Under the pieces are notes generated by a model. The model worked only from the letters and a program-made list of their open reading frames with translations. It searched no databases and had not been told where the DNA came from. This document shows positions 1-64,000 of a stretch of DNA of 64,000 nucleotides, piece by piece. The translations under genes were made by a program, and so were the position numbers. Source of the stretch: Spirochaetia bacterium (GTDB taxonomy: Bacteria > Spirochaetota > Spirochaetia > SZUA-6 > Bin103). How positions within the stretch are numbered: the stretch's first letter is position 1; each line of letters opens with the position of its first letter. The stretch covers positions 6,432,001 through 6,496,000 of the forward strand of contig CBDBDQ010000005.1 of the NCBI GenBank assembly GCA_965203905.1, written 5' to 3'.

Positions 1-322
<322 letters not shown>

Positions 323-364
323 GACGGCGATGGGCAATATAGCCGGTTCGTGATACGGTCCGCC

Positions 365-1360
365 ATGGCTCCGCGACGGCTCAGGGTGCTGTTTCTGCCG
401 CAACCCGGGGTGCCGGTGAGCGACAGCCGCAACGCCCGCCACCTGGCGGCGGTCAGCGCGCGCCACGACACCGCGGTGTACGACCCGAGCCGTCCCGCGG
501 CGCCGCAGTTCCGCGATGTCGAGGCGGTGGTCGACATGGGCGGCAATGCCAGCCGTGACCTGATCGACCACGCCGCCGACGCCGGCGTGCGCTATTTCCA
601 GGCACAGACCAACGGGCTCGACCACGTGGAGGTCGAGCACATTCTGAGCCGTGGCATCACCCTGGCGCACTGCCCCGGTCATCTGAGCGCCGAGGCCCTG
701 GCACAGAGTGCGATGATGTACCTGCTGCTACTGGCCGGACGCTACAAGGAGGCGGTCGCCAACTTCGCCGGCGGCGCCTACTACGAGCCCGAGGGCAAAC
801 GCCTGCACGGCAAGCTGCTGGCGATCATCGGCTACGGCACCAGCGGCTTCCAGCTCGCGCGCCGGGCGCAGCCCTTCGGCATGCGCCTCGCCGCCATCGA
901 CGTACGCCGCATCCCGCAGGAGACGCTGGCAGAGGTGCCGCTGGAGTTCTGTGGCGGCCCCGAAGAGATGGACGACCTCCTCGCCGAGTGTGACGCGGTC
1001 TCGCTCCATCTGCACCTGCATCCGGGTACCCGCCACATCATCGACCGGCGACGTATCGGTCTGCTCAAGCCCACCGCGTGGGTGATCAACGTCGCGCGCG
1101 GCGCTCTGATCGATGAACCAGCGCTGTATCGCGCCTTGCTCGCGGGCGAAGTGGGCGGCGCCGGTCTGGACGTCTTCGAACGGGAGCCGCCCGATCACCG
1201 CCATCCGGTGTACGCGCTGCCGAACGTCTACGCGACCCCGCATACCGCCGGCGGCACCGAGGCCACCATGGGCAATCGGGCACGCTTCGCAGCGCAGAAC
1301 CTGGACCGCATCGCCCGTGACGAGGAACCACTCGGCATCGTCACCGGCCGTATCAGATAG
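365..1360 (+). CDS. D-isomer-specific 2-hydroxyacid dehydrogenase (NAD-binding)
   Basis: IIGYGTSG Rossmann motif, [14 protein letters not shown] and TPHTAG. Start moved to ATG 365 because the upstream part of the ORF is the antisense of fusA. Confidence 0.88.
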
Positions 1361-2153
1361 GGCGCGCGAGGGGTACCAGCAGTACCGCCATCAGGCGGCA
1401 GCGGAGGCCGCCGCCGTCACGCCGCGAGGAGTGCAGACGGCGGCTGCAGGAGGTGCACTCGGCGACCGCGCGAATGTCGCGTACGCCGAGGCGGCGCAGC
1501 AGGATTGCGTTGGCCGCGTGCAGGTCGAGGTAGAGTCCGGTGCCGTGCTCGCGGCGCACCGCGCTTTCGCGGCGCACCGCGGCGCTGCCGTAGCGGTCGC
1601 GGAACCGCCGGTAGCGAGCCGCGTCGACCTGGTAGCAGCAGGCCCCGATGGCGGGCCCGAGCACCACGCTCAGGGAACTCGGGGCCACGGCGAAGTGCTG
1701 CCGCAGACCGTCCACCGCCGCGGCGACGATCCCGGTGCCGCGCCAGCCGGAATGCAGCAACGCGTAGGCACCTCCCGGCGCCGTGATGAGGATCGGCACG
1801 CAGTCCGCGGCGGTCACCATCAGGGTCACGCCGGCGGCCGCGCTGTGAGGTCCGGCGATCAACCCGTCCGCCGGCTCCGGCGCCCATTCCGTAGCCGGAA
1901 CCTGCTGCCGGCGCCCGGCCGGTGGCGACAGGCGGCCGCGGGTGACATCCGCGACCACCTGTCGCGAGTGAACCTGCAGCACGCGGCGTAGCCGTGCGGG
2001 TGCGATACCGACTCGTCCGAGAAAATCGCGCAGCGAACCGGGTGCGCGCATGTCGCCCGCGGTGCGCAACGATACCAGGCCGGTGAAGGCCTCGTGCACC
2101 GGCATGGCCAGCACACCGGCGGTGAACGGCCGCATCGTCACCGGTTCGATCAT
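1353..2153 (-). CDS. pgeF: YfiH/PgeF-family peptidoglycan editing factor (laccase-like / purine nucleoside phosphorylase domain)
   Basis: Motifs ADCVPI, LLHSGWRG, GPAIGACCYQV, CTSC...HSSRR. Start uncertain. Confidence 0.85.
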   Translation of the reverse strand: MIEPVTMRPFTAGVLAMPVHEAFTGLVSLRTAGDMRAPGSLRDFLGRVGIAPARLRRVLQVHSRQVVADVTRGRLSPPAGRRQQVPATEWAPEPADGLIAGPHSAAAGVTLMVTAADCVPILITAPGGAYALLHSGWRGTGIVAAAVDGLRQHFAVAPSSLSVVLGPAIGACCYQVDAARYRRFRDRYGSAAVRRESAVRREHGTGLYLDLHAANAILLRRLGVRDIRAVAECTSCSRRLHSSRRDGGGLRCRLMAVLLVPLARPI

Positions 2154-2193
2154 GCGCCGTTCCCCGAATGCGGCGGCACGCAACCGGAGTTGC

Positions 2194-2787
2194 TCAGCGC
2201 TCGGCGCGGCGCTCCGCCCTGCCGTTGGCCGGCGCCAGGATCAGCGCCGCGGTCAACTTGATGGCATCTCCAATCAGGAACGGGGTCATTCCCAGCATCA
2301 CCGCGGCCCCCAGCCCGCCATCGACGAAGCGTGCCAGCCACGGCACGCCGCAAAGGTAGATCACGAGGTTACCGGCAACCATCGCCAGTGCCAGGCGCAC
2401 CCGGCTGCCGCGACTGTGCTCGGCCAGGACCGCTATCACGACCGCGGCCAGCAGGAATCCCAACAGGTAGCCACCCGTGGGTCCGGCCAGCGCCGCCGCT
2501 CCCGCGGCGCCGCCGGCGAAGAACGGCAGGCCGAGGACCCCCTGCGCAAGGTACGCGGCGACCGCCGCCGGACCGCGCCAGCCGCCGAGCATGACCGGCA
2601 GCAACAGGACCGCGAACGTCTGCCCGGTAATCGGCACCGGCGTGAAGGGCAGTGGAATGCGAACCTGCGCACACAGGGCCAGCAACAGGGCCCCCCCGAG
2701 CACGGCTGCGATATCGACCATGCCGCGGCTGACCCGCGACGCTGCCGGGGCGCCCTCGGAGAACCTGATTGGTGGAGCATCAAGCAT
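2194..2787 (-). CDS. bioY: Biotin transporter BioY (ECF S-component)
   Basis: IPLPFTPVPITGQTFAVLL, GLPFFAGG, GPTGGYLLGF and PFLIGDAIK signatures. Confidence 0.93.
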   Translation of the reverse strand: MLDAPPIRFSEGAPAASRVSRGMVDIAAVLGGALLLALCAQVRIPLPFTPVPITGQTFAVLLLPVMLGGWRGPAAVAAYLAQGVLGLPFFAGGAAGAAALAGPTGGYLLGFLLAAVVIAVLAEHSRGSRVRLALAMVAGNLVIYLCGVPWLARFVDGGLGAAVMLGMTPFLIGDAIKLTAALILAPANGRAERRAER

Positions 2788-3086
2788 GCCCTTATGGTGT
2801 CAATTTCAGGCCCACGAAGCAAGCAGAAAGGACATTAACTGGCAACCGAAACGGGCCCCGGACTTGATCCGTTTACGGCGCTGGAACCAGCACCCATTGT
2901 GGTTCTGAAACGGGCCCTTTGCGGCACCTTGCGAGTACCAACATCCGCGCCAGCAGAGCGCAGCAGGTTGTTTGCCGTTCGCCGCCACCCAAGGATCAAA
3001 GATCGGTCCTGGCGCAGACTTGGGAGTTCCTTCTCGGTCGGTATCGGGGCGTCGCGGAGCCATCGTGGCACGGTCCCGCGGTACCG

Positions 3087-3548
3087 TTACAGCAACACCG
3101 CTCCGGGGAACAGGAAGTGCAGCACCGCTACCGCCATTCCCGCCAGGCCGACCGGCACGCGGTAACCGAGGGCGAGATGCGCGGTTTTTTCCACCGGTCC
3201 GTCCGCCGGAATCACGTGGTCGGATTCCTCGTTGCCAGCCGCCTCGGGGTCGACTGCGTCTTCTTCCGCGGGACGGAGAGCGGTAACCACCAGCGATCCG
3301 CCGAGCACAATGCCGGCAACGGCGGGGAGCAGATCACCCACCACGACGATCTGCAACGGGTTGGCGTACACCAGCAGCTTCAGGATGCCCACGGCGGCCG
3401 TAATACTGCCGATGGTCAGCCGTGCGGTGCGCTGGTTGAGTCCCGGGAGCAGCGACTGTAAGCCGGGAAACCGCGTCGCCAGATAATCGCCGGCCAGAGT
3501 CACACCGGCCAGGAGGTTGGTCACGATAGACAGGAAGTAGAACTGCAT
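3087..3548 (-). CDS. Small multi-pass membrane protein of unknown function
   Basis: About 4 hydrophobic segments, starting MQFYFLSIVTNLLAG and ending LHFLFPGAVLL. Confidence 0.65.
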   Translation of the reverse strand: MQFYFLSIVTNLLAGVTLAGDYLATRFPGLQSLLPGLNQRTARLTIGSITAAVGILKLLVYANPLQIVVVGDLLPAVAGIVLGGSLVVTALRPAEEDAVDPEAAGNEESDHVIPADGPVEKTAHLALGYRVPVGLAGMAVAVLHFLFPGAVLL

Positions 3549-3623
3549 GGGGTTCCTCCAGGCCACCGTATCATACTCTGCTTTCCGGCCGGCGGTCAAT
3601 TCACCGCTGAACCCGGCACAGTC

Positions 3624-5222
3624 TCAACTTGGCGTCGATTCTGCCCTGGCGCCGGGCCAGGCGGCGCGGCCGAGATGGGGCAGCAGGTCCTCCGCAAGGA
3701 ACCAGCCGCCGGCGCCCAACGCCAGTCGTGCCGCCTCCGCATGCACCAGGACCCCGGCCCGCGCGGCGGCGGCAGGCGCCAGTCCACGGCTGAGCAGTCC
3801 GGCGACCACTCCCGCCAGCACGTCACCCGAGCCGCCGGTGCCGAGGGCGGCGTTGGCGCCATCCAACAACGCCAGCGGCGTGCTTGCGGAAACTGCTGCG
3901 GGCGCGGCGCAGGCCACGTAACTGACGTGGCTCTTGAGGATCACCGTTGCCTGCCAGCGCTCCGCGGCCGCGGTAGCCGCTTCTGCCGGGTCGGCCAGCA
4001 CCTCCGCGGTGGGGATGTCCAGCAGACGCCCCATTTCTCCGGGGTGCGGCGTCAGCACCCAGCGCCCGTGGAGCCGCCGCGGCTGCCCCTCCTCGGCCGC
4101 GAGCCGGGCCAGCAGGGTAAGTCCGTCCGCGTCCAACACACCGGGCAGCGGCGCCTCCAGCAGTTCCCCGAGCACTGCCAGCCGGGCGCCGCCGAGGCCC
4201 CACCCCGGCCCCACCAGCAGGGCCTCGTGACGCGCCAGCAGGGCCTTCAGATCAGGCCCTCCGGTTACCTCTAGGCGGCGGCACATGGTGGAACGCGCCG
4301 CCGGCGCCACCAGTTCGTAGGTGCGTGCATCGACGTACAGGGTAACCAGTCCCGCACCGACCCGCCCCGCGGCCGCAGCGGCGAGGTGTCCGGCACCGGT
4401 GGTACCGGGCGAGGCGGCGAGTACGGCGACGTGTCCGCGGGTACCCTTGTGCGCGTCGATCGCAGCGGCTGGCAGCAGATCGGACAGCAGATCGGCGGTG
4501 AGCAGGTCGCAGCCGGCGCCGGGATCGGTGAGCAGAGCGCGCGGAAAGCCCGCCGCCACCACCAGTATCTCCCCGGCCGCCGTGCGCGCGGCCGGCAGAT
4601 AGAGGCACCGTTTCGGCAGCCCGACGGTGACGGTGGCGTCGGCGCGCACCAGTGGACCGCCCCGGTATCCGTCGCGCAGACCACTGGGCACGTCGATGGC
4701 AACCACCTTGCCGGAAGCGGCGTTGATCCGTTCCACGATCGCCGCCGCCGGTGGCGCCAGCTCGGCGCGCAGCCCGGTACCGGTGATCCCGTCGAAGATC
4801 CACCTGGCCGCCGCGATGGCAGCCTCCGCGTCCGGTCCCACCGCGACCGGGATACCCAGCGCGCGGCATGCGGCCAGGTTGTCGGCGGGAGCCCCACCCG
4901 GCCGCGGCTCCCCCGCGGCCAGAACCACGACCACCTCATCGGCACCGCCGTTGCAGGCGTGACGTGCCATCACCAGGGCATCGCCGCCGTTGTTGCCACG
5001 CCCGGCCACGAACACCAGCCGCCCCGGTGCGTCGGAGCCTGCCCACAGATGGGCGCGCACCGCGGCATAGGCGTTGGCACCGGCATTCTCCATCAGCACG
5101 CTGCCGGGCAGCGCCCATTCGCTCTGGGCACGCCGGTCGATCGCCGCCATCCTGGCACCGGTCACCACCCGCAGCGGACGCAGGTTGCGCCATGCTGCCG
5201 GACCCACTTGCCTGGTCCTCAT
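3624..5222 (-). CDS. nnr: Bifunctional NAD(P)H-hydrate epimerase/dehydratase (YjeF/Nnr)
   Basis: LMENAG, GRGNNGGD, DVPSG, HKGTRG, LTPHPGEM and GGSGDVLAG motifs. Confidence 0.92.
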   Translation of the reverse strand: MRTRQVGPAAWRNLRPLRVVTGARMAAIDRRAQSEWALPGSVLMENAGANAYAAVRAHLWAGSDAPGRLVFVAGRGNNGGDALVMARHACNGGADEVVVVLAAGEPRPGGAPADNLAACRALGIPVAVGPDAEAAIAAARWIFDGITGTGLRAELAPPAAAIVERINAASGKVVAIDVPSGLRDGYRGGPLVRADATVTVGLPKRCLYLPAARTAAGEILVVAAGFPRALLTDPGAGCDLLTADLLSDLLPAAAIDAHKGTRGHVAVLAASPGTTGAGHLAAAAAGRVGAGLVTLYVDARTYELVAPAARSTMCRRLEVTGGPDLKALLARHEALLVGPGWGLGGARLAVLGELLEAPLPGVLDADGLTLLARLAAEEGQPRRLHGRWVLTPHPGEMGRLLDIPTAEVLADPAEAATAAAERWQATVILKSHVSYVACAAPAAVSASTPLALLDGANAALGTGGSGDVLAGVVAGLLSRGLAPAAAARAGVLVHAEAARLALGAGGWFLAEDLLPHLGRAAWPGARAESTPS

Positions 5223-6415
5223 CGCCCGCTCCCCGCTACCTCCGCCACCAGCAGGTCACTGCGCCACCACACGACTCGCGCCCGCTCGTCCTCGGCCAGC
5301 AGCGCGTACAGTACGCCGCCGGCGCTCATTCCGAGGGACGCGAACTGCAGCCCTGCCTCGTCGATTCCGAACCGGCGGCGGGTCACTACCCTGCCGCCGC
5401 GCCCCAATACGACCAGCGAGTGCATCTGCTCGTTCTCCCGCCGGGTCAAAAACAGCAGTCCGTCCGTCGTCACGCCGAGCGGGTGATACGCCGGCGCCGC
5501 CTGCTCTTCCCCGCCGCCGGCCCCGGCGCCGCGCCGCGATCCGCCGGCGGGCAGCGCAAACGCCCCGACCACGCTGTTCGTAGCCAGATCATATACCCGT
5601 ACTCCCGGTGCGTCCCGGACCCCGGCGGGATCCGGCGCACCGCTCTCCGTGGGCGCCGCGTCGACGAACAACAGCAGCCGGCGCTCCGTCAACTGGGGTA
5701 TCACCTCCCAGACCACCAGAGCCTCTTCGTCGTCGAGCGCTCCGACGTAGGGCAGCTCCACCTGCGCCTGGAGCCGGCCAGCCGCGTCGTACCAGTATCC
5801 GAGCCACCGCCGCGGCGTGCGCGCGACCACCACCAGGAGATCATCCGCGGTCACCGCAAGGCGCTGAATGTGTGGAAACGGCGTCCCGCCAATCCCCTCC
5901 CGGCCGATCGCGCCGAGGTGTCGCCCACCGGAGGCGAACCGCTGCACCAACTGGCCCTGGCCGCCGCCGGCCCCGCCTGGCACCGTGTCTGCGACGAAGA
6001 TCCGCTGCGAGCTGTCCACCGCCAGGTAGCTCGGCTCGTGCAACGCGTGGGGCACCGCCAACCGGGTGGCCGCTGCCGCCGCCAGCCCCACCGGCGCCGG
6101 GTTGCTGCGCGGGTTGTATATGATCAGCAGCAGGTCGCCGTAGGACGAGAGCTGCAGCACCTTCCGCGCATTGCCGTTGGCGATATAGAACAGCCCGTCG
6201 CGCATGCTGATCCGCGTTGCATCGCGCACCGCCGAGCCGCCAATGCGGAACAGGTCAAGCTGCTCGTCCAGGGGCCCGAGGCTCAGACTGAACAGCTCGT
6301 CACGGGCCAACTCCGGCGCCGGTTGTCGGGTGCATGCAGCCGGCAACAGACAGGCGACGACCGCCAGGCTGGCGAGCGTCACCCGAACTGCAATGCGGCA
6401 GCTCACAGCCGCCAT
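5219..6415 (-). CDS. Putative exported lipoprotein, possibly NHL/beta-propeller-like, divergent from secA
   Basis: Hydrophobic N-terminus with a lipobox-like LPAAC; FYIANG, LAVDSSQRIFVAD and IGREGIGGTPF repeats. Overlaps the nnr start by 4 nt. Confidence 0.6.
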   Translation of the reverse strand: MAAVSCRIAVRVTLASLAVVACLLPAACTRQPAPELARDELFSLSLGPLDEQLDLFRIGGSAVRDATRISMRDGLFYIANGNARKVLQLSSYGDLLLIIYNPRSNPAPVGLAAAAATRLAVPHALHEPSYLAVDSSQRIFVADTVPGGAGGGQGQLVQRFASGGRHLGAIGREGIGGTPFPHIQRLAVTADDLLVVVARTPRRWLGYWYDAAGRLQAQVELPYVGALDDEEALVVWEVIPQLTERRLLLFVDAAPTESGAPDPAGVRDAPGVRVYDLATNSVVGAFALPAGGSRRGAGAGGGEEQAAPAYHPLGVTTDGLLFLTRRENEQMHSLVVLGRGGRVVTRRRFGIDEAGLQFASLGMSAGGVLYALLAEDERARVVWWRSDLLVAEVAGSGR

Positions 6416-6516
6416 CCTAGCAGCTCGGCGCGCCCGGGCACAAGCCGCGATCGGCTCCCCACTGCGCCCGCCCGGCCGCGTAGACCGGTGCCGCCTCAGT
6501 AGCTACATTGGGAACC

Positions 6517-9330
<2,814 letters not shown>

Positions 9331-9336
<6 letters not shown>

Positions 9337-9347
9337 CCTGACCTGAC
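9331..9347 (+). repeat. Short tandem repeat (ACCTG)x3 at the secA stop, giving TGA in all three frames
   Basis: acctgacctgacctgac, with TGA at 9334, 9339 and 9344. Confidence 0.6.
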
Positions 9348-9374
9348 ACGGCGCCGGTGGCCCTACCGGGCGGG

Positions 9375-10415
9375 TTAGCGAAGACCGGGAATAAACTGCG
9401 CCGGGTTGAGCTGAATGTTGCCGCGGCGAATCTCGAAGTGGAGATGGGGGCCGGTAGAGCGGCCGGTCGATCCGATACGGCCCACGGTCTCGCCGCGACG
9501 TACCGTCTGGCCGCGACTCACGTAGATCCGGTCCAAGTGCCCATACAGCGATGAGTAGCCGGCCAGGAAATGGGACACGATGATGTAGTTGCCCAGCACC
9601 GCGCCGCGGCCGACCGCGGCCACCCGACCACCCTGCGTGGCGCGCACCGGCGTGCCGCGCGCTGCGGCAATGTCGATTCCGCGGTGGAAACTGCGGCGGC
9701 CGGTGAACGGATCGATACGCGGACCGAAGCGGGAGCTGACCCAACCGTTGGCGGGTCGGTCAAAGGCTGCGCCGATCGCCAGGGTCAACTCACGCCCCGA
9801 GTGCTGCACGCCCGGGAAGAACAACTCCATGGAGGGCCGCAGGAGGTCGCGGGTCACCCGGTTGGTGCTCAGCACCGTTTCCGGGAGCACTCCGTGGCGC
9901 AGGCTCAGTGCATCCAGATCGTTGCCGACGGGCAGAAAGATGCCGTCCTGGTTGGGAATCTGGATCAACTCGCCGACCGCCAGAAAGTGGACGCCAACCC
10001 CGGCGGTGCGATTCAGCGAAGCCACGGTATCGAGGGTGAGCCCGAAACGCTGTGCAATGACGCTGAAGTTGTCGCCGGCCTTGACCCGGTATTGCTTGAC
10101 GTCGAGCGGCAGTGGCTCCAGTTCCATGCCCCCGCGGAGGTCGCCATCGTTCGCGCTCACCGCCTGCGCTGAAGGGGCTGGCTCCAGGCGCGAAAACTCG
10201 ATCTGGATCGTGTCCAACCAGTCGCTCGGATAGTACAGGTACTCCTGCTCGTCATAGAGCGCCGCGCGCGTGGACCCGATGACGGCGACCTGCACGGCGA
10301 ACACGGTCAAGCCGCACGCCACCGCTGCCACCAGCCACCGGTGCACTCGTCGCCCCGTGCGCCGGCCACGGCGGCGGCGCCTGGTCACGTGCGGCTCTCC
10401 AACCTGCGCGGACAT
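9375..10415 (-). CDS. LysM + M23 family peptidoglycan endopeptidase
   Basis: Arg-rich N-terminus plus TM segment, LysM YRVKAGDNFSVIA, M23 motifs FHRGIDI and STGPHLHFEI. Confidence 0.92.
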   Translation of the reverse strand: MSAQVGEPHVTRRRRRGRRTGRRVHRWLVAAVACGLTVFAVQVAVIGSTRAALYDEQEYLYYPSDWLDTIQIEFSRLEPAPSAQAVSANDGDLRGGMELEPLPLDVKQYRVKAGDNFSVIAQRFGLTLDTVASLNRTAGVGVHFLAVGELIQIPNQDGIFLPVGNDLDALSLRHGVLPETVLSTNRVTRDLLRPSMELFFPGVQHSGRELTLAIGAAFDRPANGWVSSRFGPRIDPFTGRRSFHRGIDIAAARGTPVRATQGGRVAAVGRGAVLGNYIIVSHFLAGYSSLYGHLDRIYVSRGQTVRRGETVGRIGSTGRSTGPHLHFEIRRGNIQLNPAQFIPGLR

Positions 10416-10425
10416 CCGCAACAGA

Positions 10426-11745
10426 TTACTGCAGGTGCTCGGACGGGTCGACATGCGCTCCGTTCAGAAAGATCGAAAAGTGCAGATGGTCCTCGCTACT
10501 GTACCCGGTGTTCCCCATCTCGCCTACCTGCTGCCCCTGCCGGATGCGATCGCCGACCGTCACCAGTGCCTTGTCCAGGTGGGCGTACAACGTCTGGAAG
10601 CCTTCGGCATGACGCAGAATGAGGTAGCGGCCGTAGTTGCCGTTGTACCCCGCCTTTGCCACGGTGCCGCTCATCGCCGCGACCACGGAAGTTCCGCGCT
10701 GGTTGGCGATGTCGATGCCGTTGTGGAACTTGCGCAAGCCGGTAAAGGGGTCGTTGCGATAGCCGTACCCGGATGTTATGGGTCCGCGGGCGGGCCTGAC
10801 GAACAGTTGGCCGAGCACGCGGTTGCGGGCGTTCTCACTGAGCCCCACGCCCGGTATCAACAGGCTCTGTCCGGGAGTGATCGGCGAGCTCTCCACTTCG
10901 TTGATGTCGAGCAGAGCTGCCAGGCTCACCCCGTGACGCATCGCAATGCGGCTCGGGTTGTCGCCACGCCGCACCACGTAGCGGATTCCCGACCGGTTCG
11001 GAATGATCAGTTCCCGTCCCGGCTTCAGATCACGCTCACGCTTGATGTCGTTGAAACTGATAATCGTGTCCAGAGTGATGCCGAACCGGTCCGCCAGTGC
11101 GGCCAGAGTGTCCCCGGCGCCTACCTGGTAGCGCTCGTAGCGCACCCCCGGCTGGGCGCCTGGCGGAGTGTCCGCGCCGTCGGCGTCGGCAACCGACCTT
11201 GCGGTGGCAGCGGCGCCGATACTCCTCAGGTTGTCGAGCAGCGCCTTCTGCAGCCCGCCGTCGCCCGGTCGCAGCACTGCCCGCGTGCCGGCGCTGCCCA
11301 GGCCGGCCACCGCAGGAGCGACGAACTGGACCACCGCCGTGGCGCTGAAGGCGGCCGCTACCAGCAGCAGCCCCACCGCGACGGGAACGGGTCGGATCCA
11401 ACGCCGGGCCAGCAGGCCGCAACTCGCGCGCACACGGTTGAGGGTCTCGAACACTGCCGACCACGGGATGGCACGCCACAGGCGGTCCGTCTGGCCGCGG
11501 GACCGCGGCGGGTCGAGCAAGGCCGGCAGCCCGGAACGCAGCGGCGGCAGCGGAATCGCCGCCGTTGCACTCACGCTGAGATCCTCCATCCGGACGCCGG
11601 CGCGCTTATGACGGCTCGGCTGCTGCCTGATGCGGCTCGGTTGTTGGTTGTGCAGTGCCGAACGGGTGCCGTGCCGGTGGCGACGCCCGACTCTGCGCCG
11701 TCCGACGCGCTGGCCCCGCAAACCGGCGTAGGTGGCGTCACGCAT
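10426..11745 (-). CDS. LysM(x2) + M23 family peptidoglycan endopeptidase
   Basis: YQVGAGDTL and YVVRRGDNP LysM repeats, FHNGIDI and HLHFSI. Start uncertain (11745 or about 11589). Confidence 0.9.
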   Translation of the reverse strand: MRDATYAGLRGQRVGRRRVGRRHRHGTRSALHNQQPSRIRQQPSRHKRAGVRMEDLSVSATAAIPLPPLRSGLPALLDPPRSRGQTDRLWRAIPWSAVFETLNRVRASCGLLARRWIRPVPVAVGLLLVAAAFSATAVVQFVAPAVAGLGSAGTRAVLRPGDGGLQKALLDNLRSIGAAATARSVADADGADTPPGAQPGVRYERYQVGAGDTLAALADRFGITLDTIISFNDIKRERDLKPGRELIIPNRSGIRYVVRRGDNPSRIAMRHGVSLAALLDINEVESSPITPGQSLLIPGVGLSENARNRVLGQLFVRPARGPITSGYGYRNDPFTGLRKFHNGIDIANQRGTSVVAAMSGTVAKAGYNGNYGRYLILRHAEGFQTLYAHLDKALVTVGDRIRQGQQVGEMGNTGYSSEDHLHFSIFLNGAHVDPSEHLQ

Positions 11746-11754
11746 TCATTCTGC

Positions 11755-11782
11755 ATATCGACAACTCGTGCGCCGGTCATTA
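11755..11782 (-). promoter_or_regulatory. Candidate sigma28 (FliA/SigD) promoter upstream of the LysM-M23 pair
   Basis: Minus strand TAAT-N16-GTCGATAT versus consensus TAAA-N15/16-GCCGATAW, two mismatches. Confidence 0.4.
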
Positions 11783-12250
11783 CGTCCGAGTGGCTGGCTT
11801 GGTCGCCGTGCCGGGATCGGGCCGGTGCGGCACCAGACCGCGGTCGGCCGCCAGGTTGAGGATCAGCTCCACCTCGCCCGGGCTGGTAGCGAGGCGGTCA
11901 GCGATCACGGCGCTGGAGAATCCGAGGCCCCGTAGCCGCATCACCTGAGCCTCCCGCTCCCCGGCGCCACCGCAAAGGGCAGGCGCCGCCGCATGGCGCT
12001 GTTCCGGAACACTCCGCGACGCCCGTCGATCGGCCTCGCGCAGCGATTCGTCCAGACGCCGGATTCGATCTTCCAGCAGGGTGACGTTACGCTCCGCGGT
12101 GGCGTTCATCTCGGCTGTCAATTCGGCCACCCGAGAGCACAGCGCAGGCGCTTGGTCGAACCCGCGAAGTCTACGATCGAGATATCGTCGCAGCACCAGA
12201 AACAACACCGCAAGCCCGACAAGCTGCACCGCAACGAGGGCTAAGACCAC
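11780..12250 (-). CDS. Membrane-anchored coiled-coil protein with C-terminal HTH-like segment, downstream of fliA
   Basis: N-terminal TM, coiled coil (ELTAEMNATAERNVTLLEDRIRRL), and C-terminal GFSSAVIADRLATSPGEVELIL. Confidence 0.6.
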   Translation of the reverse strand: MVLALVAVQLVGLAVLFLVLRRYLDRRLRGFDQAPALCSRVAELTAEMNATAERNVTLLEDRIRRLDESLREADRRASRSVPEQRHAAAPALCGGAGEREAQVMRLRGLGFSSAVIADRLATSPGEVELILNLAADRGLVPHRPDPGTATKPATRT

Positions 12251-12260
12251 GCGCTAGCGC

Positions 12261-13073
12261 TCAAGTGATGCCACGTTTGAGGTTGGTCAGCTTGGCTCGC
12301 AGCCGGATGATCGCCTTGGTGTGAAGCTGCGACACGCGGGACTCGGTGACCTCCAGCACCTCGCCAATCTCGCGCAGTGTCAGCTCCTCGTAGTAATACA
12401 GCACGAGCACCCGTTGTTCCTTTTCCGGAAGCTCCTTGAGGGCCTCCAACATGACCCGCTTGATCTCATCCTTCTCTACGATGGTGTCGGGATTCAAGCT
12501 CGCCGGAGACTCCACGCTCTCCGCGATCGAGATGCGATCACTGTCATCGCCGCTGTGCCACAAGTCATTCAACGACATCACCGCGGTGCTGCTGATCTTC
12601 AGCAGCAACTGCTGAAATTCCTTCAGCGGCAGATTCATCTCGCGGGCCAGCTCGGCATCGGTCGCAGCGCGTCCCAGAGTAGCCTCCAGCTGGCGGACGG
12701 TATCCTCCACTTCGCGGGCTTTCTGGCGAACCGAGCGGGGCACCCAGTCATTGCTGCGCAGTTCGTCGAAAATCGCCCCGCGAATACGGGTCACGGCGTA
12801 GGTCTTGAACTTGACGTGCTTGGTGGGGTCGAACTTCTCGATGGCGTCGAACAGTCCGAACACGCCATATCCGACCAGGTCATCGAACTCCACGCTGCCG
12901 GGCATGCCCACCGCTACCTTTCCGGCCACGTACTTGACCAGCGGGGCATACTGTCGCACGAAGTAGTCACGGATTGCTATATCTTTATTAGCCCTATAAT
13001 TGTTCCACATTTCCTGTTCTTCGTCCTGGCTCAGCGGAGCGGTCGTCCTGCGCTCTTGGATACTAGTCGACAT
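12261..13073 (-). CDS. fliA: RNA polymerase sigma factor FliA/WhiG (sigma28)
   Basis: YAPLVKYVA, FKTYAVTRIRGAIFDELRSNDWVPRSVR, LYYYEELTLREIGEVLEVTESRVSQLH. Confidence 0.95.
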   Translation of the reverse strand: MSTSIQERRTTAPLSQDEEQEMWNNYRANKDIAIRDYFVRQYAPLVKYVAGKVAVGMPGSVEFDDLVGYGVFGLFDAIEKFDPTKHVKFKTYAVTRIRGAIFDELRSNDWVPRSVRQKAREVEDTVRQLEATLGRAATDAELAREMNLPLKEFQQLLLKISSTAVMSLNDLWHSGDDSDRISIAESVESPASLNPDTIVEKDEIKRVMLEALKELPEKEQRVLVLYYYEELTLREIGEVLEVTESRVSQLHTKAIIRLRAKLTNLKRGIT

Positions 13074-13254
13074 GGCGCACTTCTACCTGCCTCGCAGCGG
13101 CGTCAACCAGCGGCGTCCAGCCGTGGCAAAGCGACCACCGAACCGAGGGCCGAGGATATGCCCCTGCTCCGAAGCGCCTCCGGACCATAACGAATTGTGA
13201 CACATGGCAGTGAACATGATGTTGCAACACTTGGTGCCCAACCTTACCGCAAAC

Positions 13255-13284
13255 AGGGTAGATGACATTTCCCCGCAAGGTCAA
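13255..13284 (-). promoter_or_regulatory. Candidate sigma70 promoter for fliA, in the gap where flhG usually sits
   Basis: Minus strand TTGACC-N18-TACCCT, with palindrome TGTTGCAACA at 13220-13229 just downstream. Confidence 0.45.
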
Positions 13285-13328
13285 CATCCTGGCCCTCCTT
13301 GGCTGCAAAATTCTGAGCGAAATTGGCG

Positions 13329-14603
13329 TCATGCGGTCACCCGAGAGGCTTCCTCGGAACGCCACGAGGAAGCGGCCACCGAATTCTGTGTGGCTCCGGT
13401 ACTGGCGCCGAATTGCTCCTCCAGCAACCTGCGATCGAGACGAAACCCATCCAGGCTCAGGAGCAAACGCAGGGCCGATGCCGGCGCGATGTCCTGCGGT
13501 ACCACTTGCCCATCGCAACAGTAGGAAAGCGGTTTCCGGACGGCTCCGAGGACCGACAGCAGATTTCCAATGGTGGCCGTCTCGTCGAGCTTGGTAACGA
13601 TTACACCATCGTACGCAAACGGCTCGAATTGACGCATGATCTCCTCCAGGTCGGCGTACTTCGTGGTCGCGCTTACCACCAGCTGAGTGGTGCCGTGGCG
13701 GCCCACGGCGTCGAGCAACGAACGTATCTCTGCCAAGTGCGTATAGTTGCCTGGACTGCGCCCCACGGTGTCAACGAAAATCACCTCGGCGTCCTGCCCC
13801 AGCGCGATGGCCTTCTTCAGCTCGTCGGCAGTTTCCGCCGCCGTAACCGGGATTCGCATGATCTCGCCGTAGGTCTCGATCTGCTGGCGTGCGCCGATGC
13901 GGTAGTTGTCGATGGTCACGATGCGCACCCGGCAATCCGGCGACTCGGCGCTGCCGCCGATCGCGTGCAGTGCCGCCAGCTTGGCGATGGTCGTCGTCTT
14001 GCCCACGCCGGTGGGTCCAACCACGGTGCAGATGCGCGGTCCGGCGGCAGCGCCGACAGCCTCCGCCAGCGGGGCGGCCAGCCGCACCTCGCGGCCGATC
14101 TGGCACGCCACGTACTGATGCACCGCGGGCAGATCATCCAGTTTCGACAACGGGAACTCCGCCCGCACCTGCTCGATCAGCCGCCGCCGCACGTGCGCGG
14201 CGAAGTCGTTGCGCAGCAGCAACGCGTCGAGAGCGTCCAGTTGCGGATGCCCGGTCTGGCGGGGGGCGATCGCGGCTCCTTCGGGGAGCGACTCATCCAG
14301 ACGGGAGCGCAGTGCGGCGACCTCGTCCGCCAGCCGTTGCAGCCCGGTGCCGGACGCCGCACGATGCAGGATCTTGCGCTTTTCGCCGTCCAGGTCGGTC
14401 ACTTCGGGAGTTCCGTGCTCCGGCGTCGACGGTTCCACGAAACCGGTGATCTCCACACCGTCGCGGGCGAACAGCCCCAGCACACCACCCATCCGTACCG
14501 GACGATGGGAGTGAATACGGGCCTCGGGTCCATACAACCGCTTCATGGTCGCCAGGGCTTCGCGGGGTGTCGCACCCTGAATCGTGAAGTACTCCATCGG
14601 CAA
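13329..14603 (-). CDS. flhF: Flagellar biosynthesis SRP-family GTPase FlhF
   Basis: [33 protein letters not shown] and GQVVPQDI. Confidence 0.95.
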   Translation of the reverse strand: MPMEYFTIQGATPREALATMKRLYGPEARIHSHRPVRMGGVLGLFARDGVEITGFVEPSTPEHGTPEVTDLDGEKRKILHRAASGTGLQRLADEVAALRSRLDESLPEGAAIAPRQTGHPQLDALDALLLRNDFAAHVRRRLIEQVRAEFPLSKLDDLPAVHQYVACQIGREVRLAAPLAEAVGAAAGPRICTVVGPTGVGKTTTIAKLAALHAIGGSAESPDCRVRIVTIDNYRIGARQQIETYGEIMRIPVTAAETADELKKAIALGQDAEVIFVDTVGRSPGNYTHLAEIRSLLDAVGRHGTTQLVVSATTKYADLEEIMRQFEPFAYDGVIVTKLDETATIGNLLSVLGAVRKPLSYCCDGQVVPQDIAPASALRLLLSLDGFRLDRRLLEEQFGASTGATQNSVAASSWRSEEASRVTA

Positions 14604-14605
14604 CC

Positions 14606-16591
14606 TCAGCGGCCGTCTCCCAGCCGCACCTCGGCAACCGACTGCAAGGCGACCTCAGGCGCCACCTCGGTAGTTGCCAGACACACCAGATGGGGGAGCT
14701 CCCGGCGGGTGGTTGCGCGTACCCGGACGCGGGCCTCGGAGGAACTCAGTACCGCGGGCCGGACTCCCTGTCGCGAGGCCCGCGCGAGGGTCCCGGACAG
14801 CGCCTCGATCCAGCGCCGCCGCGCCCCCGCTTCCATGCCGTGCGCCGCGTCAGCGCCGGCCAGAAGCTGCCGTTCGCACTCCGGTGCGAGGGTGATCACG
14901 CGCAGCACTCCGTCGCTGCCGGCATGCTGCAGGCTGATCTGGCGGGCCAGGGTGCGCCGTACCTGTTGCACCAGGAAGGCTGGGTCGCGGTTTGCGGACG
15001 CCCAATCTGCCAGCGTCTCCAGAATCGCCGGCAAGTCACGGATCGCTACCTGCTCCGCCAGCAGTCCCTGCAGCACGCGCCGGATTTCGCCGATCGACAA
15101 CACAGCGGTCACTTCTTCCACGGTAGTGGGATAATCCGCGCGCAGGCGGTCCAGCAGCGACCGCACCTGGTCGCGTCCCAACAGCTCCGCGGCGTGTCCA
15201 CGCAACAGCGCGCCGAGCCGGGCAACCAGAGCGTCGTTACTTCCGATCCGCCCGCGGCCCCGGCCCGCCTCGATGCCACGGATCTTCAGCAGATACTCCG
15301 ACGGCGCCAACTGCAGGTTGTCGCAAACCCGAACGTGCGGCACCGGGACGCCCCACTCCTGAGCCATCTGCGCGCGCAGGCGGGCGATGCGATCGAGCAA
15401 GTCGCCACCTGACTGGCCCTCGGCCATCGGCACCAGGGCGAGGCCCAGCTCCAGGCGCAGCGGCTCCGGAGGCGCCCCCGCCGCGGCGCCGGCGCCGTCG
15501 GCGCGCGCGGCGTACGCCGTGGCGGCCGCGCCCGCCACGGCGTACGGTTCGCCGGCGCCGGAATCCGCCTCACCTCCGGCGGCAGCCTGGGTCGCGCGCT
15601 CACCGGGTCGCGCCCGAGCCACGGCGTAGCCCAGCGCCGCGACTGCCGCCGCCAGCGGCAGCAACAGCAGCGGCGGGAACCCCGGCAGCAGCGCCAACAC
15701 CGCCAGGAACGCTCCGGTGATGTAGAAGGGGCGATCGTAGAACGAGAACTGGCGGGCCAGGTCGCGGCCGAACGAAACGCCGGAGATCGCTCGTGTGACG
15801 ACGATGCCGGTAGCGGTTGAGATCAGCAGCGCCGGAAGCTGGGTCACCAGACCGTCGCCGATGGTGAGGGTGGCATAGGTCTGCGCCGCCGCGGCCAGGG
15901 ACTCGCCATGTACGCTCACCCCCATGATCAGGCCGCCCGCGAGATTGACCAGGGTGATGATGATGGCGACGCGGACGCTGCCCGAGACGAACTTGGAAGC
16001 ACCATCCATGGCGCCGTAGAAGTTGCTCTGCCGCTGCAGCTCCTGCTTGCGCTGCTGAGCCTGAACCTCGGTGAGCAGGCCGGCGTGATACTCCGCGTCG
16101 ATCGCCATCTGCCGGCCCGGCAGGGCATCCAGGGTGAATCGGGCCGCTACCTCCGCCACCCGCGTCGAGCCCTTGGTAATGACGACGAACTGTACCGCGA
16201 TGATTATGGTGAAGATGACGAGACCGATCAGGTAGCCGGCGACGCCGGACGCCCCTACCACGAAACTGCCGAATGCACGCACCACGCGCCCGTCGAAGGC
16301 CGCTCCCTGCGCCAGGATGAGGCGGGTCGAGGACACGTTGAGGGCCAGGCCGAAGACCGTGGCCAGCAGCAGCAGGGTGGGAAACACCGTGAACTCCAGG
16401 GTGTCGCGGGCGTACAGCACGATGAGAATCACCAGCAGGCTGAGGCAGATGTTGAGCAGCATGAACAGATCGAGCAGCACCCCCGGCAAGGGGATGAGCA
16501 GCATCAGGATCGCCACGCACACGAACACCGCCACCAGAACGTCGCCGCGCTGGCGCCACCGCTCCCCGACACCGTGCCTCACGTCGGCCAT
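14606..16591 (-). CDS. flhA: Flagellar export gate protein FlhA with internal in-frame deletion in the cytoplasmic domain
   Basis: FHIPEP region RVAEVAARFTLDALPGRQMAIDA...FYGAMDGASKFV and IGDGLVTQLPALLISTATG. ATG 16591 with GGAGG RBS. Confidence 0.93.
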   Translation of the reverse strand: MADVRHGVGERWRQRGDVLVAVFVCVAILMLLIPLPGVLLDLFMLLNICLSLLVILIVLYARDTLEFTVFPTLLLLATVFGLALNVSSTRLILAQGAAFDGRVVRAFGSFVVGASGVAGYLIGLVIFTIIIAVQFVVITKGSTRVAEVAARFTLDALPGRQMAIDAEYHAGLLTEVQAQQRKQELQRQSNFYGAMDGASKFVSGSVRVAIIITLVNLAGGLIMGVSVHGESLAAAAQTYATLTIGDGLVTQLPALLISTATGIVVTRAISGVSFGRDLARQFSFYDRPFYITGAFLAVLALLPGFPPLLLLPLAAAVAALGYAVARARPGERATQAAAGGEADSGAGEPYAVAGAAATAYAARADGAGAAAGAPPEPLRLELGLALVPMAEGQSGGDLLDRIARLRAQMAQEWGVPVPHVRVCDNLQLAPSEYLLKIRGIEAGRGRGRIGSNDALVARLGALLRGHAAELLGRDQVRSLLDRLRADYPTTVEEVTAVLSIGEIRRVLQGLLAEQVAIRDLPAILETLADWASANRDPAFLVQQVRRTLARQISLQHAGSDGVLRVITLAPECERQLLAGADAAHGMEAGARRRWIEALSGTLARASRQGVRPAVLSSSEARVRVRATTRRELPHLVCLATTEVAPEVALQSVAEVRLGDGR

Positions 16592-17727
16592 GCAGCCTCC
16601 GTGCCACCGGTGTGGCGCACTGCCGCCAGAAGCCTGGCCGCCGGCTGGTAGAACGGTTCCGGAATCGGATCCCCGACGGCGACCTCCCGCCACACCGCTT
16701 CCGCCAGCGTTCGGTCCTCCACCACGGCTACGCCGTTGGCCGCGGCCAGCGCTCCGATCCGCTGCGCGGCGGTCGCCATCCCCTTGGCTACCACCACCGG
16801 TGCGCGCATGGTCGTGCCGTCCCAGCGCAGCGCCACCGCGCGTCGTTCACCGTGGGCAATCACCACGTCGGCCGCCGCCACCTGAGCGCCCATGGTGCGG
16901 CGCAGCAGCTCGCGCATGCGGCCCCGCAGCCGATCCCGGACCGCCGGGTCGCCCTCCTGGCGGCGGCGTTCGTCGCGTACCTCCCGCGGTGACATCCGCA
17001 ACCGCAGCCGATGCCGATAGCGCCGGAACAGGTAGTCGACCAGGGCCAGCGCCAGCAGCGCGACCGCCGTCTGGGCGCCGCAACGCAGGGCCGCGCGTGC
17101 CAGCACGGCGCCGGCCACGGCCAGCGACGTGCCGGCCAGCGTCTCCAGCACGGTGCCGATGGTGGACACGGCAGCGGCGCCGACGACCACTACCTTGAGC
17201 AGTTCCTTGACCAGGCTGAAGACCGCCTCTGCCGAGAGCGCGCGCTGCCGCAAGCGCCTCCAGCGCGGCACGATACGGCTCAGGTCGGGCACCACGGGGC
17301 GCACGGCGACTCGCCGTCCACCCTGCACCAGGTTTCCCAACAAGGCGCCCGCCACGCCGACCGCCGCCACCGGCAGCGACAGCCGGGCGACATAGCTGAA
17401 CGCCGCCGGCGCAATCGCGGCCGGCTCCGGAACCTGCGCGGTTCCGATTGCGGCCAGGAAGTGGCGTACCATCGCGCCGGTGCTGGCGATCAGCGAGGAG
17501 CCGAGCAGCGCCAGGGCGGTGACTCCGCAGAGCAGCACGAGCGCTGCCGTCAGCTCGGGAGAGTGGAACCCCTGTCCGGTCTCCCGCGCCGTGCGCATGC
17601 GCAGTGCGCTGGGTGGCTCGGTGCGGATCTCGTCAGCCTCCGCGAACCATTGCAGGTGCACATGGGCATAGCCCGCGGCGAACGCGCCCGCAACGGCCGT
17701 TGCGGCGGTGGAGCAGCCGGCGCTCAC
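16579..17727 (-). CDS. flhB: Flagellar export switch protein FlhB, lacking the NPTH motif
   Basis: HLQWFAEADEIRTEPP, four TM segments, LRMSPREVRDERRRQEGDP, APVVVAKG, GDPIPEPFYQ. GTG start overlaps the fliR stop. Confidence 0.9.
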   Translation of the reverse strand: MSAGCSTAATAVAGAFAAGYAHVHLQWFAEADEIRTEPPSALRMRTARETGQGFHSPELTAALVLLCGVTALALLGSSLIASTGAMVRHFLAAIGTAQVPEPAAIAPAAFSYVARLSLPVAAVGVAGALLGNLVQGGRRVAVRPVVPDLSRIVPRWRRLRQRALSAEAVFSLVKELLKVVVVGAAAVSTIGTVLETLAGTSLAVAGAVLARAALRCGAQTAVALLALALVDYLFRRYRHRLRLRMSPREVRDERRRQEGDPAVRDRLRGRMRELLRRTMGAQVAAADVVIAHGERRAVALRWDGTTMRAPVVVAKGMATAAQRIGALAAANGVAVVEDRTLAEAVWREVAVGDPIPEPFYQPAARLLAAVRHTGGTEAAWPT

Positions 17728-18581
17728 GGTGCCCCCACCTGCGGCACCGAGCCGCCCGGCGGCAGTGTCCGCGCTGCGGCGCCCAACTCCGCGAGGAGCC
17801 GGCGCAGTTCCACGAAGGCGCCATCGATCACCGCCGCCGCCGCATCGAGCAGCAGCGGCAGGGTGAGCAGCAGGAGCACCAGTCCTGCACCCAGCGAGAC
17901 GGGCAGCCCCAGCATCAGCAGATTCATCTGCGGCGCTGCCTTGGCCAGCAGGGCGAGCGCGATCGATACCAGCAGCAAGGCGCCGAAGATCGGCAGCGCG
18001 ATGGTCAGGGCGGTGCTGAACAGCCGGGCCAGACTGCCGGCTGCGCGCTGCAGCAGCAGCCCTGCGCCGCGCAGGGCACCGGCCTCCAGGCTGATCACCA
18101 GATCGGCCGCGCGCAAGGCTTGAAACGAGCCCGCGACGCCCACCAGCAGCAGCCGGTGCAGCCCGCCGACCGAGAGGAACACCAGTACCGCCAGCAGTGA
18201 GAACACCTGGCTCAACAGGGGTGACCGATGGCCTGACAGCGGATCGAACAGCTCCGCGACGCCGAAGCCGACCGACAGCGATATGAACTGCCCGGCCAGG
18301 CGCAGCGCGGCGAAAGCCAGATACACCAGAAAGCCGAGCAGGGCACCGAGCAGAGCCTCGCCCAGCAGCAACAACCCGTACTGCATGCCCGATGGCGGCA
18401 GCGGATAGCCCGCGGCCGCTACGCCGGGCAGCGCGATCAGAGCGATGAACACGGCCAGACCGATCTTTCCCACCTGCGGAATCGCGCGCGACGAGAGCAG
18501 CGGAGCTACCTGGATCATGGCCAGCACCCGCGCCAGCACCAGGAGTCCCACCCCCAGGTCGTCGAGCAGGCCGCGGATCAC
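17724..18581 (-). CDS. fliR: Flagellar export gate protein FliR
   Basis: AGQFISLSVGFGVAELFDP and LLAKAAPQMNLLMLGLP. Confidence 0.93.
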   Translation of the reverse strand: MIRGLLDDLGVGLLVLARVLAMIQVAPLLSSRAIPQVGKIGLAVFIALIALPGVAAAGYPLPPSGMQYGLLLLGEALLGALLGFLVYLAFAALRLAGQFISLSVGFGVAELFDPLSGHRSPLLSQVFSLLAVLVFLSVGGLHRLLLVGVAGSFQALRAADLVISLEAGALRGAGLLLQRAAGSLARLFSTALTIALPIFGALLLVSIALALLAKAAPQMNLLMLGLPVSLGAGLVLLLLTLPLLLDAAAAVIDGAFVELRRLLAELGAAARTLPPGGSVPQVGAP

Positions 18582-18624
18582 GCCACCCCACCGTTGGTGC
18601 CTCTGGCAATAGCAGCCGCGGCCG

Positions 18625-18894
18625 TCATCGCGCCATCCCCGGTATGCTCTCGAACAGGCGCCGGGTGAAGTCCAGCATGGAGCCGCCGAGCCAGGGGCCC
18701 AGCAGCAGTGCGGTTCCGAGGACGGCGAAGATCTTCGGCACGAACGTGAGCGTCTGCTCCTGGATCGACGTGGTGGCCTGCAGAACCGAGATCACGAGTC
18801 CCACCAGCACACTGATCAGCAGCATCGGACCCGCCATCAACAGTAGTTGCAGCACGGCGTCCCGTGCCAGGCCGGCTACCGCGCCCAGCGTCAC
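18625..18894 (-). CDS. fliQ: Flagellar export gate protein FliQ
   Basis: VGLVISVLQATTSIQEQTLTFVPKI. GTG 18894 with GGAGG RBS; 89 aa. Confidence 0.95.
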   Translation of the reverse strand: MTLGAVAGLARDAVLQLLLMAGPMLLISVLVGLVISVLQATTSIQEQTLTFVPKIFAVLGTALLLGPWLGGSMLDFTRRLFESIPGMAR

Positions 18895-18961
18895 GAACGG
18901 CCTCCGCGCAGCCGCCGGCGGCCACCGTGCACTGCCCCGGGTGCCGTTTTGCCGTGGCACC

Positions 18962-19750
18962 TCACCGGAAGCTCCCTATCACCTGCATGGTGAGCAGGTC
19001 CCAGCCGTCCACCAGGACGAACAGGATCAGTTTGAACGGCAGCGAGATGAGCACCGGGGGCAACACGATGATGCCCATCGAGATCAGGGTCGTCGCCACC
19101 ACCATGTCGATGATGACGAACGGGATGAAGATGAGAACGCCGATCTTGAACGCCACCGTCAGCTCATGGAGGATGAACGCAGGGATGAGAATGTAGGTCG
19201 GCACGTCGGCCCGGGTGTTCGGCTTGGGCAGCTCACGCATGCGCATGAACAGACGGATGTTGTCGGCGTCGTCGCCAAGCTGGCGGAACATGAATTCGCG
19301 CACCGGCACTTCCGCGCGCTGCAGCAGCTGGGTGCTGCTCAGCTCGCCGCGGGTAAACGGCTGCAGCGCGTCGCGATTGATCGCCTCGAACGTCGGCCAC
19401 ATGATGAACGCGGTAAGGAACAGGGCGACGCCCATCAGCACCTGGTTGGGCGGCATCTCCTGCAGCGACAACGCTCGCTTGACGAAGTGGAACACGATCG
19501 CCAGGCGCAGAAACGAGGTGGTCAGGATCATGATCGAGGGTGCCAGGGAAAGCACGGCCAGGAGCACCAGGAGCTGCAGGGACAGCGCCAGTTCCTGATT
19601 CGACTGCGCGTCGCGCAGAGTCAGATCCAGAAACGGAATGCCGGGCGCGGAGACGGCCTCCGGCGCCACCGACTGAGCCGCGGCCGGCAGCGGTCCGCAC
19701 AGCGCTGCGGCCAGCAGCGCCGTGGCGATCAACAGGCTAGTCCGCGGCAC
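18962..19750 (-). CDS. fliP: Flagellar export gate protein FliP
   Basis: Signal peptide, LSLAPSIMILTTSFLR, PPNQVL, LIPAFILHEL, ISLPFKLILFVLVDGW. Confidence 0.96.
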   Translation of the reverse strand: MPRTSLLIATALLAAALCGPLPAAAQSVAPEAVSAPGIPFLDLTLRDAQSNQELALSLQLLVLLAVLSLAPSIMILTTSFLRLAIVFHFVKRALSLQEMPPNQVLMGVALFLTAFIMWPTFEAINRDALQPFTRGELSSTQLLQRAEVPVREFMFRQLGDDADNIRLFMRMRELPKPNTRADVPTYILIPAFILHELTVAFKIGVLIFIPFVIIDMVVATTLISMGIIVLPPVLISLPFKLILFVLVDGWDLLTMQVIGSFR

Positions 19751-20465
19751 CGACTTCCCCCGGTTGCCGCCGGCGGCGGAGGCGCTGCAGCCGCTCCTGC
19801 TGGCGCTGCAGGAAGTCGGCGGCAGCCGCGGTTGCGGCCGCCGCGCCCGATGCCGCGCCCGGTGCCGCGCCGGGTGCGGGACCGATGTCGGCCAGCAGAT
19901 CGGCAAAGCGGCCTCCCGCTGCGCGCGGCTGCGCGTGATTCGGTGTCAGCGCTTGGATGCTGTCCTGATCGGTTATCTGCGCGATGAGGTTGAGGGTCTG
20001 GTCCGTAGCACCGATCAGGTACACGCCGCCTCCCACCTGCACCAGGTGCAGGTGGCGGCTGCCACCGAGCGACCGGGAACCGAGCAGGGCGATGCGGTCA
20101 GCGTTGCCGACGCTGGCCCGGGAGCTGCGCCTGATGAGCCGGAACAGCAGGTAGATGGCGCCGAGCACCGCCGCGAGCACCGCGACCATACGCACGAAGT
20201 CACCGGTGGAGACCGCCGCCGGCACGGCCGGCACCGCACGGTTCTCCGCCGCCCGCGACAGTGGCGTCAGGTCCGCCGCCGTGCCGGACGCATCGGCTTC
20301 CTGGGCAGACGCGGCACCCACCACGCCCAGCCACGCCACGGCCAACAGCAGCGCCGTCGCAACAGGTAGGTATGTCCGCCGTGCACGCGTACGACGCGCG
20401 CCACGGTGTGCTGCAGTGTACAGGTTGTTCCCCTCCCAGGAACGTAGCCGAACCACGCTCATCAC
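19737..20465 (-). CDS. fliO: Flagellar biosynthesis protein FliO (FliZ in spirochaete nomenclature)
   Basis: Lies between fliN and fliP. TM segment followed by IALLGSRSLGGSRHLHLVQVGGGVYLIGATDQTLNLI. Start uncertain. Confidence 0.82.
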   Translation of the reverse strand: MMSVVRLRSWEGNNLYTAAHRGARRTRARRTYLPVATALLLAVAWLGVVGAASAQEADASGTAADLTPLSRAAENRAVPAVPAAVSTGDFVRMVAVLAAVLGAIYLLFRLIRRSSRASVGNADRIALLGSRSLGGSRHLHLVQVGGGVYLIGATDQTLNLIAQITDQDSIQALTPNHAQPRAAGGRFADLLADIGPAPGAAPGAASGAAAATAAAADFLQRQQERLQRLRRRRQPGEVGAAD

Positions 20466-20626
20466 CGTCTTGGCCCGTTGCGGTCCAATGGGCCGCCGGA
20501 CCGTCCGAACTTCCTGGCGCCGCGAACCGCCGCCTGCGGCGCCGCTTTTCGCTCAGCCTCTCCTTCCGCCGGGAGCACCGCCTGGCACCCAGGCTCTCCC
20601 CGCGCTGCGCTGCCCGACGCGTCGCA

Positions 20627-21004
20627 TCACGTTCCCCCGTCCTCGCGGAGTGCCATTGCAGGCTCCGCGCGGCCGACGATCTCCGTCACGCGCACGCCGA
20701 AGTTGTTGTCGATCACCACCACCTCGCCACGTGCTATCGGCTTGTGGTTCACCAGGATTGCGACCGGCTCGCCGGCGAGCTGGTCGAGTTCGATCACCGC
20801 CCCCGCGTTGATGTCGAGCACCTCGCGGATGGTTCGCGTGGTGCTGCCGAGCTCGACCGTCATGCGCAGATCCACGTCCATCAGCAGGCCGATGTCCGCC
20901 TGCTCCGAGGTTGCTGCCGAAGCCTGTTCGAAGTCGGGAAGCTGCACCGGCCGCACCTCGGTCGCGGCGGCGCCGGCGTCATGCAGGGCCCGGTCGGCGC
21001 TCAC
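20627..21004 (-). CDS. fliN: Flagellar C-ring protein FliN (short, SpoA domain only)
   Basis: IGLLMDVDLRMTVELG...LDQLAGEPV...IARGEVVVIDNNFGVRVTEI. GTG overlaps the fliM stop. Confidence 0.92.
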   Translation of the reverse strand: MSADRALHDAGAAATEVRPVQLPDFEQASAATSEQADIGLLMDVDLRMTVELGSTTRTIREVLDINAGAVIELDQLAGEPVAILVNHKPIARGEVVVIDNNFGVRVTEIVGRAEPAMALREDGGT

Positions 21005-22002
21005 GATACCGCCTCCGCCGGTTTCTCCAGCGGCTTCACCACCTGTACCGCGAAGCGCTTGCCGACCACTCCGGGAAGGCAGCGGAACTTGGGTTTGCCC
21101 GCCACCTTCAGGTATAGCTCGTCGCCCGGGCCACGGTCGTCGAGACGAATGAGGTCTCCCTTCTTCAGCCCCAGGACACGCGGCAACGGCAGCAGCGCGC
21201 TGCCGATCTCGGCGCTGATGGAGACCGGCACGCCCTGCAGCGCCTGGCGCACCGTCGCGTGACGCCCGGCCGCTCTCCGCGGCTCGCTTCCGAACGGGTG
21301 GTGAGGCGCGCCGCGGTCGCCAATCGACTTCAGGGTGAGGCAGGAGACGGCGAGCTGCAGCTCCCCCTCCACGCCGCCGATCCGGGTGCCGAACGCGACC
21401 CGCACCAGCATTCCTGCGGGAATCGACGCCGCCGCCGTCCGGTCGCGGCGCCGGCAGTACTCCAGCCGCGGCCGAATCGGGACCAGTGGCTGCCACGCCG
21501 ACTGCAGATCAGGAAGCAGGCTGGAGATACGGTTCTGCAACACCGACGCTTCGATCTCGCTCAGTTCGCGAGACGGCACGGTGGGCACGCCCTGGCCTCC
21601 GAGCAGGCGGTCGATCAGGGAATAGGCGAAGCGATGGTCGAGCGCAAGCACGGCGACGCCCGCCAGCGGGTCCAGCGCCACTGCGGCCAGCACCACGGCG
21701 CGCGCCAGCGCAGTGCGGAACTCCTCACCGCTGATCTGTGCCACGGAGTGAGGGACGATCTCGACCCGGGTGCGGGTCTGATTGGCGAGGGACTCGGCGG
21801 CCAGTGCGGCAAACGTCTCGTGCACGGTGGCGAGGGCGCCGACCTGGCGCTCGGAGAGACGGCCGGCGAACCCGAAGTCGTATGCGTCTGGCGTCATGCC
21901 ACTGACCGGCGACCCGGTACTTGCCGATAGCACGGCACTGCTGCTGGAGGCGGCGCAATCCAGCAGCGAGACATGACCGCGACGCGGGCCTGCATCAGCC
22001 AC
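21001..22002 (-). CDS. fliM: Flagellar C-ring protein FliM, lacking the N-terminal CheY-binding peptide
   Basis: YDF, VHETFA, IDRLLGGQG, RELSEIE and a C-terminal SpoA domain (LKKGDLIRL...KFRCLPG...AVQV). Start 22002 (GTG with RBS) or 21897. Confidence 0.88.
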   Translation of the reverse strand: MADAGPRRGHVSLLDCAASSSSAVLSASTGSPVSGMTPDAYDFGFAGRLSERQVGALATVHETFAALAAESLANQTRTRVEIVPHSVAQISGEEFRTALARAVVLAAVALDPLAGVAVLALDHRFAYSLIDRLLGGQGVPTVPSRELSEIEASVLQNRISSLLPDLQSAWQPLVPIRPRLEYCRRRDRTAAASIPAGMLVRVAFGTRIGGVEGELQLAVSCLTLKSIGDRGAPHHPFGSEPRRAAGRHATVRQALQGVPVSISAEIGSALLPLPRVLGLKKGDLIRLDDRGPGDELYLKVAGKPKFRCLPGVVGKRFAVQVVKPLEKPAEAVS

Positions 22003-22119
22003 GCGCTCCCTCCCATGTGACGACCGGGAATTCGCACCGCTCCAAGGGTGGGGAGCATGCGCGCCCGGTTCTCACCCCCGTCGCCCGCCGCGTGGGACGG
22101 GACGTCGGGGAAGACTCGC

Positions 22120-22148
22120 AGGTTACGGCAAAGCGAAAAAAGGTGCAA
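22120..22148 (-). promoter_or_regulatory. Candidate sigma70 promoter upstream of fliM
   Basis: Minus strand TTGCAC-N17-TAACCT. Confidence 0.5.
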
Positions 22149-22221
22149 CCGCTACGCCGCAACGGCGCACGGCGGCACCGGGAAGCCCACGGCGCGTGCC
22201 GACCGTAGCGTGGGCCGTCAG

Positions 22222-23898
22222 TTACTTCTCGACCAGCCACGAGCGCAGCGTTCGCGCAGCATCCGCAGGCCGCTCGCGTGCCAGCCTGGCCGCGTTCTGT
22301 TGCATCTGCGCCTTGCTTCGCAAATTGGGGGGTGAAGCCGCCCAGCCGCCGCGGGCGGCGGCGCTCAACCGTGCGGGATGCATGCCGGAGCGCTGCGCGG
22401 CGTGCGACCGCCGGTGCCGCGCCCACAACCAGGAACCGAACGCCGTCAACAACAGCGCCGCCGCCCCGGCAACCGCCAGCGGCAGCATCCGCAACAGCTC
22501 CGCCTCGCGCCGCAGCACGGCGTCCTCCTGCTGGAACTGCCGCATGCGGTCGAACTGCAGGTGCTCGACGGTAACCGAGTCGCCACGCTGCGGGTCCCAG
22601 CCGATGGCGTCCTGGATCAGCAGCGTAGCCTTGCGCAAATCGTCCTCGGAAACCGGCGTGTACTCGCGCTGCACGCTGCCGTCGGCATGCAGCTGGATCT
22701 GGCCGTCGGGCCGGAACGTGGTCCGCCACACGCCATCGAGTGCGACACTTACGGTGATCCGGTTGATCGCCCATGGGCTCTTCTCCGTAACCGTGTTGCG
22801 GCGGTTGACCACCTCGTTGCGGGACACCGAGCTGCGCTGGTACGCGCCCGCGCCGGGACCACTGCCGGCACCGGCCGCCACCGGCGCAGACTCCTGAGCG
22901 GTCACCGGCCGCGTCTCCTCCTCGCGTTGTTCCGAAATCGTAATGGAGGGGACCTTGACCGACTCGTCGCTCTCCGTGTGCGGATTGTCGGCCCGCATGG
23001 CGATTGGAAAGTGCTCTTCGGTCTGGGTGGTTTCGGCCGACAGATCGAGATCGATGTCGAGCCGTACGATCTGCACTCGATCGAGCGTGAAGATCTTGCC
23101 CAGAGCGGTAAGGATCTCTCGCTTGTAGCGTTGCTCCAGGTCGAACTTGGTATTGAGCTGGCGCTCCACCAGAGCCGCGCGGCCCTGTCCGGCAAGGTCT
23201 CCGACGTCATTCACCTGGACCCCGCGGGGATCCAGGATCACGATGTTTTCCGCCCGCAGGCCGGCGACGGCAAACTGCACCAGGCGCTGGATGCCGGCGA
23301 CCTTCTTACGATCCTCGAGGATATCGGAGCCCAGTCGCGGGGTGATGATGATCGACGCCGTAGTCGGGTTCTGATCCTCCGCGAACAGCTCGGTCTCGGG
23401 CACCACCAGGGTGACGTTGGCGGCCACGACGTCGTCCAGGGCGGTAATGTGCTGCTCCAGGTTGCGGGTCAGGGCGCGCTGCAGGTTGACGTTGCGCTCG
23501 AAGTCCGTCATCGAGAAACGGTCCACCTCGAAGACGGAAAAGGGATCGGTATGCGGCGGCATCAGGTCCTCACGAATCAGGATTGCGCGCAGCCGCCGCG
23601 CGTTCTCCTGATCGGCCACCAGGATGCGGTTGTCGGAGGCGATCTGGTATTCGGCGCTCTCCTGATCAAGCCGTGCCGCGATCCGCAGGAGGTCCTGCTG
23701 ATCGCCGATTGGGGCACCGATAAGGGCAACCATGTGCCTGCCGGCGGCGATGGGCCCATCGCCGCGAGAGGCGCCGAGCAGTGTCAATGCGATGATCGAA
23801 GTGACGACCAGCGCGCTCAGCGACAGTTTCTGAAGCTGACTCCAACGACCCCAGAGGCCGGCCGCCCGCTGCCTCAGGCGTGCCAGGAGTTCGTTCAT
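22222..23898 (-). CDS. fliF: Flagellar MS-ring protein FliF
   Basis: TDFERNVNLQRAL, ANVTLVVPETELF, TTASIIITP, IQDAIGWDPQRGDSVTV, C-terminal ARERPADAARTLRSWL. ATG 23898 with GGGAGG RBS. Confidence 0.94.
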   Translation of the reverse strand: MNELLARLRQRAAGLWGRWSQLQKLSLSALVVTSIIALTLLGASRGDGPIAAGRHMVALIGAPIGDQQDLLRIAARLDQESAEYQIASDNRILVADQENARRLRAILIREDLMPPHTDPFSVFEVDRFSMTDFERNVNLQRALTRNLEQHITALDDVVAANVTLVVPETELFAEDQNPTTASIIITPRLGSDILEDRKKVAGIQRLVQFAVAGLRAENIVILDPRGVQVNDVGDLAGQGRAALVERQLNTKFDLEQRYKREILTALGKIFTLDRVQIVRLDIDLDLSAETTQTEEHFPIAMRADNPHTESDESVKVPSITISEQREEETRPVTAQESAPVAAGAGSGPGAGAYQRSSVSRNEVVNRRNTVTEKSPWAINRITVSVALDGVWRTTFRPDGQIQLHADGSVQREYTPVSEDDLRKATLLIQDAIGWDPQRGDSVTVEHLQFDRMRQFQQEDAVLRREAELLRMLPLAVAGAAALLLTAFGSWLWARHRRSHAAQRSGMHPARLSAAARGGWAASPPNLRSKAQMQQNAARLARERPADAARTLRSWLVEK

Positions 23899-23980
23899 GT
23901 TCCCCCTCCCAAGCTGCACGACGGCGCCGCGAGACCCGGCGGGTAACCGGCTCCCGTTGCGCCTGATTCGCGCATCGTCT

Positions 23981-24010
23981 GTTATGTCCGTGGAGGTCGC
24001 TCTTTGTCAA
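23981..24010 (-). promoter_or_regulatory. Candidate sigma70 promoter upstream of fliF
   Basis: Minus strand perfect TTGACA, N18, then CATAAC; an AT-rich UP-like tract lies at 24021-24032. Confidence 0.55.
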
Positions 24011-24144
24011 CACGCAACGGAAAAAAATAATTGGACCCTGTGTCGCATTTGCCGAAATCCCGGGCCCTTGTCGTGATCTCCATGCGGGCGCGGTGGACGA
24101 CCTCCTGCCGCCACCGCGACGGCGCCCCGGTACGACCGCGGATG

Positions 24145-25539
24145 CTACAGGATGTAGCGGGTAAGGTCGCGGTCTTCGATGATCTTGGTGAGCCGCTCGT
24201 TCACGTAGTCGGGAGTGATGGTGACGCTCTGTCCCTGCAAATCCGGTGCGCTGAAGGAGAGCTCCTCCAACAGCAGCTCCATGATCGTGTGCAGGCGTCG
24301 GGCGCCGATATTCTCGGTGCTGCGATTCACCTCGGAGGCCAGCTCCGAGATCCGGTCAACTGCAGCCTCGGTGAACTTCAGCGTTACCTCCTCCGTGGCC
24401 AACAGCGCCGTGTACTGGGTGATCAATGCATTCCGCGGCTGCGTCAGGATGCGCTTGAAGTCGTCGCTTCCCAGGGCCGCGAGCTCCACTCGGATCGGGA
24501 AGCGCCCCTGCAGCTCGGGGATCAGATCCGCGGGCTTGCTCATGTGAAAGGCACCCGCGGCGATGAACAGGATGTGGGCCGTGTCGACGGTGCCCCACTT
24601 GGTGGTAACGGTGCTCCCCTCCACGATTGGCAGGATGTCGCGCTGCACCCCCTCGCGCGACACGTCGGCGCCGCCACGGCTGTCCTTCGCCGCTACCTTG
24701 TCGATCTCGTCGAGGAATATGATGCCCATCTGTTCGACCCGCTCGATGGCCAGTTCCGAAACCCGGTCCTTGTCCACCAGGCGATCGATCTCGTCCGCCA
24801 TCAACACCTGCCGCGCGCGCCGCACCGGCACCTTCTTCTTCTTCTTGCGACCGCCGAACAGGTTGCCGAGGTTGCCCAGGTTGATATCCATCTCCTCGAA
24901 GCTCTGTCCCGAGAAGATCTCGATCGCCGGACCGCTGCTGTCGGACACGTTCACCTCCACCAGCTTGTCATCGAGCTGTCCCGCGCGCAGCCGCTCGCGA
25001 AACTTGGTCACGGTCCCGGTCTCCGGCGCGATCGCCGCCGATTCGGCTCGCTTCACCACGGACGCCTCGGGCGCCGGTGGCGCCGGCGGCGGCTTCGGTT
25101 TTGGCTGGCGCAGGCCCGGCAGCAGCAACTCGAGCAGCTGTTCTTCGACGCGGGTCTCGGCCTCCTCCTGCACCCCGGCCTGCAACTCCCCCTTGACCAT
25201 GGAGATGGCCACCGAGGTCAGGTCCCGCACCATGGACTCGACGTCACGACCCACATAGCCCACCTCGGTGTACTTGGTGGCCTCCACCTTGACGAAGGGA
25301 GCCCGGCACAGTTTCGCCAAGCGGCGCGCGATCTCGGTCTTGCCCACCCCCGTGGGGCCGATCAGAATGATGTTCTTCGGCGCTACCTCGTCGCGCAGAT
25401 CGGGCGGCAGCTTGCGCCGCCGCAGGCGATTGCGCAGCGCAATCGCGACCGCTTTCTTGGCCTTCTCCTGCCCGACGATGTAGCGATCCAGTTCCTGCAC
25501 GATCTCCTTGGGACTGAGCTGGTCCAGATCGACGCTCAT
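24145..25539 (-). CDS. hslU: ATP-dependent protease ATPase subunit HslU
   Basis: [57 protein letters not shown]. Confidence 0.98.
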
Positions 25540-26075
25540 GACAGCTCCTCGACGACGATTTCCGAATTGGTATAGACGCAGATGTCGGCGGCGATCCGCA
25601 TCGAGCGCATCGCGATGTCGCGCGCGCTCAGTGCGGAACTCTCCAGATACGCACGCGCCGCGGCCAATGCGTAGTTGCCCCCGGAGCCGATGGCAATGAC
25701 CCCGTGGTCCGGCTCCAGCACATCACCGTTGCCGGAGATGAGCAAGGTCTGGCGCCGGTCCGCTGCCAGCAGCAGCGCCTCCAGCCGGCGCAGAATGCGG
25801 TCCGAACGCCAATCGCGAGCCAGCTCCACGCAGGCGCGGGTCAGGTCACCGCCGTATTCCTTGACCTTGCCCTCGAAGCGGTCGAACAGGGTGAACGCGT
25901 CGGCCGTACCGCCGGCGAAGCCGACGAGGATGGAGCCGTCGGCAACGGTGCGTACCTTGCGGGCGCTGCCCTTCAATATGGTGGCATCCAGGGTCACCTG
26001 GCCATCACCGGCCATTGCCACCGCCGCGTCGCGGCGAACGGCTACGATAGTGGTTCCGTGCATGCTGCTGTTCAT
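25536..26075 (-). CDS. hslV: ATP-dependent protease peptidase subunit HslV
   Basis: HGTTIVAV (catalytic Thr), [34 protein letters not shown]. Confidence 0.97.
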
Positions 26076-27091
26076 GGCTGATCCTCGTTGCGCGGCGGCG
26101 GCGATTCGTGCGGCTGCGGCGCGCCTTCCCCGCCGGCACGCGGATGGGCCGCACGATGCACCTGCTGCAGTCGCGCCAGGCTGGTGTGGGTGTACACCTG
26201 GGTGGTGGCAATGCTGGCGTGACCGAGGAGCTCCTGCACCACCCTTACGTTGGCACCTCCGTCCAGCAGGTGGGTGGCAAAGGAGTGCCGCAGGCTGTGC
26301 GGGGTTACCCGCTTGTCGATGCCGGCCGCGGCGGCGGCCGCGGTGACGATGGCGCGCGCGCTGCGGTCGCCGAGGCGGCCACCGCGCCGGTTGTGGAACA
26401 GAGCGTACGCCGAGACGCGTGCACCCTCCGCGGGGGTCGCGCTCCACTCCCCCAGCTGCGCCGCGCGCCGCGGGAGGAACTCCCGCAGGAGAGAGCTGCA
26501 TACGCCGCCAAAAAACACCACCCGCTCCTTGCTGCCCTTTCCCATGACCCGGGCCCGGCCGCGCTCCGGCTCCACGTCGCCGATGTCGAGGCCCACCGCC
26601 TCCGAGATGCGGCACCCGCTGCCGTACAGAAACTCCAGCAGCACGCGGTCGCGCAGGGCCCAGAAATCGATGCCGTCCGCGGGCGCCGCGCCGTCGGCAG
26701 CGCCCAGCAACTGCTCCGCCTCCAGGGTGAACAGGAACTCGGGGAGCCGCTTGCCGGTTTTCAGACCGCGCTGGGCCTGCGCGGGGTTGCCGCCGGGCAG
26801 GTCCGAGACCGTAGCCAGGAACCGATACAGGCCGCGCACCGCCGACACCGTGCGGTTGACGCTCGCCGCGCTGCGACCGGAACGCGTCAGCTCGCCGACG
26901 AAGGCGCGCACCTGGCGCGACGTAGCTTGCTCCGCGGCTACACCCACGCGGTCGAGAAAGGCGAGGTAGCGGCAGATGTCTCCCCGGTAAGCCCGCACCG
27001 TCTGCGGTGAGTAGCCGCGCACCGCCCGCAGGTAGCGCAGGTAAGCCGCAGCCCGGGCATCAGGGGGATGTGGTTCCTGCAAATCCTGCAA
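26072..27091 (-). CDS. xerC: Tyrosine recombinase XerC
   Basis: [52 protein letters not shown] start at 27091 or 27082. Confidence 0.9.
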
Positions 27092-28211
27092 CCTCCGCTC
27101 GCCGGCACCCGGAATGGGCCCTGGGTTCGATCAACAACCGATGCTCCTCACCGTGACCCGATGCCACCCGGCGCTCCTGCTCCAGGGCGAACATGCGCGC
27201 CAGCCAGGCGCCGGTGGCGCGGTGGCGCGCCGGCGGCGTGGTGACCGGTCCAGCCGCCACCGGGTTGCGGCCGGTTCCCGGGGTGTGGCTGCCGCAGCCG
27301 TTCAGCAACCCGAACTCGTGCAGCAGCTCCTCCGCGTCGGCAACGGAGACCGCTCCACTCTCCGCCAGCTCGCGGCTGCCGGCGCCGCGCGGGCCGCCAA
27401 GCGCAGCAGCCGCCACCGCTACCTCGCGTCCCTCGTCGGCCGCGCAACACGCGGTGATCAGCGCCCCCGATCGGGCCGGAGCCTCCACCACCAGCACGCC
27501 GCGACTGAGCCCCGCGATGATGCGGTTGCGCAGGGGGAAGTGATGCGCAAACGGAGCGGTGCCGGGTGGAAACTCGCTCACCAGCCAGCCCCGGCGCAAC
27601 ACTTCCCGCGCCACCGGGCGACTGCTGTAGGGATAGATGCGATCGACCCCGCAGCCGAGCACGGCAACGGTGGCGCAGCCGTCTCCGCGCCATCCTGCCA
27701 GGCTGCCGCGGTGTGTCTCCAGGTCGATCCCGCGCGCCAGGCCCGAGACCGTGGGCACGCCCGTCAGTGCCAACTCCAAACCAAACCTGAATGCCGCACC
27801 GCGCCCGGCTCCCGTGGGTTGCCGCGTGCCCACCACCGCAACCGGCGTCACCGAGGCCGGTAGTGGTCGCGCACCGCGCCAGAACAGCACGCCGGGCGGA
27901 TCGTGAATCTCTCTCAGGATCCACGGATAGTCCGGCTCCCACAGAAAGGTGCATCCCCGTCGGCCCCCGGTCAAGCGATCCTGGTCCGCCCTTGCCCGCT
28001 CCAGCCACTCGGCCGGCGGCGGCAGCCGCCGGCGCAGACCCAGCCGGCGCCGCAGCAGCAGCGCGAGTTGGACTATGGAGTAGCCCGCGAATTCCGCCAG
28101 TCGACAGCGCCCCAGGATCTGGCACCGTTCTTGCGGCTTGAGGAACGACATGCGAGCCAGCGCCAAGGCGAGGAGCTGGCGCGCGCCGAGGTCCGGCTCC
28201 GCCCACGTCAC
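27060..28211 (-). CDS. dprA: DNA-processing protein DprA (Smf)
   Basis: AVVGTR, VSGLARGID, AVLGCGVD, FPLRNRIIAGLS, SGALITA. Confidence 0.92.
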   Translation of the reverse strand: MTWAEPDLGARQLLALALARMSFLKPQERCQILGRCRLAEFAGYSIVQLALLLRRRLGLRRRLPPPAEWLERARADQDRLTGGRRGCTFLWEPDYPWILREIHDPPGVLFWRGARPLPASVTPVAVVGTRQPTGAGRGAAFRFGLELALTGVPTVSGLARGIDLETHRGSLAGWRGDGCATVAVLGCGVDRIYPYSSRPVAREVLRRGWLVSEFPPGTAPFAHHFPLRNRIIAGLSRGVLVVEAPARSGALITACCAADEGREVAVAAAALGGPRGAGSRELAESGAVSVADAEELLHEFGLLNGCGSHTPGTGRNPVAAGPVTTPPARHRATGAWLARMFALEQERRVASGHGEEHRLLIEPRAHSGCRRAEVAGFAGTTSP

Positions 28212-28265
28212 GTTATACTCAACGGCGCCGCGACCGGCGTGCTTTCAAGCAGTGCAAAGCGGACG

Positions 28266-29204
28266 TCAGCCGCGCGGATGGAAGCGGCGATGCTGCTGTC
28301 TGAGGTCCTCCCGCTCCACGTGGGTGTAAATCTGGGTGGTGGTGATGTCGGCGTGGCCCAGCAGCTCCTGCACCGAGCGCAGGTCGGCGCCGCCCGCCAG
28401 CAGGTGGGTGGCGAAGGAGTGGCGCAGCGTGTGCACCTTGGCCTGCAGACCGGCGGCGAGACTGACGGCGTGAAATCGCTTCCAGATGCCCTTACGCGAG
28501 AGGCGCCCGCCCCGCTGATTGAGAAACACCGCGTCGGTGGCGGGAACCGCGGCCGTGGAGCTCCGGCGCAGCCGCGGCCGGGCCTCGCCGAGATAGCGAC
28601 CCAGCCAGGCGACCGCCGGTTCGCCCAGCGGTACGATGCGTTCCCGGGAGCCCTTGCCCAGGAGCCGTACGCAGGCCTGCTCCAGGTAGAGCCGGGACCG
28701 GTCCAGCGCTACCGCCTCGCTGACCCGCAGGCCGCTGGAGTACACCAGCTCGAACAGCGCGCGATCGCGGATGCCGGCCGGCGTGGTGACGTCGATGGCC
28801 GCCAGAAACCGCTCCACCTCCGCCACCGACAGCACCCGCGGAATGCGGCGCGGCGCCCGCGGCGGGGCCACGTCCGCGGCCGGGTTGGCCTGCTGCGGCG
28901 TTGCGCCGTGTGCTGCGCCGGCAGGCGCGACCTCCGCCTCGACGAAGCGGTACCAGGCCCGCAGCGCACTGATCGCCTTGGCCAGGGTGGGGCTGCCGGC
29001 TCCGTCCGCCTGCCGCGCCACCAGGTAGCCGACGACCGCACCGGCCGCCGCCGCCGGCGGCTCGTGGCCGGCGGACCGGCCGTGTTCCAGGAACCGGATG
29101 AAGCGACGCGCTTCTCCGGCGTAGGTGGCTATGGTCAGCTCGGACAGTCCCTCCACCGAGCGCAGGAAGTCCGCGAACTGGAGGGTGAGCTGCTCAGCCT
29201 GCAA
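28266..29204 (-). CDS. xerD: Tyrosine recombinase XerD
   Basis: [66 protein letters not shown]. Confidence 0.9.
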
Positions 29205-29210
29205 GCAGCG

Positions 29211-30413
29211 TCAGGAGCTGGCGGCCTGGGTGTTGCGCCCGCTGCCTTCGCTCTGCTGGCGGCGCCGCAACACCGTGGGGACGCTCAGATCTTCCATCGA
29301 CTCGGCGGCCGCATTCTCGCCGCTCTTGAGCAAGCCCGGACTCTTGCCCAGCCCCTTGTTCAGGTTCACCCACTCGTCGTAGGAGATGATCTCGGCGCCG
29401 TTGTTCGACTGCTGCACCGCCGCCGAAGCCGCTTCCCGGTTGAACCCGGTGGCGATCACGGTGACCCGTATTTCATCGTTGAGAGAACCATTGGTGGCGG
29501 TGCCGGAGATGATCAGGGCGTCGTGGGATGCGTTGGCCGTGATGATCTTGAGCACTTCCTCGTACTCGGTGAGGCCCAGGTCGTCGTCGCCGGTGACATT
29601 CACCAGAATGCCCTGGGCGCCTTCGATGCGCGCGTCCTCCAGCAGCGGATTGTTGATGGCGTTGGTGGCGGCGTCCACGGCGCGGTTGTCGCCGCTGCCG
29701 ACGCCGATCCCCATCAGCGCGTCACCTTGCCCCTGCATGATCGTGCGCACGTCGGCGAAGTCGATGTTGATGTCGCCCGGGACGGTGATCAGATCGGAAA
29801 TGCCCTGCACGCCCTGCCGCAACACATCGTCGGCCAGCACGAACGCCTCCTTGATGGGCGTGCGGCGCTCGACGATCTTCAGCAGATGCTGATTGGGAAT
29901 CACGATCAGGGTGTCGACCTCCTTGCGCAGGCTGTCGATTCCCTCTTCCGCCAGGGTCATCTTGCGCCGTCCCTCGAACTCGAACGGCTTGGTGACCACG
30001 GCCACGGTGAGGATGTCGTGCTCGCGTGCCGTGCGCGCGATCACCGGCGCCGCCCCGGTGCCCGTGCCGCCGCCCAGTCCGGCGGTGATGAACACCATGT
30101 CGGCTCCTTGCAGTGCGGCTTCCAGTGCCGCCTGATCTTCCATCGCCGCCTTCTCTCCCACCTCGGGGATACCGCCGGCACCCAGCCCGGAGGTCAGCTT
30201 GCTGCCGATGGGCACCTTGGTCTCGGCCTGGCACAGCTCCAGGGCCTGCAGGTCGGTGTTGACGGCAATGAAGTGCACGTTGGTCAGACCCGACGCGATC
30301 ATCCTGTTGGTGGCGTTGTTGCCGCCGCCCCCTACCCCGATCACCTTTATGTCGGTGAGGCTCGACGGCATCTCCTCGTGTAGCTCGAACGTCATGATTC
30401 CCCTCTCATTCAT
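29211..30413 (-). CDS. ftsZ: Cell division protein FtsZ
   Basis: [15 protein letters not shown] tubulin signature, INIDFADV, C-terminal DLSVPTVLR. Confidence 0.98.
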
Positions 30414-30471
30414 TCAGTCGATGGTATTCGCACGCAGCCGCTCCGCGGCTACCCCTCGGCTTGCAGCGGAG

Positions 30472-31710
30472 TCAAAAAAACTCCCCAAACCACTTTCTCA
30501 TGCGGGCCCACACGCTGGTGAAACCCGCCTCGCTCGTGTTCATGTTGAGTTGTTCCACGCCCTGGCGCGAGGCGCCGTACTGCACCAGACCGACGCCGGT
30601 GGCGAAGATCGGGCTGTGGTACTCGGGCACCAGTCCCCCGAGCCGCGCCGGATAGCCGATCCGGGCCGGCAGGCCGAAGATCTCGCTCGCCAGTTCTGCA
30701 GTGCCCGGCATCAACGCGCCGCCGCCGGTCAGCACCACGCCGCCGCTGAGGCGAGCCAGGTAGCCGGCGGCTTCGATCTGGTTCTTGACGCTGCTGAGCA
30801 TCTCCGACATGCGGGGCTGGATGATCTCGGCCAGCTCGCGGCGGGTGACGATGTGAGGGGGGCGCCCGCCGACGCCGGGGATGCTGGTCTCGGCATCGGG
30901 TTCGTCCAGCGCCGGCAGGAAACAGCAGGCTGCCTCGCGCTTGATCTGCTCCGCCGCCTCGCTCGGGGTGCGCAGCATGATCGACAGGTCGCTGGTGACG
31001 TGGTCGCCCCCCAGGGCCAGCACCTCGGTGTGATACGGCACGCCCTCGTGGTATACCAGGACATCGGTGGTGCCGCCGCCGAGATCCACCAGCAACACGC
31101 CGAGTTCCTTTTCGTCGGTGGTCAGCACCGAGCGCGCGCCAGCGACCGGTTCCAGCACGATGTCGTTGACCTTGAAGCCGGCTCGGTTCACGCACCGGAT
31201 GATGTTCTGCGCCGACGAGACGGCGCCGGTAACGATGTGCACCTCGGCCTCCAGGCGCACGCCGATCATCCCCTGCGGGCTGCGGATCCCGCCCTGACCA
31301 TCGACGATGTACTCCTGCGGAATGACGTGCAGCACTTCGCGGTCCATGGGAATGACGATGGCACGGGCGGCGTCGATGACCCGATCGATGTCGTCCTTGT
31401 CTATCTCCCGCTTCTTTCCGGTAACGGCCACCACGCCGCGCGAGTTGACCCCCTCGATGTGACCGCCCGCGATACCCGCGTAGACGTTCTGCACCTCGCG
31501 GCCCGACATCATTTCCGCCTCTTCCATCGCCGAGGCGATCGCCTTCACGGTGGCGTCGATGTTGATCACCACCCCGCGCCGCAAGCCGCGCGACGGAGTG
31601 ATGCCGACACCGGTGATCTCCACGGTGCCCTGCTCTCCGATCTGGCCGATGATCACGCACACCTTGGTGGTGCCGATGTCAAGGCCGACGATCAGGTCTT
31701 CATTCGCCAT
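30472..31710 (-). CDS. ftsA: Cell division protein FtsA
   Basis: GLDIGTTKV, DLGGGTT, GVVLTGGGA. Confidence 0.97.
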   Translation of the reverse strand: MANEDLIVGLDIGTTKVCVIIGQIGEQGTVEITGVGITPSRGLRRGVVINIDATVKAIASAMEEAEMMSGREVQNVYAGIAGGHIEGVNSRGVVAVTGKKREIDKDDIDRVIDAARAIVIPMDREVLHVIPQEYIVDGQGGIRSPQGMIGVRLEAEVHIVTGAVSSAQNIIRCVNRAGFKVNDIVLEPVAGARSVLTTDEKELGVLLVDLGGGTTDVLVYHEGVPYHTEVLALGGDHVTSDLSIMLRTPSEAAEQIKREAACCFLPALDEPDAETSIPGVGGRPPHIVTRRELAEIIQPRMSEMLSSVKNQIEAAGYLARLSGGVVLTGGGALMPGTAELASEIFGLPARIGYPARLGGLVPEYHSPIFATGVGLVQYGASRQGVEQLNMNTSEAGFTSVWARMRKWFGEFF

Positions 31711-32620
31711 GCGAGACTCCCTGTGCCACGCGGGCGAAGCGTGGATCGTCGGATACCGCTATTGGCGTGCCGCTGCGCAGGTCCAGCTCGCCCACGGTGG
31801 GCGGCAGGTTGGCCGCGGCGCGCGACTGAATCAGGTCCAGCAGCACGAACGCCTCCGCCAGCTGATGAGCGGACAGCCGGGTCCCGAAGCGGAGCACCGT
31901 CTCGAATCCCAGCGGGTAGAGCAGCGTGTCGAAGCCGGACTGCACCGCTGCCAGGTCCAGCGGCGCGGCGGCTGCAGAGGCCCCCATCGGAACCAGGCGC
32001 ACCTCTGAAATCAGCGCCGCCAGCACCGGGTCGGCGGCCTGCAGCGTCTGCAGATCGGCCAGTACCCGATGCAGCGCTTCCGGCAGCGGCTCGGCGTGAC
32101 GCACCACCTCCGGTGCGAGACCGGTGAGCACCGGCACGTCCGCCGCGTCCTGGCTGCCCCACGGCGCGGCCCCGGACAGGAACACCAGGCCGGCGGAGTC
32201 CACCAGCGCCGCGCGCACCGCGTCTCCCGGCGCCGAGGTCAGGGCCACCGCGACCGGTTTGCGAGCCGTAAGGGTGAGCCGCAGGGTATCGGGAAAGCGC
32301 AGCGCGACGGTGGCTTCGCTCACCAGCAGGTGGCGCTCCAGCCGCGCGGCGATGGCCGCGGCGTCAAGCGAAAAGAACTGCTCGTTGCCGGTGAGACCGG
32401 CCATCGTCAGCACCTCGGCGTCGCTGAGCGCCAGGTCGGTGGTTACCGCAACGGTGGTCAGCCGCAGGCGCGGCACCAGCAGCAGGAAAAAGACCAGCTC
32501 CAGGACCACCATCAGCACCAGGGTGGCGATCACCAGATGCAGTACCCGGCGCAGCCGACCGCGGCCGCGGCGCCGGGTGCCGGCGCGCGCGTCGTCCCCG
32601 ACCTCACCCGACCCGGGCAT
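31700..32620 (-). CDS. ftsQ: Cell division protein FtsQ/DivIB
   Basis: Single TM, POTRA region (FPDTLRLTLTARKPVA), C-terminal LDLR; lies between ftsW and ftsA. Confidence 0.85.
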   Translation of the reverse strand: MPGSGEVGDDARAGTRRRGRGRLRRVLHLVIATLVLMVVLELVFFLLLVPRLRLTTVAVTTDLALSDAEVLTMAGLTGNEQFFSLDAAAIAARLERHLLVSEATVALRFPDTLRLTLTARKPVAVALTSAPGDAVRAALVDSAGLVFLSGAAPWGSQDAADVPVLTGLAPEVVRHAEPLPEALHRVLADLQTLQAADPVLAALISEVRLVPMGASAAAAPLDLAAVQSGFDTLLYPLGFETVLRFGTRLSAHQLAEAFVLLDLIQSRAAANLPPTVGELDLRSGTPIAVSDDPRFARVAQGVSHGE

Positions 32621-32643
32621 TACCGCCTGACCGGCGACGCTGC

Positions 32644-34002
32644 TCACAGTTGGCGCCCTCCGGTGCGGTGCACCAGGCGCTGGACGTCGACCGGAGTCCC
32701 CGGCGCCGCCGGCCGTTGCCGCGACAGACCCAGCAACAGCCCGCACATGGTGAAGGTGGTCAACAGCGCCGAGCCACCCGAGGAGAAGAACGGCAGCGGC
32801 AGCCCCGTGGCGGGGACCAGGCTGGAGACCACCGCCAGGTTGAGAATCGCCTGAGCGATGATGCTGGTGGTTAGCCCGAAGGCCAGGTAGCGGGCGAAAC
32901 GATCGGGGTGGTGGCGTACGATCAGGAAGCCGCGCCACGCCAGGATCGCGAACAGGCCCAGAATCAGGACTACCCCCACCAGTCCGAGTTCCTCGCCGGC
33001 GACGGCAAAGATGAAGTCGGAGTGGGCTTCCGGCAGCGGTCCCAGCTTCATGCTGCCGCGGCCGATTCCCGTACCCCAGATGCCGCCGCGCTCCAGAGCG
33101 TCGCGCGCCGCCAGCACCTGGTAGCCGCTGCCGGCGGGATCGGCGGTTGGCTCCAGGAACGCGATCAGCCGGAGCACCCGATGCTCCTTCGACAGCAGCG
33201 CCATCAGGGCCAGGGGGGTGCCGACCACGGCCAGCGCCGCGAACAGGCCCAGTCGCACCCCGGCTATCCACAGCATCGCCATGGCCAGAAACACCAGAAA
33301 GATGGGGGTGGAGAAATCGTTCTGCAGGTACACCAGCACCGCGAACAGTGCCACGACCAGCATCGGCGGCAGGACGACGCGCAGGGTCTGGCCATAGGGC
33401 CCCCGGAGCGCCGCACTGCCGGGCCGCTGGTCGCCCTTGCGGTCCAGGATGTGGGCCAGGTACAGCACCAGGGCCAGCTTGGCCAGCTCCGAGGGCTCGA
33501 ACGACAGGCCGCCCACCAGGATCCAGCGTTGCGCCCCCAGCGCCCGCAGCCCGACACCGGGAACGAAGGTCAGGATCACCAGCGGCAGGCTCACCGCCAG
33601 CAGCAGCGGTACCAGCAGGCGCACGTGGCGCAGCTTGACCGCGGCGGCGACGGCCGCGGCGACGACGCCCAGGGCTACCCACAGCACCTGCCGGCGAAAG
33701 AAGCGCAACGGATCGTCGAACACGCGCTCGCCGTAGAAGTAGGAAGCGGACAGCAGCACCGCCAGACCGCTCCCGGTGAGGATGATGAGGGTCGCCACCA
33801 GCACCGTGTCGCTCGGCATCGACTCGATACGCAGCACGGTGTTCCGCAGGCCGACCCGCGCCGCCGCATGGTGCAGCAGCCGCCGCACGGGCCGCCGCGC
33901 GGCGCCCAGATTGGCCGGCTGCGCCGGCTGCGACAGCGCGGTCAACTTCAGCATCGGGCGACCGCCTCCGCGGCTGAGCTGCGCCTGCCAGTGCTCGGTC
34001 AT
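32644..34002 (-). CDS. ftsW: SEDS peptidoglycan polymerase FtsW
   Basis: GAQRWI, SFEPSELAK, GYQV, LPEAHSDFIFAVAGEELG, TGLPLPFFSSGGS. Start uncertain. Confidence 0.93.
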   Translation of the reverse strand: MTEHWQAQLSRGGGRPMLKLTALSQPAQPANLGAARRPVRRLLHHAAARVGLRNTVLRIESMPSDTVLVATLIILTGSGLAVLLSASYFYGERVFDDPLRFFRRQVLWVALGVVAAAVAAAVKLRHVRLLVPLLLAVSLPLVILTFVPGVGLRALGAQRWILVGGLSFEPSELAKLALVLYLAHILDRKGDQRPGSAALRGPYGQTLRVVLPPMLVVALFAVLVYLQNDFSTPIFLVFLAMAMLWIAGVRLGLFAALAVVGTPLALMALLSKEHRVLRLIAFLEPTADPAGSGYQVLAARDALERGGIWGTGIGRGSMKLGPLPEAHSDFIFAVAGEELGLVGVVLILGLFAILAWRGFLIVRHHPDRFARYLAFGLTTSIIAQAILNLAVVSSLVPATGLPLPFFSSGGSALLTTFTMCGLLLGLSRQRPAAPGTPVDVQRLVHRTGGRQL

Positions 34003-34024
34003 CGGCGGACCGCTTCCGGCACCA

Positions 34025-35431
34025 TCATGCCGCCGCCTGCAGCGGCGCCACCAACCGGTCCAGGGCCACCCCGCGGGAGCCCTTGAGCAACACCGTGTCG
34101 CCGCGGCGCACCGACTCGAGGACCGCTGTTTCCAGCTCCTCGTACCAGGTGGTCCAGAGCACCGGACGACGGTAACCCGCGGCCGCCAGCACCTCCGCCG
34201 TGGCCGCCGTCTCCGCGCCGAACAGGAACACCGCGTCCGGTTCCAGGCCCGCAATCAACTCGCCGAGAGCGGCGTGCGCACCCGCGCTGGCGGCGCCCAG
34301 CTCCAGCATGCTGCCGAGGACCAGCACAACGCGCCCGCATTCCGGCAACTCGGCGAGACCGCGCACGGTCGCCGCCATCGACTCCGGGTTCGCGTTGTAG
34401 GCGTCATTGACGATGGTGCAGCGGCCGCGAATCACCTGCGAGCGTCCGGGCACGGGCCGAACGGCCTCGATGCCACGCTGAATTGCTGCCGCACATACTC
34501 CCAATGTCGACGCCACCGTGATTGCGGCCAACACGTTGGTGACGTTGTGATTGCCAAAAAGAGGGAAGTGAATCTGGAGTCCCTCCCAGTTGATGACAGA
34601 GCCATCCAACCCCAGAGATTCACTTCCCTCATATCCTTGCGTGGCAGTGGGTCCGAACCGGACCAGCTTCACCTCCGGCGGCAGCCGCAGGTGTTCTGCC
34701 GCCAGCAGCGGCTCGCCCTCGGGTACGAAGGCGCAGCCGCCGGGCTGCAGGTAGACGAACAGCCTGCTCTTCTGCGCCGCGATGTGGCGGCGCGAGTGCA
34801 GGAATTCCAGATGCGCGCTGCCGATGCCGGTGATCAGGGCGTAGTGGGGCAGCGCGAGCCGGCCCAGCAGGTCCATCTCCCCGGTGTGGTCGATGCCGAC
34901 CTCCAGCACTGCCAGCCGGTGGTGCGGCTCGAGCCCCAGGATCGCCAGCGGCAACCCGATGTCGGAGTTGTAGTTGCGCTCCGACTCGTAGGTCGGAGCG
35001 TGCTGCGACAGGATCGAAGCGAGGATGTGGCGGGTCGTGGTCTTGCCGTTGGACCCGGTCACGGCTACCCGCTGCGCATCGATGCGCGTGCGGTGCTCGG
35101 CGGCGATCCGATGCAACGCCAGCAATGGGTCGGCGGCCACCAGCAGCGCCGCGCCGTGGCGGCTCGCCGCCGCCTGCAGCTCGCCGCGCCGGCGCTGCCA
35201 CTGCGCGGCGGCGATCATGGCGGCGCCGGCACCGCCGGAGAATGCGTCCGCCAGAAAGTCGTGGCCATCCGCCCGTGCGCCCGACAGCGCGACGAACAGC
35301 GCCTGCGGCCGCGCCCGCCGGGAATCCACCACCACGTGCTGGATGGCCTGCGCGTGCGCAGCGGGCGATTCCTTCGGCGACCACAATCGGGCACCCGAAA
35401 CCTGGGCCAGCTCGGCGACGGTGAAGGTCAT
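34025..35431 (-). CDS. murF: UDP-N-acetylmuramoyl-tripeptide--D-Ala-D-Ala ligase MurF
   Basis: VTGSNGKTTT, NYNSDIGLP, NDAYNANPESM, VLLKGSRG. Confidence 0.96.
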   Translation of the reverse strand: MTFTVAELAQVSGARLWSPKESPAAHAQAIQHVVVDSRRARPQALFVALSGARADGHDFLADAFSGGAGAAMIAAAQWQRRRGELQAAASRHGAALLVAADPLLALHRIAAEHRTRIDAQRVAVTGSNGKTTTRHILASILSQHAPTYESERNYNSDIGLPLAILGLEPHHRLAVLEVGIDHTGEMDLLGRLALPHYALITGIGSAHLEFLHSRRHIAAQKSRLFVYLQPGGCAFVPEGEPLLAAEHLRLPPEVKLVRFGPTATQGYEGSESLGLDGSVINWEGLQIHFPLFGNHNVTNVLAAITVASTLGVCAAAIQRGIEAVRPVPGRSQVIRGRCTIVNDAYNANPESMAATVRGLAELPECGRVVLVLGSMLELGAASAGAHAALGELIAGLEPDAVFLFGAETAATAEVLAAAGYRRPVLWTTWYEELETAVLESVRRGDTVLLKGSRGVALDRLVAPLQAAA

Positions 35432-35841
35432 GGAGCGTCCTCGCTGCGGGTCGGCGCCTCCGGCGCGGCGAACTGAACGCGCAGCCGGTGACTCTCGTCG
35501 ATGCGCTGCAGGCCGAGCTCTCGGGCAGCGGCCTCCAGGTGCTGCGGCGAGCGCAGCGCGACGACGGCGTCCATGACCTGCTTGTTGCGCTCATGCCAGC
35601 GCCGCTGCTGCTGCTCCAGCGATTCCACCGAGTGCAGCAGGCGTTCGTAGCGGTAGCCCTGCCAGGCGCCGAGCATCAGTGCCGCGCCGAGCAGCGCCGA
35701 GGTCAGGAACAGCAGCGCCCGCCCGGCGGACGTGTCGGTTCGTACCAGAGCGGCCGCAAGCGATTGCAACCGGGGAGCCCGGTAGCCGGACGCGGGCCGG
35801 CCCGAGCCGCGAGCCGGGTGCTGCAGCCTGCCGCTAGCCAT
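35428..35841 (-). CDS. ftsL: Cell division protein FtsL
   Basis: Lies between rsmH and murF; single TM plus coiled coil, LRSPQHLEAAARELGL. Confidence 0.8.
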   Translation of the reverse strand: MASGRLQHPARGSGRPASGYRAPRLQSLAAALVRTDTSAGRALLFLTSALLGAALMLGAWQGYRYERLLHSVESLEQQQRRWHERNKQVMDAVVALRSPQHLEAAARELGLQRIDESHRLRVQFAAPEAPTRSEDAP

Positions 35842-36784
35842 CGCCGCCTGCCTTTCGCGCCACCCGCAGGCGGGCGCTCCGCGCGCGCGGATTGCGCTCT
35901 ACCTCGCGCGGCGCAGGTCGCAGGGGACGCCGCGTGAGCACCTCGACGGCCGCTTCGCCGGCGCCGGACGGGATGCCGGCGGCGTCGCGCAGCCGGTGCT
36001 TGACGATGCGATCCTCCAGAGAGTGAAAGGCGATGACGCCGAGGCGTCCGCCCACGGACAGCCGGCTGATGGCGAGGGTCAGGCCGCGCTCCAGGCGCTG
36101 CAGCTCATCGTTCACCGCGATGCGCAGGGCCTGGAAGGCGCGCGTGGCGGGGTGGACGCGGCGGTGGCGCTCGGTGGGCGGGTACACCCGCCACACCACC
36201 TGCTCCAACTCGTCGCTGGTGCGGAAGGGACGCTGCGTGCGCCGGCGGACGATGGCCCGCGCCAGCCGGCGTGCGTGGCGCTCCTCTCCGAAACGATGAA
36301 AGAGATCCGCCAAGGATGCCTCCGGCTCCTCATTCAGAATATCGGCCGCCGTGCGTGTCAGCTGATCGGTAAGGCGCATGTCCAGCGGTTCGACGCCGCG
36401 AAAGGAGAAGCCGCGGCTGCTGTGGTCGAAGTGATAGCTGGCCAATCCCAGGTCGAGCAGCACCAGCTGTGCGGTGGCATGACGGCGAGCCAGCACGTCC
36501 GCGAACCAGCCGTGCTCGAACTGCACGCGGCCACCGAACCGGCCCAGATTGTGCCGTGCCCGCTTCAGCATGCGCTCGTCCACATCCACCGCCAGCAGGG
36601 CGAGCGACGGATAGCGGTCGAGGAACCGTTCGGCGTGTCCGCCGTCACCTACCGTGCCATCGATCATCAGTCCGCCCGCCTCCGGGGCCACCAGCCACTC
36701 GAGACACTCTTGTACCAGTACCGGTTCATGGCGCTCAGAATGTGATGGCGCCGCCGAGTTCCTCGGCGGCTTCCTTGAACTCAC
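35834..36784 (-). CDS. rsmH: 16S rRNA C1402 methyltransferase RsmH (MraW)
   Basis: HEPVL, DGTVGDGGH, LDLG, PLDMR, HPATRAFQALRIAVNDEL, FHSLEDRIVK, NPRARSARLR. The GTG start overlaps mraZ by about 50 nt. Confidence 0.95.
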   Translation of the reverse strand: MSSRKPPRNSAAPSHSERHEPVLVQECLEWLVAPEAGGLMIDGTVGDGGHAERFLDRYPSLALLAVDVDERMLKRARHNLGRFGGRVQFEHGWFADVLARRHATAQLVLLDLGLASYHFDHSSRGFSFRGVEPLDMRLTDQLTRTAADILNEEPEASLADLFHRFGEERHARRLARAIVRRRTQRPFRTSDELEQVVWRVYPPTERHRRVHPATRAFQALRIAVNDELQRLERGLTLAISRLSVGGRLGVIAFHSLEDRIVKHRLRDAAGIPSGAGEAAVEVLTRRPLRPAPREVERNPRARSARLRVARKAGGDG

Positions 36785-37175
36785 CCTCGTGCTCCTCCAG
36801 ATAGCTGGCGTAGGTCACTGCGTCCCAGATCTCCAGGTACTTCACCATTCCCAGGATCGTGCAGTCCTTCTGCAGACCGGCGGACTGGCGCAACGACTGC
36901 GGCACCGCGATACGTCCGCTGCGATCGATCTCCACCTCCTGCGCCGGAGCCAGAATGCGCCGCTGGATCAACCGCGCCTTGGCCTGAAACGGCGACATGG
37001 TGGCGATCACGGTCTGCGATATCTGACGCCACTCCTCGGCGGGAAACAGCCACAGGCAGCGATCCACCCCGCGGGTCAGGATCATCACGTTGCCGGTGAT
37101 CTCGGAGCGCACCCTGGCCGGCACCATCAAGCGCCCCTTCTCATCGAGCGCGTAGACGTACTCACCGGAAATCAC
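36735..37175 (-). CDS. mraZ: Transcriptional regulator MraZ
   Basis: Twin DxxGR motifs (DEKGRL, DRSGRI) and YLEIWD. Confidence 0.96.
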   Translation of the reverse strand: MISGEYVYALDEKGRLMVPARVRSEITGNVMILTRGVDRCLWLFPAEEWRQISQTVIATMSPFQAKARLIQRRILAPAQEVEIDRSGRIAVPQSLRQSAGLQKDCTILGMVKYLEIWDAVTYASYLEEHEGEFKEAAEELGGAITF

Positions 37176-37278
37176 GCTCGCTCCCAGCGACCCGCACCGC
37201 GGCCGATTCCCACGGCAGTTGCGTCAAGGGTCGCAAACGGGGAAGAATCTGGGCTGATGCACCACGCTGAACCAGTTT

Positions 37279-37335
37279 CCCCCACTTTTTCCCACCAATC
37301 ACCCACAATAGTACCGCCGGCGCCCAGACTGTCAA
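37279..37335 (-). promoter_or_regulatory. dcw operon promoter with MraZ-binding GTGGG repeats
   Basis: Minus strand TTGACA-N16-TACTAT (37335 to 37308), followed by three GTGGG boxes at about 10-nt spacing (cccac at 37281, 37291 and 37302 on +). Confidence 0.8.
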
Positions 37336-37458
37336 CCGCTGGAGACCCAATGTCCGCATTTCCCGTCTGGGTTGCGCACGACTACTCAACTGTTGTGTAG
37401 TATTGGCGCTGCCGCGAGCGGGCGGCTATGGTGGCGGAAACTCTGGTCCGAGATTGGA

Positions 37459-37782
37459 TTGTCGTTGTATCGGGTGCACTTCAAATGGAAGGGAAAGGAA
37501 GTTCAGCTCTCCGCCAAGAGTCTGGATCTGACTCATCCTTACTTCGTTTCCATCAAAGACATTGTCTTTGAACGAGACCAGCAGATCATCATCAATCCCA
37601 CGGCGGAGGACGTGCGGCGCACCTTCGGCAGCGCCGAGCATCTGATGATTCCGTTCCAGACGGTGTCCCTGATCGAGGAGTTCCCCGAGTCGGCGGCGAG
37701 CCGGATCCGCCCCTTCACGCTGGTGGACGACGAGGAAGACGAGGAAGACGCCGACGCCGACACTGACGACTCCGCGCCCTGA
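37459..37782 (+). CDS. Small conserved protein, DUF1820-like
   Basis: LYRVHF, FVSIKDIVF, IIINPTAEDVRRTF, LMIPFQTVSLIEE pattern with an acidic tail. TTG start inferred; family name from recall. Confidence 0.65.
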   Translation: MSLYRVHFKWKGKEVQLSAKSLDLTHPYFVSIKDIVFERDQQIIINPTAEDVRRTFGSAEHLMIPFQTVSLIEEFPESAASRIRPFTLVDDEEDEEDADADTDDSAP

Positions 37783-37796
37783 GCGCCCCGGAACCG

Positions 37797-39482
37797 TCAA
37801 CCGGCGTGGCGGCCGAGCAGATCCGCCGCGTGCCGCAGCGACACCTCCACCGAGTCGTCGCCGGACAGCATCCGTGCCACCTCGGCCACCCGTTGCGGGC
37901 CGCTGACCGCCGCTACGCCGGTCACGGTCCGGCCCTCCCGTTCGCTCTTGAACACGCGCAGGTGGGTGTGGGCTCGGGCCGCCACGGTCGCCAGATGGGT
38001 AATGCACAGAATCTGCCGCCGCCGCGCCAGCCGCGCCAGCTTGTCCCCGACGGCGATGGCCACCGCGCCACCGATGCCCGCGTCCACCTCGTCGAACACC
38101 AGGGTAGCCACCGGATCGCTGTCGGCGAACACCGACTTGAGGGCCAGCATGATCCGTGAGATCTCGCCCCCCGAGGCGATGGCGCGCAACGGCTTCAGCG
38201 GCTCACCGGCATTGGCGGAGATGAGGAAGCTCACGCTCTCCGCGCCGGCGGCCGCGATCACCGGCACGCCGCCCTCGGTGCGCGGCGTCAGCGTTACCGC
38301 GAAGCGGCCCTTCGGCATCCCCAGGTCGGCGAGGGCATCCTGCACCAGGTCGCGCAGGCGGGTGGCGGCACCGCGCCGCTGCTCCCCGAGCTCGGCCGCG
38401 TGGCGGGCAAGCTCGGCGTCGAGCTGCTCCACCTCGCGCGCGGTGACCGCTCCGGCCGCGCGGGAACGTTCCAGGGCGGCCAGCTCGGCATGCGCCCGTT
38501 CCGCGTAGTCCAGGACCGCGGCCACGGACCCTCCGTACTTGCGCTGCAACCCACGGATCAGTTCCAGCCGCTCGCCGATGGCCGCCAGGCGTTCCGCGTC
38601 GTAGTGCAGACTGCTCTGGTAGCGACGCACGCCCTCCGCGGCATCCTCCAGCTCGTAGAAGGCCGTCTCCACCTGTCGGCGGTAGCCGTCGACGCCGGCG
38701 TCAATCGCCGCCAGCTGCTGCAGGTCCTCCACCACCCCCCGCAGTGTGGCTACCACGCCGCCGTGCCCCTCCGCAGTGCGTTCGTAGACGGCGCGTGCCG
38801 TGCTCGAAATCCGCTCGAAGTCCGCCAGACGGCGCCGCTCCCGCTCCAGCTCCTCCTCTTCGCCGCGGTCGAGCTCGGCGGCGCCAATCTCCTCGGTGGC
38901 GTGACGCAGCAGCTCGGCCTGGCGGTCGCGTTCCGCGGCGCTCTGCTCCAGTTCCCGTACCCGGACGCGGGCCGCGGCGAGACGGGCGTGCACGGCCGCC
39001 ACCCGGCGTGCAAGCGGGCGCAGACCCGCAAAGTGGTCCAGCAGCCGGCGCTGCTGGTCTTCACGCAGCAGCGACTGGTGCTCGTGCTGGCCATGCAGGT
39101 CGAACAACCGTTGCCCCAGCGCGGCGAGCTGCGCGGTCTGCACCGGCACGCTGCCGATGAAGCCGGACGAGCGTCCGCTGCGCCGCACCACGCGCCGCAG
39201 GATCACGCGATCCTCCTCGGCCTGCAGCTCGCGTTCCTCCAGCCAGGTGCGCACCTCGGCCGGCGCCCGGCTCAGGCACACCACGGCGCTCACCTCGGCG
39301 CTGGCGGCGCCGCTGCGGATGTCCGCCGTCGCTGCGCGGCTGCCGAGCAGCAGACCGAGGGCGCCGATGATGATCGACTTGCCCGCTCCCGTTTCTCCGC
39401 TGAGCACGTTGAGGTGGTGTCCGAAGCTCACCTCCAGGTGGTCGATGAGGGCATAGTCGCGCACCGCAAGCGACTCAAGCAC
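37797..39482 (-). CDS. recN: DNA repair protein RecN
   Basis: SGETGAGKSII, DLHGQHEHQSLL, IASGGEISRIMLALK, LVFDEVDAGIGG, QILCITH. Confidence 0.96.
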   Translation of the reverse strand: MLESLAVRDYALIDHLEVSFGHHLNVLSGETGAGKSIIIGALGLLLGSRAATADIRSGAASAEVSAVVCLSRAPAEVRTWLEERELQAEEDRVILRRVVRRSGRSSGFIGSVPVQTAQLAALGQRLFDLHGQHEHQSLLREDQQRRLLDHFAGLRPLARRVAAVHARLAAARVRVRELEQSAAERDRQAELLRHATEEIGAAELDRGEEEELERERRRLADFERISSTARAVYERTAEGHGGVVATLRGVVEDLQQLAAIDAGVDGYRRQVETAFYELEDAAEGVRRYQSSLHYDAERLAAIGERLELIRGLQRKYGGSVAAVLDYAERAHAELAALERSRAAGAVTAREVEQLDAELARHAAELGEQRRGAATRLRDLVQDALADLGMPKGRFAVTLTPRTEGGVPVIAAAGAESVSFLISANAGEPLKPLRAIASGGEISRIMLALKSVFADSDPVATLVFDEVDAGIGGAVAIAVGDKLARLARRRQILCITHLATVAARAHTHLRVFKSEREGRTVTGVAAVSGPQRVAEVARMLSGDDSVEVSLRHAADLLGRHAG

Positions 39483-40353
39483 GCGGTTCTCCGGCCCAGT
39501 CCAACTTGGAGCGCAGCACCTGGTAGAAGTTGCGCTCACCGGAGCGGATGATATGGGTCCGGTGGACCGAGCGCGACAGGGCCACGCGGTCACCCGGCTG
39601 CAACTGCGCCACTTCCACGCCGTCCACGGTGAGACTGATCTCGGTGCGCTGCCCCGGCTCGACCTCCACCAGCACCGGCTCGTCGGCGGGTATCAGCAGG
39701 GGCCGGTTGGCAAGCGTGAACGGACAGATGGGCGTGATCACGAACGCCGCCATCTCCGGGTGCAGAATCGGCCCCCCGGCGGCCATCGAGTAGGCGGTGG
39801 AGCCGGTCGGGGTGGCGAAGATCATGCCGTCGGCACGGTAGTTGGCTACCCAGGTGCCGGCCAGGCGCACGCGCAGACGTACGATCTTGGAGCCGCCGTG
39901 CGCGGCGATGACGACGTCGTTGAGGCCGTCGATGCTGGCAACCTCGGTGCCCGCGCGGTCCACCCCGGCGTGGACCATGATGCGCGTGCTGAGCCCCGAT
40001 TCGCCGGCGGCGTACGCCCGGTAGGCCTGCCGCCACTCCGCGGCCGGAACCTCGGTAATGAACCCCACCGTACCCAGGTTGACCGGCAGAATCGGTATGT
40101 CGCTTCCCGCCAGCAGGCGCGCACATTGCAGCAGCGTGCCGTCGCCGCCGAGCGAAACCGCCAGATCGACGTCGCCGAGTCCGGCCGGCGGCGAAACTGC
40201 AGCGCTGGAGATCTCGGCTTCCACCAGCTCCACGCGCTGCTGGCGGAAAAAGCCGCGTACGCCGGCGATTACGTCAGGCCCGGCGCGCGCGCGGTTCAGC
40301 AGGACGAAGGCTCGGCGGATGGTTCCGGCCGGTATGCGCACACCGACACCCAT
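39475..40353 (-). CDS. nadK: NAD(+) kinase
   Basis: SLGGDGTLL, GLND, ADGMIFATPTGSTAYSMAAGGP. Confidence 0.95.
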   Translation of the reverse strand: MGVGVRIPAGTIRRAFVLLNRARAGPDVIAGVRGFFRQQRVELVEAEISSAAVSPPAGLGDVDLAVSLGGDGTLLQCARLLAGSDIPILPVNLGTVGFITEVPAAEWRQAYRAYAAGESGLSTRIMVHAGVDRAGTEVASIDGLNDVVIAAHGGSKIVRLRVRLAGTWVANYRADGMIFATPTGSTAYSMAAGGPILHPEMAAFVITPICPFTLANRPLLIPADEPVLVEVEPGQRTEISLTVDGVEVAQLQPGDRVALSRSVHRTHIIRSGERNFYQVLRSKLDWAGEPRA

Positions 40354-40485
40354 GGAGTGGGCCACAGTATAGCCCCGGCAGCGAGGGCTGCGCCACCGGC
40401 CGCCTGGAGCTCTGGAGCTTGTCGGTTCACCGACGGTTTCCGGGCGGTCGGCGCCGTGCCAAGCGCCCGCGGGCGTTGTGCCGGG

Positions 40486-41658
40486 TTACGGCAGCGTAGC
40501 CAGCACCTTGGCGACCCGGCTGGCGGCGCCGTCGGACAGGGTCGGATACAGGGGGAACAGCAGACAGCGCCGCGCCAGATCCTGGGCGCCGCCGAGGCTG
40601 CCGACCGGCGCGACCGCGGGATCGGCCGCGTCCGCCGCTGCCGCGCCGTCCGTTGCGCCGGCCGCTATGCGGGTCAGGGCACAGCCGTCGTAGGCGAGCC
40701 CGGTCTCCACCTGGTGGCGCGCGGCGTAGCGCCGCACGTCGCGCATGCCGTCGGCCACCAGCACCGGAAACTGGTGCCCCGCGAGGGCCTGGGAATGGGC
40801 CGCCAGCGTACGGTGCCGGCAGCGGGCCACCGCGTCGCGGAACCGAGCGCTCAGATCGGTACACCGTTGGTGGCTGCCGACGCGGTCCTGCCACTGCGCC
40901 AGGGCCAGCGCCGCGTTCACGTCGGGCAACTCGGCCCAGCCGTGATCACGCGCCTCGCCGGCCAGCAGCCGCTGGTCCTTGCGACTGCGCGCCAGCACCA
41001 GGGCACCGCCGCCCGCCGCCAGCGGCCCGTATCCGCCGAGAGCCACCACGACCACGGAGCCGGGCGCGCCGGCCGCCGGCACCGCCGGCCTCGTTTCCGG
41101 CGCCTGGGCGGAGCCACCGGCGGCGGTCCCGGAGCCGGCGGCCGCCGCCGGCTCCAGGCCCAGCACCACCGCGGTGACATCCTCTACCAGCGGCACTCCC
41201 AACTCCTGCAGGGCATCCGTGGCGCACGGCTGCCCGGGCGCGTGGCAGGCCACCGCGGCCTGCGGTTCGGCAGCCGCCAGACGCTGCAGCGACTCTAACG
41301 ACAGCGAGCCGGTGTCAGGATCGGCATCCACCAGCAACGGGGTCAGTCCCAGCCGCTCCGCCGCCTGCACGTAGGCCAGCGGCGCCAGGGCCGGCACCAG
41401 CACGCGGCGCGATCCGTCGCCGGCCGTCACCGCCCGCAGGGCCGCGCCGAGGGCGGCTCCATGGTCGGCAAGCGCGACCCCGCCGGCGAGACGCAACGTG
41501 GATGCCACCTCCCGCAGCAGCTTGCGCGCCACGTCCCCGGGGCCGATCTGCTCGGACACCAGGCACTCCAGGACCGCGTGCATCTGGCGCCGCCAAATGG
41601 TGGGACGGTACAACGGGATCTTGGTCGGCGCCGCCCGTTGCGCCGTTTGCCGCGCCAT
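40486..41658 (-). CDS. DegT/DnrJ/EryC1/StrS aminotransferase-like protein, degenerate
   Basis: Fold cues (LTPLLVDAD, VPLVED, LLFPLYPTL), but the Lys-bearing motif reads LGGYGPLAAGGG. Confidence 0.65.
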   Translation of the reverse strand: MARQTAQRAAPTKIPLYRPTIWRRQMHAVLECLVSEQIGPGDVARKLLREVASTLRLAGGVALADHGAALGAALRAVTAGDGSRRVLVPALAPLAYVQAAERLGLTPLLVDADPDTGSLSLESLQRLAAAEPQAAVACHAPGQPCATDALQELGVPLVEDVTAVVLGLEPAAAAGSGTAAGGSAQAPETRPAVPAAGAPGSVVVVALGGYGPLAAGGGALVLARSRKDQRLLAGEARDHGWAELPDVNAALALAQWQDRVGSHQRCTDLSARFRDAVARCRHRTLAAHSQALAGHQFPVLVADGMRDVRRYAARHQVETGLAYDGCALTRIAAGATDGAAAADAADPAVAPVGSLGGAQDLARRCLLFPLYPTLSDGAASRVAKVLATLP

Positions 41659-41660
41659 CC

Positions 41661-42338
41661 TCAGGCTTCCACCGGCATGGCCTGATCGCTGCCGCAGGTG
41701 CGCACCAGTGGCACAAACCGGCACGCGACGTGAGTAGTCACCATGAAGCTCTCGCCGTAGCGGCGCACCACCACCAGGTGCTGCACCTGGTCGTCCGGCC
41801 CCACCGGCATCACCAGGATCCCGTTGTCCGCCAGCTGCGCGCGCAGCGCCGGCGGTACCGCCGGCGACGCCGCCGCTACCAGGATGCGCTCGAACGGACC
41901 GGCGTCGCGCCAGCCCACCACGCCGTCGCCGATGCGCGCCCGCACGTTGTCGTAGCCCAGCCGCTGCAACACCCCCAGCGCCCGTGCCAGCAATGGTTCG
42001 ACCCGCTCGATGGTGTACAGCTCGCCGGCCAACTGCGCCAGCACCGCGGTCTGGTAGCCGCTGCCGCTGCCCACCTCCAGCACCCGCTCGGAGCCGCGCA
42101 GTTCCAGCAACTCGCTCATCAGCGCCACCATGTAGGGCTGCGACATGGTTTGACCGTGACCGATGAATACCGGTGAATCGCCGTAGCAGGATGCCGGATC
42201 GGATTCGGGGGCGAAACAGTGCCGCGGTACCGCGCGCATCGCGCGCAGCACCCGCCGGTCGTGGACGCCGCGCGCGGCGATCTGTTGCCGCACCATCTGC
42301 TCGGCGAGGTGCGGGTAGGTTCGGTCAGCGGACTCCAA
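41661..42338 (-). CDS. pcm: Protein-L-isoaspartate O-methyltransferase
   Basis: GQTMSQPYMVA, VLEVGSGSGYQTAVL, CRFVPL. Confidence 0.95.
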   Translation of the reverse strand: MESADRTYPHLAEQMVRQQIAARGVHDRRVLRAMRAVPRHCFAPESDPASCYGDSPVFIGHGQTMSQPYMVALMSELLELRGSERVLEVGSGSGYQTAVLAQLAGELYTIERVEPLLARALGVLQRLGYDNVRARIGDGVVGWRDAGPFERILVAAASPAVPPALRAQLADNGILVMPVGPDDQVQHLVVVRRYGESFMVTTHVACRFVPLVRTCGSDQAMPVEA

Positions 42339-42394
42339 GGTTGCGCCGGTCCCGCGGCGTCATCCGACCGTCCCGGCCTCAGGGCCTGCCGGTC

Positions 42395-42598
42395 CTAACT
42401 CCTGGCAGTGACGCCGTGCTGGGCTCCATTGCGCTCCCGCGCGTCCTTGGCGTGGAGCTTCGACAGCTTGTAGCTCTTGAGCAGCATCCGTATTGCGTCG
42501 TTCACGGCTTCCGTACGATCGTGATAGAACCCCTGCTGGATCATCTCGTCGAGTCCCTCGAGCAGGTATTCCGACGTCTCTACGTATGCTTTCGACAC
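42395..42598 (-). CDS. Small ribbon-helix-helix (CopG/Arc/MetJ-like) protein
   Basis: LLEGLDEMIQQGFYHDRTEAVNDAIRMLL pattern; strong AAGGAGG RBS before the GTG. Confidence 0.7.
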   Translation of the reverse strand: MSKAYVETSEYLLEGLDEMIQQGFYHDRTEAVNDAIRMLLKSYKLSKLHAKDARERNGAQHGVTARS

Positions 42599-42680
42599 TT
42601 GGCCCCCTCCTTGCCGCCGTGCTTGCCGTGCGCGGCTGCAGTTCGCCGTGGCTGTACTGTGTCGAGGGCCGCGTTGAAAC

Positions 42681-42754
42681 TGGGCCTGGCTAGAATTGAA
42701 CTAGCGACCTCACGCTTATCAGGCGTGCGCTCTGACCAACTGAGCTACAGGCCC
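42681..42754 (-). tRNA. tRNA-Ile(GAT), CCA not encoded
   Basis: GGGCCTGTAGCTCAGTTGGTCAGAGCGCACGCCTGATAAGCGTGAGGTCGCTAGTTCAATTCTAGCCAGGCCCA folds as a cloverleaf with anticodon GAT. Confidence 0.97.
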
Positions 42755-42863
42755 GCGAACGGTGCAGCGCCATGCGCTACGCCACGCGAACGGTACGCGG
42801 CCCTCGACTCCCCGAATGATGGCGCCGGTGGCCGTTCCTGTCAACGCCGCCGCGGCACGCCGT

Positions 42864-43217
42864 TCACTTGGAATCGGAGTCGGCGGATGCGGCCTCGTCC
42901 CTGCTGCGGAGCTGGGCCAGGGTCCGTTCCTTCTCGTCGATGCGGCTCTCGATGTCGACCAGCTCGGCTACCAGCTCCTTCACGCCCACCGTGTTCTTGG
43001 AGACCGTGCTCTGAGCGCGTGCCGTAAACGCGTCGTAGACCTCGTGGCCGAGCTGCGAAAGCAGCTTCATCGACTGCCGCTCGAGCTGCAGCACATCGAA
43101 CTTGAGCACCCCCATCTCGCTGAGGTCCTTGGCACCGATACGCGCCTTGTCCAGCACTCCGCGGGAGGCGTCGAGGCCCTGCTCCACTGCCTTCTCGATT
43201 CTATTCCATAGCTTCAT
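42864..43217 (-). CDS. Small coiled-coil hypothetical protein
   Basis: ATG with GGAGG RBS; amphipathic helices (MKLWNRIEKAVEQG...LSQLGHEVY). Confidence 0.65.
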   Translation of the reverse strand: MKLWNRIEKAVEQGLDASRGVLDKARIGAKDLSEMGVLKFDVLQLERQSMKLLSQLGHEVYDAFTARAQSTVSKNTVGVKELVAELVDIESRIDEKERTLAQLRSRDEAASADSDSK

Positions 43218-43388
43218 GGGACCTCCTACCGCCATAGTTCGCCATTTGTTATTGAGCGGATAGCGCTTCCGAATGTGGTGCCCAATGTATCGCCGCGGAG
43301 GTGCATCGGCAAAACAAATTGTCGCCAGATTGCACCCATACCCCTTTACACTAGGCGGGCTTCGTCAATTATATTGGCCTACAATCAC

Positions 43389-44645
43389 GTGGCTGCACAT
43401 AGGGTAAGGGATCCCTCGCTGGCCGAGCAGGGCGCGCTCAAGATGCGTTGGGCGCAATCGCGCATGCCGGTGTTGGCGGATCTGAAGCGCCAGTACGAAC
43501 ACAGCAAACCGTTGGCCGGGCAACGCATCGCCGGCTGTCTGCACGTCACCAAGGAGACCGGAGTGCTGATCCGAACCCTGCGCGCAGCGGGGGCGGAAGT
43601 GGCGTGGAGTGGCTGCAACCCGCTGTCCACGCAGGACGACGTTGCCGCCGCGCTGGCGGCTGAGGATGTCAGTATCTTCGCCTGGCACGGCCTGTCGGTG
43701 GAGGAGTTCTACTGGTGCATCGACGCCACCCTGAAGATCGAACCGACGCTCACCCTGGACGACGGCGCGGACCTCATCTTCCGGGTCCACGCCCGCCACC
43801 CGGAGCTGGCGGCCAGCATCCTCGGCGGCACCGAGGAGACCACCACCGGGGTCCATCGGCTGCAGGCGATGGCCGCCAGCGGCAAGCTGCGCTATCCGGT
43901 GATGGCGGTCAACAACGCCCAGACCAAGTGGGACTTCGACAACGTCTACGGCACCGGTCAGTCGGCATTGGACGGGGTGCTGCGGGCAACCTCGATCCTG
44001 GTCGCCGGCAAGACCCTGGTCGTGGCCGGCTTCGGACACTGTGGCCGTGGAACCGCGCTCCGCGCCCGCGGCATGGGCGCCCAGGTAGTGGTTACCGAGG
44101 TTGATCCGATCGCCGCGCTCAAAGCGACCCTGGAGGGGTTCGCCGTAATGCCAATGCAGGCAGCAGCGAGAGTGGGCGACGTTTTCATTACCACGACGGG
44201 CATGAAGGACGTGATCACGCGGCGCCACTTCGAATCCATGAAGGACGGCGCGGTGGTCTGCAATGCCGGTCACTACGACTGCGAATTGAATCTCGAAGAT
44301 CTGCGGGAACTGGCTGCCGAGCCGACCGCTATCCGGGCCCACAACCAGGAGCACGTGCTTGCCGACGGGCGCCGCATCTACCTCCTGGCCGAGGGCCGGC
44401 TGGTAAACCTGGCGGCCGCCGAGGGGCACCCCTCCGAGGTAATGGACATGTCGTTCGCCAACCAGTTCCTGAGCCTGATCTCCCTGGCGCAGGACGGCGT
44501 CGAACGGGAGCACCGGGTATATCCCGTCGCGGCGGAGCAGGACCGCCGTATCGCCGAGATCAAGCTGCACACCATGGGAATCGCCATCGACCGCCTGACG
44601 CCCGAGCAGCAGGCGTATCTCCAGGATTACTCGCAGGGCACCTGA
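43389..44645 (+). CDS. ahcY: Adenosylhomocysteinase
   Basis: GCLHVTKET, GCNPLSTQDD, DDGADL, EETTTG, FDNVYGTGQS, GRLVNL, GHPSEVMDMSF. Confidence 0.97.
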   Translation: MAAHRVRDPSLAEQGALKMRWAQSRMPVLADLKRQYEHSKPLAGQRIAGCLHVTKETGVLIRTLRAAGAEVAWSGCNPLSTQDDVAAALAAEDVSIFAWHGLSVEEFYWCIDATLKIEPTLTLDDGADLIFRVHARHPELAASILGGTEETTTGVHRLQAMAASGKLRYPVMAVNNAQTKWDFDNVYGTGQSALDGVLRATSILVAGKTLVVAGFGHCGRGTALRARGMGAQVVVTEVDPIAALKATLEGFAVMPMQAAARVGDVFITTTGMKDVITRRHFESMKDGAVVCNAGHYDCELNLEDLRELAAEPTAIRAHNQEHVLADGRRIYLLAEGRLVNLAAAEGHPSEVMDMSFANQFLSLISLAQDGVEREHRVYPVAAEQDRRIAEIKLHTMGIAIDRLTPEQQAYLQDYSQGT

Positions 44646-45382
44646 TGGCAGCTCCGCCTCGCGTAGGAACGGACCCGGCCCCACCTGCCGAACTGGCGCG
44701 GCAGCGCCCGCTCACCGCGCCCGCCTACCACCTGCTGGTCCTGGGTCCCCCCGGTGCCGGCAAGGGGACCCTGGCGGAGCTGTTGTGCGCGCATCTCGGG
44801 ATCGCGCACGTGTCCACCGGTGACATGTTTCGCGCCGCCATGAGTGCCGGCACCGACCTGGGCCAACAGGTCGCCGCCACCATCAACCGCGGAGCGCTGG
44901 TCTCCGACGAACTGACGGTAGGCCTGGTGCGCGAGCGGCTGGCGGCGGACGACTTGCAGGCAGGCTACCTGCTGGACGGCTTTCCGCGCACCGTTGCCCA
45001 GGCAGTCGCCCTGGAGCGCATCAGCACGATTCATGCCGCCATCAACCTGGAGGTTGCCGACGATCTGGTGGTGCGGCGCATCTCCGGGCGCCGGGTCTGC
45101 CTTCGCGACGGTGAGATCTTTCACCTCGAGCACCATCCCCCGCGGGTAGCCGGGCTGTGCGACCGTTGCGGCTGCCCGTTGATCCAGCGCGACGACGATC
45201 GTCCCGCGGCCGTCCGCCACCGGCTGCAGGTGTACGCCGATCAGACCGCACCACTGGTGGAGTTCTACCGCGACCGCGGGCTGCTGCATCGCGTCGACGG
45301 CAGCCTGACCCCGGTGCAGGTGCGCGACCAGGTCCTCACTCATCTGGGGGTCGAGCGGCAACCGGCCGCGGCGCTGGATTAG
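44645..45382 (+). CDS. adk: Adenylate kinase
   Basis: GPPGAGKGT, STGDMFR, LLDGFPRT, LID region with CDRCG, QRDDD. Confidence 0.95.
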   Translation: MAAPPRVGTDPAPPAELARQRPLTAPAYHLLVLGPPGAGKGTLAELLCAHLGIAHVSTGDMFRAAMSAGTDLGQQVAATINRGALVSDELTVGLVRERLAADDLQAGYLLDGFPRTVAQAVALERISTIHAAINLEVADDLVVRRISGRRVCLRDGEIFHLEHHPPRVAGLCDRCGCPLIQRDDDRPAAVRHRLQVYADQTAPLVEFYRDRGLLHRVDGSLTPVQVRDQVLTHLGVERQPAAALD

Positions 45383-45415
45383 TCACCACCGCTGGACTAG
45401 CCACCACCGCTGGCG
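45380..45415. repeat. Tandem direct repeat (18-nt period) at the adk/TPR convergence
   Basis: tagtcaccaccgctggac followed by tagccaccaccgctggcg. Confidence 0.55.
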
Positions 45416-45424
45416 GAGGCTACG

Positions 45425-46417
45425 CTATTGCGGCGCGGCCACCAGCTCCGGGAATTGCCCGGTGACCAGATCCAGGACCGCGCCGCGGCGTACCAGCCGC
45501 TCCTCCAGCAACAGCTCGGTCAGCCGGTCGAGGTCGCGGTAGCCGTTCTCCAGCGCCAGGGTGAGCGCGGCCAGACCGGCGCCATGGTCCTCCAGCGCGG
45601 CAAGCAGGATCCACGCGCGCTCGAACGCCAGCTCCGCCTGCCGGCCGTCGCCGGCCGGCAACAGCTCGGCCGCCGACTCGTACGCTTCCAGCGCCGTCTC
45701 GTAGCGGCCCCGCTGCCGTTCCACCTGGGCCCACGTCGCCAGCGCGTCGGCGTCGTCCGGCACCGCCTCCAGGTACTCGCCGAGCACCCGCGCGGCCTCC
45801 TCGGGCGGGCCGGTCTGGGCCAGCAGCGCGCCCAGGCGGTAGCGCGCCTGATGATCGTCAGGATCGAACCGCAGCACCGTGCGCAACTCCTCCGCGGCGG
45901 CCGGGAGCTCGCCCAGCGCCCACAGCAGAATCGCGGCGTTGTAGCGGGCCGTGGTCTGCTCCGGCTGCACCTGCAGCAACCGGCGGTAGGTCGCCAGGGC
46001 ATCCCCCAGGCGGCCCCGGCGCTCGTCGCTGATCGCCTGCAGTTCCAGGACCCGTACGTTCACCGGGTCGGCGGCCAGCAGCACGGCAAGGTGGCCGGCG
46101 GCAGCGTTCGCGGCGCCGAGCTCCAGCAGGGCTACCGCCAGATTGAAGCGCGTGTCAGCGGCGTCCGGCTGCAATTCCAGGCCACGTTGGAAGTAATCGG
46201 CAGCCTGCTGCGGCTCGCCCAGCTCCAGGTAGCCGGTGCCGAGATGGAAGTACTCCGCGGCGAGCTGGGCGCGACTCACGTCGGTGGCGCAAGCGGCGCC
46301 GAGCAGCAGGGCGACGGCGGCGCAGCACAGGGCGCGGGCGCTGCGGCGGGCGCCCGCGAAGCACGCCATGGCGCGCGCATGATCGACCCCCGCACGGTAC
46401 ACTGTCAGCGTCATCAT
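45425..46417 (-). CDS. Tetratricopeptide-repeat lipoprotein
   Basis: LLLGAAC lipobox-like motif followed by multiple TPR units (AEYFHLG, TRFNLA, ARYNAA, ARYRLG). Confidence 0.85.
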   Translation of the reverse strand: MMTLTVYRAGVDHARAMACFAGARRSARALCCAAVALLLGAACATDVSRAQLAAEYFHLGTGYLELGEPQQAADYFQRGLELQPDAADTRFNLAVALLELGAANAAAGHLAVLLAADPVNVRVLELQAISDERRGRLGDALATYRRLLQVQPEQTTARYNAAILLWALGELPAAAEELRTVLRFDPDDHQARYRLGALLAQTGPPEEAARVLGEYLEAVPDDADALATWAQVERQRGRYETALEAYESAAELLPAGDGRQAELAFERAWILLAALEDHGAGLAALTLALENGYRDLDRLTELLLEERLVRRGAVLDLVTGQFPELVAAPQ

Positions 46418-46709
46418 GGGCGCTCGAAGACCAGCTCGTACCCGGTGCCGTGCCCGCATCGCCAGCTTGCTCGGCGTGGCGCTGCTGGCCGCCGGCGCCT
46501 GCGGCGGCGATCGGCAGGTGCCCGAGTCGGGCCGCTACCAGGAGTCCCCGATGCTGCGCGAACGGGTCGAGGCCGGGGAGCTGCCGCCGGTGGAAGAGCG
46601 CCTGCCGGACGAGCCGCTGGTGGTGGAGGTTCCGGAAGTGGGCGAATACGGCGGCAGCCTGGGCGGCGGCCGCGTAATCCAGAGTGACGAATGGCGCCGC
46701 ACCCGCTAG
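46416..46709 (+). pseudogene. Truncated ABC-transporter (family 5) solute-binding lipoprotein remnant
   Basis: Lipobox LAAGAC plus the characteristic N-terminus YQESPMLRERVEAGELPPVEERLPDEPLVV..GEYGGSL; stop after only 97 aa. Confidence 0.75.
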
Positions 46710-46770
46710 CGCCCCGCCTGTCGTACGGAGTCGGTCGGGCCTGCCGCTGGCGCGCCAATCCGACAGACTC

Positions 46771-47775
46771 CTAACGCCGGACGCGGACCCGGCGGCCGGT
46801 TCGGCCCGCCTCCAGCAGCGCGTCCAGCACGCCCAGCACCTGCAGGTTGCGCCGGCCGCTGGTCTCCGGCTCCGCTCCACCGTTGATCCAGTCGGCGAAT
46901 CCGGCCGCCACCTGCTGGTCCAGTGAGAGGGCGGGTGCGGGATCGATGGCCAGCGCCTGCCAATCCCCTGCGCCGGGCGTTGCCAGCTCGATCAACTCGT
47001 CGCCGCTGAAGGAGCGGGTATTGCGGTAGCGGAGCGCACCGCGCTCGCACTCCAGGCGCAGCTCGAAACTGTTGATCCGGGCATCGGAGGTGGACACCAC
47101 CGCCACGCGGCAGCCGTTGTCCAGGGTCAACTCGGCGGTGGCAGTGGACTCCCGGCGCCAGGTGGTGGCCGGCGGCCGGTAGCAGTGACCGCTGACGGCG
47201 GTGACCGGCTGCGCGATCATCGCCAGCAGGGAATCGACCTCATGCACCGTCATCTGCCAGAGCTGGGACTGCGGCGAATCGGGGTACTCGCCGCCGCGCG
47301 CCTTGTACGAGAGCAGGTGGCCTACCTGGGGCTGTCCCCAGCGCTGCTCACGCAGCAGCCGGCGCATGGTGCGCTGGCCCGGGAGATAGCGCCACTGCTG
47401 CACTACCGCAATCTTGCGGTCGCGTGCGGCCGCCAGTTCCAGCAGCCGGCGCGCGCTGTCCACGGTAGAGGTAAACGGCTTCTCCACCAGCACGTGGGTT
47501 CCGGCCTGCAACGCCTGCTCCACCAGTTCCTCGTGGGTGCGGGCCCAGGTCGCGACCACCACCGCGTCGCAGGCGGTGGCGGCCAGCGCCTCCTCGAGGG
47601 AGCCGTAGGCGAGCTCCTCCGGCAGCGCTTCCTCCGCGCACAGCTTGCCCAGGCGGGCCGCGTCGAGGTCGACGACCGCGGCCAATTCGTACTGCTCGGC
47701 GAGCGCGCGCACGCTGCGCAGGTGGGACCGACCGCGTCCCGCGCCCACGATGACCGTACGGATCCGGTCAGCCAT
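46771..47775 (-). CDS. Gfo/Idh/MocA family oxidoreductase
   Basis: VIVGAG Rossmann motif, HVLVEKPF, MTVHEVD. Confidence 0.9.
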   Translation of the reverse strand: MADRIRTVIVGAGRGRSHLRSVRALAEQYELAAVVDLDAARLGKLCAEEALPEELAYGSLEEALAATACDAVVVATWARTHEELVEQALQAGTHVLVEKPFTSTVDSARRLLELAAARDRKIAVVQQWRYLPGQRTMRRLLREQRWGQPQVGHLLSYKARGGEYPDSPQSQLWQMTVHEVDSLLAMIAQPVTAVSGHCYRPPATTWRRESTATAELTLDNGCRVAVVSTSDARINSFELRLECERGALRYRNTRSFSGDELIELATPGAGDWQALAIDPAPALSLDQQVAAGFADWINGGAEPETSGRRNLQVLGVLDALLEAGRTGRRVRVRR

Positions 47776-47784
47776 AGCCACCTG

Positions 47785-49734
<1,950 letters not shown>

Positions 49735-49775
49735 TCACGGCGACGCGCAGGGTAGCCGATTCCACGGGTCGCCGG

Positions 49776-50108
49776 CTACTCCTTGAGCACCAGGTGCACC
49801 AGCACCTGCAGGCTGGTGCCGGGGGGCAGGCTGCCGGTGAGCCGCAGCCAGCCGCCGAACTCGCGCAACCGCGCCCAGGCCGTTTCCTCCGCCCCTGCCG
49901 GGATGCGCACCTCCGTGCCCTCGGGGCACCAATGCATCCCGTCCGGGCTGAGCTCGACCCGAGCCACCGCTCCGGCGGGCGCGCTGCCCTCCAGCACGCG
50001 GATGAAGAACAGCGCCTCCGCGGCCCAGGCGCACTCCTGCGGCTCGGTGGCGAAGGCGCCTTCCCAGGTGGTGCCCAGCTCGATGGCGGTGGTGTGACTC
50101 TGACGCAC
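49776..50108 (-). CDS. Small hypothetical protein (DUF6385-like)
   Basis: FATEPQECAWAAEALFFIR...VELSPDGMHW...FGGWLRL. Family name from recall only. Confidence 0.55.
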   Translation of the reverse strand: MRQSHTTAIELGTTWEGAFATEPQECAWAAEALFFIRVLEGSAPAGAVARVELSPDGMHWCPEGTEVRIPAGAEETAWARLREFGGWLRLTGSLPPGTSLQVLVHLVLKE

Positions 50109-50109
50109 G

Positions 50110-50979
50110 TCAGCCCTCCCCGGTGGATGCCAGCACCGAGTCCAGGTACAGGAACGCCCGCCGCGCCGCATCGCTCTCCACCCAGAACACGATGTTGAGC
50201 ATCGACCACAGGTTGGGCATCGCCGGCAGGTTCATCGGCTCGACCGCGCCGAGGTCGAACACCCGTTCGTTGCATTGGAAGTCGCGAAACCGCATCTCGC
50301 GCAGATCGAAGTCGAGGCGCAGATAGTACCAGTTGTGCTTGGTGGCGATCTCGTTGTAGCACAGCCGCTGGTCGCCGCCGGGAATGTCCTCCCACTGCCG
50401 CGAAGCGAGGTGGAAGTGGGACCAGGTCTTGCCACGGGGCCCGATGTCGCGCAGCGGCTCGCGCCGGTTCTTGTACTGCCAGCGCTCCACGCGCTCGCCG
50501 GCGAAGGCATTGAGGTAGCGTACGTGCGGCATCACCCGCAGTGGCGCGGAAGACTGGCCGTCGGCATGCTGCAGATCCAGCACCATGCCCAGCGCCCGCA
50601 CCGCCGTCTCGCTCAACTCCAGCGCGCTCGCCTCCGGCTTGAAGGTGACGATCGCCTCCACCCGCACGGTGCTCCAGTGGCGGAACGTGAAGCGCTTGAT
50701 GGCGGTGCTGAAGGCGCCCGGCTTGGGGCGGGTGGCCAGCTTGAGGGCGTAGCTGCCGCCGAGGGCGCCGGAGGTGCCGGCGTCCCACATGCTGAGGTTG
50801 CTGAGCATCGGCCCGCGCATGTCCATGTACTCCGGCAGCATGGAGTCGATGCGGTCCTCGTAGTTGCCGATCAGCGCGCCCCAGCCGCACAGGCCGCGGT
50901 TGAAGTCGTCGTGGCACAGGATTCGCGGCAGCGGATCAAACAGCCCGCCGCGCGCCGCCGCGCCGGTGGTCGGTGCCAT
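50110..50979 (-). CDS. Hypothetical protein (DUF6772-like, beta-sandwich-rich)
   Basis: FDPLPRILCHDDFNRGLCGW...YNEIATKHNWYYLRLDFDL...FLYLDSV; GC3-rich coding pattern. Family name from recall only. Confidence 0.55.
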   Translation of the reverse strand: MAPTTGAAARGGLFDPLPRILCHDDFNRGLCGWGALIGNYEDRIDSMLPEYMDMRGPMLSNLSMWDAGTSGALGGSYALKLATRPKPGAFSTAIKRFTFRHWSTVRVEAIVTFKPEASALELSETAVRALGMVLDLQHADGQSSAPLRVMPHVRYLNAFAGERVERWQYKNRREPLRDIGPRGKTWSHFHLASRQWEDIPGGDQRLCYNEIATKHNWYYLRLDFDLREMRFRDFQCNERVFDLGAVEPMNLPAMPNLWSMLNIVFWVESDAARRAFLYLDSVLASTGEG

Positions 50980-51014
50980 GACCGCCATTCTACCCGCACG
51001 CTATGATCCGGGCC

Positions 51015-52799
51015 ATGCCGACCGCGAACCGTACCGCCATCCGCATCGACAGCCCGCTGCCGCCACCGCCGTGGGCGGTCATGCAGCGCGCCCTGCTGCA
51101 GGCCCAGGTGCCGGCGCTGGAGGCGTTCTACGCCAAGTACTTCGACGAGCGCGGCTACCTCCGCTGCGTGCCGCGCTGGGGCGGCGACGACGGCGCCGAC
51201 GATGCCGCCGAGAACTTCACCGGCTGGACCCTGCTGTACGCCCTCGGCGCCGACCGGGTGGTGCTGGAGCGCTACCTGGCGGCCTGGGAGGGACACCTGC
51301 GGCAGTACACCGAGGCCCGTACCGTGGAGGTGGAGTTCGCCCGCGACGGCATGTACTTCAAGGAGTTCCCGGTGATGTTCGACTGGGGACACAACGGCGA
51401 GGGGTTCAACGCCTTCTACCTGCAGGGGCTGTGCACCCCGTACGACCGCACCTTCCAGGCGCGCACGCGGCGCTACGCCGGCTTCTACCTGGACGAGGAC
51501 CCGATCGCCAGGAACTACGACCCGCGGCACCGCGTGATCCGCAGCCTGTTCAACGGCAGCCGCGGGCCGCTGCTGCGCAAGGCCACCGCCCTGGACTGGG
51601 CCGGCGACCCGATCGAGATCGCGGGCCGCTTCAAGCCGGGCCACCAGGAGACCAGCTACGAGCAGATGCTGGCGCACTTCGCCGAGTACACCGACATCGT
51701 GGGCGATCATCCGCTCAACCTGCAGACCACCACCCTGGCGCTCAACGCCTACCTGATCGCGGGCGAGGGCAAGTACCGCGACTGGATCGTGGAGTACGTC
51801 GGCGCCTGGCGCGAGCGCACCGCGGCCAACGGCGGCATCATCCCCACCAACGTGGGCCTGGACGGCACCCTGGGCGGCGCCTGCGACGGCAGGTGGTGGG
51901 GCGGCACCTACGGCTGGGGGTTCACCATCGACGACTACCTCAACCCGGGCAGCGGCGGCCGCATCCACCGCCACATGTTCCTGGAGCGGGCGCCGCAGGG
52001 CTTCGGCAACGCCCTGCTCGCCACCGGCGACCAGGCCTACGTGGACACCTGGCGCGGGGTGATCGAGGGGGTCAACGCCAACGCCCGGGTGGTTGGCGGG
52101 CAGACCCTGTATCCGCACAACTACGGCGAAGAGAAGGGCGCTCCCGGCTGGTACAACTACACCCCCGAGCCGTACACCAACGGCGCGCTGCCGGTGTGGT
52201 TCTGGTCGATGCGGGAGGCGGACAAGGGGCTGATCGCCGGCCACGAGTGGATCCGCTACCTGGACGGCGCCGACCCGGACTACCCGGTGACGGCGCTGCA
52301 GCGGGAGTTCGCCGAGCTGCGGCGGCGGGTGCAGCGGATGCGGGCCGACACCAGCAGCCCCGACACCCGCATGTCGGACGACCCGATGGGCGCCAACCCG
52401 GCGCTGACCACCGCCCTCACCCGCCTGATGCTGGGCGGCTACGAGCCGCTCCACTACGGCTTCCCGCTGCACTGCCGCTTGCGCTACTTCGACCCCGAGC
52501 GCCGGCGCCCCGGCATCCCGCCGGCGGTGGCGGCCCTGGTGGACAGCATGTCGGCAACCGAGGTGGGGGTTACGCTGGTGAACCTGGACCCGGTGCACGC
52601 GCGTTCGCTGGTGGTGCAGGCGGGCGCCTACGGCGAGCATCGCTTCGGCACCGTGGCCGCCGGCACCACGCGGGCGGCCGTGGACCATCCCTGCCTCACC
52701 GTGCACCTGGAGCCGGGCTGCGGAGCGCGCCTGGTGCTGGAGCAGCACCGTTACACGGAGCGGCCCACCTTTACCTTTCCCTGGGATCGGGTGGCGTGA
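51015..52799 (+). CDS. Large aromatic-rich hypothetical protein, possibly an (alpha/alpha)-barrel lyase or hydrolase
   Basis: Long ORF with strong GC3 bias; motifs WGGDDGADDAAE, DWGHNGE, WWGGTYGW, RYFDPERRRPG, QAGAYGEH. Confidence 0.7.
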   Translation: MPTANRTAIRIDSPLPPPPWAVMQRALLQAQVPALEAFYAKYFDERGYLRCVPRWGGDDGADDAAENFTGWTLLYALGADRVVLERYLAAWEGHLRQYTEARTVEVEFARDGMYFKEFPVMFDWGHNGEGFNAFYLQGLCTPYDRTFQARTRRYAGFYLDEDPIARNYDPRHRVIRSLFNGSRGPLLRKATALDWAGDPIEIAGRFKPGHQETSYEQMLAHFAEYTDIVGDHPLNLQTTTLALNAYLIAGEGKYRDWIVEYVGAWRERTAANGGIIPTNVGLDGTLGGACDGRWWGGTYGWGFTIDDYLNPGSGGRIHRHMFLERAPQGFGNALLATGDQAYVDTWRGVIEGVNANARVVGGQTLYPHNYGEEKGAPGWYNYTPEPYTNGALPVWFWSMREADKGLIAGHEWIRYLDGADPDYPVTALQREFAELRRRVQRMRADTSSPDTRMSDDPMGANPALTTALTRLMLGGYEPLHYGFPLHCRLRYFDPERRRPGIPPAVAALVDSMSATEVGVTLVNLDPVHARSLVVQAGAYGEHRFGTVAAGTTRAAVDHPCLTVHLEPGCGARLVLEQHRYTERPTFTFPWDRVA

Positions 52800-53292
52800 C
52801 CGGCTCGTAATCGGCGCGGTCGCCGATCCACCACTGCCAGGGACCGGTCACCCGCTTGCCGAGCGCCTTCAGGTAGACGTGCGCCTTGGCGTAGAAGATC
52901 AGCAGCGCCTCGCGGTAGATGTGGAACTGCACCGGCACCGGCGGCGCAAACCCGTGACCGCGCTCGACGTTCCTGGCCAAGTCCGCTTCCTCCAGGTCCT
53001 CCAGCACCGCCTCCAACTCGGCGTCCAGTCGCGCATACCAGGTGCGGAGTTTCTCGACGCTGCGGCACACCTCCACCTGGTGGCGGTAGCTGAAGTCGAG
53101 CCGGAAGGTGCGGAACGACTCGATGTAGGCCTGCTGCACCTCGCCGATCTCGCGGCACAGCTCACCCAGCCGCAGGCACCCGGGCGCCGGCCGGTAGTCG
53201 AGGTCGGCATCGCTCAGCACTGCGAGGAGCTGGCGCCGCAACTCCTGGGTCGCGTGCAGCACTTCGCGCTGCTCCTGCACGAACCTTGTCAC
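52771..53292 (-). CDS. DinB/YfiT-like four-helix protein
   Basis: LSDADLDYRP...LGELCREIGEVQQAY...HVYLKALG pattern. Confidence 0.6.
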   Translation of the reverse strand: MTRFVQEQREVLHATQELRRQLLAVLSDADLDYRPAPGCLRLGELCREIGEVQQAYIESFRTFRLDFSYRHQVEVCRSVEKLRTWYARLDAELEAVLEDLEEADLARNVERGHGFAPPVPVQFHIYREALLIFYAKAHVYLKALGKRVTGPWQWWIGDRADYEPVTPPDPRER

Positions 53293-53307
53293 GGCTTGCT
53301 GCCTCTA

Positions 53308-54075
53308 CTATCGACCACCGCGTAGGAATCCGTGCGCATCGACGTTCGTGTATTGCGTAAACTGACAAATTGTACCGTCACGGTCGTGCACCCGAAAGTC
53401 TCTTCCACGATAATGTGCAACGTCAAAGTGGAACCCGGGAGGCATCTGAAACGAAAGCTTCTTATCCTGCCATGGCAAGAGCCCACGACTACCGTGAGGC
53501 GTCGTATCTCGCGAAAACACCAGCCGATTTGTGTCGCGCCAAGTGGCACGATGGCGATGTATTTGACGAAACCTGGCAATTGCCGTTTGGACCGCGGACA
53601 GACTATCCTTCCTCCGATGCACATTACGACACCGAGACCACACGTCGACCACGGAGGGTTGCGCCGAGAAAGCGGTTTCAGGGAGCAACAGCGGTGAGTC
53701 GATTCGCGGTCTTATTCTATCGCGCCAGCACTCCTCGTAAGCCAGTGTGTCGTCAACGGCCGTGAAGAACACCGATTGACCGTATTGGCGGGACAGTTGG
53801 CGCGGCAACCACGTCGCCCGGAGGGACCAGGACTTCAACTCGGAGAACCCCGGGCGCTCGTCCTCCCTGTCATGCAGCAATATGAAATGAACACCATCAA
53901 CGGCGGCTTCGTTCGCTACGTTCAATACGTGTGGCCACACGCTTCTCAGATCAGCACGTTTGTGAGCACGACCCGGAATGACCCGTATTTCCCATCCCGG
54001 TCGTGTGGGCTTACGACCTGAGCGTTGGAGCACTCCAAGCGGTATGCCAGCGATTATCGCGAGGGGAGAGCTCAC
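53308..54075 (-). CDS. Hypothetical protein in a lower-GC islet (candidate toxin/effector)
   Basis: 255-aa ORF with a GTGA overlap with the upstream gene; C-terminal HG...GFHFDV...NVDAHG. Confidence 0.55.
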   Translation of the reverse strand: MSSPLAIIAGIPLGVLQRSGRKPTRPGWEIRVIPGRAHKRADLRSVWPHVLNVANEAAVDGVHFILLHDREDERPGFSELKSWSLRATWLPRQLSRQYGQSVFFTAVDDTLAYEECWRDRIRPRIDSPLLLPETAFSAQPSVVDVWSRCRNVHRRKDSLSAVQTAIARFRQIHRHRATWRDTNRLVFSRDTTPHGSRGLLPWQDKKLSFQMPPGFHFDVAHYRGRDFRVHDRDGTICQFTQYTNVDAHGFLRGGR

Positions 54076-54908
54076 TCTTTCTGTAAATCGGCGAGCAGCG
54101 CTTCAACTGCCCGAAACGGGATGGGAAGCTCACGAATCTCATCTGCGGTAAGGTAGGGCGTAAGCCTTGCGAGCGTACGATGTGCGGAATTCCTGACATG
54201 AGATCGCCGGAACCACGCATCTCGCGGAGTCACCTTGTTCTTTTTTGCCCACTGGACGATCTTTTCCCTTAAGGTCTCTTCCTGTGCGGAAGACCACTTG
54301 GCAAGTATCCCGCGCGCCGCAATCTCGCGACGGAATTCCGATAGAGGATTTGTCGAACGATTCAACGTATCCAGCAGCGGCTGCTGATCGTCTGGCGGCA
54401 GCGTCCTCACGAATTCCTGGCGATAGAGAATCAGACGTTCAAGGGTAGGCTCTTCGACTTCAATTGATTTTCCTTGCGCCTCGTTTGCAGGAACGAACCT
54501 GTCAGTCCCTGGAAGGTACACGTATGGGATCTGAGAGACGCGCGTAAATGCCTGAAAAACATCGCTACGTAGTCCTCCGTGTCTTGATCTAATTTCGCTG
54601 TGAGTTGTTGTCTCCGGGGGAAAATCGGCCCCGTCCAAACCGACGAGGACGTCACTGCCGATACGGGAACGTACCACAACTCCGTTGACATCTGCAACCA
54701 GTTTGGAGAACGAGGCACCGGATTCGGAGACATATCCGGCCACGTCGAAGCCTGCCGATGTTCCAATTGCGACCATCTGTGCTCGCAATTTCGCTCCGGG
54801 AACCATCACCGAGTCGGCGTGTAGCGCACGTAGCGCGTGCTTGGTGATCTTCTCCCAACCGTCCATCGTGGTCATGAGGTAATCCAATGTGGGCATGATG
54901 GAATACAT
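54072..54908 (-). CDS. Hypothetical protein in a lower-GC islet (LOTUS/OST-HTH-like N-terminus, UPF0158-like centre)
   Basis: 278-aa ORF. GAKLR...FDVAGY...SFSKLV resembles LOTUS. Start among several ATGs between 54867 and 54908. Confidence 0.55.
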   Translation of the reverse strand: MYSIMPTLDYLMTTMDGWEKITKHALRALHADSVMVPGAKLRAQMVAIGTSAGFDVAGYVSESGASFSKLVADVNGVVVRSRIGSDVLVGLDGADFPPETTTHSEIRSRHGGLRSDVFQAFTRVSQIPYVYLPGTDRFVPANEAQGKSIEVEEPTLERLILYRQEFVRTLPPDDQQPLLDTLNRSTNPLSEFRREIAARGILAKWSSAQEETLREKIVQWAKKNKVTPRDAWFRRSHVRNSAHRTLARLTPYLTADEIRELPIPFRAVEALLADLQKE

Positions 54909-55217
54909 CAGCCCACATTGTCGAAAAACAATCCTCCTTGCCTACGAAACTGCTGGGACTGAGATGGAACCGCTCGTGCTTAGGCACGGCAAGGATGCCT
55001 AACGAGGGGGCCGTCCGGACAGTTCAAGATTCCCCCGCACGAAATAGCCGATTGAAGGGGAATCAGGGCTACCATACCCTTCTTCGCCCAGGTAGTAAAG
55101 TCGGCCTGCCTCCCTCCCACCACCTCCCACCACCCCACCACCCATCCCACGCTCAGCGTGCGACCGCCAAGATGTGCTGGACCGGGCAATGCCGAACGGC
55201 TCGGCACTGCAGCGACA

Positions 55218-58200
55218 TTAGGTGGGAGGGCGGGCCTCGCTCGGGCTGGTGGCGGTCGCGGACACGGCGGATGCAGGGACCGCGAGCCGGGAGGCTGCCG
55301 CCGCCGGGACTCCGCTTTCGGGAGCCGCCAGCGGCGTGGGGGGCTCATTCGCGGCGCGCGCCGCAGCCGGCGTGAAGATGCGGCGCACCCAGGAGTCCAG
55401 GTCGTCGAACAGCGAGTACATCACCGGCACCACCAGCAATGTCAGGAAGGTGGCGAAGCTCAGGCCGCAGATCACCGCTATCGCCATCGGGCTCCACCAG
55501 GCCGCCTGCTCGCCGCCCCAGTACAGCTCGGGATCGAGTTGCGTGTAGAGGCCCTGAAAGTCGAAGTTGAGGCCGATCGCCAGCGGCACCAGGCCCAGGA
55601 TCGTAGTGATGGCGGTCAGGATCACCGGCCGGAAGCGGGTCATGCCGGCGCGCACGATCGCCTCGTCGCGCGCCCGCCCGTCACGCCGCCGCAGCAGATC
55701 GATGTAGTCGATCAGCACGATGGCGTTGTTGACCACCACCCCGGCCAGGCTGATCACCCCCACCCCGGTCATCACCACCACGAACGGCATGCCGAACACG
55801 GTGAGCCCGAGCAGCACCCCGACCGTGGACAGCACCACCGAGCTGATGATGATGAGCGGCTTGGTCACCGAGTCGAACTGCGAGATCAGGATGAAGGCGA
55901 TCAGGAAGGCGGCGAGGAGGAAGGCCACGAACAGGAAGTCCTGCGACTCCTGCTGCTCCTGCTGCTGGCCGGTGAAGCGCAGCACGTAGCCGCCGGGGAG
56001 CTCGGCCGCGAACGGCGCCAGCAGCTCCTTCACCTCCGCCACCACGGCGTTGTCGTTGTACTCTGCGCGCACGTCCGAGGAGATCGTCACCACCCGGTCC
56101 AGGTCCTTGCGCGTGACGTCGCCCAGGCCGCGGCTGATGTGCCAGCTCGCCACCGATGAAAGCGGAATCTGGGCGCCGCTCTTGGGCACCACCACCAGGT
56201 CTCCGAGGGAGTCGAGGTCCTCGCGGTAGGCGGCCGCCAGGCGCACCCGGATGTCGTACTCCTCCTGGCCGTCGCGGAAGGTGGAGGCTACCCTGCCGTT
56301 GATGGCGCTGCGGATGGTGTCGCCCACGTCGGCGGTGCTCAGCTCGTGCAGCGCCGCACGCACGCGGTCCACCTCCACCACCAGCTCCGGGCGCCCCGCG
56401 GCCATGTCGCTCTTGAGACCGTCCAGCTTGGCGAACAGCGGCGATTCCTCCAGCAGGCGCACCACGCGGTCGCCCAGCCGTTTCAGCTCGGCCGGGTCGC
56501 TGCCGACGATCTCGATGTTCACCGGCAGCCCGGTGGGAGGTCCCATCTCCGGCTCCTCCACCGCCACCACGGCACCCGCGACGTCGGTGCCGGCGTCGGC
56601 GCGGATCGCCTGGATGGTGGCGAACACGTCGCCGGCGCGATCCTCGTAGTCGACGAAGCTCACCGTAACCGATCCCAGGTGACCGCCGCCGCCGCCCACG
56701 GTAGCGACCACCGACTCCACGTCGGCCAGCCCCGCGACGGAAGCGAGCTGCGCCTCCACCCCGCGCACCAGCCGGTCGGTCTGCTCTACCCGGGTACCCA
56801 GGGGCGCCTCCACGTTGATCTGCACCTGGCTCGGCGGGATGTTCTCGGGAAAGAACTCGGTGCCGGTATCGGCGGCGACGAACAGCGCCACCGCGCCGAC
56901 CAGCGTCAGCAGCGCCAAACCCATCATCACCGCCCGCCGGCGTAGCGCCCCGCGCAGCACTGCCTCGTAGCGGCGTACGATCCACAGCAGGCCGTGGTAC
57001 ATCAGCCAGCGGCCGCCCGGCTTGCCCACCAGCTGGTAGAACGCGACCACCAGCACTCCGGTGGCCGCCAGCAGCGCCGCCGTGCGCCAGCTCACCAGGT
57101 AGGCGGCGGCGAGGGCACCGGCCGCCGCCAGCAGGAACAGGACGCGCACCGCGGTCGGCAGCCCGCGGCGGGCTCCGCCCTCGGTCTCCAGCAGCCGCGA
57201 TGCCAGCGTCGGCAGGATCACCAGCGCCACGAACAGCGACGAGCTCAGCGTGATGATCAGGGTCAGCGGCAGGTACTTCATGAACTCCCCGACCAGTCCC
57301 GGCCAGAACGCCAGCGGCAGGAACGCCGCCAGGGTGGTGGCCGTGGAGGCGATGATCGGGGTGGAGACCTCGCCGGTGGCGAAGCGGGCCGCTTCCACGC
57401 CGTCGTAGCCGCGCTCGCGGTAGCGGTAGATGTTCTCCACCACCACGATGGCGTTGTCCACCAGCATGCCCAGGGCCAGGATCAGGCTGAACAGCACCAC
57501 CATGTTCAGGGTGAAGCCCACGAGCTGCATGATCACGAAGGAGATCAGCATGGAGAGCGGGATCGCCAGCCCCACGAACGGCGCGGTGCGCAGGCCGAGG
57601 AAGAACAGCAGGACCGCCACCACCAGCAGCAGGCCGGAGATGATGTTGTTCTCCAGGCTGCTCACCATGCCACGAATGTCCTCCGACTGGTCGGAGGTGA
57701 GCTTGATCACGGTTCCCGGCGGCAGCGACGGCCGCGCGTCGGCGATCACTTCCCGCACCGCTTCCGCGGTTTCGACGATGTTCGCGCCACTGCGCTTGAC
57801 CACCGCCAGGGAGATGACCGGAATGCCGTCCAGCCGCGCGAAGCTGTCGCGCTCCTTGAAGCCGAAGTCCACCTGCGCCACGTCGCGCACGTAGACCGGG
57901 CGGCCGTCGCGGGTCTCGATGACGATGTCGGCGATCGCGGTAGTCGCCTCGAACTCGCCCGGCACCCGCACCAGGTACTTGAGGTCCCCCACGTCGATGG
58001 AGCCGCCGGGCACCGTCACGTTCTCGAACCGCACGGAGTCGCTGACGTCCTCGAACGTGAGGTCGTAGAACTTCAGCTTCGCCAGGTCGACGTCCACGAA
58101 CACCTCGCGCTCCAGTCCGCCCGACAGCGGCACCTCCAGCACGCTCGGAATCTGCTCCATGCGCGCCTGCAGTTCCTCGGCCACTTCCCGCAGCCGCACC

Positions 58201-58718
58201 GGGTTGTAGGGCCCGGCGATGTTGACCTGCATGATGGGAAACTGCGAGGTATTGATCTCGATGATCTGCGGATCGTTGGCGGAGGAGGGCAGCTCCACCT
58301 TGGCCAGATCCACCTTTTCCCGTACCCGCTGCAGCGCCTCGGTCATGTCCATGCCGGCTTCGAACTCGACGTTGATGCTGGAGAACCCTTCGCGCGAGGT
58401 GGAGGAGATGGTCTTCACGTCGGCGATGGTGTTCAGCTCGTCTTCCAGGGGCCTGGTGACCAGCGTCTCGATGTCGCCGGGCGCCACCCCGCCGTATACC
58501 GTGTTGACGATGATGTTGGGGATCACGATCTCCGGCATCGACTCGCGCGGCACCCGCAGGTAGGACGCGAAGCCACTGACGATCAGGATCAGGGTGAGCA
58601 CCACCACGCTGGTGGGATGGCGGATGGCGAAGGAGCTGGGCGCGAACTCCTTGAGCCGGCCGCCGGTGCCCGGTTCGGCCCCGGAGCCGGCCTGCGCAAT
58701 GTCCGTGACCCTTGCCAC
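55218..58718 (-). CDS. RND efflux transporter permease (AcrB/AcrD/AcrF family)
   Basis: LGMLVDNAIVVVENIYR, GVVVNNAIVLID, RFRPVILTAITT, WSPMAIAVICGL. Confidence 0.95.
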   Translation of the reverse strand: MARVTDIAQAGSGAEPGTGGRLKEFAPSSFAIRHPTSVVVLTLILIVSGFASYLRVPRESMPEIVIPNIIVNTVYGGVAPGDIETLVTRPLEDELNTIADVKTISSTSREGFSSINVEFEAGMDMTEALQRVREKVDLAKVELPSSANDPQIIEINTSQFPIMQVNIAGPYNPVRLREVAEELQARMEQIPSVLEVPLSGGLEREVFVDVDLAKLKFYDLTFEDVSDSVRFENVTVPGGSIDVGDLKYLVRVPGEFEATTAIADIVIETRDGRPVYVRDVAQVDFGFKERDSFARLDGIPVISLAVVKRSGANIVETAEAVREVIADARPSLPPGTVIKLTSDQSEDIRGMVSSLENNIISGLLLVVAVLLFFLGLRTAPFVGLAIPLSMLISFVIMQLVGFTLNMVVLFSLILALGMLVDNAIVVVENIYRYRERGYDGVEAARFATGEVSTPIIASTATTLAAFLPLAFWPGLVGEFMKYLPLTLIITLSSSLFVALVILPTLASRLLETEGGARRGLPTAVRVLFLLAAAGALAAAYLVSWRTAALLAATGVLVVAFYQLVGKPGGRWLMYHGLLWIVRRYEAVLRGALRRRAVMMGLALLTLVGAVALFVAADTGTEFFPENIPPSQVQINVEAPLGTRVEQTDRLVRGVEAQLASVAGLADVESVVATVGGGGGHLGSVTVSFVDYEDRAGDVFATIQAIRADAGTDVAGAVVAVEEPEMGPPTGLPVNIEIVGSDPAELKRLGDRVVRLLEESPLFAKLDGLKSDMAAGRPELVVEVDRVRAALHELSTADVGDTIRSAINGRVASTFRDGQEEYDIRVRLAAAYREDLDSLGDLVVVPKSGAQIPLSSVASWHISRGLGDVTRKDLDRVVTISSDVRAEYNDNAVVAEVKELLAPFAAELPGGYVLRFTGQQQEQQESQDFLFVAFLLAAFLIAFILISQFDSVTKPLIIISSVVLSTVGVLLGLTVFGMPFVVVMTGVGVISLAGVVVNNAIVLIDYIDLLRRRDGRARDEAIVRAGMTRFRPVILTAITTILGLVPLAIGLNFDFQGLYTQLDPELYWGGEQAAWWSPMAIAVICGLSFATFLTLLVVPVMYSLFDDLDSWVRRIFTPAAARAANEPPTPLAAPESGVPAAAASRLAVPASAVSATATSPSEARPPT

Positions 58719-58720
58719 GC

Positions 58721-59848
58721 TCAGCGCTCCATCAGCCGGATCATGCTGCCGTCGTCCACCTGGCGGTGGCCGGCGGTGATCAACCGTTCGCCGGCGCTCA
58801 GTCCGGCGGTGATCACGACCTGGTTGGCATACGAGGCGCCGAGCTCGACGCTGCGGGCGCGCGCGGTCACGGAGTCCCCGCTACGCTCGGCAACGAACAC
58901 CTGGAAACCTTCCTCGGTACGCTGCACCAGGTCCTGCGGCACCACGATCACCTGCTCCTGGCGCATGCGCTCCACCTGTACGTTGGCCACCATCCGCGGG
59001 CGGATCAGCCGCTCGGAGTTGTCGAGGATGACTTCGATGGGGATGGTACGGCTGCGCGGGTCGACGCTGGTGCCGACGAACTCGATGACACCGCTGAACT
59101 CGCGTCCCTCCAGCACGTCGAAGGTGATGAGCGCCACCGCTCCCGGCTCGATCGCCAGCGCGTAACGCTCCGGTATGCCCGCCACCACCCTGACCCGGTC
59201 GATGGCCAGGACCCGCAGCAGCCGCGTTCCCGGGGCCACCAGCTCGCCCACCTCGACGTACTGCTCATCGAAGACACCGGCAATCGGCGCGGTCACCACC
59301 GTACGGTCCAGCCGCGTCTCCAGCACCTTGAGGCGGGCGGCACTGGAGGTGGCCTGCGACTTGACCTCCAGCAGGGCGATCTCGGTGCCGATACGCTGAT
59401 CCCACAACCGGCGCTGGCGATCGAAGCGCTCCGCCGAAACCTCGGCGATCGCTCGCGCCTCCTCCACCTGGGCGTCCAGCAACTCGGCGCTGATGCGGGT
59501 CACCGGCTGGCCGCGTGCCACCCGTTCGCCCTTGCCGGCCAGAAACGAGGCGATGGTTCCCGACTCCTCCGCCGACACGGTGACGTCGTGCAGCGCCTCG
59601 ACCTCGCCCACCACGCGGATGTACTGCACGAAGGTGGACGGCACCAGCCGAGCCGCCTCGGCGTTCACCACCCGCGCGCCGAGCGCAAGGGAGGTACGTG
59701 CGGGGGCCGGGGCCGCCGCGGCTTCCTCGCCGCCGGCCTCGTTCGCGGCCTGCCGCTCGCCGCCGGGAAACTGGCTGCACTCGGCCGCCGTGAGGACCAC
59801 CAGCAGCACCGCGCCGAGCGCCGGGTGGAGATAGCGCTTCGCTCGCAT
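58721..59848 (-). CDS. RND efflux periplasmic adaptor (MFP)
   Basis: VSAEESGTI, VTAPIAGV, VDPRSRT, GLSAGERLI. Confidence 0.92.
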   Translation of the reverse strand: MRAKRYLHPALGAVLLVVLTAAECSQFPGGERQAANEAGGEEAAAAPAPARTSLALGARVVNAEAARLVPSTFVQYIRVVGEVEALHDVTVSAEESGTIASFLAGKGERVARGQPVTRISAELLDAQVEEARAIAEVSAERFDRQRRLWDQRIGTEIALLEVKSQATSSAARLKVLETRLDRTVVTAPIAGVFDEQYVEVGELVAPGTRLLRVLAIDRVRVVAGIPERYALAIEPGAVALITFDVLEGREFSGVIEFVGTSVDPRSRTIPIEVILDNSERLIRPRMVANVQVERMRQEQVIVVPQDLVQRTEEGFQVFVAERSGDSVTARARSVELGASYANQVVITAGLSAGERLITAGHRQVDDGSMIRLMER

Positions 59849-59852
59849 CGCC

Positions 59853-61367
59853 TCAGCGCGCGGCGTCGGCCAGCGGTACCCGGCCGATCGCCAGCTCGAG
59901 CCCGGAAGCCGCGGACAGATAGTCGCGAACCGCCTCGGCGTAGCTGACCTGCGCCTCCAGCAGGGTGGATTCGGCGGCGGAAATCTCCGGCTGGCCGCCC
60001 ACGCCGGCACGGTAGCGGGCAGCCGCTATGTCGTAGCTCGCGGTCGCCTGCGCGATGGCGCGCAGCCGGCTGGCGGCGCGGGCGGCGGCGGCCTGCAGGG
60101 AGCCGACGAGGGTATGCACCTGGTTCAACATCTCGCGCTCGGCGTGGCGCAGACGCGCAGCGGTCTGGCGCAGCTCCTCGCGCCGCTGCGCGACCCGGGC
60201 GTCTCGGGCGAAGCCGCTGAACAGCTGCCACTGTATGGACAGCCCGGCCGAGGTGGAGACACGCCACTGGGTATACTCGGGCGGGCCGAACGACGAACCT
60301 CCGGGCCTGCCGAATTCATCGTCCTCGTCTTCGTCCGCCATGCTGAAGTCCACGCTGCCGAACGCGCGGATGGTGGGCAGGTACTCCGCCTCCTGGGCGC
60401 TGACCTGCACCTCGCCGAGCCCGTGGAGGGCGCGCAGTTGCCGCAGGTCGGAGCGGTTGATCATGGCGATCTGCTGCAGCTGCTCGGCGCCGGCGCCGGC
60501 CAGTGCGTCGGCGCCGGAAACCGCCAGCAGATCCTCGTTGGCGGGAATGTTGGCGGCACCCGGGTCAAGCCTGAGCTCATTCAGCGTACCCTGCAGTTCC
60601 GGTGCCAGCAGCGGATCGGTGCCCATGGCCACCAGCAACGCCCCGCGCGCCGCGGCGACCCGGCTCCCGGCCCACAACTGCTGTGCCTGCAGACCGGCGA
60701 GCTGCACTTCCAGGCGCAGCAACTCGTCATCGCTGGCGAATCCCTCGCGGTGTCGCGCCTCGGTCTCGCGCCGGGTCTGCTCCAGTCGCGCGATGCTGCG
60801 TTCGATCAGGCGTACCTGCTCCTGCGCCAGCAGGGCATCGAAGTAGCGTTGCCGCACCCGGTCGACCACCTGCTGCGCGGCGCCGCGCAGCTCCTCGCCG
60901 CGCAACCCGCGCAGCCCTTCAGCGGCATCCAGGCCGCTGAACACGCGAAAGTCGAGCGCCGTCTGGTTGAGCCTGAGGGAACCGGACCAGGCGTTGTCGA
61001 CACCCTGCGGCTCGCGCTGGCTGGCCACCCCGTCGCTCACGACCTGCTCCAGACCGGCAAGGGTTCGCACGTAGGAGGCTTCGACCGAGACCCGGGGGTA
61101 CACCCCGCTGTACGCCTCCCGAATCTGGTGCCCTGCAATGTTCAAGGCGGACCGCGCCGCCTGCAGCTGGGCGCTGTTGGCCAACGCGATCTCCACCGCC
61201 GAGCGCAACGGCAGGGCACCGGAACCAGGCAACTCCTGGGCGCAGACAGGCAGGGCGGCGAACCCGAGAAGCACGGCTGCGGCAATTGAAGAGAGAGAAG
61301 TTGACAAGCTCGATCCTGGCCTGCGGGCCGCATCATGTGCACCGCGACACCGGCTCGCGGCAGGCAT
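59853..61367 (-). CDS. TolC-family outer membrane channel
   Basis: Signal peptide, AVEIALANS, YLPTI, LFSGF, ARYRAGVG, LELAIG; first gene of the TolC-MFP-RND operon. Confidence 0.88.
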   Translation of the reverse strand: MPAASRCRGAHDAARRPGSSLSTSLSSIAAAVLLGFAALPVCAQELPGSGALPLRSAVEIALANSAQLQAARSALNIAGHQIREAYSGVYPRVSVEASYVRTLAGLEQVVSDGVASQREPQGVDNAWSGSLRLNQTALDFRVFSGLDAAEGLRGLRGEELRGAAQQVVDRVRQRYFDALLAQEQVRLIERSIARLEQTRRETEARHREGFASDDELLRLEVQLAGLQAQQLWAGSRVAAARGALLVAMGTDPLLAPELQGTLNELRLDPGAANIPANEDLLAVSGADALAGAGAEQLQQIAMINRSDLRQLRALHGLGEVQVSAQEAEYLPTIRAFGSVDFSMADEDEDDEFGRPGGSSFGPPEYTQWRVSTSAGLSIQWQLFSGFARDARVAQRREELRQTAARLRHAEREMLNQVHTLVGSLQAAAARAASRLRAIAQATASYDIAAARYRAGVGGQPEISAAESTLLEAQVSYAEAVRDYLSAASGLELAIGRVPLADAAR

Positions 61368-61434
61368 CGGCAACGTACCGCCGGGCAGGCTCGAAGTCAA
61401 ACCGGCCGTGTCCGCGTGCCGGGCGGCAGCGCCG

Positions 61435-62487
61435 TCAGGCCTCGGGAGGAGCGTGAACCACGCGCGGGAGCATGCGCTCCAGGTCGGCGGCGTAGGCAAA
61501 CAGCGCCGGCGTGCCGCCGGTGTGCACGAACACCACCGCCTGATCGGCACGGTAGCGGCCCGCGCGCACGTCGGCGACCAGCGCGGCCATCGCCTTGGCG
61601 GTGTAGGCGGGGTCGAGCAGCACGCCTTCCAGACGCGCCAGCAGCGCCAGCGCCTCCATGCCGTCCGCGGTGGCGCGGCCGTAACCGGAGCCGACGTAGC
61701 CGCCGTCGACCGACACCTGTTCCGGCGTCAGGGCGGCGGGCAGGTCGAGCAGTCGCGCGGCGTCGTTGGCCATCTCGGCGATGCCGGCAGCCTCGTCCCA
61801 GGGCCAGCGGATCGGCAGGATGCTGTGCACCGGACAGCGCGCAGTGAGCAGCGCGGCACCCAGGCTCAGGCCCGCCCCGGTGGCGCCACCGGCGCTGGTG
61901 TAGACCGCCGCCGGGGTCACCTGCCGCTCGCGGAGCTGATCGTCGACCTCGGCCATGGCCAGCACGTAGCTCACCGCCGCACGCCCCCACAGCGCGCGCG
62001 AGTGCTCGTACACCACCCGCCCCGCGGCGCGGAACCGCTGCGCGCGCTCGGCGATCACCGCGTCCAGCGCCGGACCGATGGTGGCGTCCACGAACTCGTA
62101 GCTGGCCCCGGCGATGTGGTCCAGCAGCAGGTTCCCCTGCAGCTCGGTGCTGCTCTCGCCGCGCGCCAGCACGAGGTGGATGTCGAGGCCGAGCCGCGCG
62201 CACGCCGCCGCGGTCTGGCGGCAGTTGTTGGACTGCACGCCGGCGCCCCAGACCACCAGGTCGGCGCCATCCGCCAGCGCCTGGCCGAGCAGGAACTCAT
62301 TGTGGCGGGTCTTGTTGCCGCCGAAGGCGAGGCCGGTGCAGTCGTCACGCTTGATGAAGATGCGCGGGCCGCCGAGGCGCTCGGCCAGCCGCGGCAGTTC
62401 CTCCAACGGCGTCGGCAGATGGGCCAGGGCCACGCGCGGCAGAGCGGCGGCGCGTTGCCGCAACTGATCGCTGGTAATGGTAGACAT
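61435..62487 (-). CDS. PLP-dependent D-cysteine desulfhydrase / ACC deaminase family protein
   Basis: PTPLE, IKRDDCTGLAFGGNKTR, VQSNN, LLDPAYTAKA, FVHTGG. Confidence 0.9.
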   Translation of the reverse strand: MSTITSDQLRQRAAALPRVALAHLPTPLEELPRLAERLGGPRIFIKRDDCTGLAFGGNKTRHNEFLLGQALADGADLVVWGAGVQSNNCRQTAAACARLGLDIHLVLARGESSTELQGNLLLDHIAGASYEFVDATIGPALDAVIAERAQRFRAAGRVVYEHSRALWGRAAVSYVLAMAEVDDQLRERQVTPAAVYTSAGGATGAGLSLGAALLTARCPVHSILPIRWPWDEAAGIAEMANDAARLLDLPAALTPEQVSVDGGYVGSGYGRATADGMEALALLARLEGVLLDPAYTAKAMAALVADVRAGRYRADQAVVFVHTGGTPALFAYAADLERMLPRVVHAPPEA

Positions 62488-62768
62488 GGTTCTCCATCCG
62501 CAGCCTACCACGTTGTTCGGATCGCGGGCGTCGTGCCATTCGCTGGGCCCGCTGGGCGGTGTCCCGGTGCCGGTGGACGATGGCCGGGTATTCCAGCGCG
62601 TAGTCTGACCGAAGCCGCCGGTTACGGTACTCGGTGCGTCCAGAGGAATCCGTCAGCCTCCATGGATTGATGTACATTCCGATTGGGGTATACTTGGACT
62701 TGGAACGACAATATGGCGATATCAGTCTCGACTACGGGGCCGTGCTAGATCCTGGTGGATTTAACGTG

Positions 62769-63905
62769 ATGACCGAGAATCGCATTCGGATCTTGGAAAT
62801 CGGCAATTTCAAGAGCATCGACACGCTCCGAATACGCGCGCTCTCGCCGTTCTCGGTATTCGCCGGATCGAACGGATCAGGCAAGAGCAACTTTGTCGAT
62901 GCTCTCGACTTTGTCAGCGTTTTCGTACGTCACGGAATAGAAGCCGCGTTGCACAAGCATGGTGGAATCCAGAATATCCGTTCCCGAAAACGTCAGGCCA
63001 CTGCAGCTCGTCAGTTCAGTTTTTCTATCAGTTGTGAATTTGTCGATGGACACGAACAGGTATCGGTGTTCGATTACTCTCTCCGCATACATGACCTTTA
63101 TCGAAACCCTGTGCCAGAGGAATTTCTTGATATCGACGGAACTCGAGTTCTTTCCCGAAAAAGACGCAGTGGGTTCATCCATCTGCGGGAGAATCCTGAG
63201 ATCCAACGATTTCCGGACATATATTCTTCCTTGTCGCTGCTACCGGACAATAAGCTCACCAGGTTTCTGAAGCACTTGAACGTATATCGGATCGATCCCG
63301 TTGACGCCAAGGCGACCGACAAGAGCAACGTCGATGCGACACGATTAGCCAGCGACGGTAGCAATCTGGCGAGTGTCTTGCGGCGTCTGGAGAGTAACCG
63401 CGAGGCCTCCGCAGACATCCTGGACTGGATGCAGATGATTGTTCCGGGAGTGGCCACGATTCAGACTCGGCAGCGAACCGCGGACAACAGTACCGCCCTT
63501 TTGTTCGAGGAAACCGGGTCTGCGAAGCGGTTCCCAGCGAACCTCGTCTCCGACGGCACGGTTTATGCGCTCTGTATGCTGGTTGCCGTGCTTGGAGCTC
63601 CGGCCGGGAATGGGATGACGTTGATCGAGGAGCCGGAACGAGGCTTGCACGCCAAGGCTATCCGTGAGCTGGTGGATCTCATGCGCCAGCAAGCGTCGTC
63701 CGACCGTCCCATCTGGCTGACCACGCATAGCGAGTCGGTAGTTCGGGCACTTCACCTCAGCGAGCTAGTGCTAGTGGACAAGGTGGATGGGAACACGACC
63801 ATGAAGCGAGCCGATAGTGGGAATCTGAAGCAGCATGATCTTGCCCCCTTGACCGTTGACGAGGCGTGGCTGACAAACCTCCTGGATGGTGGGCTGCCGT
63901 GGTAA
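62769..63905 (+). CDS. ABC-type (AAA_21/AAA_15-like) ATPase, lower GC
   Basis: NFKSI, Walker A GSNGSGKSN, signature VSDGT, Walker B IEEPERGLH, H-loop TTHS. Confidence 0.9.
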   Translation: MTENRIRILEIGNFKSIDTLRIRALSPFSVFAGSNGSGKSNFVDALDFVSVFVRHGIEAALHKHGGIQNIRSRKRQATAARQFSFSISCEFVDGHEQVSVFDYSLRIHDLYRNPVPEEFLDIDGTRVLSRKRRSGFIHLRENPEIQRFPDIYSSLSLLPDNKLTRFLKHLNVYRIDPVDAKATDKSNVDATRLASDGSNLASVLRRLESNREASADILDWMQMIVPGVATIQTRQRTADNSTALLFEETGSAKRFPANLVSDGTVYALCMLVAVLGAPAGNGMTLIEEPERGLHAKAIRELVDLMRQQASSDRPIWLTTHSESVVRALHLSELVLVDKVDGNTTMKRADSGNLKQHDLAPLTVDEAWLTNLLDGGLPW

Positions 63906-64000
63906 CCGTTGGGTTCGTGGTCGAAGGAGCATCCGAGTCGGAACTGGTGAAGAGTGACATTTTTTGCAACTGGCTACGGCAACATGGAAATATGATAGTC
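63899..64000 (+). CDS. TOPRIM-like / DUF4276-like partner of the ATPase, N-terminus only (runs off the window edge)
   Basis: Not in the ORF track. GTG overlapping the ATPase end reads MVTVGFVVEGASESELV, a hhhVEGxSE motif. Confidence 0.6.
   Translation, partial: MVTVGFVVEGASESELVKSDIFCNWLRQHGNMIV

What the first reader, a model, noticed from the sequence alone, without database searches (positions are those of the whole stretch)
12261..23898. Pruned flagellar operon: a candidate non-motile, repurposed flagellar-type export platform
Seen: the order is hslU-[gap]-fliF-[gap]-fliM-fliN-fliO-fliP-fliQ-fliR-flhB-flhA-flhF-[gap]-fliA. All are open frames, and each gap is only about 220-255 bp with no recognisable gene remnant. 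Established: in Borrelia the syntenic operon reads hslU-flgB-flgC-fliE-fliF-fliG-fliH-fliI-flbA-flbB-fliK-flgD-flgE-flbD-motA-motB-fliL-fliM-fliN-fliZ-fliP-fliQ-fliR-flhB-flhA-flhF-flhG. So rod, hook, stator, FliG, the export ATPase complex and FlhG are missing here, while the MS ring, FliM/N, the whole export gate, FlhF and sigma28 remain. The gate set FliOPQR-FlhB-FlhA is the 'CORE' proposed to support nanotubes in Bacillus subtilis independently of motility. Inference: because the kept proteins have also lost motility-specific modules (separate findings), this looks like exaptation into a secretion or membrane-conduit machine rather than random decay.
Basis: partly seen in the sequence, partly recalled or inferred. 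Interest (0 to 1): 0.9.

Follow-up and report, generated by a model that had tools for sequence, protein, structure and literature searches.

The report
Pruned flagellar core, non-motile spirochaete
A large-genome spirochaete with no genes for a flagellar rod, hook, filament or motor still keeps, under selection, the inner-membrane ring and protein-export gate of the flagellum, which suggests this core does something other than swimming.

Summary
On the minus strand the window reads xer-hslV-hslU-[246 bp]-fliF-[219 bp]-fliM-fliN-fliO-fliP-fliQ-fliR-flhB-flhA-flhF-[255 bp]-fliA. All frames are open and there are no N.

The 7.99 Mb genome (98.7% complete) gave no match for rod, hook, FliE, flagellin, CheW or MCP. 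No FliI reached the cut-off, no FliH was found, and the only MotA-family hits are ExbB-ExbD pairs.

One correction: an operon-type fliG lies 207 kb away, at a locus shared by all six genus mates whose fliG locus I fetched and compared.

A flagellated order-mate has the full hslU-flgB...flhG-X-fliA operon, so three blocks were excised here.

All 9 genus members that hold flhA keep the pruned arrangement. dN/dS is 0.03-0.55, against 0.03-0.36 for neighbouring control genes.

The kept proteins have lost these modules:
- FlhA lacks about 50 residues of its cytoplasmic domain.
- FlhB lacks NPTH.
- FliM and FliN lack the CheY-binding N-termini.

The sister genus keeps only fliF-fliOPQR-flhB(TM)-flhA-fliA in 3 of 13 genomes. 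Three of the 10 without flhA were fetched and read hslU-fliA. A separate small-genome family shows a third, independent pruned operon.

Random decay is rejected. Secretion or conduit activity is inferred, not shown. FliA and an FlgM-like gene persist even where the gate is gone.

The parts
26072..27091 (-). xerC/D-type tyrosine recombinase, the conserved left neighbour of the cluster
   Evidence: Pfam Phage_integrase and SAM-like N domain. Same position in relatives.
25536..26090 (-). hslV. The longest ORF runs on to 26615.
   Evidence: Proteasome domain. 73% identical to the order-mate's HslV.
24145..25539 (-). hslU. In flagellated relatives it is followed directly by flgB.
   Evidence: AAA_2 and AAA domains. 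66% identical to G031 HslU.
23899..24144 (-). hslU-fliF spacer, the site from which flgB-flgC-fliE were excised. It holds a conserved TTGACA-N18-CATAAC box at 23981-24010.
   Evidence: Alignment of the own spacer with five genus members, G001, G004, G006, G007 and G010. Coordinates. The consensus scanner did not call it.
22222..23898 (-). fliF, MS-ring protein, full length
   Evidence: YscJ_FliF and YscJ_FliF_C. TIGR00206 scores 265.9 against a cut-off of 129.75. 43% identical to G031 FliF over 575 residues.
22003..22221 (-). fliF-fliM spacer, the site from which fliG through fliL were excised. It holds a hairpin followed by a T-run at 22144-22161.
   Evidence: The terminator-like count is not above shuffled sequence.
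21001..22002 (-). fliM, lacking the N-terminal CheY-binding peptide
   Evidence: FliM and FliMN_C domains. TIGR01397 matches only profile positions 35-319 and scores 182.7, under the 219.6 cut-off. The order-mate has LSQDEIDQLL and this gene does not.
20627..21025 (-). fliN, about 130 aa and C-terminal domain only. The order-mate has a 370 aa FliY-like protein.
   Evidence: FliMN_C. TIGR02480 scores 95.4 against 84.05. Alignment.
19737..20465 (-). fliO
   Evidence: Pfam FliO, 48.4 bits.
18962..19906 (-). fliP. The gate loop reads MGIIVLPP instead of the MGMIMLPP of 11 of 11 flagellated spirochaetes compared.
   Evidence: Pfam FliP. TIGR01103 scores 263.7 against 217.45. Loop comparison.
18625..18960 (-). 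fliQ
   Evidence: Bac_export_3. TIGR01402 scores 99.1 against 88.9.
17724..18581 (-). fliR
   Evidence: Bac_export_1. TIGR01400 scores 180 against 168.6.
16579..17700 (-). flhB, with the NPTH autocleavage motif replaced by HGER. The start codon is approximate.
   Evidence: Bac_export_2. TIGR00328 scores 243.8, under the 349.25 cut-off. Alignment.
14606..16591 (-). flhA. The transmembrane part is conserved. The cytoplasmic domain lacks about 50 residues, equivalent to 438-488 of PDB chain 12dv_B.
   Evidence: FHIPEP in two stretches. PDB alignment. TIGR01398 scores 638, under the 772 cut-off. omega is 0.085 for the TM part and 0.21 for the C part.
13329..14603 (-). flhF, an SRP-type GTPase, with no flhG partner
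   Evidence: SRP54 domain. FlhF models are the best matches but fall under their cut-offs. 48% identical to G031 FlhF.
13074..13328 (-). flhF-fliA spacer, the site from which flhG and one more gene were excised. It holds a conserved TTGACC-N18-TACCCT box at 13255-13284.
   Evidence: The ATGTTGAC core is invariant in the own spacer and 9 genus spacers aligned. Coordinates.
12261..13073 (-). fliA, sigma28. It is the most conserved gene of the cluster.
   Evidence: Sigma70 r2, r3 and r4. The WhiG equivalog scores 414.3 against 343. 77% identical to G031 FliA. omega is 0.055.
11780..12250 (-). orf156, a small protein with an N-terminal hydrophobic segment. It follows fliA in the genus.
   Evidence: 4 of 4 orthologues scanned match DUF6115 weakly, at E 1.5e-4 to 0.01 and under the cut-off. 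Homologues lie about 2.3 kb downstream of fliA in two flagellated order-mates.
9375..11745 (-). Two LysM-M23 peptidase genes, conserved right neighbours of the cluster. I do not count them as flagellar parts.
   Evidence: Pfam. Same position in both genera, including genomes without the gate.

Best explanation
This is a stably inherited, selectively maintained remainder of the spirochaete flgB-type flagellar operon, in an organism with no flagellar genes beyond the inner membrane.

What it can encode:
- the MS ring (FliF)
- a cytoplasmic ring (FliM and FliN here, FliG from a second locus)
- the proton-motive-force-driven export gate (FliO, P, Q, R, FlhB, FlhA)
- the placement GTPase FlhF
- sigma28

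Three blocks were excised cleanly: flgB-flgC-fliE, fliG through fliL, and flhG plus one gene.

The kept proteins were also stripped of the parts that serve chemotaxis and substrate handling. These are the CheY-binding peptides of FliM and FliN, the switching motif (NPTH) of FlhB, and one subdomain of the FlhA cytoplasmic ring.

My reading is that the cell still assembles a filament-less, ATPase-independent inner-membrane complex. Its useful part is the membrane-embedded FliF-FliPQR-FlhB-FlhA core. Without FliE and a rod, that core would open into the periplasm. It most likely moves an unknown cargo across the inner membrane, or serves as a membrane conduit or platform.

Shown here: gene content, genome-wide absences, conservation, purifying selection, module losses, and recurrence in other lineages.

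Inferred: assembly, activity and cargo.
For: 1. Absences in a 98.7% complete, 5-contig genome.
- 0 matches for Flg_bb_rod, Flagellin_N, Flg_bbr_C, CheW, FliE and MCPsignal.
- FliI: the best of 6 matches scores 230.9 bits against a 379.5 cut-off.
- FliH: only a 20-bit hit inside an ATPase operon.
- Both MotA_ExbB hits are followed by ExbD.
- 15 of 31 proteins of the flagellated order-mate's operon gave no tblastn hit. One of the 15 was my own mis-framed FlhB query.

2. The order-mate G031 has the full operon between hslU and fliA.

3. All 9 of 9 genus genomes that hold FHIPEP keep the same pruned arrangement with open frames.

4. Selection.
- omega by GY+F3X4: fliA 0.055, fliQ 0.05, fliP 0.08, fliR 0.09, flhA, flhF and fliF 0.11, fliM 0.18, flhB 0.20, fliO 0.21.
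- Controls: hslU 0.046, hslV 0.056, xer 0.12, M23 peptidases 0.11-0.13.
- Pairwise NG86 at dS 0.09-0.76 gives 0.03-0.55.

5. Module losses.

6. Conserved promoter-like boxes lie upstream of fliF and fliA.

7. Recurrence.
- The sister genus keeps fliF-fliOPQR-flhB(TM)-flhA-fliA in 3 of 13 genomes, with dN/dS 0.09-0.71.
- An unrelated family (G176, G268) has an independently pruned operon that stays open despite saturated dS.

8. Contigs of a sponge metatranscriptome, 92-96% identical, lie on fliA, flhF, flhA, fliP, fliM/N and fliF. This is weak evidence, because DNA carry-over is not excluded.
Against: - 10 of 13 sister-genus genomes have no FlhA. The 3 fetched read hslU-fliA directly, so the core is dispensable in close relatives.
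- Constraint is looser than on hslUV for flhB, fliO and fliM (0.28-0.55).
- Two genus members have lost most of the FlhA cytoplasmic domain. Two other lineages have lost the whole FlhB cytoplasmic domain. From my knowledge of Salmonella, both domains are needed for flagellar protein export. That argues against canonical type III export and leaves the activity undefined.
- No cargo, no expression data with strand or level, and no structure were obtained.
- The promoter boxes fail a standard sigma70 consensus scan.
Confidence: 0.6

Rival explanations
1. Slow relic. The genes have no present function and are simply the last to be lost. They might persist because partial complexes are harmless, or because they sit between useful genes (hslUV and fliA) in one transcription context.
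For: There is a graded series. Flagellated relatives have the full operon, this genus has the pruned operon, 3 sister-genus genomes have a shorter operon, and 3 fetched genomes of the 10 without FlhA read hslU-fliA directly. Further erosion is seen inside the genus: FlhA C-terminal truncations in G009 and G010, and a fliM-fliN fusion in 4 genomes. dN/dS of flhB, fliO and fliM reaches 0.4-0.55.
Against: All retained frames are open in 9 genus genomes, although amino-acid identity falls to about 45-65%. omega is far below 1 and within the range of neighbouring housekeeping genes. The independent lineage G176/G268 keeps open frames at saturated dS. The excisions are clean and the spacers carry conserved boxes.
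Confidence: 0.15
2. Scaffold or landmark. FlhF, FliF, FliG and the C ring are kept as a polar or sub-polar organiser, for example coupling pole identity, envelope growth or division. The gate proteins are kept only because the ring needs them to assemble.
For: FlhF is retained without FlhG, and FliG was relocated rather than lost. FliG keeps its three domains, the EHPQT motif and most charged C-terminal residues, although no stator exists. Two LysM-M23 cell-wall peptidase genes are constant neighbours.
Against: The sister genus and the third lineage keep the gate while losing or shrinking FliG, FliM/N, FlhF and the FliF C-terminus. The shared element is therefore the membrane gate and not the ring. 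The peptidase genes stay in place in genomes without any flagellar gene.
Confidence: 0.15
3. Regulatory checkpoint. The gate is kept to export the anti-sigma factor FlgM, so that sigma28 can drive a new, non-flagellar regulon.
For: FliA is the most conserved gene of the cluster (omega 0.055; 77% identical to the order-mate). An FlgM-like 95 aa protein is present, scoring 24.3-24.4 bits against a cut-off of 25.
Against: FliA is found in 13 of 13 and the FlgM-like gene in 13 of 13 sister-genus genomes, 10 of which lack FlhA. The FlgM N-terminus is equally conserved with and without the gate. FlhB has no NPTH, so no switch to late substrates such as FlgM is expected (the role of NPTH is from my own knowledge). 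No sigma28-type promoter set was found apart from one IS family.
Confidence: 0.07
4. Hidden flagellum. The organism is motile, using rod, hook, filament and stator proteins too divergent to detect.
For: None beyond the general limits of profile searches. Several profiles are short (31-46 positions).
Against: The same profiles found 5 rod/hook and 3-5 flagellin matches in 17 of 17 order-mates. Retained genes are 35-77% identical to the order-mate's, so lost ones should have been detectable by tblastn. Chemotaxis genes are also absent.
Confidence: 0.03

Closest known systems
Buchnera aphidicola filament-less flagellar basal bodies (PMC8109811, passages read)
   Same: A non-motile, host-associated bacterium without flagellin or motA/motB. 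[quoted passage not shown]
   Different: Buchnera keeps fliE, rod genes (flgB, C, F, G), flgH and a partial hook. Here none of these exist, so the structure cannot extend beyond the inner membrane. This genome is large (8 Mb) and not reduced. FlhA and FlhB have also lost modules.
Lysobacter enzymogenes OH11 remnant flagellar type III system (PMC7688988, abstract and section 3.1 read)
   Same: A non-flagellated bacterium without fliC that retains flhA, flhB and fliPQR. These are expressed and needed for secretion of non-flagellar proteins.
   Different: OH11 keeps FliI, rod, hook, L and P ring genes and FlgD, and its export depends on FliI. The spirochaete set has no ATPase, rod or hook. Activity here is untested.
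CORE (FliOPQR-FlhB-FlhA) as nanotube platform in Bacillus subtilis, and CORE-only genomes (PMC6456723, section 12 and passages read)
   Same: The gene set common to all three pruned spirochaete lineages is the CORE plus FliF. That paper reports nanotubes without flgB-fliF, fliI or hag. It lists Myxococci, Chloracidobacterium and Succinatimonas as keeping the CORE while lacking most flagellar or injectisome genes.
   Different: Nanotubes were not tested here. From my own knowledge, the nanotube role of the CORE is disputed.
Sphaerochaeta, non-motile spirochaetes (PMC3372971, passages read)
   Same: Spirochaetes that gave up periplasmic flagella.
   Different: [quoted passage not shown] Here a defined core is kept under selection.
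Canonical spirochaete flgB operon, as in order-mate G031
   Same: Same flanks (xer-hslV-hslU ... fliA) and the same order of the retained genes. The flagellar models beat the injectisome models for every gate protein.
   Different: About 17 genes are missing, and four retained proteins fall below their NCBIfam equivalog cut-offs (FlhA, FlhB, FliM, FlhF).

Membership tests
Complete, motility-competent bacterial flagellum | Filament protein (flagellin) | tested here: not met
   Flagellin_N gave 0 matches in G000. 17 of 17 order-mates outside the family have 3-5.
Complete, motility-competent bacterial flagellum | Rod and hook proteins and FliE | tested here: not met
   Flg_bb_rod 0, Flg_bbr_C 0 and FliE 0. 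No tblastn hit with the order-mate's rod, hook, FlgD and FliK proteins.
Complete, motility-competent bacterial flagellum | Stator MotA/MotB | tested here: not met
   The two MotA_ExbB hits are each followed by an ExbD-family gene. The order-mate's proteins at the motA and motB positions gave no hit. Those two queries are named by their operon position only.
Complete, motility-competent bacterial flagellum | Chemotaxis input (CheW/CheA, MCPs, and CheY-binding peptides on FliM and FliN) | tested here: not met
   CheW 0 and MCPsignal 0. The LSQDEIDxLL motif present in the order-mate is absent here.
Flagellar type III export apparatus | Five gate proteins FliP, FliQ, FliR, FlhB and FlhA of flagellar type, plus FliO | tested here: met
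   Pfam and NCBIfam. The flagellar model outscores the Sct model for each protein.
Flagellar type III export apparatus | FlhB NPTH autocleavage site | tested here: not met
   G031 has NPTH. The 7 genus sequences aligned have HGER, HGGR, DGRR, GGAR, DAAR or DPAR. The sister genus ends before the domain.
Flagellar type III export apparatus | Complete FlhA cytoplasmic domain | tested here: not met
   The FHIPEP match breaks around profile positions 403-455 in this genome and the 7 genus genomes that keep both pieces. Two more genus genomes keep only the N-terminal piece. There is a gap against residues 438-488 of PDB 12dv_B. Calling this gap subdomain D2 rests on recall.
Flagellar type III export apparatus | Cytoplasmic ATPase complex FliH/FliI/FliJ | tested here: not met
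Non-flagellar type III secretion system (injectisome) | SctN ATPase and Sct-type gate proteins | tested here: not met
   TIGR01026 (fliI_yscN) gave nothing over its cut-off. Sct models score below the flagellar models. The secretin was not searched.
Buchnera-type filament-less hook-basal body | FliE, rod and outer rings retained | tested here: not met
CORE nanotube platform (B. subtilis) | fliO-fliP-fliQ-fliR-flhB-flhA present without other flagellar parts | tested here: met
   This is gene content only.
CORE nanotube platform (B. subtilis) | Formation of membranous nanotubes that depends on these genes | not testable with these tools
   Needs microscopy and genetics.
Sigma28 / FlgM pair | FliA/WhiG-type sigma factor | tested here: met
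   NF004935 scores 414.3 against 343. TIGR02479 scores 294 against 189.6.
Sigma28 / FlgM pair | FlgM anti-sigma factor | tested here: inconclusive
   PF04316 scores 24.3-24.4 bits against a cut-off of 25. Orthologues occur in 39 of 41 relatives, including 16 of 17 order-mates outside the family.

The most novel reading that the evidence does not exclude
The membrane-embedded heart of the flagellum (the N-terminal part of FliF, FliOPQR, the FlhB transmembrane domain and FlhA) has an autonomous function that needs no ATPase, rod, C ring or substrate-sorting domains.

That function is selected for in sessile spirochaetes, which are probably associated with invertebrates. It would explain why the same core was kept in at least two, and possibly three, independent losses of motility within one bacterial class.

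Candidate functions are a proton-motive-force-driven exporter into the periplasm or a membrane conduit or nanotube platform.
Probability: 0.3. Interest if true: 0.85.

Novelty: new variant of a known kind. Interest (0 to 1): 0.68.

Why it matters
What the flagellar export gate does when there is no flagellum is an open question. It bears on the origin of injectisomes, on the disputed nanotube platform, and on the Buchnera basal bodies.

These spirochaetes offer a natural deletion series:
- the full operon in flagellated relatives
- ring plus gate in this genus
- gate plus a short FliF in part of the sister genus
- nothing in the rest of the sister genus

An independent replicate exists in another family. 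Together they define by comparison a minimal retained set: FliF, FliOPQR, the FlhB transmembrane part and FlhA. They also show which cytoplasmic parts become dispensable.

This yields concrete constructs and organisms for testing:
- whether a rod-less, ATPase-less gate assembles
- whether it conducts protein or ions
- what sigma28 controls once the flagellar genes are gone

It also shows that loss of motility in Spirochaetota is not all-or-nothing, as it appeared from Sphaerochaeta.

Tried and rejected
1. Sigma28 regulon. A genome scan for TAAA-N14-16-GCCGATA[AT] gave 8 hits. All 8 lie in the same end of one IS family, upstream of a 406 aa transposase gene. A looser pattern gave 3 hits, about what base composition predicts by my own estimate. 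No regulon could be defined.

2. Sigma28 control of flgM or of the cluster. The regions upstream of flgM, fliF and fliA show sigma70-like boxes, not sigma28-like ones.

3. FlgM export as the reason for keeping the gate. The FlgM N-terminus is equally conserved in genomes with and without the gate, so there is no support either way.

4. Baseline omega in flagellated spirochaetes. The trees were saturated (30-74 substitutions per codon), so the values of 0.01-0.09 cannot be compared with those of the genus. Whether constraint is relaxed relative to motile kin remains open.

5. Standard promoter and terminator scan. It found 1 promoter-like site, on the opposite strand. It found 3 terminator-like sites against 5.6 expected. 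It did not list my conserved boxes.

6. Expression. Only assembled contigs were available. All 30 bins had some depth in the RNA run, and no silent control stretch was laid. Transcription is therefore not shown.

7. Independence of the two prunings inside the family.
- The HslV+HslU tree puts the flagellated lineage G002 next to the pruned genus (92.1/94 support; 91 in the smaller tree).
- The alternative, with the pruned genus and the sister genus together, is not rejected (AU p = 0.124).
- Both genera share the FliP loop MGIIV.
- FliP was not found in G002, which is 81% complete, so the question stays open.

8. fliN was left out of the omega runs, because my over-long query ORF failed the coverage filter. 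Orthologues under 40% identity or 50% coverage, and all gapped columns, were dropped before the omega runs.

9. The FlhB query taken from G031 was mis-framed by me. Its lack of hits means nothing.

10. fliF was not found in the 20 kb fetched for G005. It was cut off by contig ends in G003 and G008.

11. Literature. Six searches found no description of a pruned flagellar set in Spirochaetota.

13. No structure or complex prediction was run.

Full report
**What is in the window**

The window is G000:C5:6432001-6496000. The genome has 7,986,778 bases in 5 contigs, is 66% G+C, has no N, and is 98.71% complete with 7.9% contamination.

All genes of the finding lie on the minus strand. Pfam and NCBIfam identify, in order: xerC/D, hslV, hslU, fliF, fliM, fliN, fliO, fliP, fliQ, fliR, flhB, flhA, flhF, fliA. 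These are followed by a small membrane-anchored ORF (orf156) and two LysM-M23 peptidase genes.

The three gaps measure 246, 219 and 255 bp.

**Which organism**

The nearest FlhA relatives carry record titles naming Spirochaetia or Spirochaetales metagenome-assembled genomes.

A flagellated member of the same order, G031, has this order between the same flanks:

xer-hslV-hslU-flgB-flgC-fliE-fliF-fliG-fliH-fliI-fliJ-...-fliK-flgD-flgE-...-fliL-fliM-fliN-fliO-P-Q-R-flhB-flhA-flhF-flhG-X-fliA

- FliK, FlgD, FliL and the ParA-like FlhG were confirmed by Pfam.
- FlgC, FlgE and FliG were confirmed by profile hits that fall inside those frames.
- The other names in that operon rest on position and size.

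The window's operon is therefore this operon with three blocks removed.

**Are the missing genes elsewhere?**

In G000 the profiles gave these results:

| Profile | Matches |
|---|---|
| Flg_bb_rod | 0 |
| Flagellin_N | 0 |
| Flg_bbr_C | 0 |
| CheW | 0 |
| FliE | 0 |
| MCPsignal | 0 |

Each profile rang in the expected control genomes.

- The FliI/YscN model gave 6 matches. None was over the cut-off (best 230.9 against 379.5), and all lie in ATPase or rho-like contexts.
- FliH gave only a 20-bit hit inside an ATPase operon.
- Both MotA_ExbB hits are followed by ExbD-family genes and a TonB/TolA-like ORF, so they are ExbBD or TolQR systems.
- Of 31 G031 proteins run by tblastn against the whole genome, 15 gave no hit. 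One of these was a mis-framed FlhB query of mine. The FliI fragment hit only paralogous ATPases, and FlhG hit only ParA-like genes at 26-27%.

The one correction concerns fliG:
- A complete fliG with N, M and C domains lies at C5:6224405-6225586.
- It is 53-54% identical to G031's operon fliG and only 29-36% to the fliG paralogues of flagellated relatives.
- It sits at a locus conserved in 6 of 6 genus genomes compared, next to unrelated genes of the DUF1223 and CarboxypepD_reg families.

**Conservation and selection**

Among 40 relatives searched:

| Group | Flagellin, rod/hook C-domain | FlhA (FHIPEP) | FliG C-domain |
|---|---|---|---|
| Order-mates outside the family | 17 of 17 | 17 of 17 | 17 of 17 |
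| Same family | 1 of 23 (G002 only) | see next rows | see next rows |
| Own genus | only G002 (1 of 10) | 9 of 10 | 10 of 10 |
| Sister genus | 0 of 13 | 3 of 13 | 0 of 13 |

All 9 genus genomes that hold FlhA show the same pruned order with open frames, as far as their contigs reach.

Codon-model omega over the genus:
- Retained genes: fliA 0.055, fliQ 0.05, fliP 0.08, fliR 0.09, flhA 0.11, flhF 0.11, fliF 0.11, fliM 0.18, flhB 0.20, fliO 0.21.
- Controls: hslU 0.046, hslV 0.056, xer 0.12, the peptidases 0.11-0.13.
- The trees are 2.3-8 substitutions per codon long, so I also computed pairwise NG86 values at dS 0.09-0.76.
- Pairwise values: 0.03-0.13 for fliA, 0.12-0.31 for flhA, flhF, fliP, fliQ, fliR and fliF, and 0.27-0.55 for flhB, fliO and fliM.
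- Pairwise controls: 0.03-0.13 for hslUV and 0.16-0.36 for xer and the peptidases.

Random decay is excluded. Constraint on some genes is looser than on core housekeeping genes.

**Module losses in the retained proteins**

- FlhA. In this genome and the 7 genus genomes that keep both pieces, the match breaks at about profile positions 403-455. Against a solved 697-residue FlhA (12dv_B) the gap is residues 438-488. From recall this corresponds to subdomain D2, part of the docking site for late substrate-chaperone complexes.
- FlhA in two genus members (G009, G010) lacks still more of the C-terminal domain.
- omega is 0.085 for the FlhA membrane part and 0.21 for what remains of the cytoplasmic part.
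- FlhB. G031 has NPTH. The 7 genus sequences aligned have HGER, HGGR, DGRR, GGAR, DAAR or DPAR instead.
- FliM lacks the LSQDEIDQLL peptide of G031. FliN is a C-terminal domain of about 130 aa, where G031 has a 370 aa FliY-like protein that begins with LSQDEIDALL. The FliM model matches only from profile position 35.
- Four proteins (FlhA, FlhB, FliM, FlhF) fall under their NCBIfam equivalog cut-offs. FliA, FliF, FliN, FliP, FliQ and FliR pass. In every case the flagellar model beats the injectisome model.
- FliG keeps the EHPQT motif and most of the charged C-terminal residues, although no stator exists.

**The spacers**

- The hslU-fliF spacer carries TTGACA-N18-CATAAC (window 23981-24010).
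- The flhF-fliA spacer carries TTGACC-N18-TACCCT (13255-13284).
- The TTGAC core is conserved in every genus spacer aligned.
- A standard consensus scanner does not call them. I rate them as likely but unproven promoters.

**The wider pattern**

In the sister genus:
- Three genomes keep hslU-fliF(450-483 aa)-fliO-P-Q-R-flhB(ending after the membrane part, about 261 aa)-flhA-fliA.
- They have no fliG, fliM, fliN or flhF. dN/dS is 0.09-0.71.
- Three fetched genomes of the 10 without FlhA read hslU, then about 300 bp, then fliA.

FliA orthologues occur in 40 of 41 genomes and the FlgM-like gene in 39 of 41. Both are present in all 13 sister-genus genomes. Sigma28 retention is therefore independent of the gate.

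In a sample of 250 further genomes of the phylum (at least 85% complete):
- FHIPEP was found in 250 and flagellin in 248.
- The two exceptions are G176 and G268, from another family of the class, with 1.5-1.7 Mb genomes.
- Both also lack the rod/hook domain.
- G176 carries its own pruned operon: hslU-fliF(312 aa)-fliG-fliH-...-fliM/N-like-fliO-P-Q-R-flhB(238 aa, membrane part only)-flhA-flhF(short)-fliA-small membrane ORF. The G268 contig ends before the hslU-fliH part but matches it from the fliM/N-like gene to fliA, with a 248 aa flhB.
- All frames are open, although dS between the two genomes is saturated.

The set common to all pruned lineages is FliF (at least its N-terminal part), FliO, P, Q, R, the FlhB membrane part, FlhA and FliA.

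**One or two prunings inside the family?**

- One contig of G002 links hslU directly to flgB-flgC.
- HslV+HslU trees place that contig's lineage beside the pruned genus, with the sister genus outside. Support is 91 in the 14-taxon tree and 92.1/94 in the 40-taxon tree. This would mean two losses.
- The single-loss topology is not rejected (AU p = 0.124).
- Both genera share the FliP loop MGIIVLPP, against MGMIMLPP in 11 of 11 flagellated genomes and MGMVMVPP in the third lineage.
- I therefore claim at least two independent prunings in the class, and possibly three.

**Expression**

Contigs of one sponge metatranscriptome run, 92-96% identical to the window, lie on fliA, flhF, flhA, fliP, fliM/N and fliF. 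Because these are contigs, and DNA carry-over cannot be excluded, this is only a weak hint.

**Comparison with the literature**

- Reduced flagellar sets with a proposed non-motility role are known in Buchnera, which keeps FliE, rod, rings and a partial hook (PMC8109811, passages).
- They are also known in Lysobacter enzymogenes OH11, which keeps FliI, rod and hook and shows FliI-dependent secretion (PMC7688988, abstract and section 3.1).
- The B. subtilis CORE paper names Myxococci, Chloracidobacterium and Succinatimonas as CORE-only (PMC6456723, section 12).
- Sphaerochaeta lost all motility genes (PMC3372971, passages).
- A survey preprint reports near-complete sets for Spirochaetota and asks what use half a motor is (10.1101/2024.12.05.626484, passages).
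- None of six searches found this spirochaete case.

**Verdict**

The finding is real, and the genome-wide check supports it.

The most defensible mechanism is a filament-less, ATPase-independent inner-membrane complex whose selected part is the membrane gate. Its activity and cargo are unknown.

It is a new variant of a known kind. It is made more interesting by the natural deletion series and by the independent replicate.

Noticed in passing
G000:C5 near 345086, 466283, 1397177, 2335303, 2393429, 4132531, 5867470, 6846450 (outside the window): Eight copies of one insertion sequence (406 aa transposase) carry a perfect sigma28-type consensus, TAAA-N16-GCCGATAA, about 15 bases upstream of the transposase start. 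They are the only strict matches in the genome. As one family they count as a single event, which chance could explain.
   Followed up: partly
G000:C5:1825660-1825944 (+), outside the window: An FlgM-like 95 aa protein, just under the Pfam cut-off (24.3-24.4 against 25 bits). Orthologues occur in 39 of 41 relatives, including genomes with no flagellar gate.
   Followed up: yes
L026, L039, L046, L002 (genomes G001, G004, G006, G007): In one subclade of the genus there is no separate fliN. The FliM frame ends in a FliN-like C-terminal domain, which suggests a fliM-fliN fusion by deletion.
   Followed up: partly
L072 (G002:C79): A fragmentary genome assigned to the same genus links hslU directly to flgB-flgC and also holds flagellin and rod genes. 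It looks like a flagellated lineage close to the pruned genus.
   Followed up: yes
window 18962-19906 (fliP) and relatives: The FliP gate loop reads MGIIVLPP in all 13 sequences from the family (10 from the genus, including this genome, and 3 from the sister genus). It reads MGMIMLPP in 11 of 11 flagellated spirochaetes compared, so two methionines of the loop are replaced.
   Followed up: partly
L089 (G176:C3:50000-69999) and L090 (G268:C59): A small-genome (1.5-1.7 Mb, 48-50% G+C) spirochaete family has its own pruned operon. It keeps fliG and a fliH-like gene in place, FlhB is cut to its membrane part, and there is no flagellin or rod/hook domain.
   Followed up: partly
window 11780-12250 (-): orf156, a small protein with an N-terminal hydrophobic segment, follows fliA throughout the genus. 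It weakly resembles DUF6115 and DUF2802. Homologues lie downstream of fliA in flagellated order-mates, and a similar small ORF follows fliA in G176.
   Followed up: partly
window 26135-27022 and 28275-29006 (-): Two xerC/D-like recombinase genes lie close together upstream of hslV. The same pair is seen in sister-genus loci.
   Followed up: no
L040 and G005:C2:83680-85071: In genus member G005 the flagellar cluster and hslU lie on different contigs, and no fliF was found in the 20 kb fetched around flhA. The cluster has therefore been rearranged there.
   Followed up: no

Follow-up and report, generated by a model that had tools for sequence, protein, structure and literature searches.

The retained gene cluster and its FlhB

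We analysed a window of 64,000 nucleotides (positions 6,432,001 to 6,496,000 of contig CBDBDQ010000005.1) from a Spirochaetia genome, referred to below as the source genome, with a completeness of 98.7%. The components of the MS ring, the C ring and the export gate of a flagellum are encoded in this window (FliF, FliM, FliN, FliO, P, Q, R, FlhB and FlhA), and FliG is encoded elsewhere in the genome. The following features were assigned; coordinates are those of the window and G037 is a flagellated relative.

12261..13073, minus strand: FliA-like sigma factor (Pfam sigma-70 r2, r3 and r4; 75% identical to the operon sigma of G037)
13329..14603, minus strand: flhF, SRP-type GTPase (Pfam SRP54; 43% identical to FlhF of G037; no flhG next to it)
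14606..16591, minus strand: flhA (Pfam FHIPEP, E 7e-199; ORF readable from 16693, with the ATG at 16591 as likely start)
16579..17661, minus strand: flhB, 360 amino acids with a GTG start (VHLQWFAEADE...), type III export-gate subunit without the autocleavage motif
16612..17016, minus strand: linker and cytoplasmic domain of FlhB (FlhB_C, residues about 216-350), kept without the cleavage site, with a predicted strand-helix pattern
16843..16854, minus strand: HGER (H270 G271 E272 R273; codons CAC GGT GAA CGA) at the N-P-T-H position
17724..18581, minus strand: fliR (Pfam Bac_export_1, E 1.3e-56)
18625..18960, minus strand: fliQ (Pfam Bac_export_3, E 7.9e-28; longest ORF, true start maybe later)
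18962..19906, minus strand: fliP (Pfam FliP, E 2.5e-71; longest ORF, true start maybe later)
19737..20465, minus strand: fliO (Pfam FliO, E 1e-12)
20627..21000, minus strand: fliN (Pfam FliMN_C, E 2.6e-24; C-terminal SpoA domain only, start not fixed)
21001..22002, minus strand: fliM (Pfam FliM and FliMN_C)
22222..23919, minus strand: fliF, MS ring (Pfam YscJ_FliF and YscJ_FliF_C)

A further reading frame ('orfX', 21995-22774) was discarded, as it overlaps fliF in another frame. The order fliP-fliQ-fliR-flhB-flhA (14606-19906, all on the minus strand) is identical in the relatives. The flhA start at 16591 overlaps the end of flhB, and the sequences of the relatives begin to match the long flhA ORF only at about residue 28-46. 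A search of the genome contigs for related loci returned only two, both distant (36-37% identity). The GC content of G037 is 42%, which makes the order compositionally broad.

The flhB product is a full-length member of its family: residues 13-348 cover positions 3-335 of the 335-position Pfam profile Bac_export_2 (PF01312; E 4.1e-80; score 269.9 bits, cut-off 24.4), the N-terminal HLQWFA is common to relatives, and among proteins of solved structure the best matches are to FlhB chains of full length (E 4e-38). In FlhB and SctU proteins, strands one and two of the C-terminal domain are joined by an NP(T/E)H loop that is autocleaved at Asn-Pro; in the source FlhB this loop reads HGER instead. 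The peptide AADVVIAHGERRAVALRWDGTTMRAPVVVAKG, quoted in an earlier sequence-only reading of the window, is present in identical form in the minus-strand frame 16579-17661. That reading had proposed that HGER replaces NPTH at 16840-16860, which was confirmed by the frame, the full-length Pfam match and alignments without gaps. HGER stands opposite the NPTH of the relatives in a 28-sequence alignment and opposite NPEH or NPTH when the protein is aligned by HMMER to three full-length FlhB chains of known structure, and its codons (16843-16854) fall inside the proposed interval. An AlphaFold2 model of FlhB (mean pLDDT 83.2) predicts long helices at residues 35-72, 80-114, 144-175 and 180-220 and, after this four-helix membrane domain and a linker, a strand-helix domain at 266-352, which corresponds to the architecture of the family. 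The FlhB_C fold appears to be retained in the model, with the loop at the beta-turn; HGER is predicted to form the turn between strands 266-270 and 274-279 (regional pLDDT about 86-94).

FliM lacks the N-terminal LSQDEIDQLL peptide found in G037 (N-terminal alignment), and alignment to the 397-amino-acid FliY of G037 indicated that FliN is without the N-terminal region, similar to CheC/CheX, that FliY has in the relatives. Judged from these alignments, the two losses are a parallel loss of putative partner-binding features alongside that of NPTH. The contacts within the ring are kept, namely the FliF C-terminus, of which the segment resembles that of G037, the three FliG domains and the EHPQTIAL motif. 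The fliG gene has been relocated within the source genome (G000:C5:6224406-6225587) and encodes the N, M and C domains; a fliG with all three domains was found in 10 of 10 genus genomes. In a FliG tree, which is distorted by three untrimmed rows with long N-terminal extensions, the seven genus sequences form one clade (97/99), which a short branch (0.26, versus 1.14 for the main paralogue group) connects to a polytomy that includes canonical FliG. It is likely, but not proven, that the genus fliG derives from the operon copy.

Variation of the loop among relatives

FlhB was present in nine of the ten congeneric genomes, and N-P was absent from all nine, the loops reading HGGR, HGER, DGRR, GGAR, AAAR, DPAR and, three times, DAAR. 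The loop flanks (ADVVI...AVALRWD...APVVVAKG) stay conserved across the genus while the loop varies, and the AP of APVVVAKG is retained in 10 of 10 genus sequences. The congener with HGER (G009) uses different codons (CAC GGC GAG CGC). N-P was found in all 17 FlhBs of the order's other seven families (16 NPTH, one NPVH), and among the best 150 clusters (50% identity) from 1.84 billion proteins, 144 contain N-P and 117 contain NPxH. The earlier description of the motif as near-invariant therefore holds for N-P (144/150 clusters, 17/17 outgroups) and holds less well for the histidine (NPxH in 117/150). Three independent clusters from public data (P0002, P0003 and P0007) also lack N-P, as do P0075 (GASG) and P0109 (SPRE) among the 150 best. 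No description of a natural FlhB without N-P, or of such a flagellar relic, was found in the open-access literature searched. HGER shared by motile relatives, which the sequence-only reading had named as a point to check, was not encountered; the relatives with the loss are without flagellin and without rod/hook genes.

The reduction has gone further in the sister genus, where FlhB is gone in 10 of 13 genomes and has lost its whole C-terminal domain in the other three. The shortened FlhB stops after the TM domain and flhA begins about 40 bp later. The sister genus is also without FliM, FliN, FliG and FlhF, and its FliF carries an internal deletion. This genus shows that the C-domain of FlhB is dispensable; the loss of the whole system in most of its members fits slow decay as well as retained function.

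We also examined whether FlhB is accompanied by a second copy or by FlhX/YlqH, stand-alone FlhB_CC proteins that are small homologues of the part of FlhB that follows the cleavage site and occur in most flagellated relatives and in the genus member G002. A small second match (about query residues 244-353) is present in the majority of genomes from the other families, with 12 such matches listed, and none was found in the genus or sister-genus genomes of the PF01312 scan, G002 being an exception found separately. The source genome gave one PF01312 match among five scored candidates and no second FlhB or FlhX-like gene, so that the alternative of such a gene elsewhere, raised in the sequence-only reading, was not borne out. 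Unlike the carriers of FlhX/YlqH, the source organism thus has no separate cleaved-type C-terminal piece that could replace the missing cleavage.

Missing flagellar parts and selection on the retained genes

Genes for the outer parts of a flagellum were searched for in the source genome. No matches were obtained for Flagellin_N (13 scored candidates), Flg_bb_rod (34 candidates), the FliK C-domain Flg_hook (35 candidates), FliE, FlgI, MotB_plug or T3SS_ATPase_C. The last four families and Flg_hook also gave no matches in the congeners G001 and G005, and were absent from G009 except for one marginal T3SS_ATPase_C match (E 0.002, 20 bits); all five were found in G037, which served as positive control. 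Flagellin_N and Flg_bb_rod had no match in nine of the ten other genomes of the genus or in any of the 13 from the sister genus, and both matched in 17 of 17 outgroup genomes, with three to five Flagellin_N matches each. A tblastn search with 29 proteins of the G037 operon found only FliF, G, M, N and O, FlhB, FlhA, FlhF and FliA in the source genome; FlgB, C, D and E, FliE and FliK, as well as MotA, MotB, FliH and FliJ, gave no HSPs. Candidates for FliI (28-33% identity, tblastn) were rejected, as they lie in ATP-synthase-type loci, and one pair has V-type ATPase genes as neighbours. The source genome also gave no match for CheA or CheW. Of a complete flagellum, the filament, the axial rod and hook with FliK, the stator and P-ring and FliH/FliI/FliJ are therefore missing. 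An injectisome is not indicated either, as there is a single PF01312 protein and no T3SS_ATPase_C, and hence neither an own SctU paralogue nor an SctN-type ATPase.

The losses are deletions within conserved synteny (xerC-hslVU-[...]-fliF-[...]-fliM...flhF-[...]-sigma). From an ancestral fla-type operon, flgB-flgC-fliE, flhG and the block from fliG to fliL have been deleted, the last including fliHIJ, fliK, flgD, flgE and motAB; fliF directly follows hslU, with flgB, flgC and fliE missing in between. The loss of fliK, on which the sequence-only reading had relied, is confirmed by both the Flg_hook search (0 of 35) and the FliK search (0 HSPs). Its argument against simple relocation of genes stands for the axial, ruler, stator and ATPase genes, which are absent genome-wide, and fails for fliG, which did relocate. 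In G002, a member of the genus whose assembly is 81% complete in 510 contigs, flagellin, flgB and flgC are present together with an FlhX-like gene; its full-length flhB is not assembled, so that the motif may have been lost before or after the axial genes. Taken together, it is very probable that the source organism builds no flagellum.

Selection on the retained genes was estimated as dN/dS (NG86), a method that underestimates dS at about 85-90% GC3, so that the absolute ratios are rough. Ratios were 0.11-0.31 for FliP, FliQ and FliR, 0.23-0.36 for FlhA and 0.22-0.32 for FliF. The FliA-like sigma factor, which was found in 40 of 41 relatives, is the most constrained gene of the cluster (0.05-0.14). 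FlhB is the least constrained gate gene (0.27-0.53 within the genus versus 0.09-0.20 in five pairs of flagellated relatives), which counts against a maintained relic. Its ratio reached 0.46 in the sole unsaturated pair (G004-G006; dS 0.09), FlhB_C gave 0.22-0.55 in seven closer species pairs, and in one subclade the N-terminal 33 residues approached or exceeded 1, with only 15-16 codons contributing. The retained ORFs are intact in all species examined, with dN/dS below 1. Identity to G037 was compared between the flagellated G031 and the source genome and amounted to 92 versus 53% for FliG, 84 versus 35% for FliM, 76 versus 47% for FlhA and 78 versus 68% for FliP (HslU control, 75 versus 69%). 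FlhA_C, FliG and FliM have thus diverged far more than FliPQR; within FlhA the TM part is 63% and the C-domain 35% identical to G037. An RNA library (X22) contained one 181-nt contig with seven differences that covers 16407-16587 only, and DNA carry-over is possible. Small-share matches to the window occurred in sponge, coral and marine runs (X5-X23).

These data bear on the alternative of neutral decay, in which the cluster would have no function and would be in the course of being deleted, with the loss of NPTH as its first visible damage; the remaining constraint would then be a matter of delay, or would come from selection against membrane proteins that are toxic when misfolded. The dN/dS of FlhB, two to four times that of flagellated relatives, fits such decay, as do the stepwise further loss in the sister genus, with nothing left in 10 of 13 genomes, and the RNA library, which gave no evidence of expression. 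Decay would not readily explain, however, that no stop codon or frameshift is found in the 11 retained genes of eight synteny-checked genus genomes (the window, G001, G003 in part, G004, G005, G007, G009 and G010) at a synonymous divergence of 0.3-0.8, that dN/dS is below 1 in all retained genes, that FliPQR is conserved almost like the housekeeping control, and that fliG, though relocated, still encodes its three domains in all ten genomes of the genus. We consider neutral decay unlikely, although it is the strongest of the alternatives.

A working flagellum with axial, stator and ruler proteins diverged beyond recognition, and an FlhB that switches without cleavage, is very improbable. The MS ring, C ring, gate, FlhF and FliA-like sigma factor are all there and a weak FlgM-like ORF (24.4 bits, cut-off 25) was seen, but nine Pfam families that match in flagellated controls (the 17 outgroups or G037) give nothing, the synteny leaves no room for the missing genes (the hslU-fliF and fliF-fliM gaps measure 225 and 220 bp), and FliM and FliN lack the chemotaxis-input parts in a genome in which CheA and CheW were not found.

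The possibility that HGER is a sequencing or assembly error or the product of a mis-called frame can practically be dismissed: the 7.9% estimated contamination of the source assembly is the only point in its favour, and against it stand a frame of 360 uninterrupted codons whose product matches the family along its full length, the HGER of G009 written in other codons, eight more species without N-P and the three independent public clusters. The sequencing data agree with this. Run X1, which may be the source sample (0.95 of sampled words), covers the bin 16832-16885 with its contigs at a depth of 12, and run X2 from another study (0.41 of sampled words) does so at 28.7; the 40 of 99 difference rows listed contain no differing letter at 16802-16932, and hence none that restores NPTH, the check that the sequence-only reading had called for. 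All four runs compared are represented by contigs, and none of the pieces listed spans 16837-16890. Read support is therefore weak and the real proof is the shared loss of N-P in the congeners, on the strength of which HGER is not a sequencing error.

A flagellar core probably without a switch, and known systems

We regard it as likely that FlhB is the gate subunit of a non-motility flagellar relic whose switch loop was freed from selection. The inner-membrane core of the flagellum was probably kept for a job other than swimming, and maintenance of the relic by selection is the likely, though not the certain, explanation of its persistence. Once both the early and the late substrates and the FliK ruler had gone, switching by N-P autocleavage would have become dispensable, and the four loop residues may then have drifted. 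As the Asn is gone from the site, FlhB would not cleave itself and would stay one chain; that the HGER protein undergoes no autocleavage is, judged from its residues, highly probable. Uncleaved FlhB would be a natural counterpart of Salmonella FlhB(N269A), with the gate fixed in one specificity state, and from this analogy we infer that the HGER gate cannot switch. The sequence-only reading had taken the motif loss as a reason why no filament could be built; the better reading is that it is a consequence of losing every substrate class rather than the cause of the missing filament. The assembly of MS ring, C ring and gate is read as still made and used because purifying selection persists on FlhB_C outside the loop and on the other retained genes.

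What the assembly does can be proposed with low confidence only. It might export proteins to the periplasm, driven by protons and independently of an ATPase, or it might serve as a scaffold at the membrane or the pole, with FlhF determining its site. Protein export as the function of the relic is possible but rather doubtful, because the periplasmic gate of FliPQR is described, in the available part of the source, as closed until FliE assembles (bioRxiv 10.1101/2025.02.07.637169), and FliE is absent here. Retention of the gate for export of an anti-sigma factor (FlgM) was considered and is not supported. The FlgM-like ORF of the source genome scores 24.3-24.4 bits (cut-off 25), FlgM-like matches were present in three of four gate-less sister-genus genomes tested, and the sigma factor in 13 of 13 genomes of that genus; since both occur in gate-less genomes, the sigma/FlgM pair is independent of the gate. 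A tentative proposal for the genus is a minimal machine derived from the flagellum, consisting of a FliF/FliG/FliM/FliN ring, a FliOPQR-FlhA gate and a permanently uncleaved FlhB, placed by FlhF, that would work without rod, hook, ATPase, ruler and specificity switch and might export to the periplasm by proton-motive force or organise the pole or envelope.

The autocleavage of FlhB/SctU is treated as near-universal in type III gates and has usually been studied with point mutants. Salmonella N269A and P270A show no or only slow N-P cleavage in the NPTH loop, and FlhB(N269A) does not export late substrates, as far as the available text of the report goes (PMC7911332). The source FlhB resembles these mutants in lacking Asn and Pro at the aligned site. 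The mutants, however, carry point mutations made in the laboratory, their flagellar system is complete and they form polyhooks, whereas all four residues have been replaced naturally in the source FlhB, the loop varies by species, and the genome has no FliK, hook or filament genes, so that there is nothing to switch between. The relatives form a natural series with unchanged gene order, from a flagellum with NPTH, through ring and gate with an uncleavable FlhB_C, to the FlhB membrane domain and finally to nothing. This series separates the contributions of FlhB_TM, FlhB_C and cleavage, and shows which parts are selected after the known substrates have gone. Surveys by gene fraction would score such genomes as 'non-flagellated' and overlook the relic, one flagella survey requiring, in its available text, more than 60% of flagellar genes (PMC10581226).

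Flagellar parts without motility are known from other bacteria. Buchnera aphidicola is host-restricted and non-motile and has basal bodies without filaments that are thought to act as exporters. Presumably it keeps hook-basal-body, rod and FliI genes, and unlike it the source genome retains inner-membrane and cytoplasmic rings only. The accessible text of a Lysobacter study mentions this partial apparatus of Buchnera and contains no occurrence of NPTH (PMC7688988). In the portions available, non-flagellated Lysobacter OH11 is described as keeping and expressing flagellar export genes, with which it secretes other proteins and controls twitching (PMC7277350, PMC7688988); it still has flgC, flgD, flgE, flgG, flgH, flgI and fliI and mainly misses fliC, whereas the source genome has no axial protein, P-ring or ATPase. 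The CORE (fliOPQRflhBA) has been proposed as a platform for nanotubes in Bacillus subtilis (PMC6456723), and a 'hat' related to the fT3SS persists without FliF and is unchanged without FlhB_C (bioRxiv 10.1101/2021.09.03.458937), according to the parts of these sources that were available. Both observations come from fully flagellated species with a normal FlhB, and nothing links the source relic to either. The Lysobacter, Buchnera, nanotube and 'hat' reports have raised the question whether the flagellar core has functions other than motility, and the cluster described here is a concrete candidate for such a function. The sister genus keeps almost exactly the CORE set plus FliF, and, if the reading of a functional relic is true, its reduced form, with an FlhB that has no C-domain, would define the smallest functional type III export core.

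The replaced cleavage site of FlhB

The window (G000:C5:6432001-6496000, 63-71% GC) belongs to a genome of 7.99 Mb in 5 contigs and carries flhB at the following positions.

16579-17661, minus strand: flhB, 360-residue product with the start VHLQWFAEADE
16854-16843, minus strand: H270-G271-E272-R273, codons CAC GGT GAA CGA

The product, which includes AADVVIAHGERRAVALRWDGTTMRAPVVVAKG in the minus-strand frame 16579-17661, gives a full-length match to Pfam Bac_export_2 (E 4.1e-80). When 28 FlhB proteins are aligned by MAFFT (A1), HGER stands gap-free under the N-P-T-H of the relatives, and a HMMER alignment to three full-length FlhB chains of solved structure (12du_A, 36hu_K1, 8z5s_x) sets it opposite NPEH or NPTH. 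The reading frame and both alignments confirm the replacement of NPTH by HGER at 16840..16860 that had been proposed in the sequence-only reading. The AlphaFold2 model, computed from A1 with a mean pLDDT of 83.2, has a predicted strand at residues 266-270, a turn and a strand at 274-279, beyond which the strand-helix pattern is the one typical of FlhB_C. Sequence, predicted architecture and gene context all place the protein in the FlhB/SctU family; the hallmark of this family, the autocleavage motif, is lacking in the predicted protein. The search for a second flhB or an FlhX gene found neither in the genome, because PF01312 gave a single match.

A survey of 40 relatives and the own genome using the window protein as a query identified FlhB in 30 of the 41 genomes: the own genome, 9 of the 10 other genomes of its genus (g1), 3 of the 13 genomes of the sister genus (g2) and all 17 outgroup genomes, which represent seven other families of its order. 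The aligned site reads NPTH in 16 of the outgroup genomes and NPVH in one. The loops in g1 are HGER (own genome and G009), HGGR, DGRR, GGAR, AAAR, DPAR and, three times, DAAR, so that positions 1-3 are variable and the fourth is Arg in 10/10 sequences; the flanks ADVVI, AVALRWD and APVVVAKG are retained. G009 encodes HGER by codons that differ from those of the window. The motif bin was covered by contigs of two sequencing runs from different studies, and no difference at 16802-16932 was present among the 40 of 99 differences listed for these contigs. The loss of N-P is inherited and is not an error. Words sampled from the sequence were also found at a fraction of 0.09-0.12 in sponge, coral and reef metagenomes of different studies (runs X8-X20), which is no evidence of habitat.

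For a wider comparison, clusters formed at 50% identity from 1.84 billion proteins were searched and the best 150 inspected. The near-invariance of the cleavage site elsewhere, as assumed beforehand, was borne out by N-P in 144 of these 150 clusters and in 17/17 outgroup genomes; NPxH is present in 117 of the 150. The six clusters without N-P are P0002 (HGRR), P0003 (DQAG), P0007 (DAAR), P0032, P0075 (GASG) and P0109 (SPRE). The first three, with 47-64% identity to the window FlhB, evidently belong to the same clade, and P0032 is matched by its membrane domain alone. P0075 and P0109 are 33-39% identical and unrelated to this clade, and the same loss may have occurred independently in them.

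A reduced operon and a relocated fliG

Pfam annotation of 40 ORFs gave a series of minus-strand genes in the window, in the order dprA, xerC, hslV, hslU, fliF, fliM, fliN, fliO, fliP, fliQ, fliR, flhB, flhA, flhF, a FliA-like sigma factor gene and two LysM-M23 peptidase genes. The flagellated relative G037 of the same order (42% GC) has xerC, hslVU, flgB, flgC, fliE, fliF, fliG, fliH, fliI, fliJ, an unknown gene, fliK, flgD, flgE, flbD, motA, motB, fliL, fliM, fliY, fliO-R, flhB, flhA, flhF, flhG, an unknown gene, fliA, fapA and, further on, cheW, cheA and cheY. Compared to G037, three blocks have been cleanly deleted from the otherwise conserved gene order of the window: flgB-fliE, fliG-fliL, and flhG with one further gene. 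The reduced order is common to the window and six other g1 genomes, and G003 has it over the part covered by its short contig (flhB through the first M23 gene).

The dprA-xerC-hslV-hslU genes (24145-28211, minus strand), directly upstream of the flagellar operon, are kept across the whole order. This layout resembles codV-clpQ-clpY-...-flgB of Bacillus and hslUV-flgB of Borrelia. Downstream of the sigma factor gene lie:

11780-12250, minus strand: weak DUF6115-like ORF between sigma factor and peptidases (19 bits, below the cut-off)
10426-11745, minus strand: LysM-M23 peptidase gene
9375-10454, minus strand: LysM-M23 peptidase gene

The g1 and g2 genomes examined retain the order of the sigma factor gene and the two M23 genes (9375-13073, minus strand), and the retrieved surroundings of the outgroup clusters contain no M23 match. 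Of the 41 relatives, 40 have the sigma factor, among them every one of the 13 g2 genomes, which for the most part are without flagellar genes. The arrangement resembles the sigma-D/autolysin link of Bacillus subtilis.

A tblastn search of the whole genome with 29 proteins of the G037 operon yielded only FliF, FliM, FliN, FliO, FlhB, FlhA, FlhF and FliA at the window, and FliG outside it (C5:6224525-6225574, 53% identity); CheA and CheW were absent from the results. Candidates for FliI (28-33% identity) were ATP-synthase-type genes, one pair of which adjoins V-type ATPase subunits. Family searches for Flagellin_N, Flg_bb_rod, T3SS_ATPase_C, FlgI, Flg_hook/FliK, FliE and MotB_plug gave zero matches in the genome; as positive controls, G037 or the full set of 17 outgroup genomes gave matches for each of the seven families. 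The suspected loss of fliK thus held, with no Flg_hook/FliK match, and FliG is the sole relocated one of the missing genes in the whole-genome tblastn search. It is encoded at:

G000:C5:6224406-6225587 (locus L080:8406-9587), plus strand: fliG, ~207 kb from the cluster

Its neighbours are unrelated, an RRM-domain gene on one side and a DUF1223 gene on the other, and a V-type ATPase operon lies a few kb away. The gene is present in 10/10 g1 and 0/13 g2 genomes, and its product retains all three domains (N, M and C) as well as the EHPQTIAL motif. In a tree that has flaws, the g1 copies form one clade beside operon-type FliG and not with the main paralogue group. A FlgM-like ORF was also seen outside the window (G000:C5:1825516-1825947, plus strand, ~95 aa from Met; 24.3-24.4 bits, below the Pfam cut-off of 25), and similar matches occur in g2 genomes with and without the export gate.

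Flagellin and rod/hook domains are present in 17/17 outgroup, 0/13 g2 and 1/10 g1 genomes. The exception is G002 (81% complete, 510 contigs; loci L076, G002:C79, and L079, G002:C262), in which flgB and flgC come after hslU on a single contig; it also has an FlhX-like gene and three genes of flagellin type, and a full flhB was not assembled. Its HslU is 75% identical to that of the window, compared to 82-88% for other g1 members and 66-69% for the g2 and outgroup relatives examined. G002 is either a basal flagellated member of g1 or partly mis-binned.

Constraint on the retained genes

No stop codons were present in any retained gene in all genomes examined. Nei-Gojobori dN/dS ratios, which are rough because of the strong GC3 bias, were calculated for seven species pairs, and identities to G037 show where change is concentrated.

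Divergence of retained proteins (dN/dS; % identity to G037 of flagellated G031; % identity to G037 of the window)
HslU (control): 0.08-0.13; 75; 69
FliA-like sigma factor: 0.05-0.14; 80; 75
FliQ: 0.11-0.21; 70; 59
FliR: 0.19-0.28; 58; 49
FliP: 0.24-0.31; 78; 68
FliF: 0.22-0.32; 63; 47
FlhF: 0.17-0.25; –; –
FlhA: 0.23-0.36; 76; 47
FliM: 0.36-0.45; 84; 35
FlhB: 0.27-0.53; 61; 39
FliG: –; 92; 53

The FlhB ratio was 0.09-0.20 in five pairs of flagellated relatives, indicating that constraint is relaxed about two- to four-fold in g1 but not abolished; the linker and C-domain alone gave 0.22-0.55. The transmembrane part of FlhA is 63% identical to G037 and the C-domain 35%. FliM (21001-22002, minus strand) is without the N-terminal LSQDEIDQLL peptide of G037, which we take to be the CheY-P binding motif, and FliN (20627-21000, minus strand) is without the FliY-type N-terminal domain that this relative has. 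The C-terminal segment of FliF, presumably the FliG-binding part, is retained. Selection has probably maintained the relic in g1.

The three FlhB proteins of g2 stop after the membrane domain (261-280 aa, aligned to query residues up to 251) and end in W-P-x, like g1 (loci L028, L029, L031, L040-L042). As flhA starts ~40 bp beyond the truncated flhB in these three genomes, the C-domain is truly deleted there. The remaining transmembrane domain has a dN/dS of 0.46-0.70. No FlhB at all is found in 10/13 g2 genomes; the genus is without fliM, fliN, fliG and flhF, and its fliF has an internal gap and an unmatched C-terminus. The larger result is the context of the motif loss: a genus-wide relic in g1 with FlhB predicted to be uncleavable, and a sister genus that has discarded FlhB_C altogether.

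Possible function and comparison with known systems

FlhB_C self-cleaves between Asn269 and Pro270 of NPTH and the N269A mutant exports no late substrates (accessible text of PMC7911332), and early substrates dock at a hydrophobic pocket of FlhB_C (accessible text of PMC8983047). In the window Asn and Pro are gone, the FlhB_C fold is predicted to be intact, and the known substrate classes, the ruler and the ATPase are all absent. FlhB would stay a single chain with the gate in one fixed specificity state, and the loop may have drifted free because nothing depended on switching; the inference of the sequence-only reading, a gate unable to switch, is upheld. In an alignment to the 383-residue chain 36hu_K1, the window residues at the four Salmonella pocket positions, which we take to be A286, P287, A341 and L344, are A, P, A and L, which would fit a retained docking surface. 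Proton-driven export of proteins is a possible but doubtful present role of the ring-plus-gate, and the remaining probability is shared between slow decay and a role as scaffold or in positioning. An open channel is made less likely by the absence of FliE, to judge from a preprint abstract (bioRxiv 10.1101/2025.02.07.637169).

Non-flagellar roles have been proposed for the FliOPQR-FlhBA core (accessible parts of PMC6456723 and the 'hat' preprint bioRxiv 10.1101/2021.09.03.458937), and FliO homologues are reported in some non-flagellated organisms in the available portion of a FliO survey, which makes no reference to Gemmatimonadota. A phylum-wide survey of Gemmatimonadota scored flagella as present only at >60% of genes and, in its accessible text, reports that host-associated and marine MAGs have none (PMC10581226). 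In the open-access literature searched, neither a natural FlhB without N-P nor this gene set was found described.

The window system is neither a flagellum nor an injectisome. Buchnera basal bodies are among the closest known cases. Salmonella mutants with non-cleaving FlhB share the defect of the window FlhB, but theirs is engineered and stands within a complete system. [quoted passage not shown]
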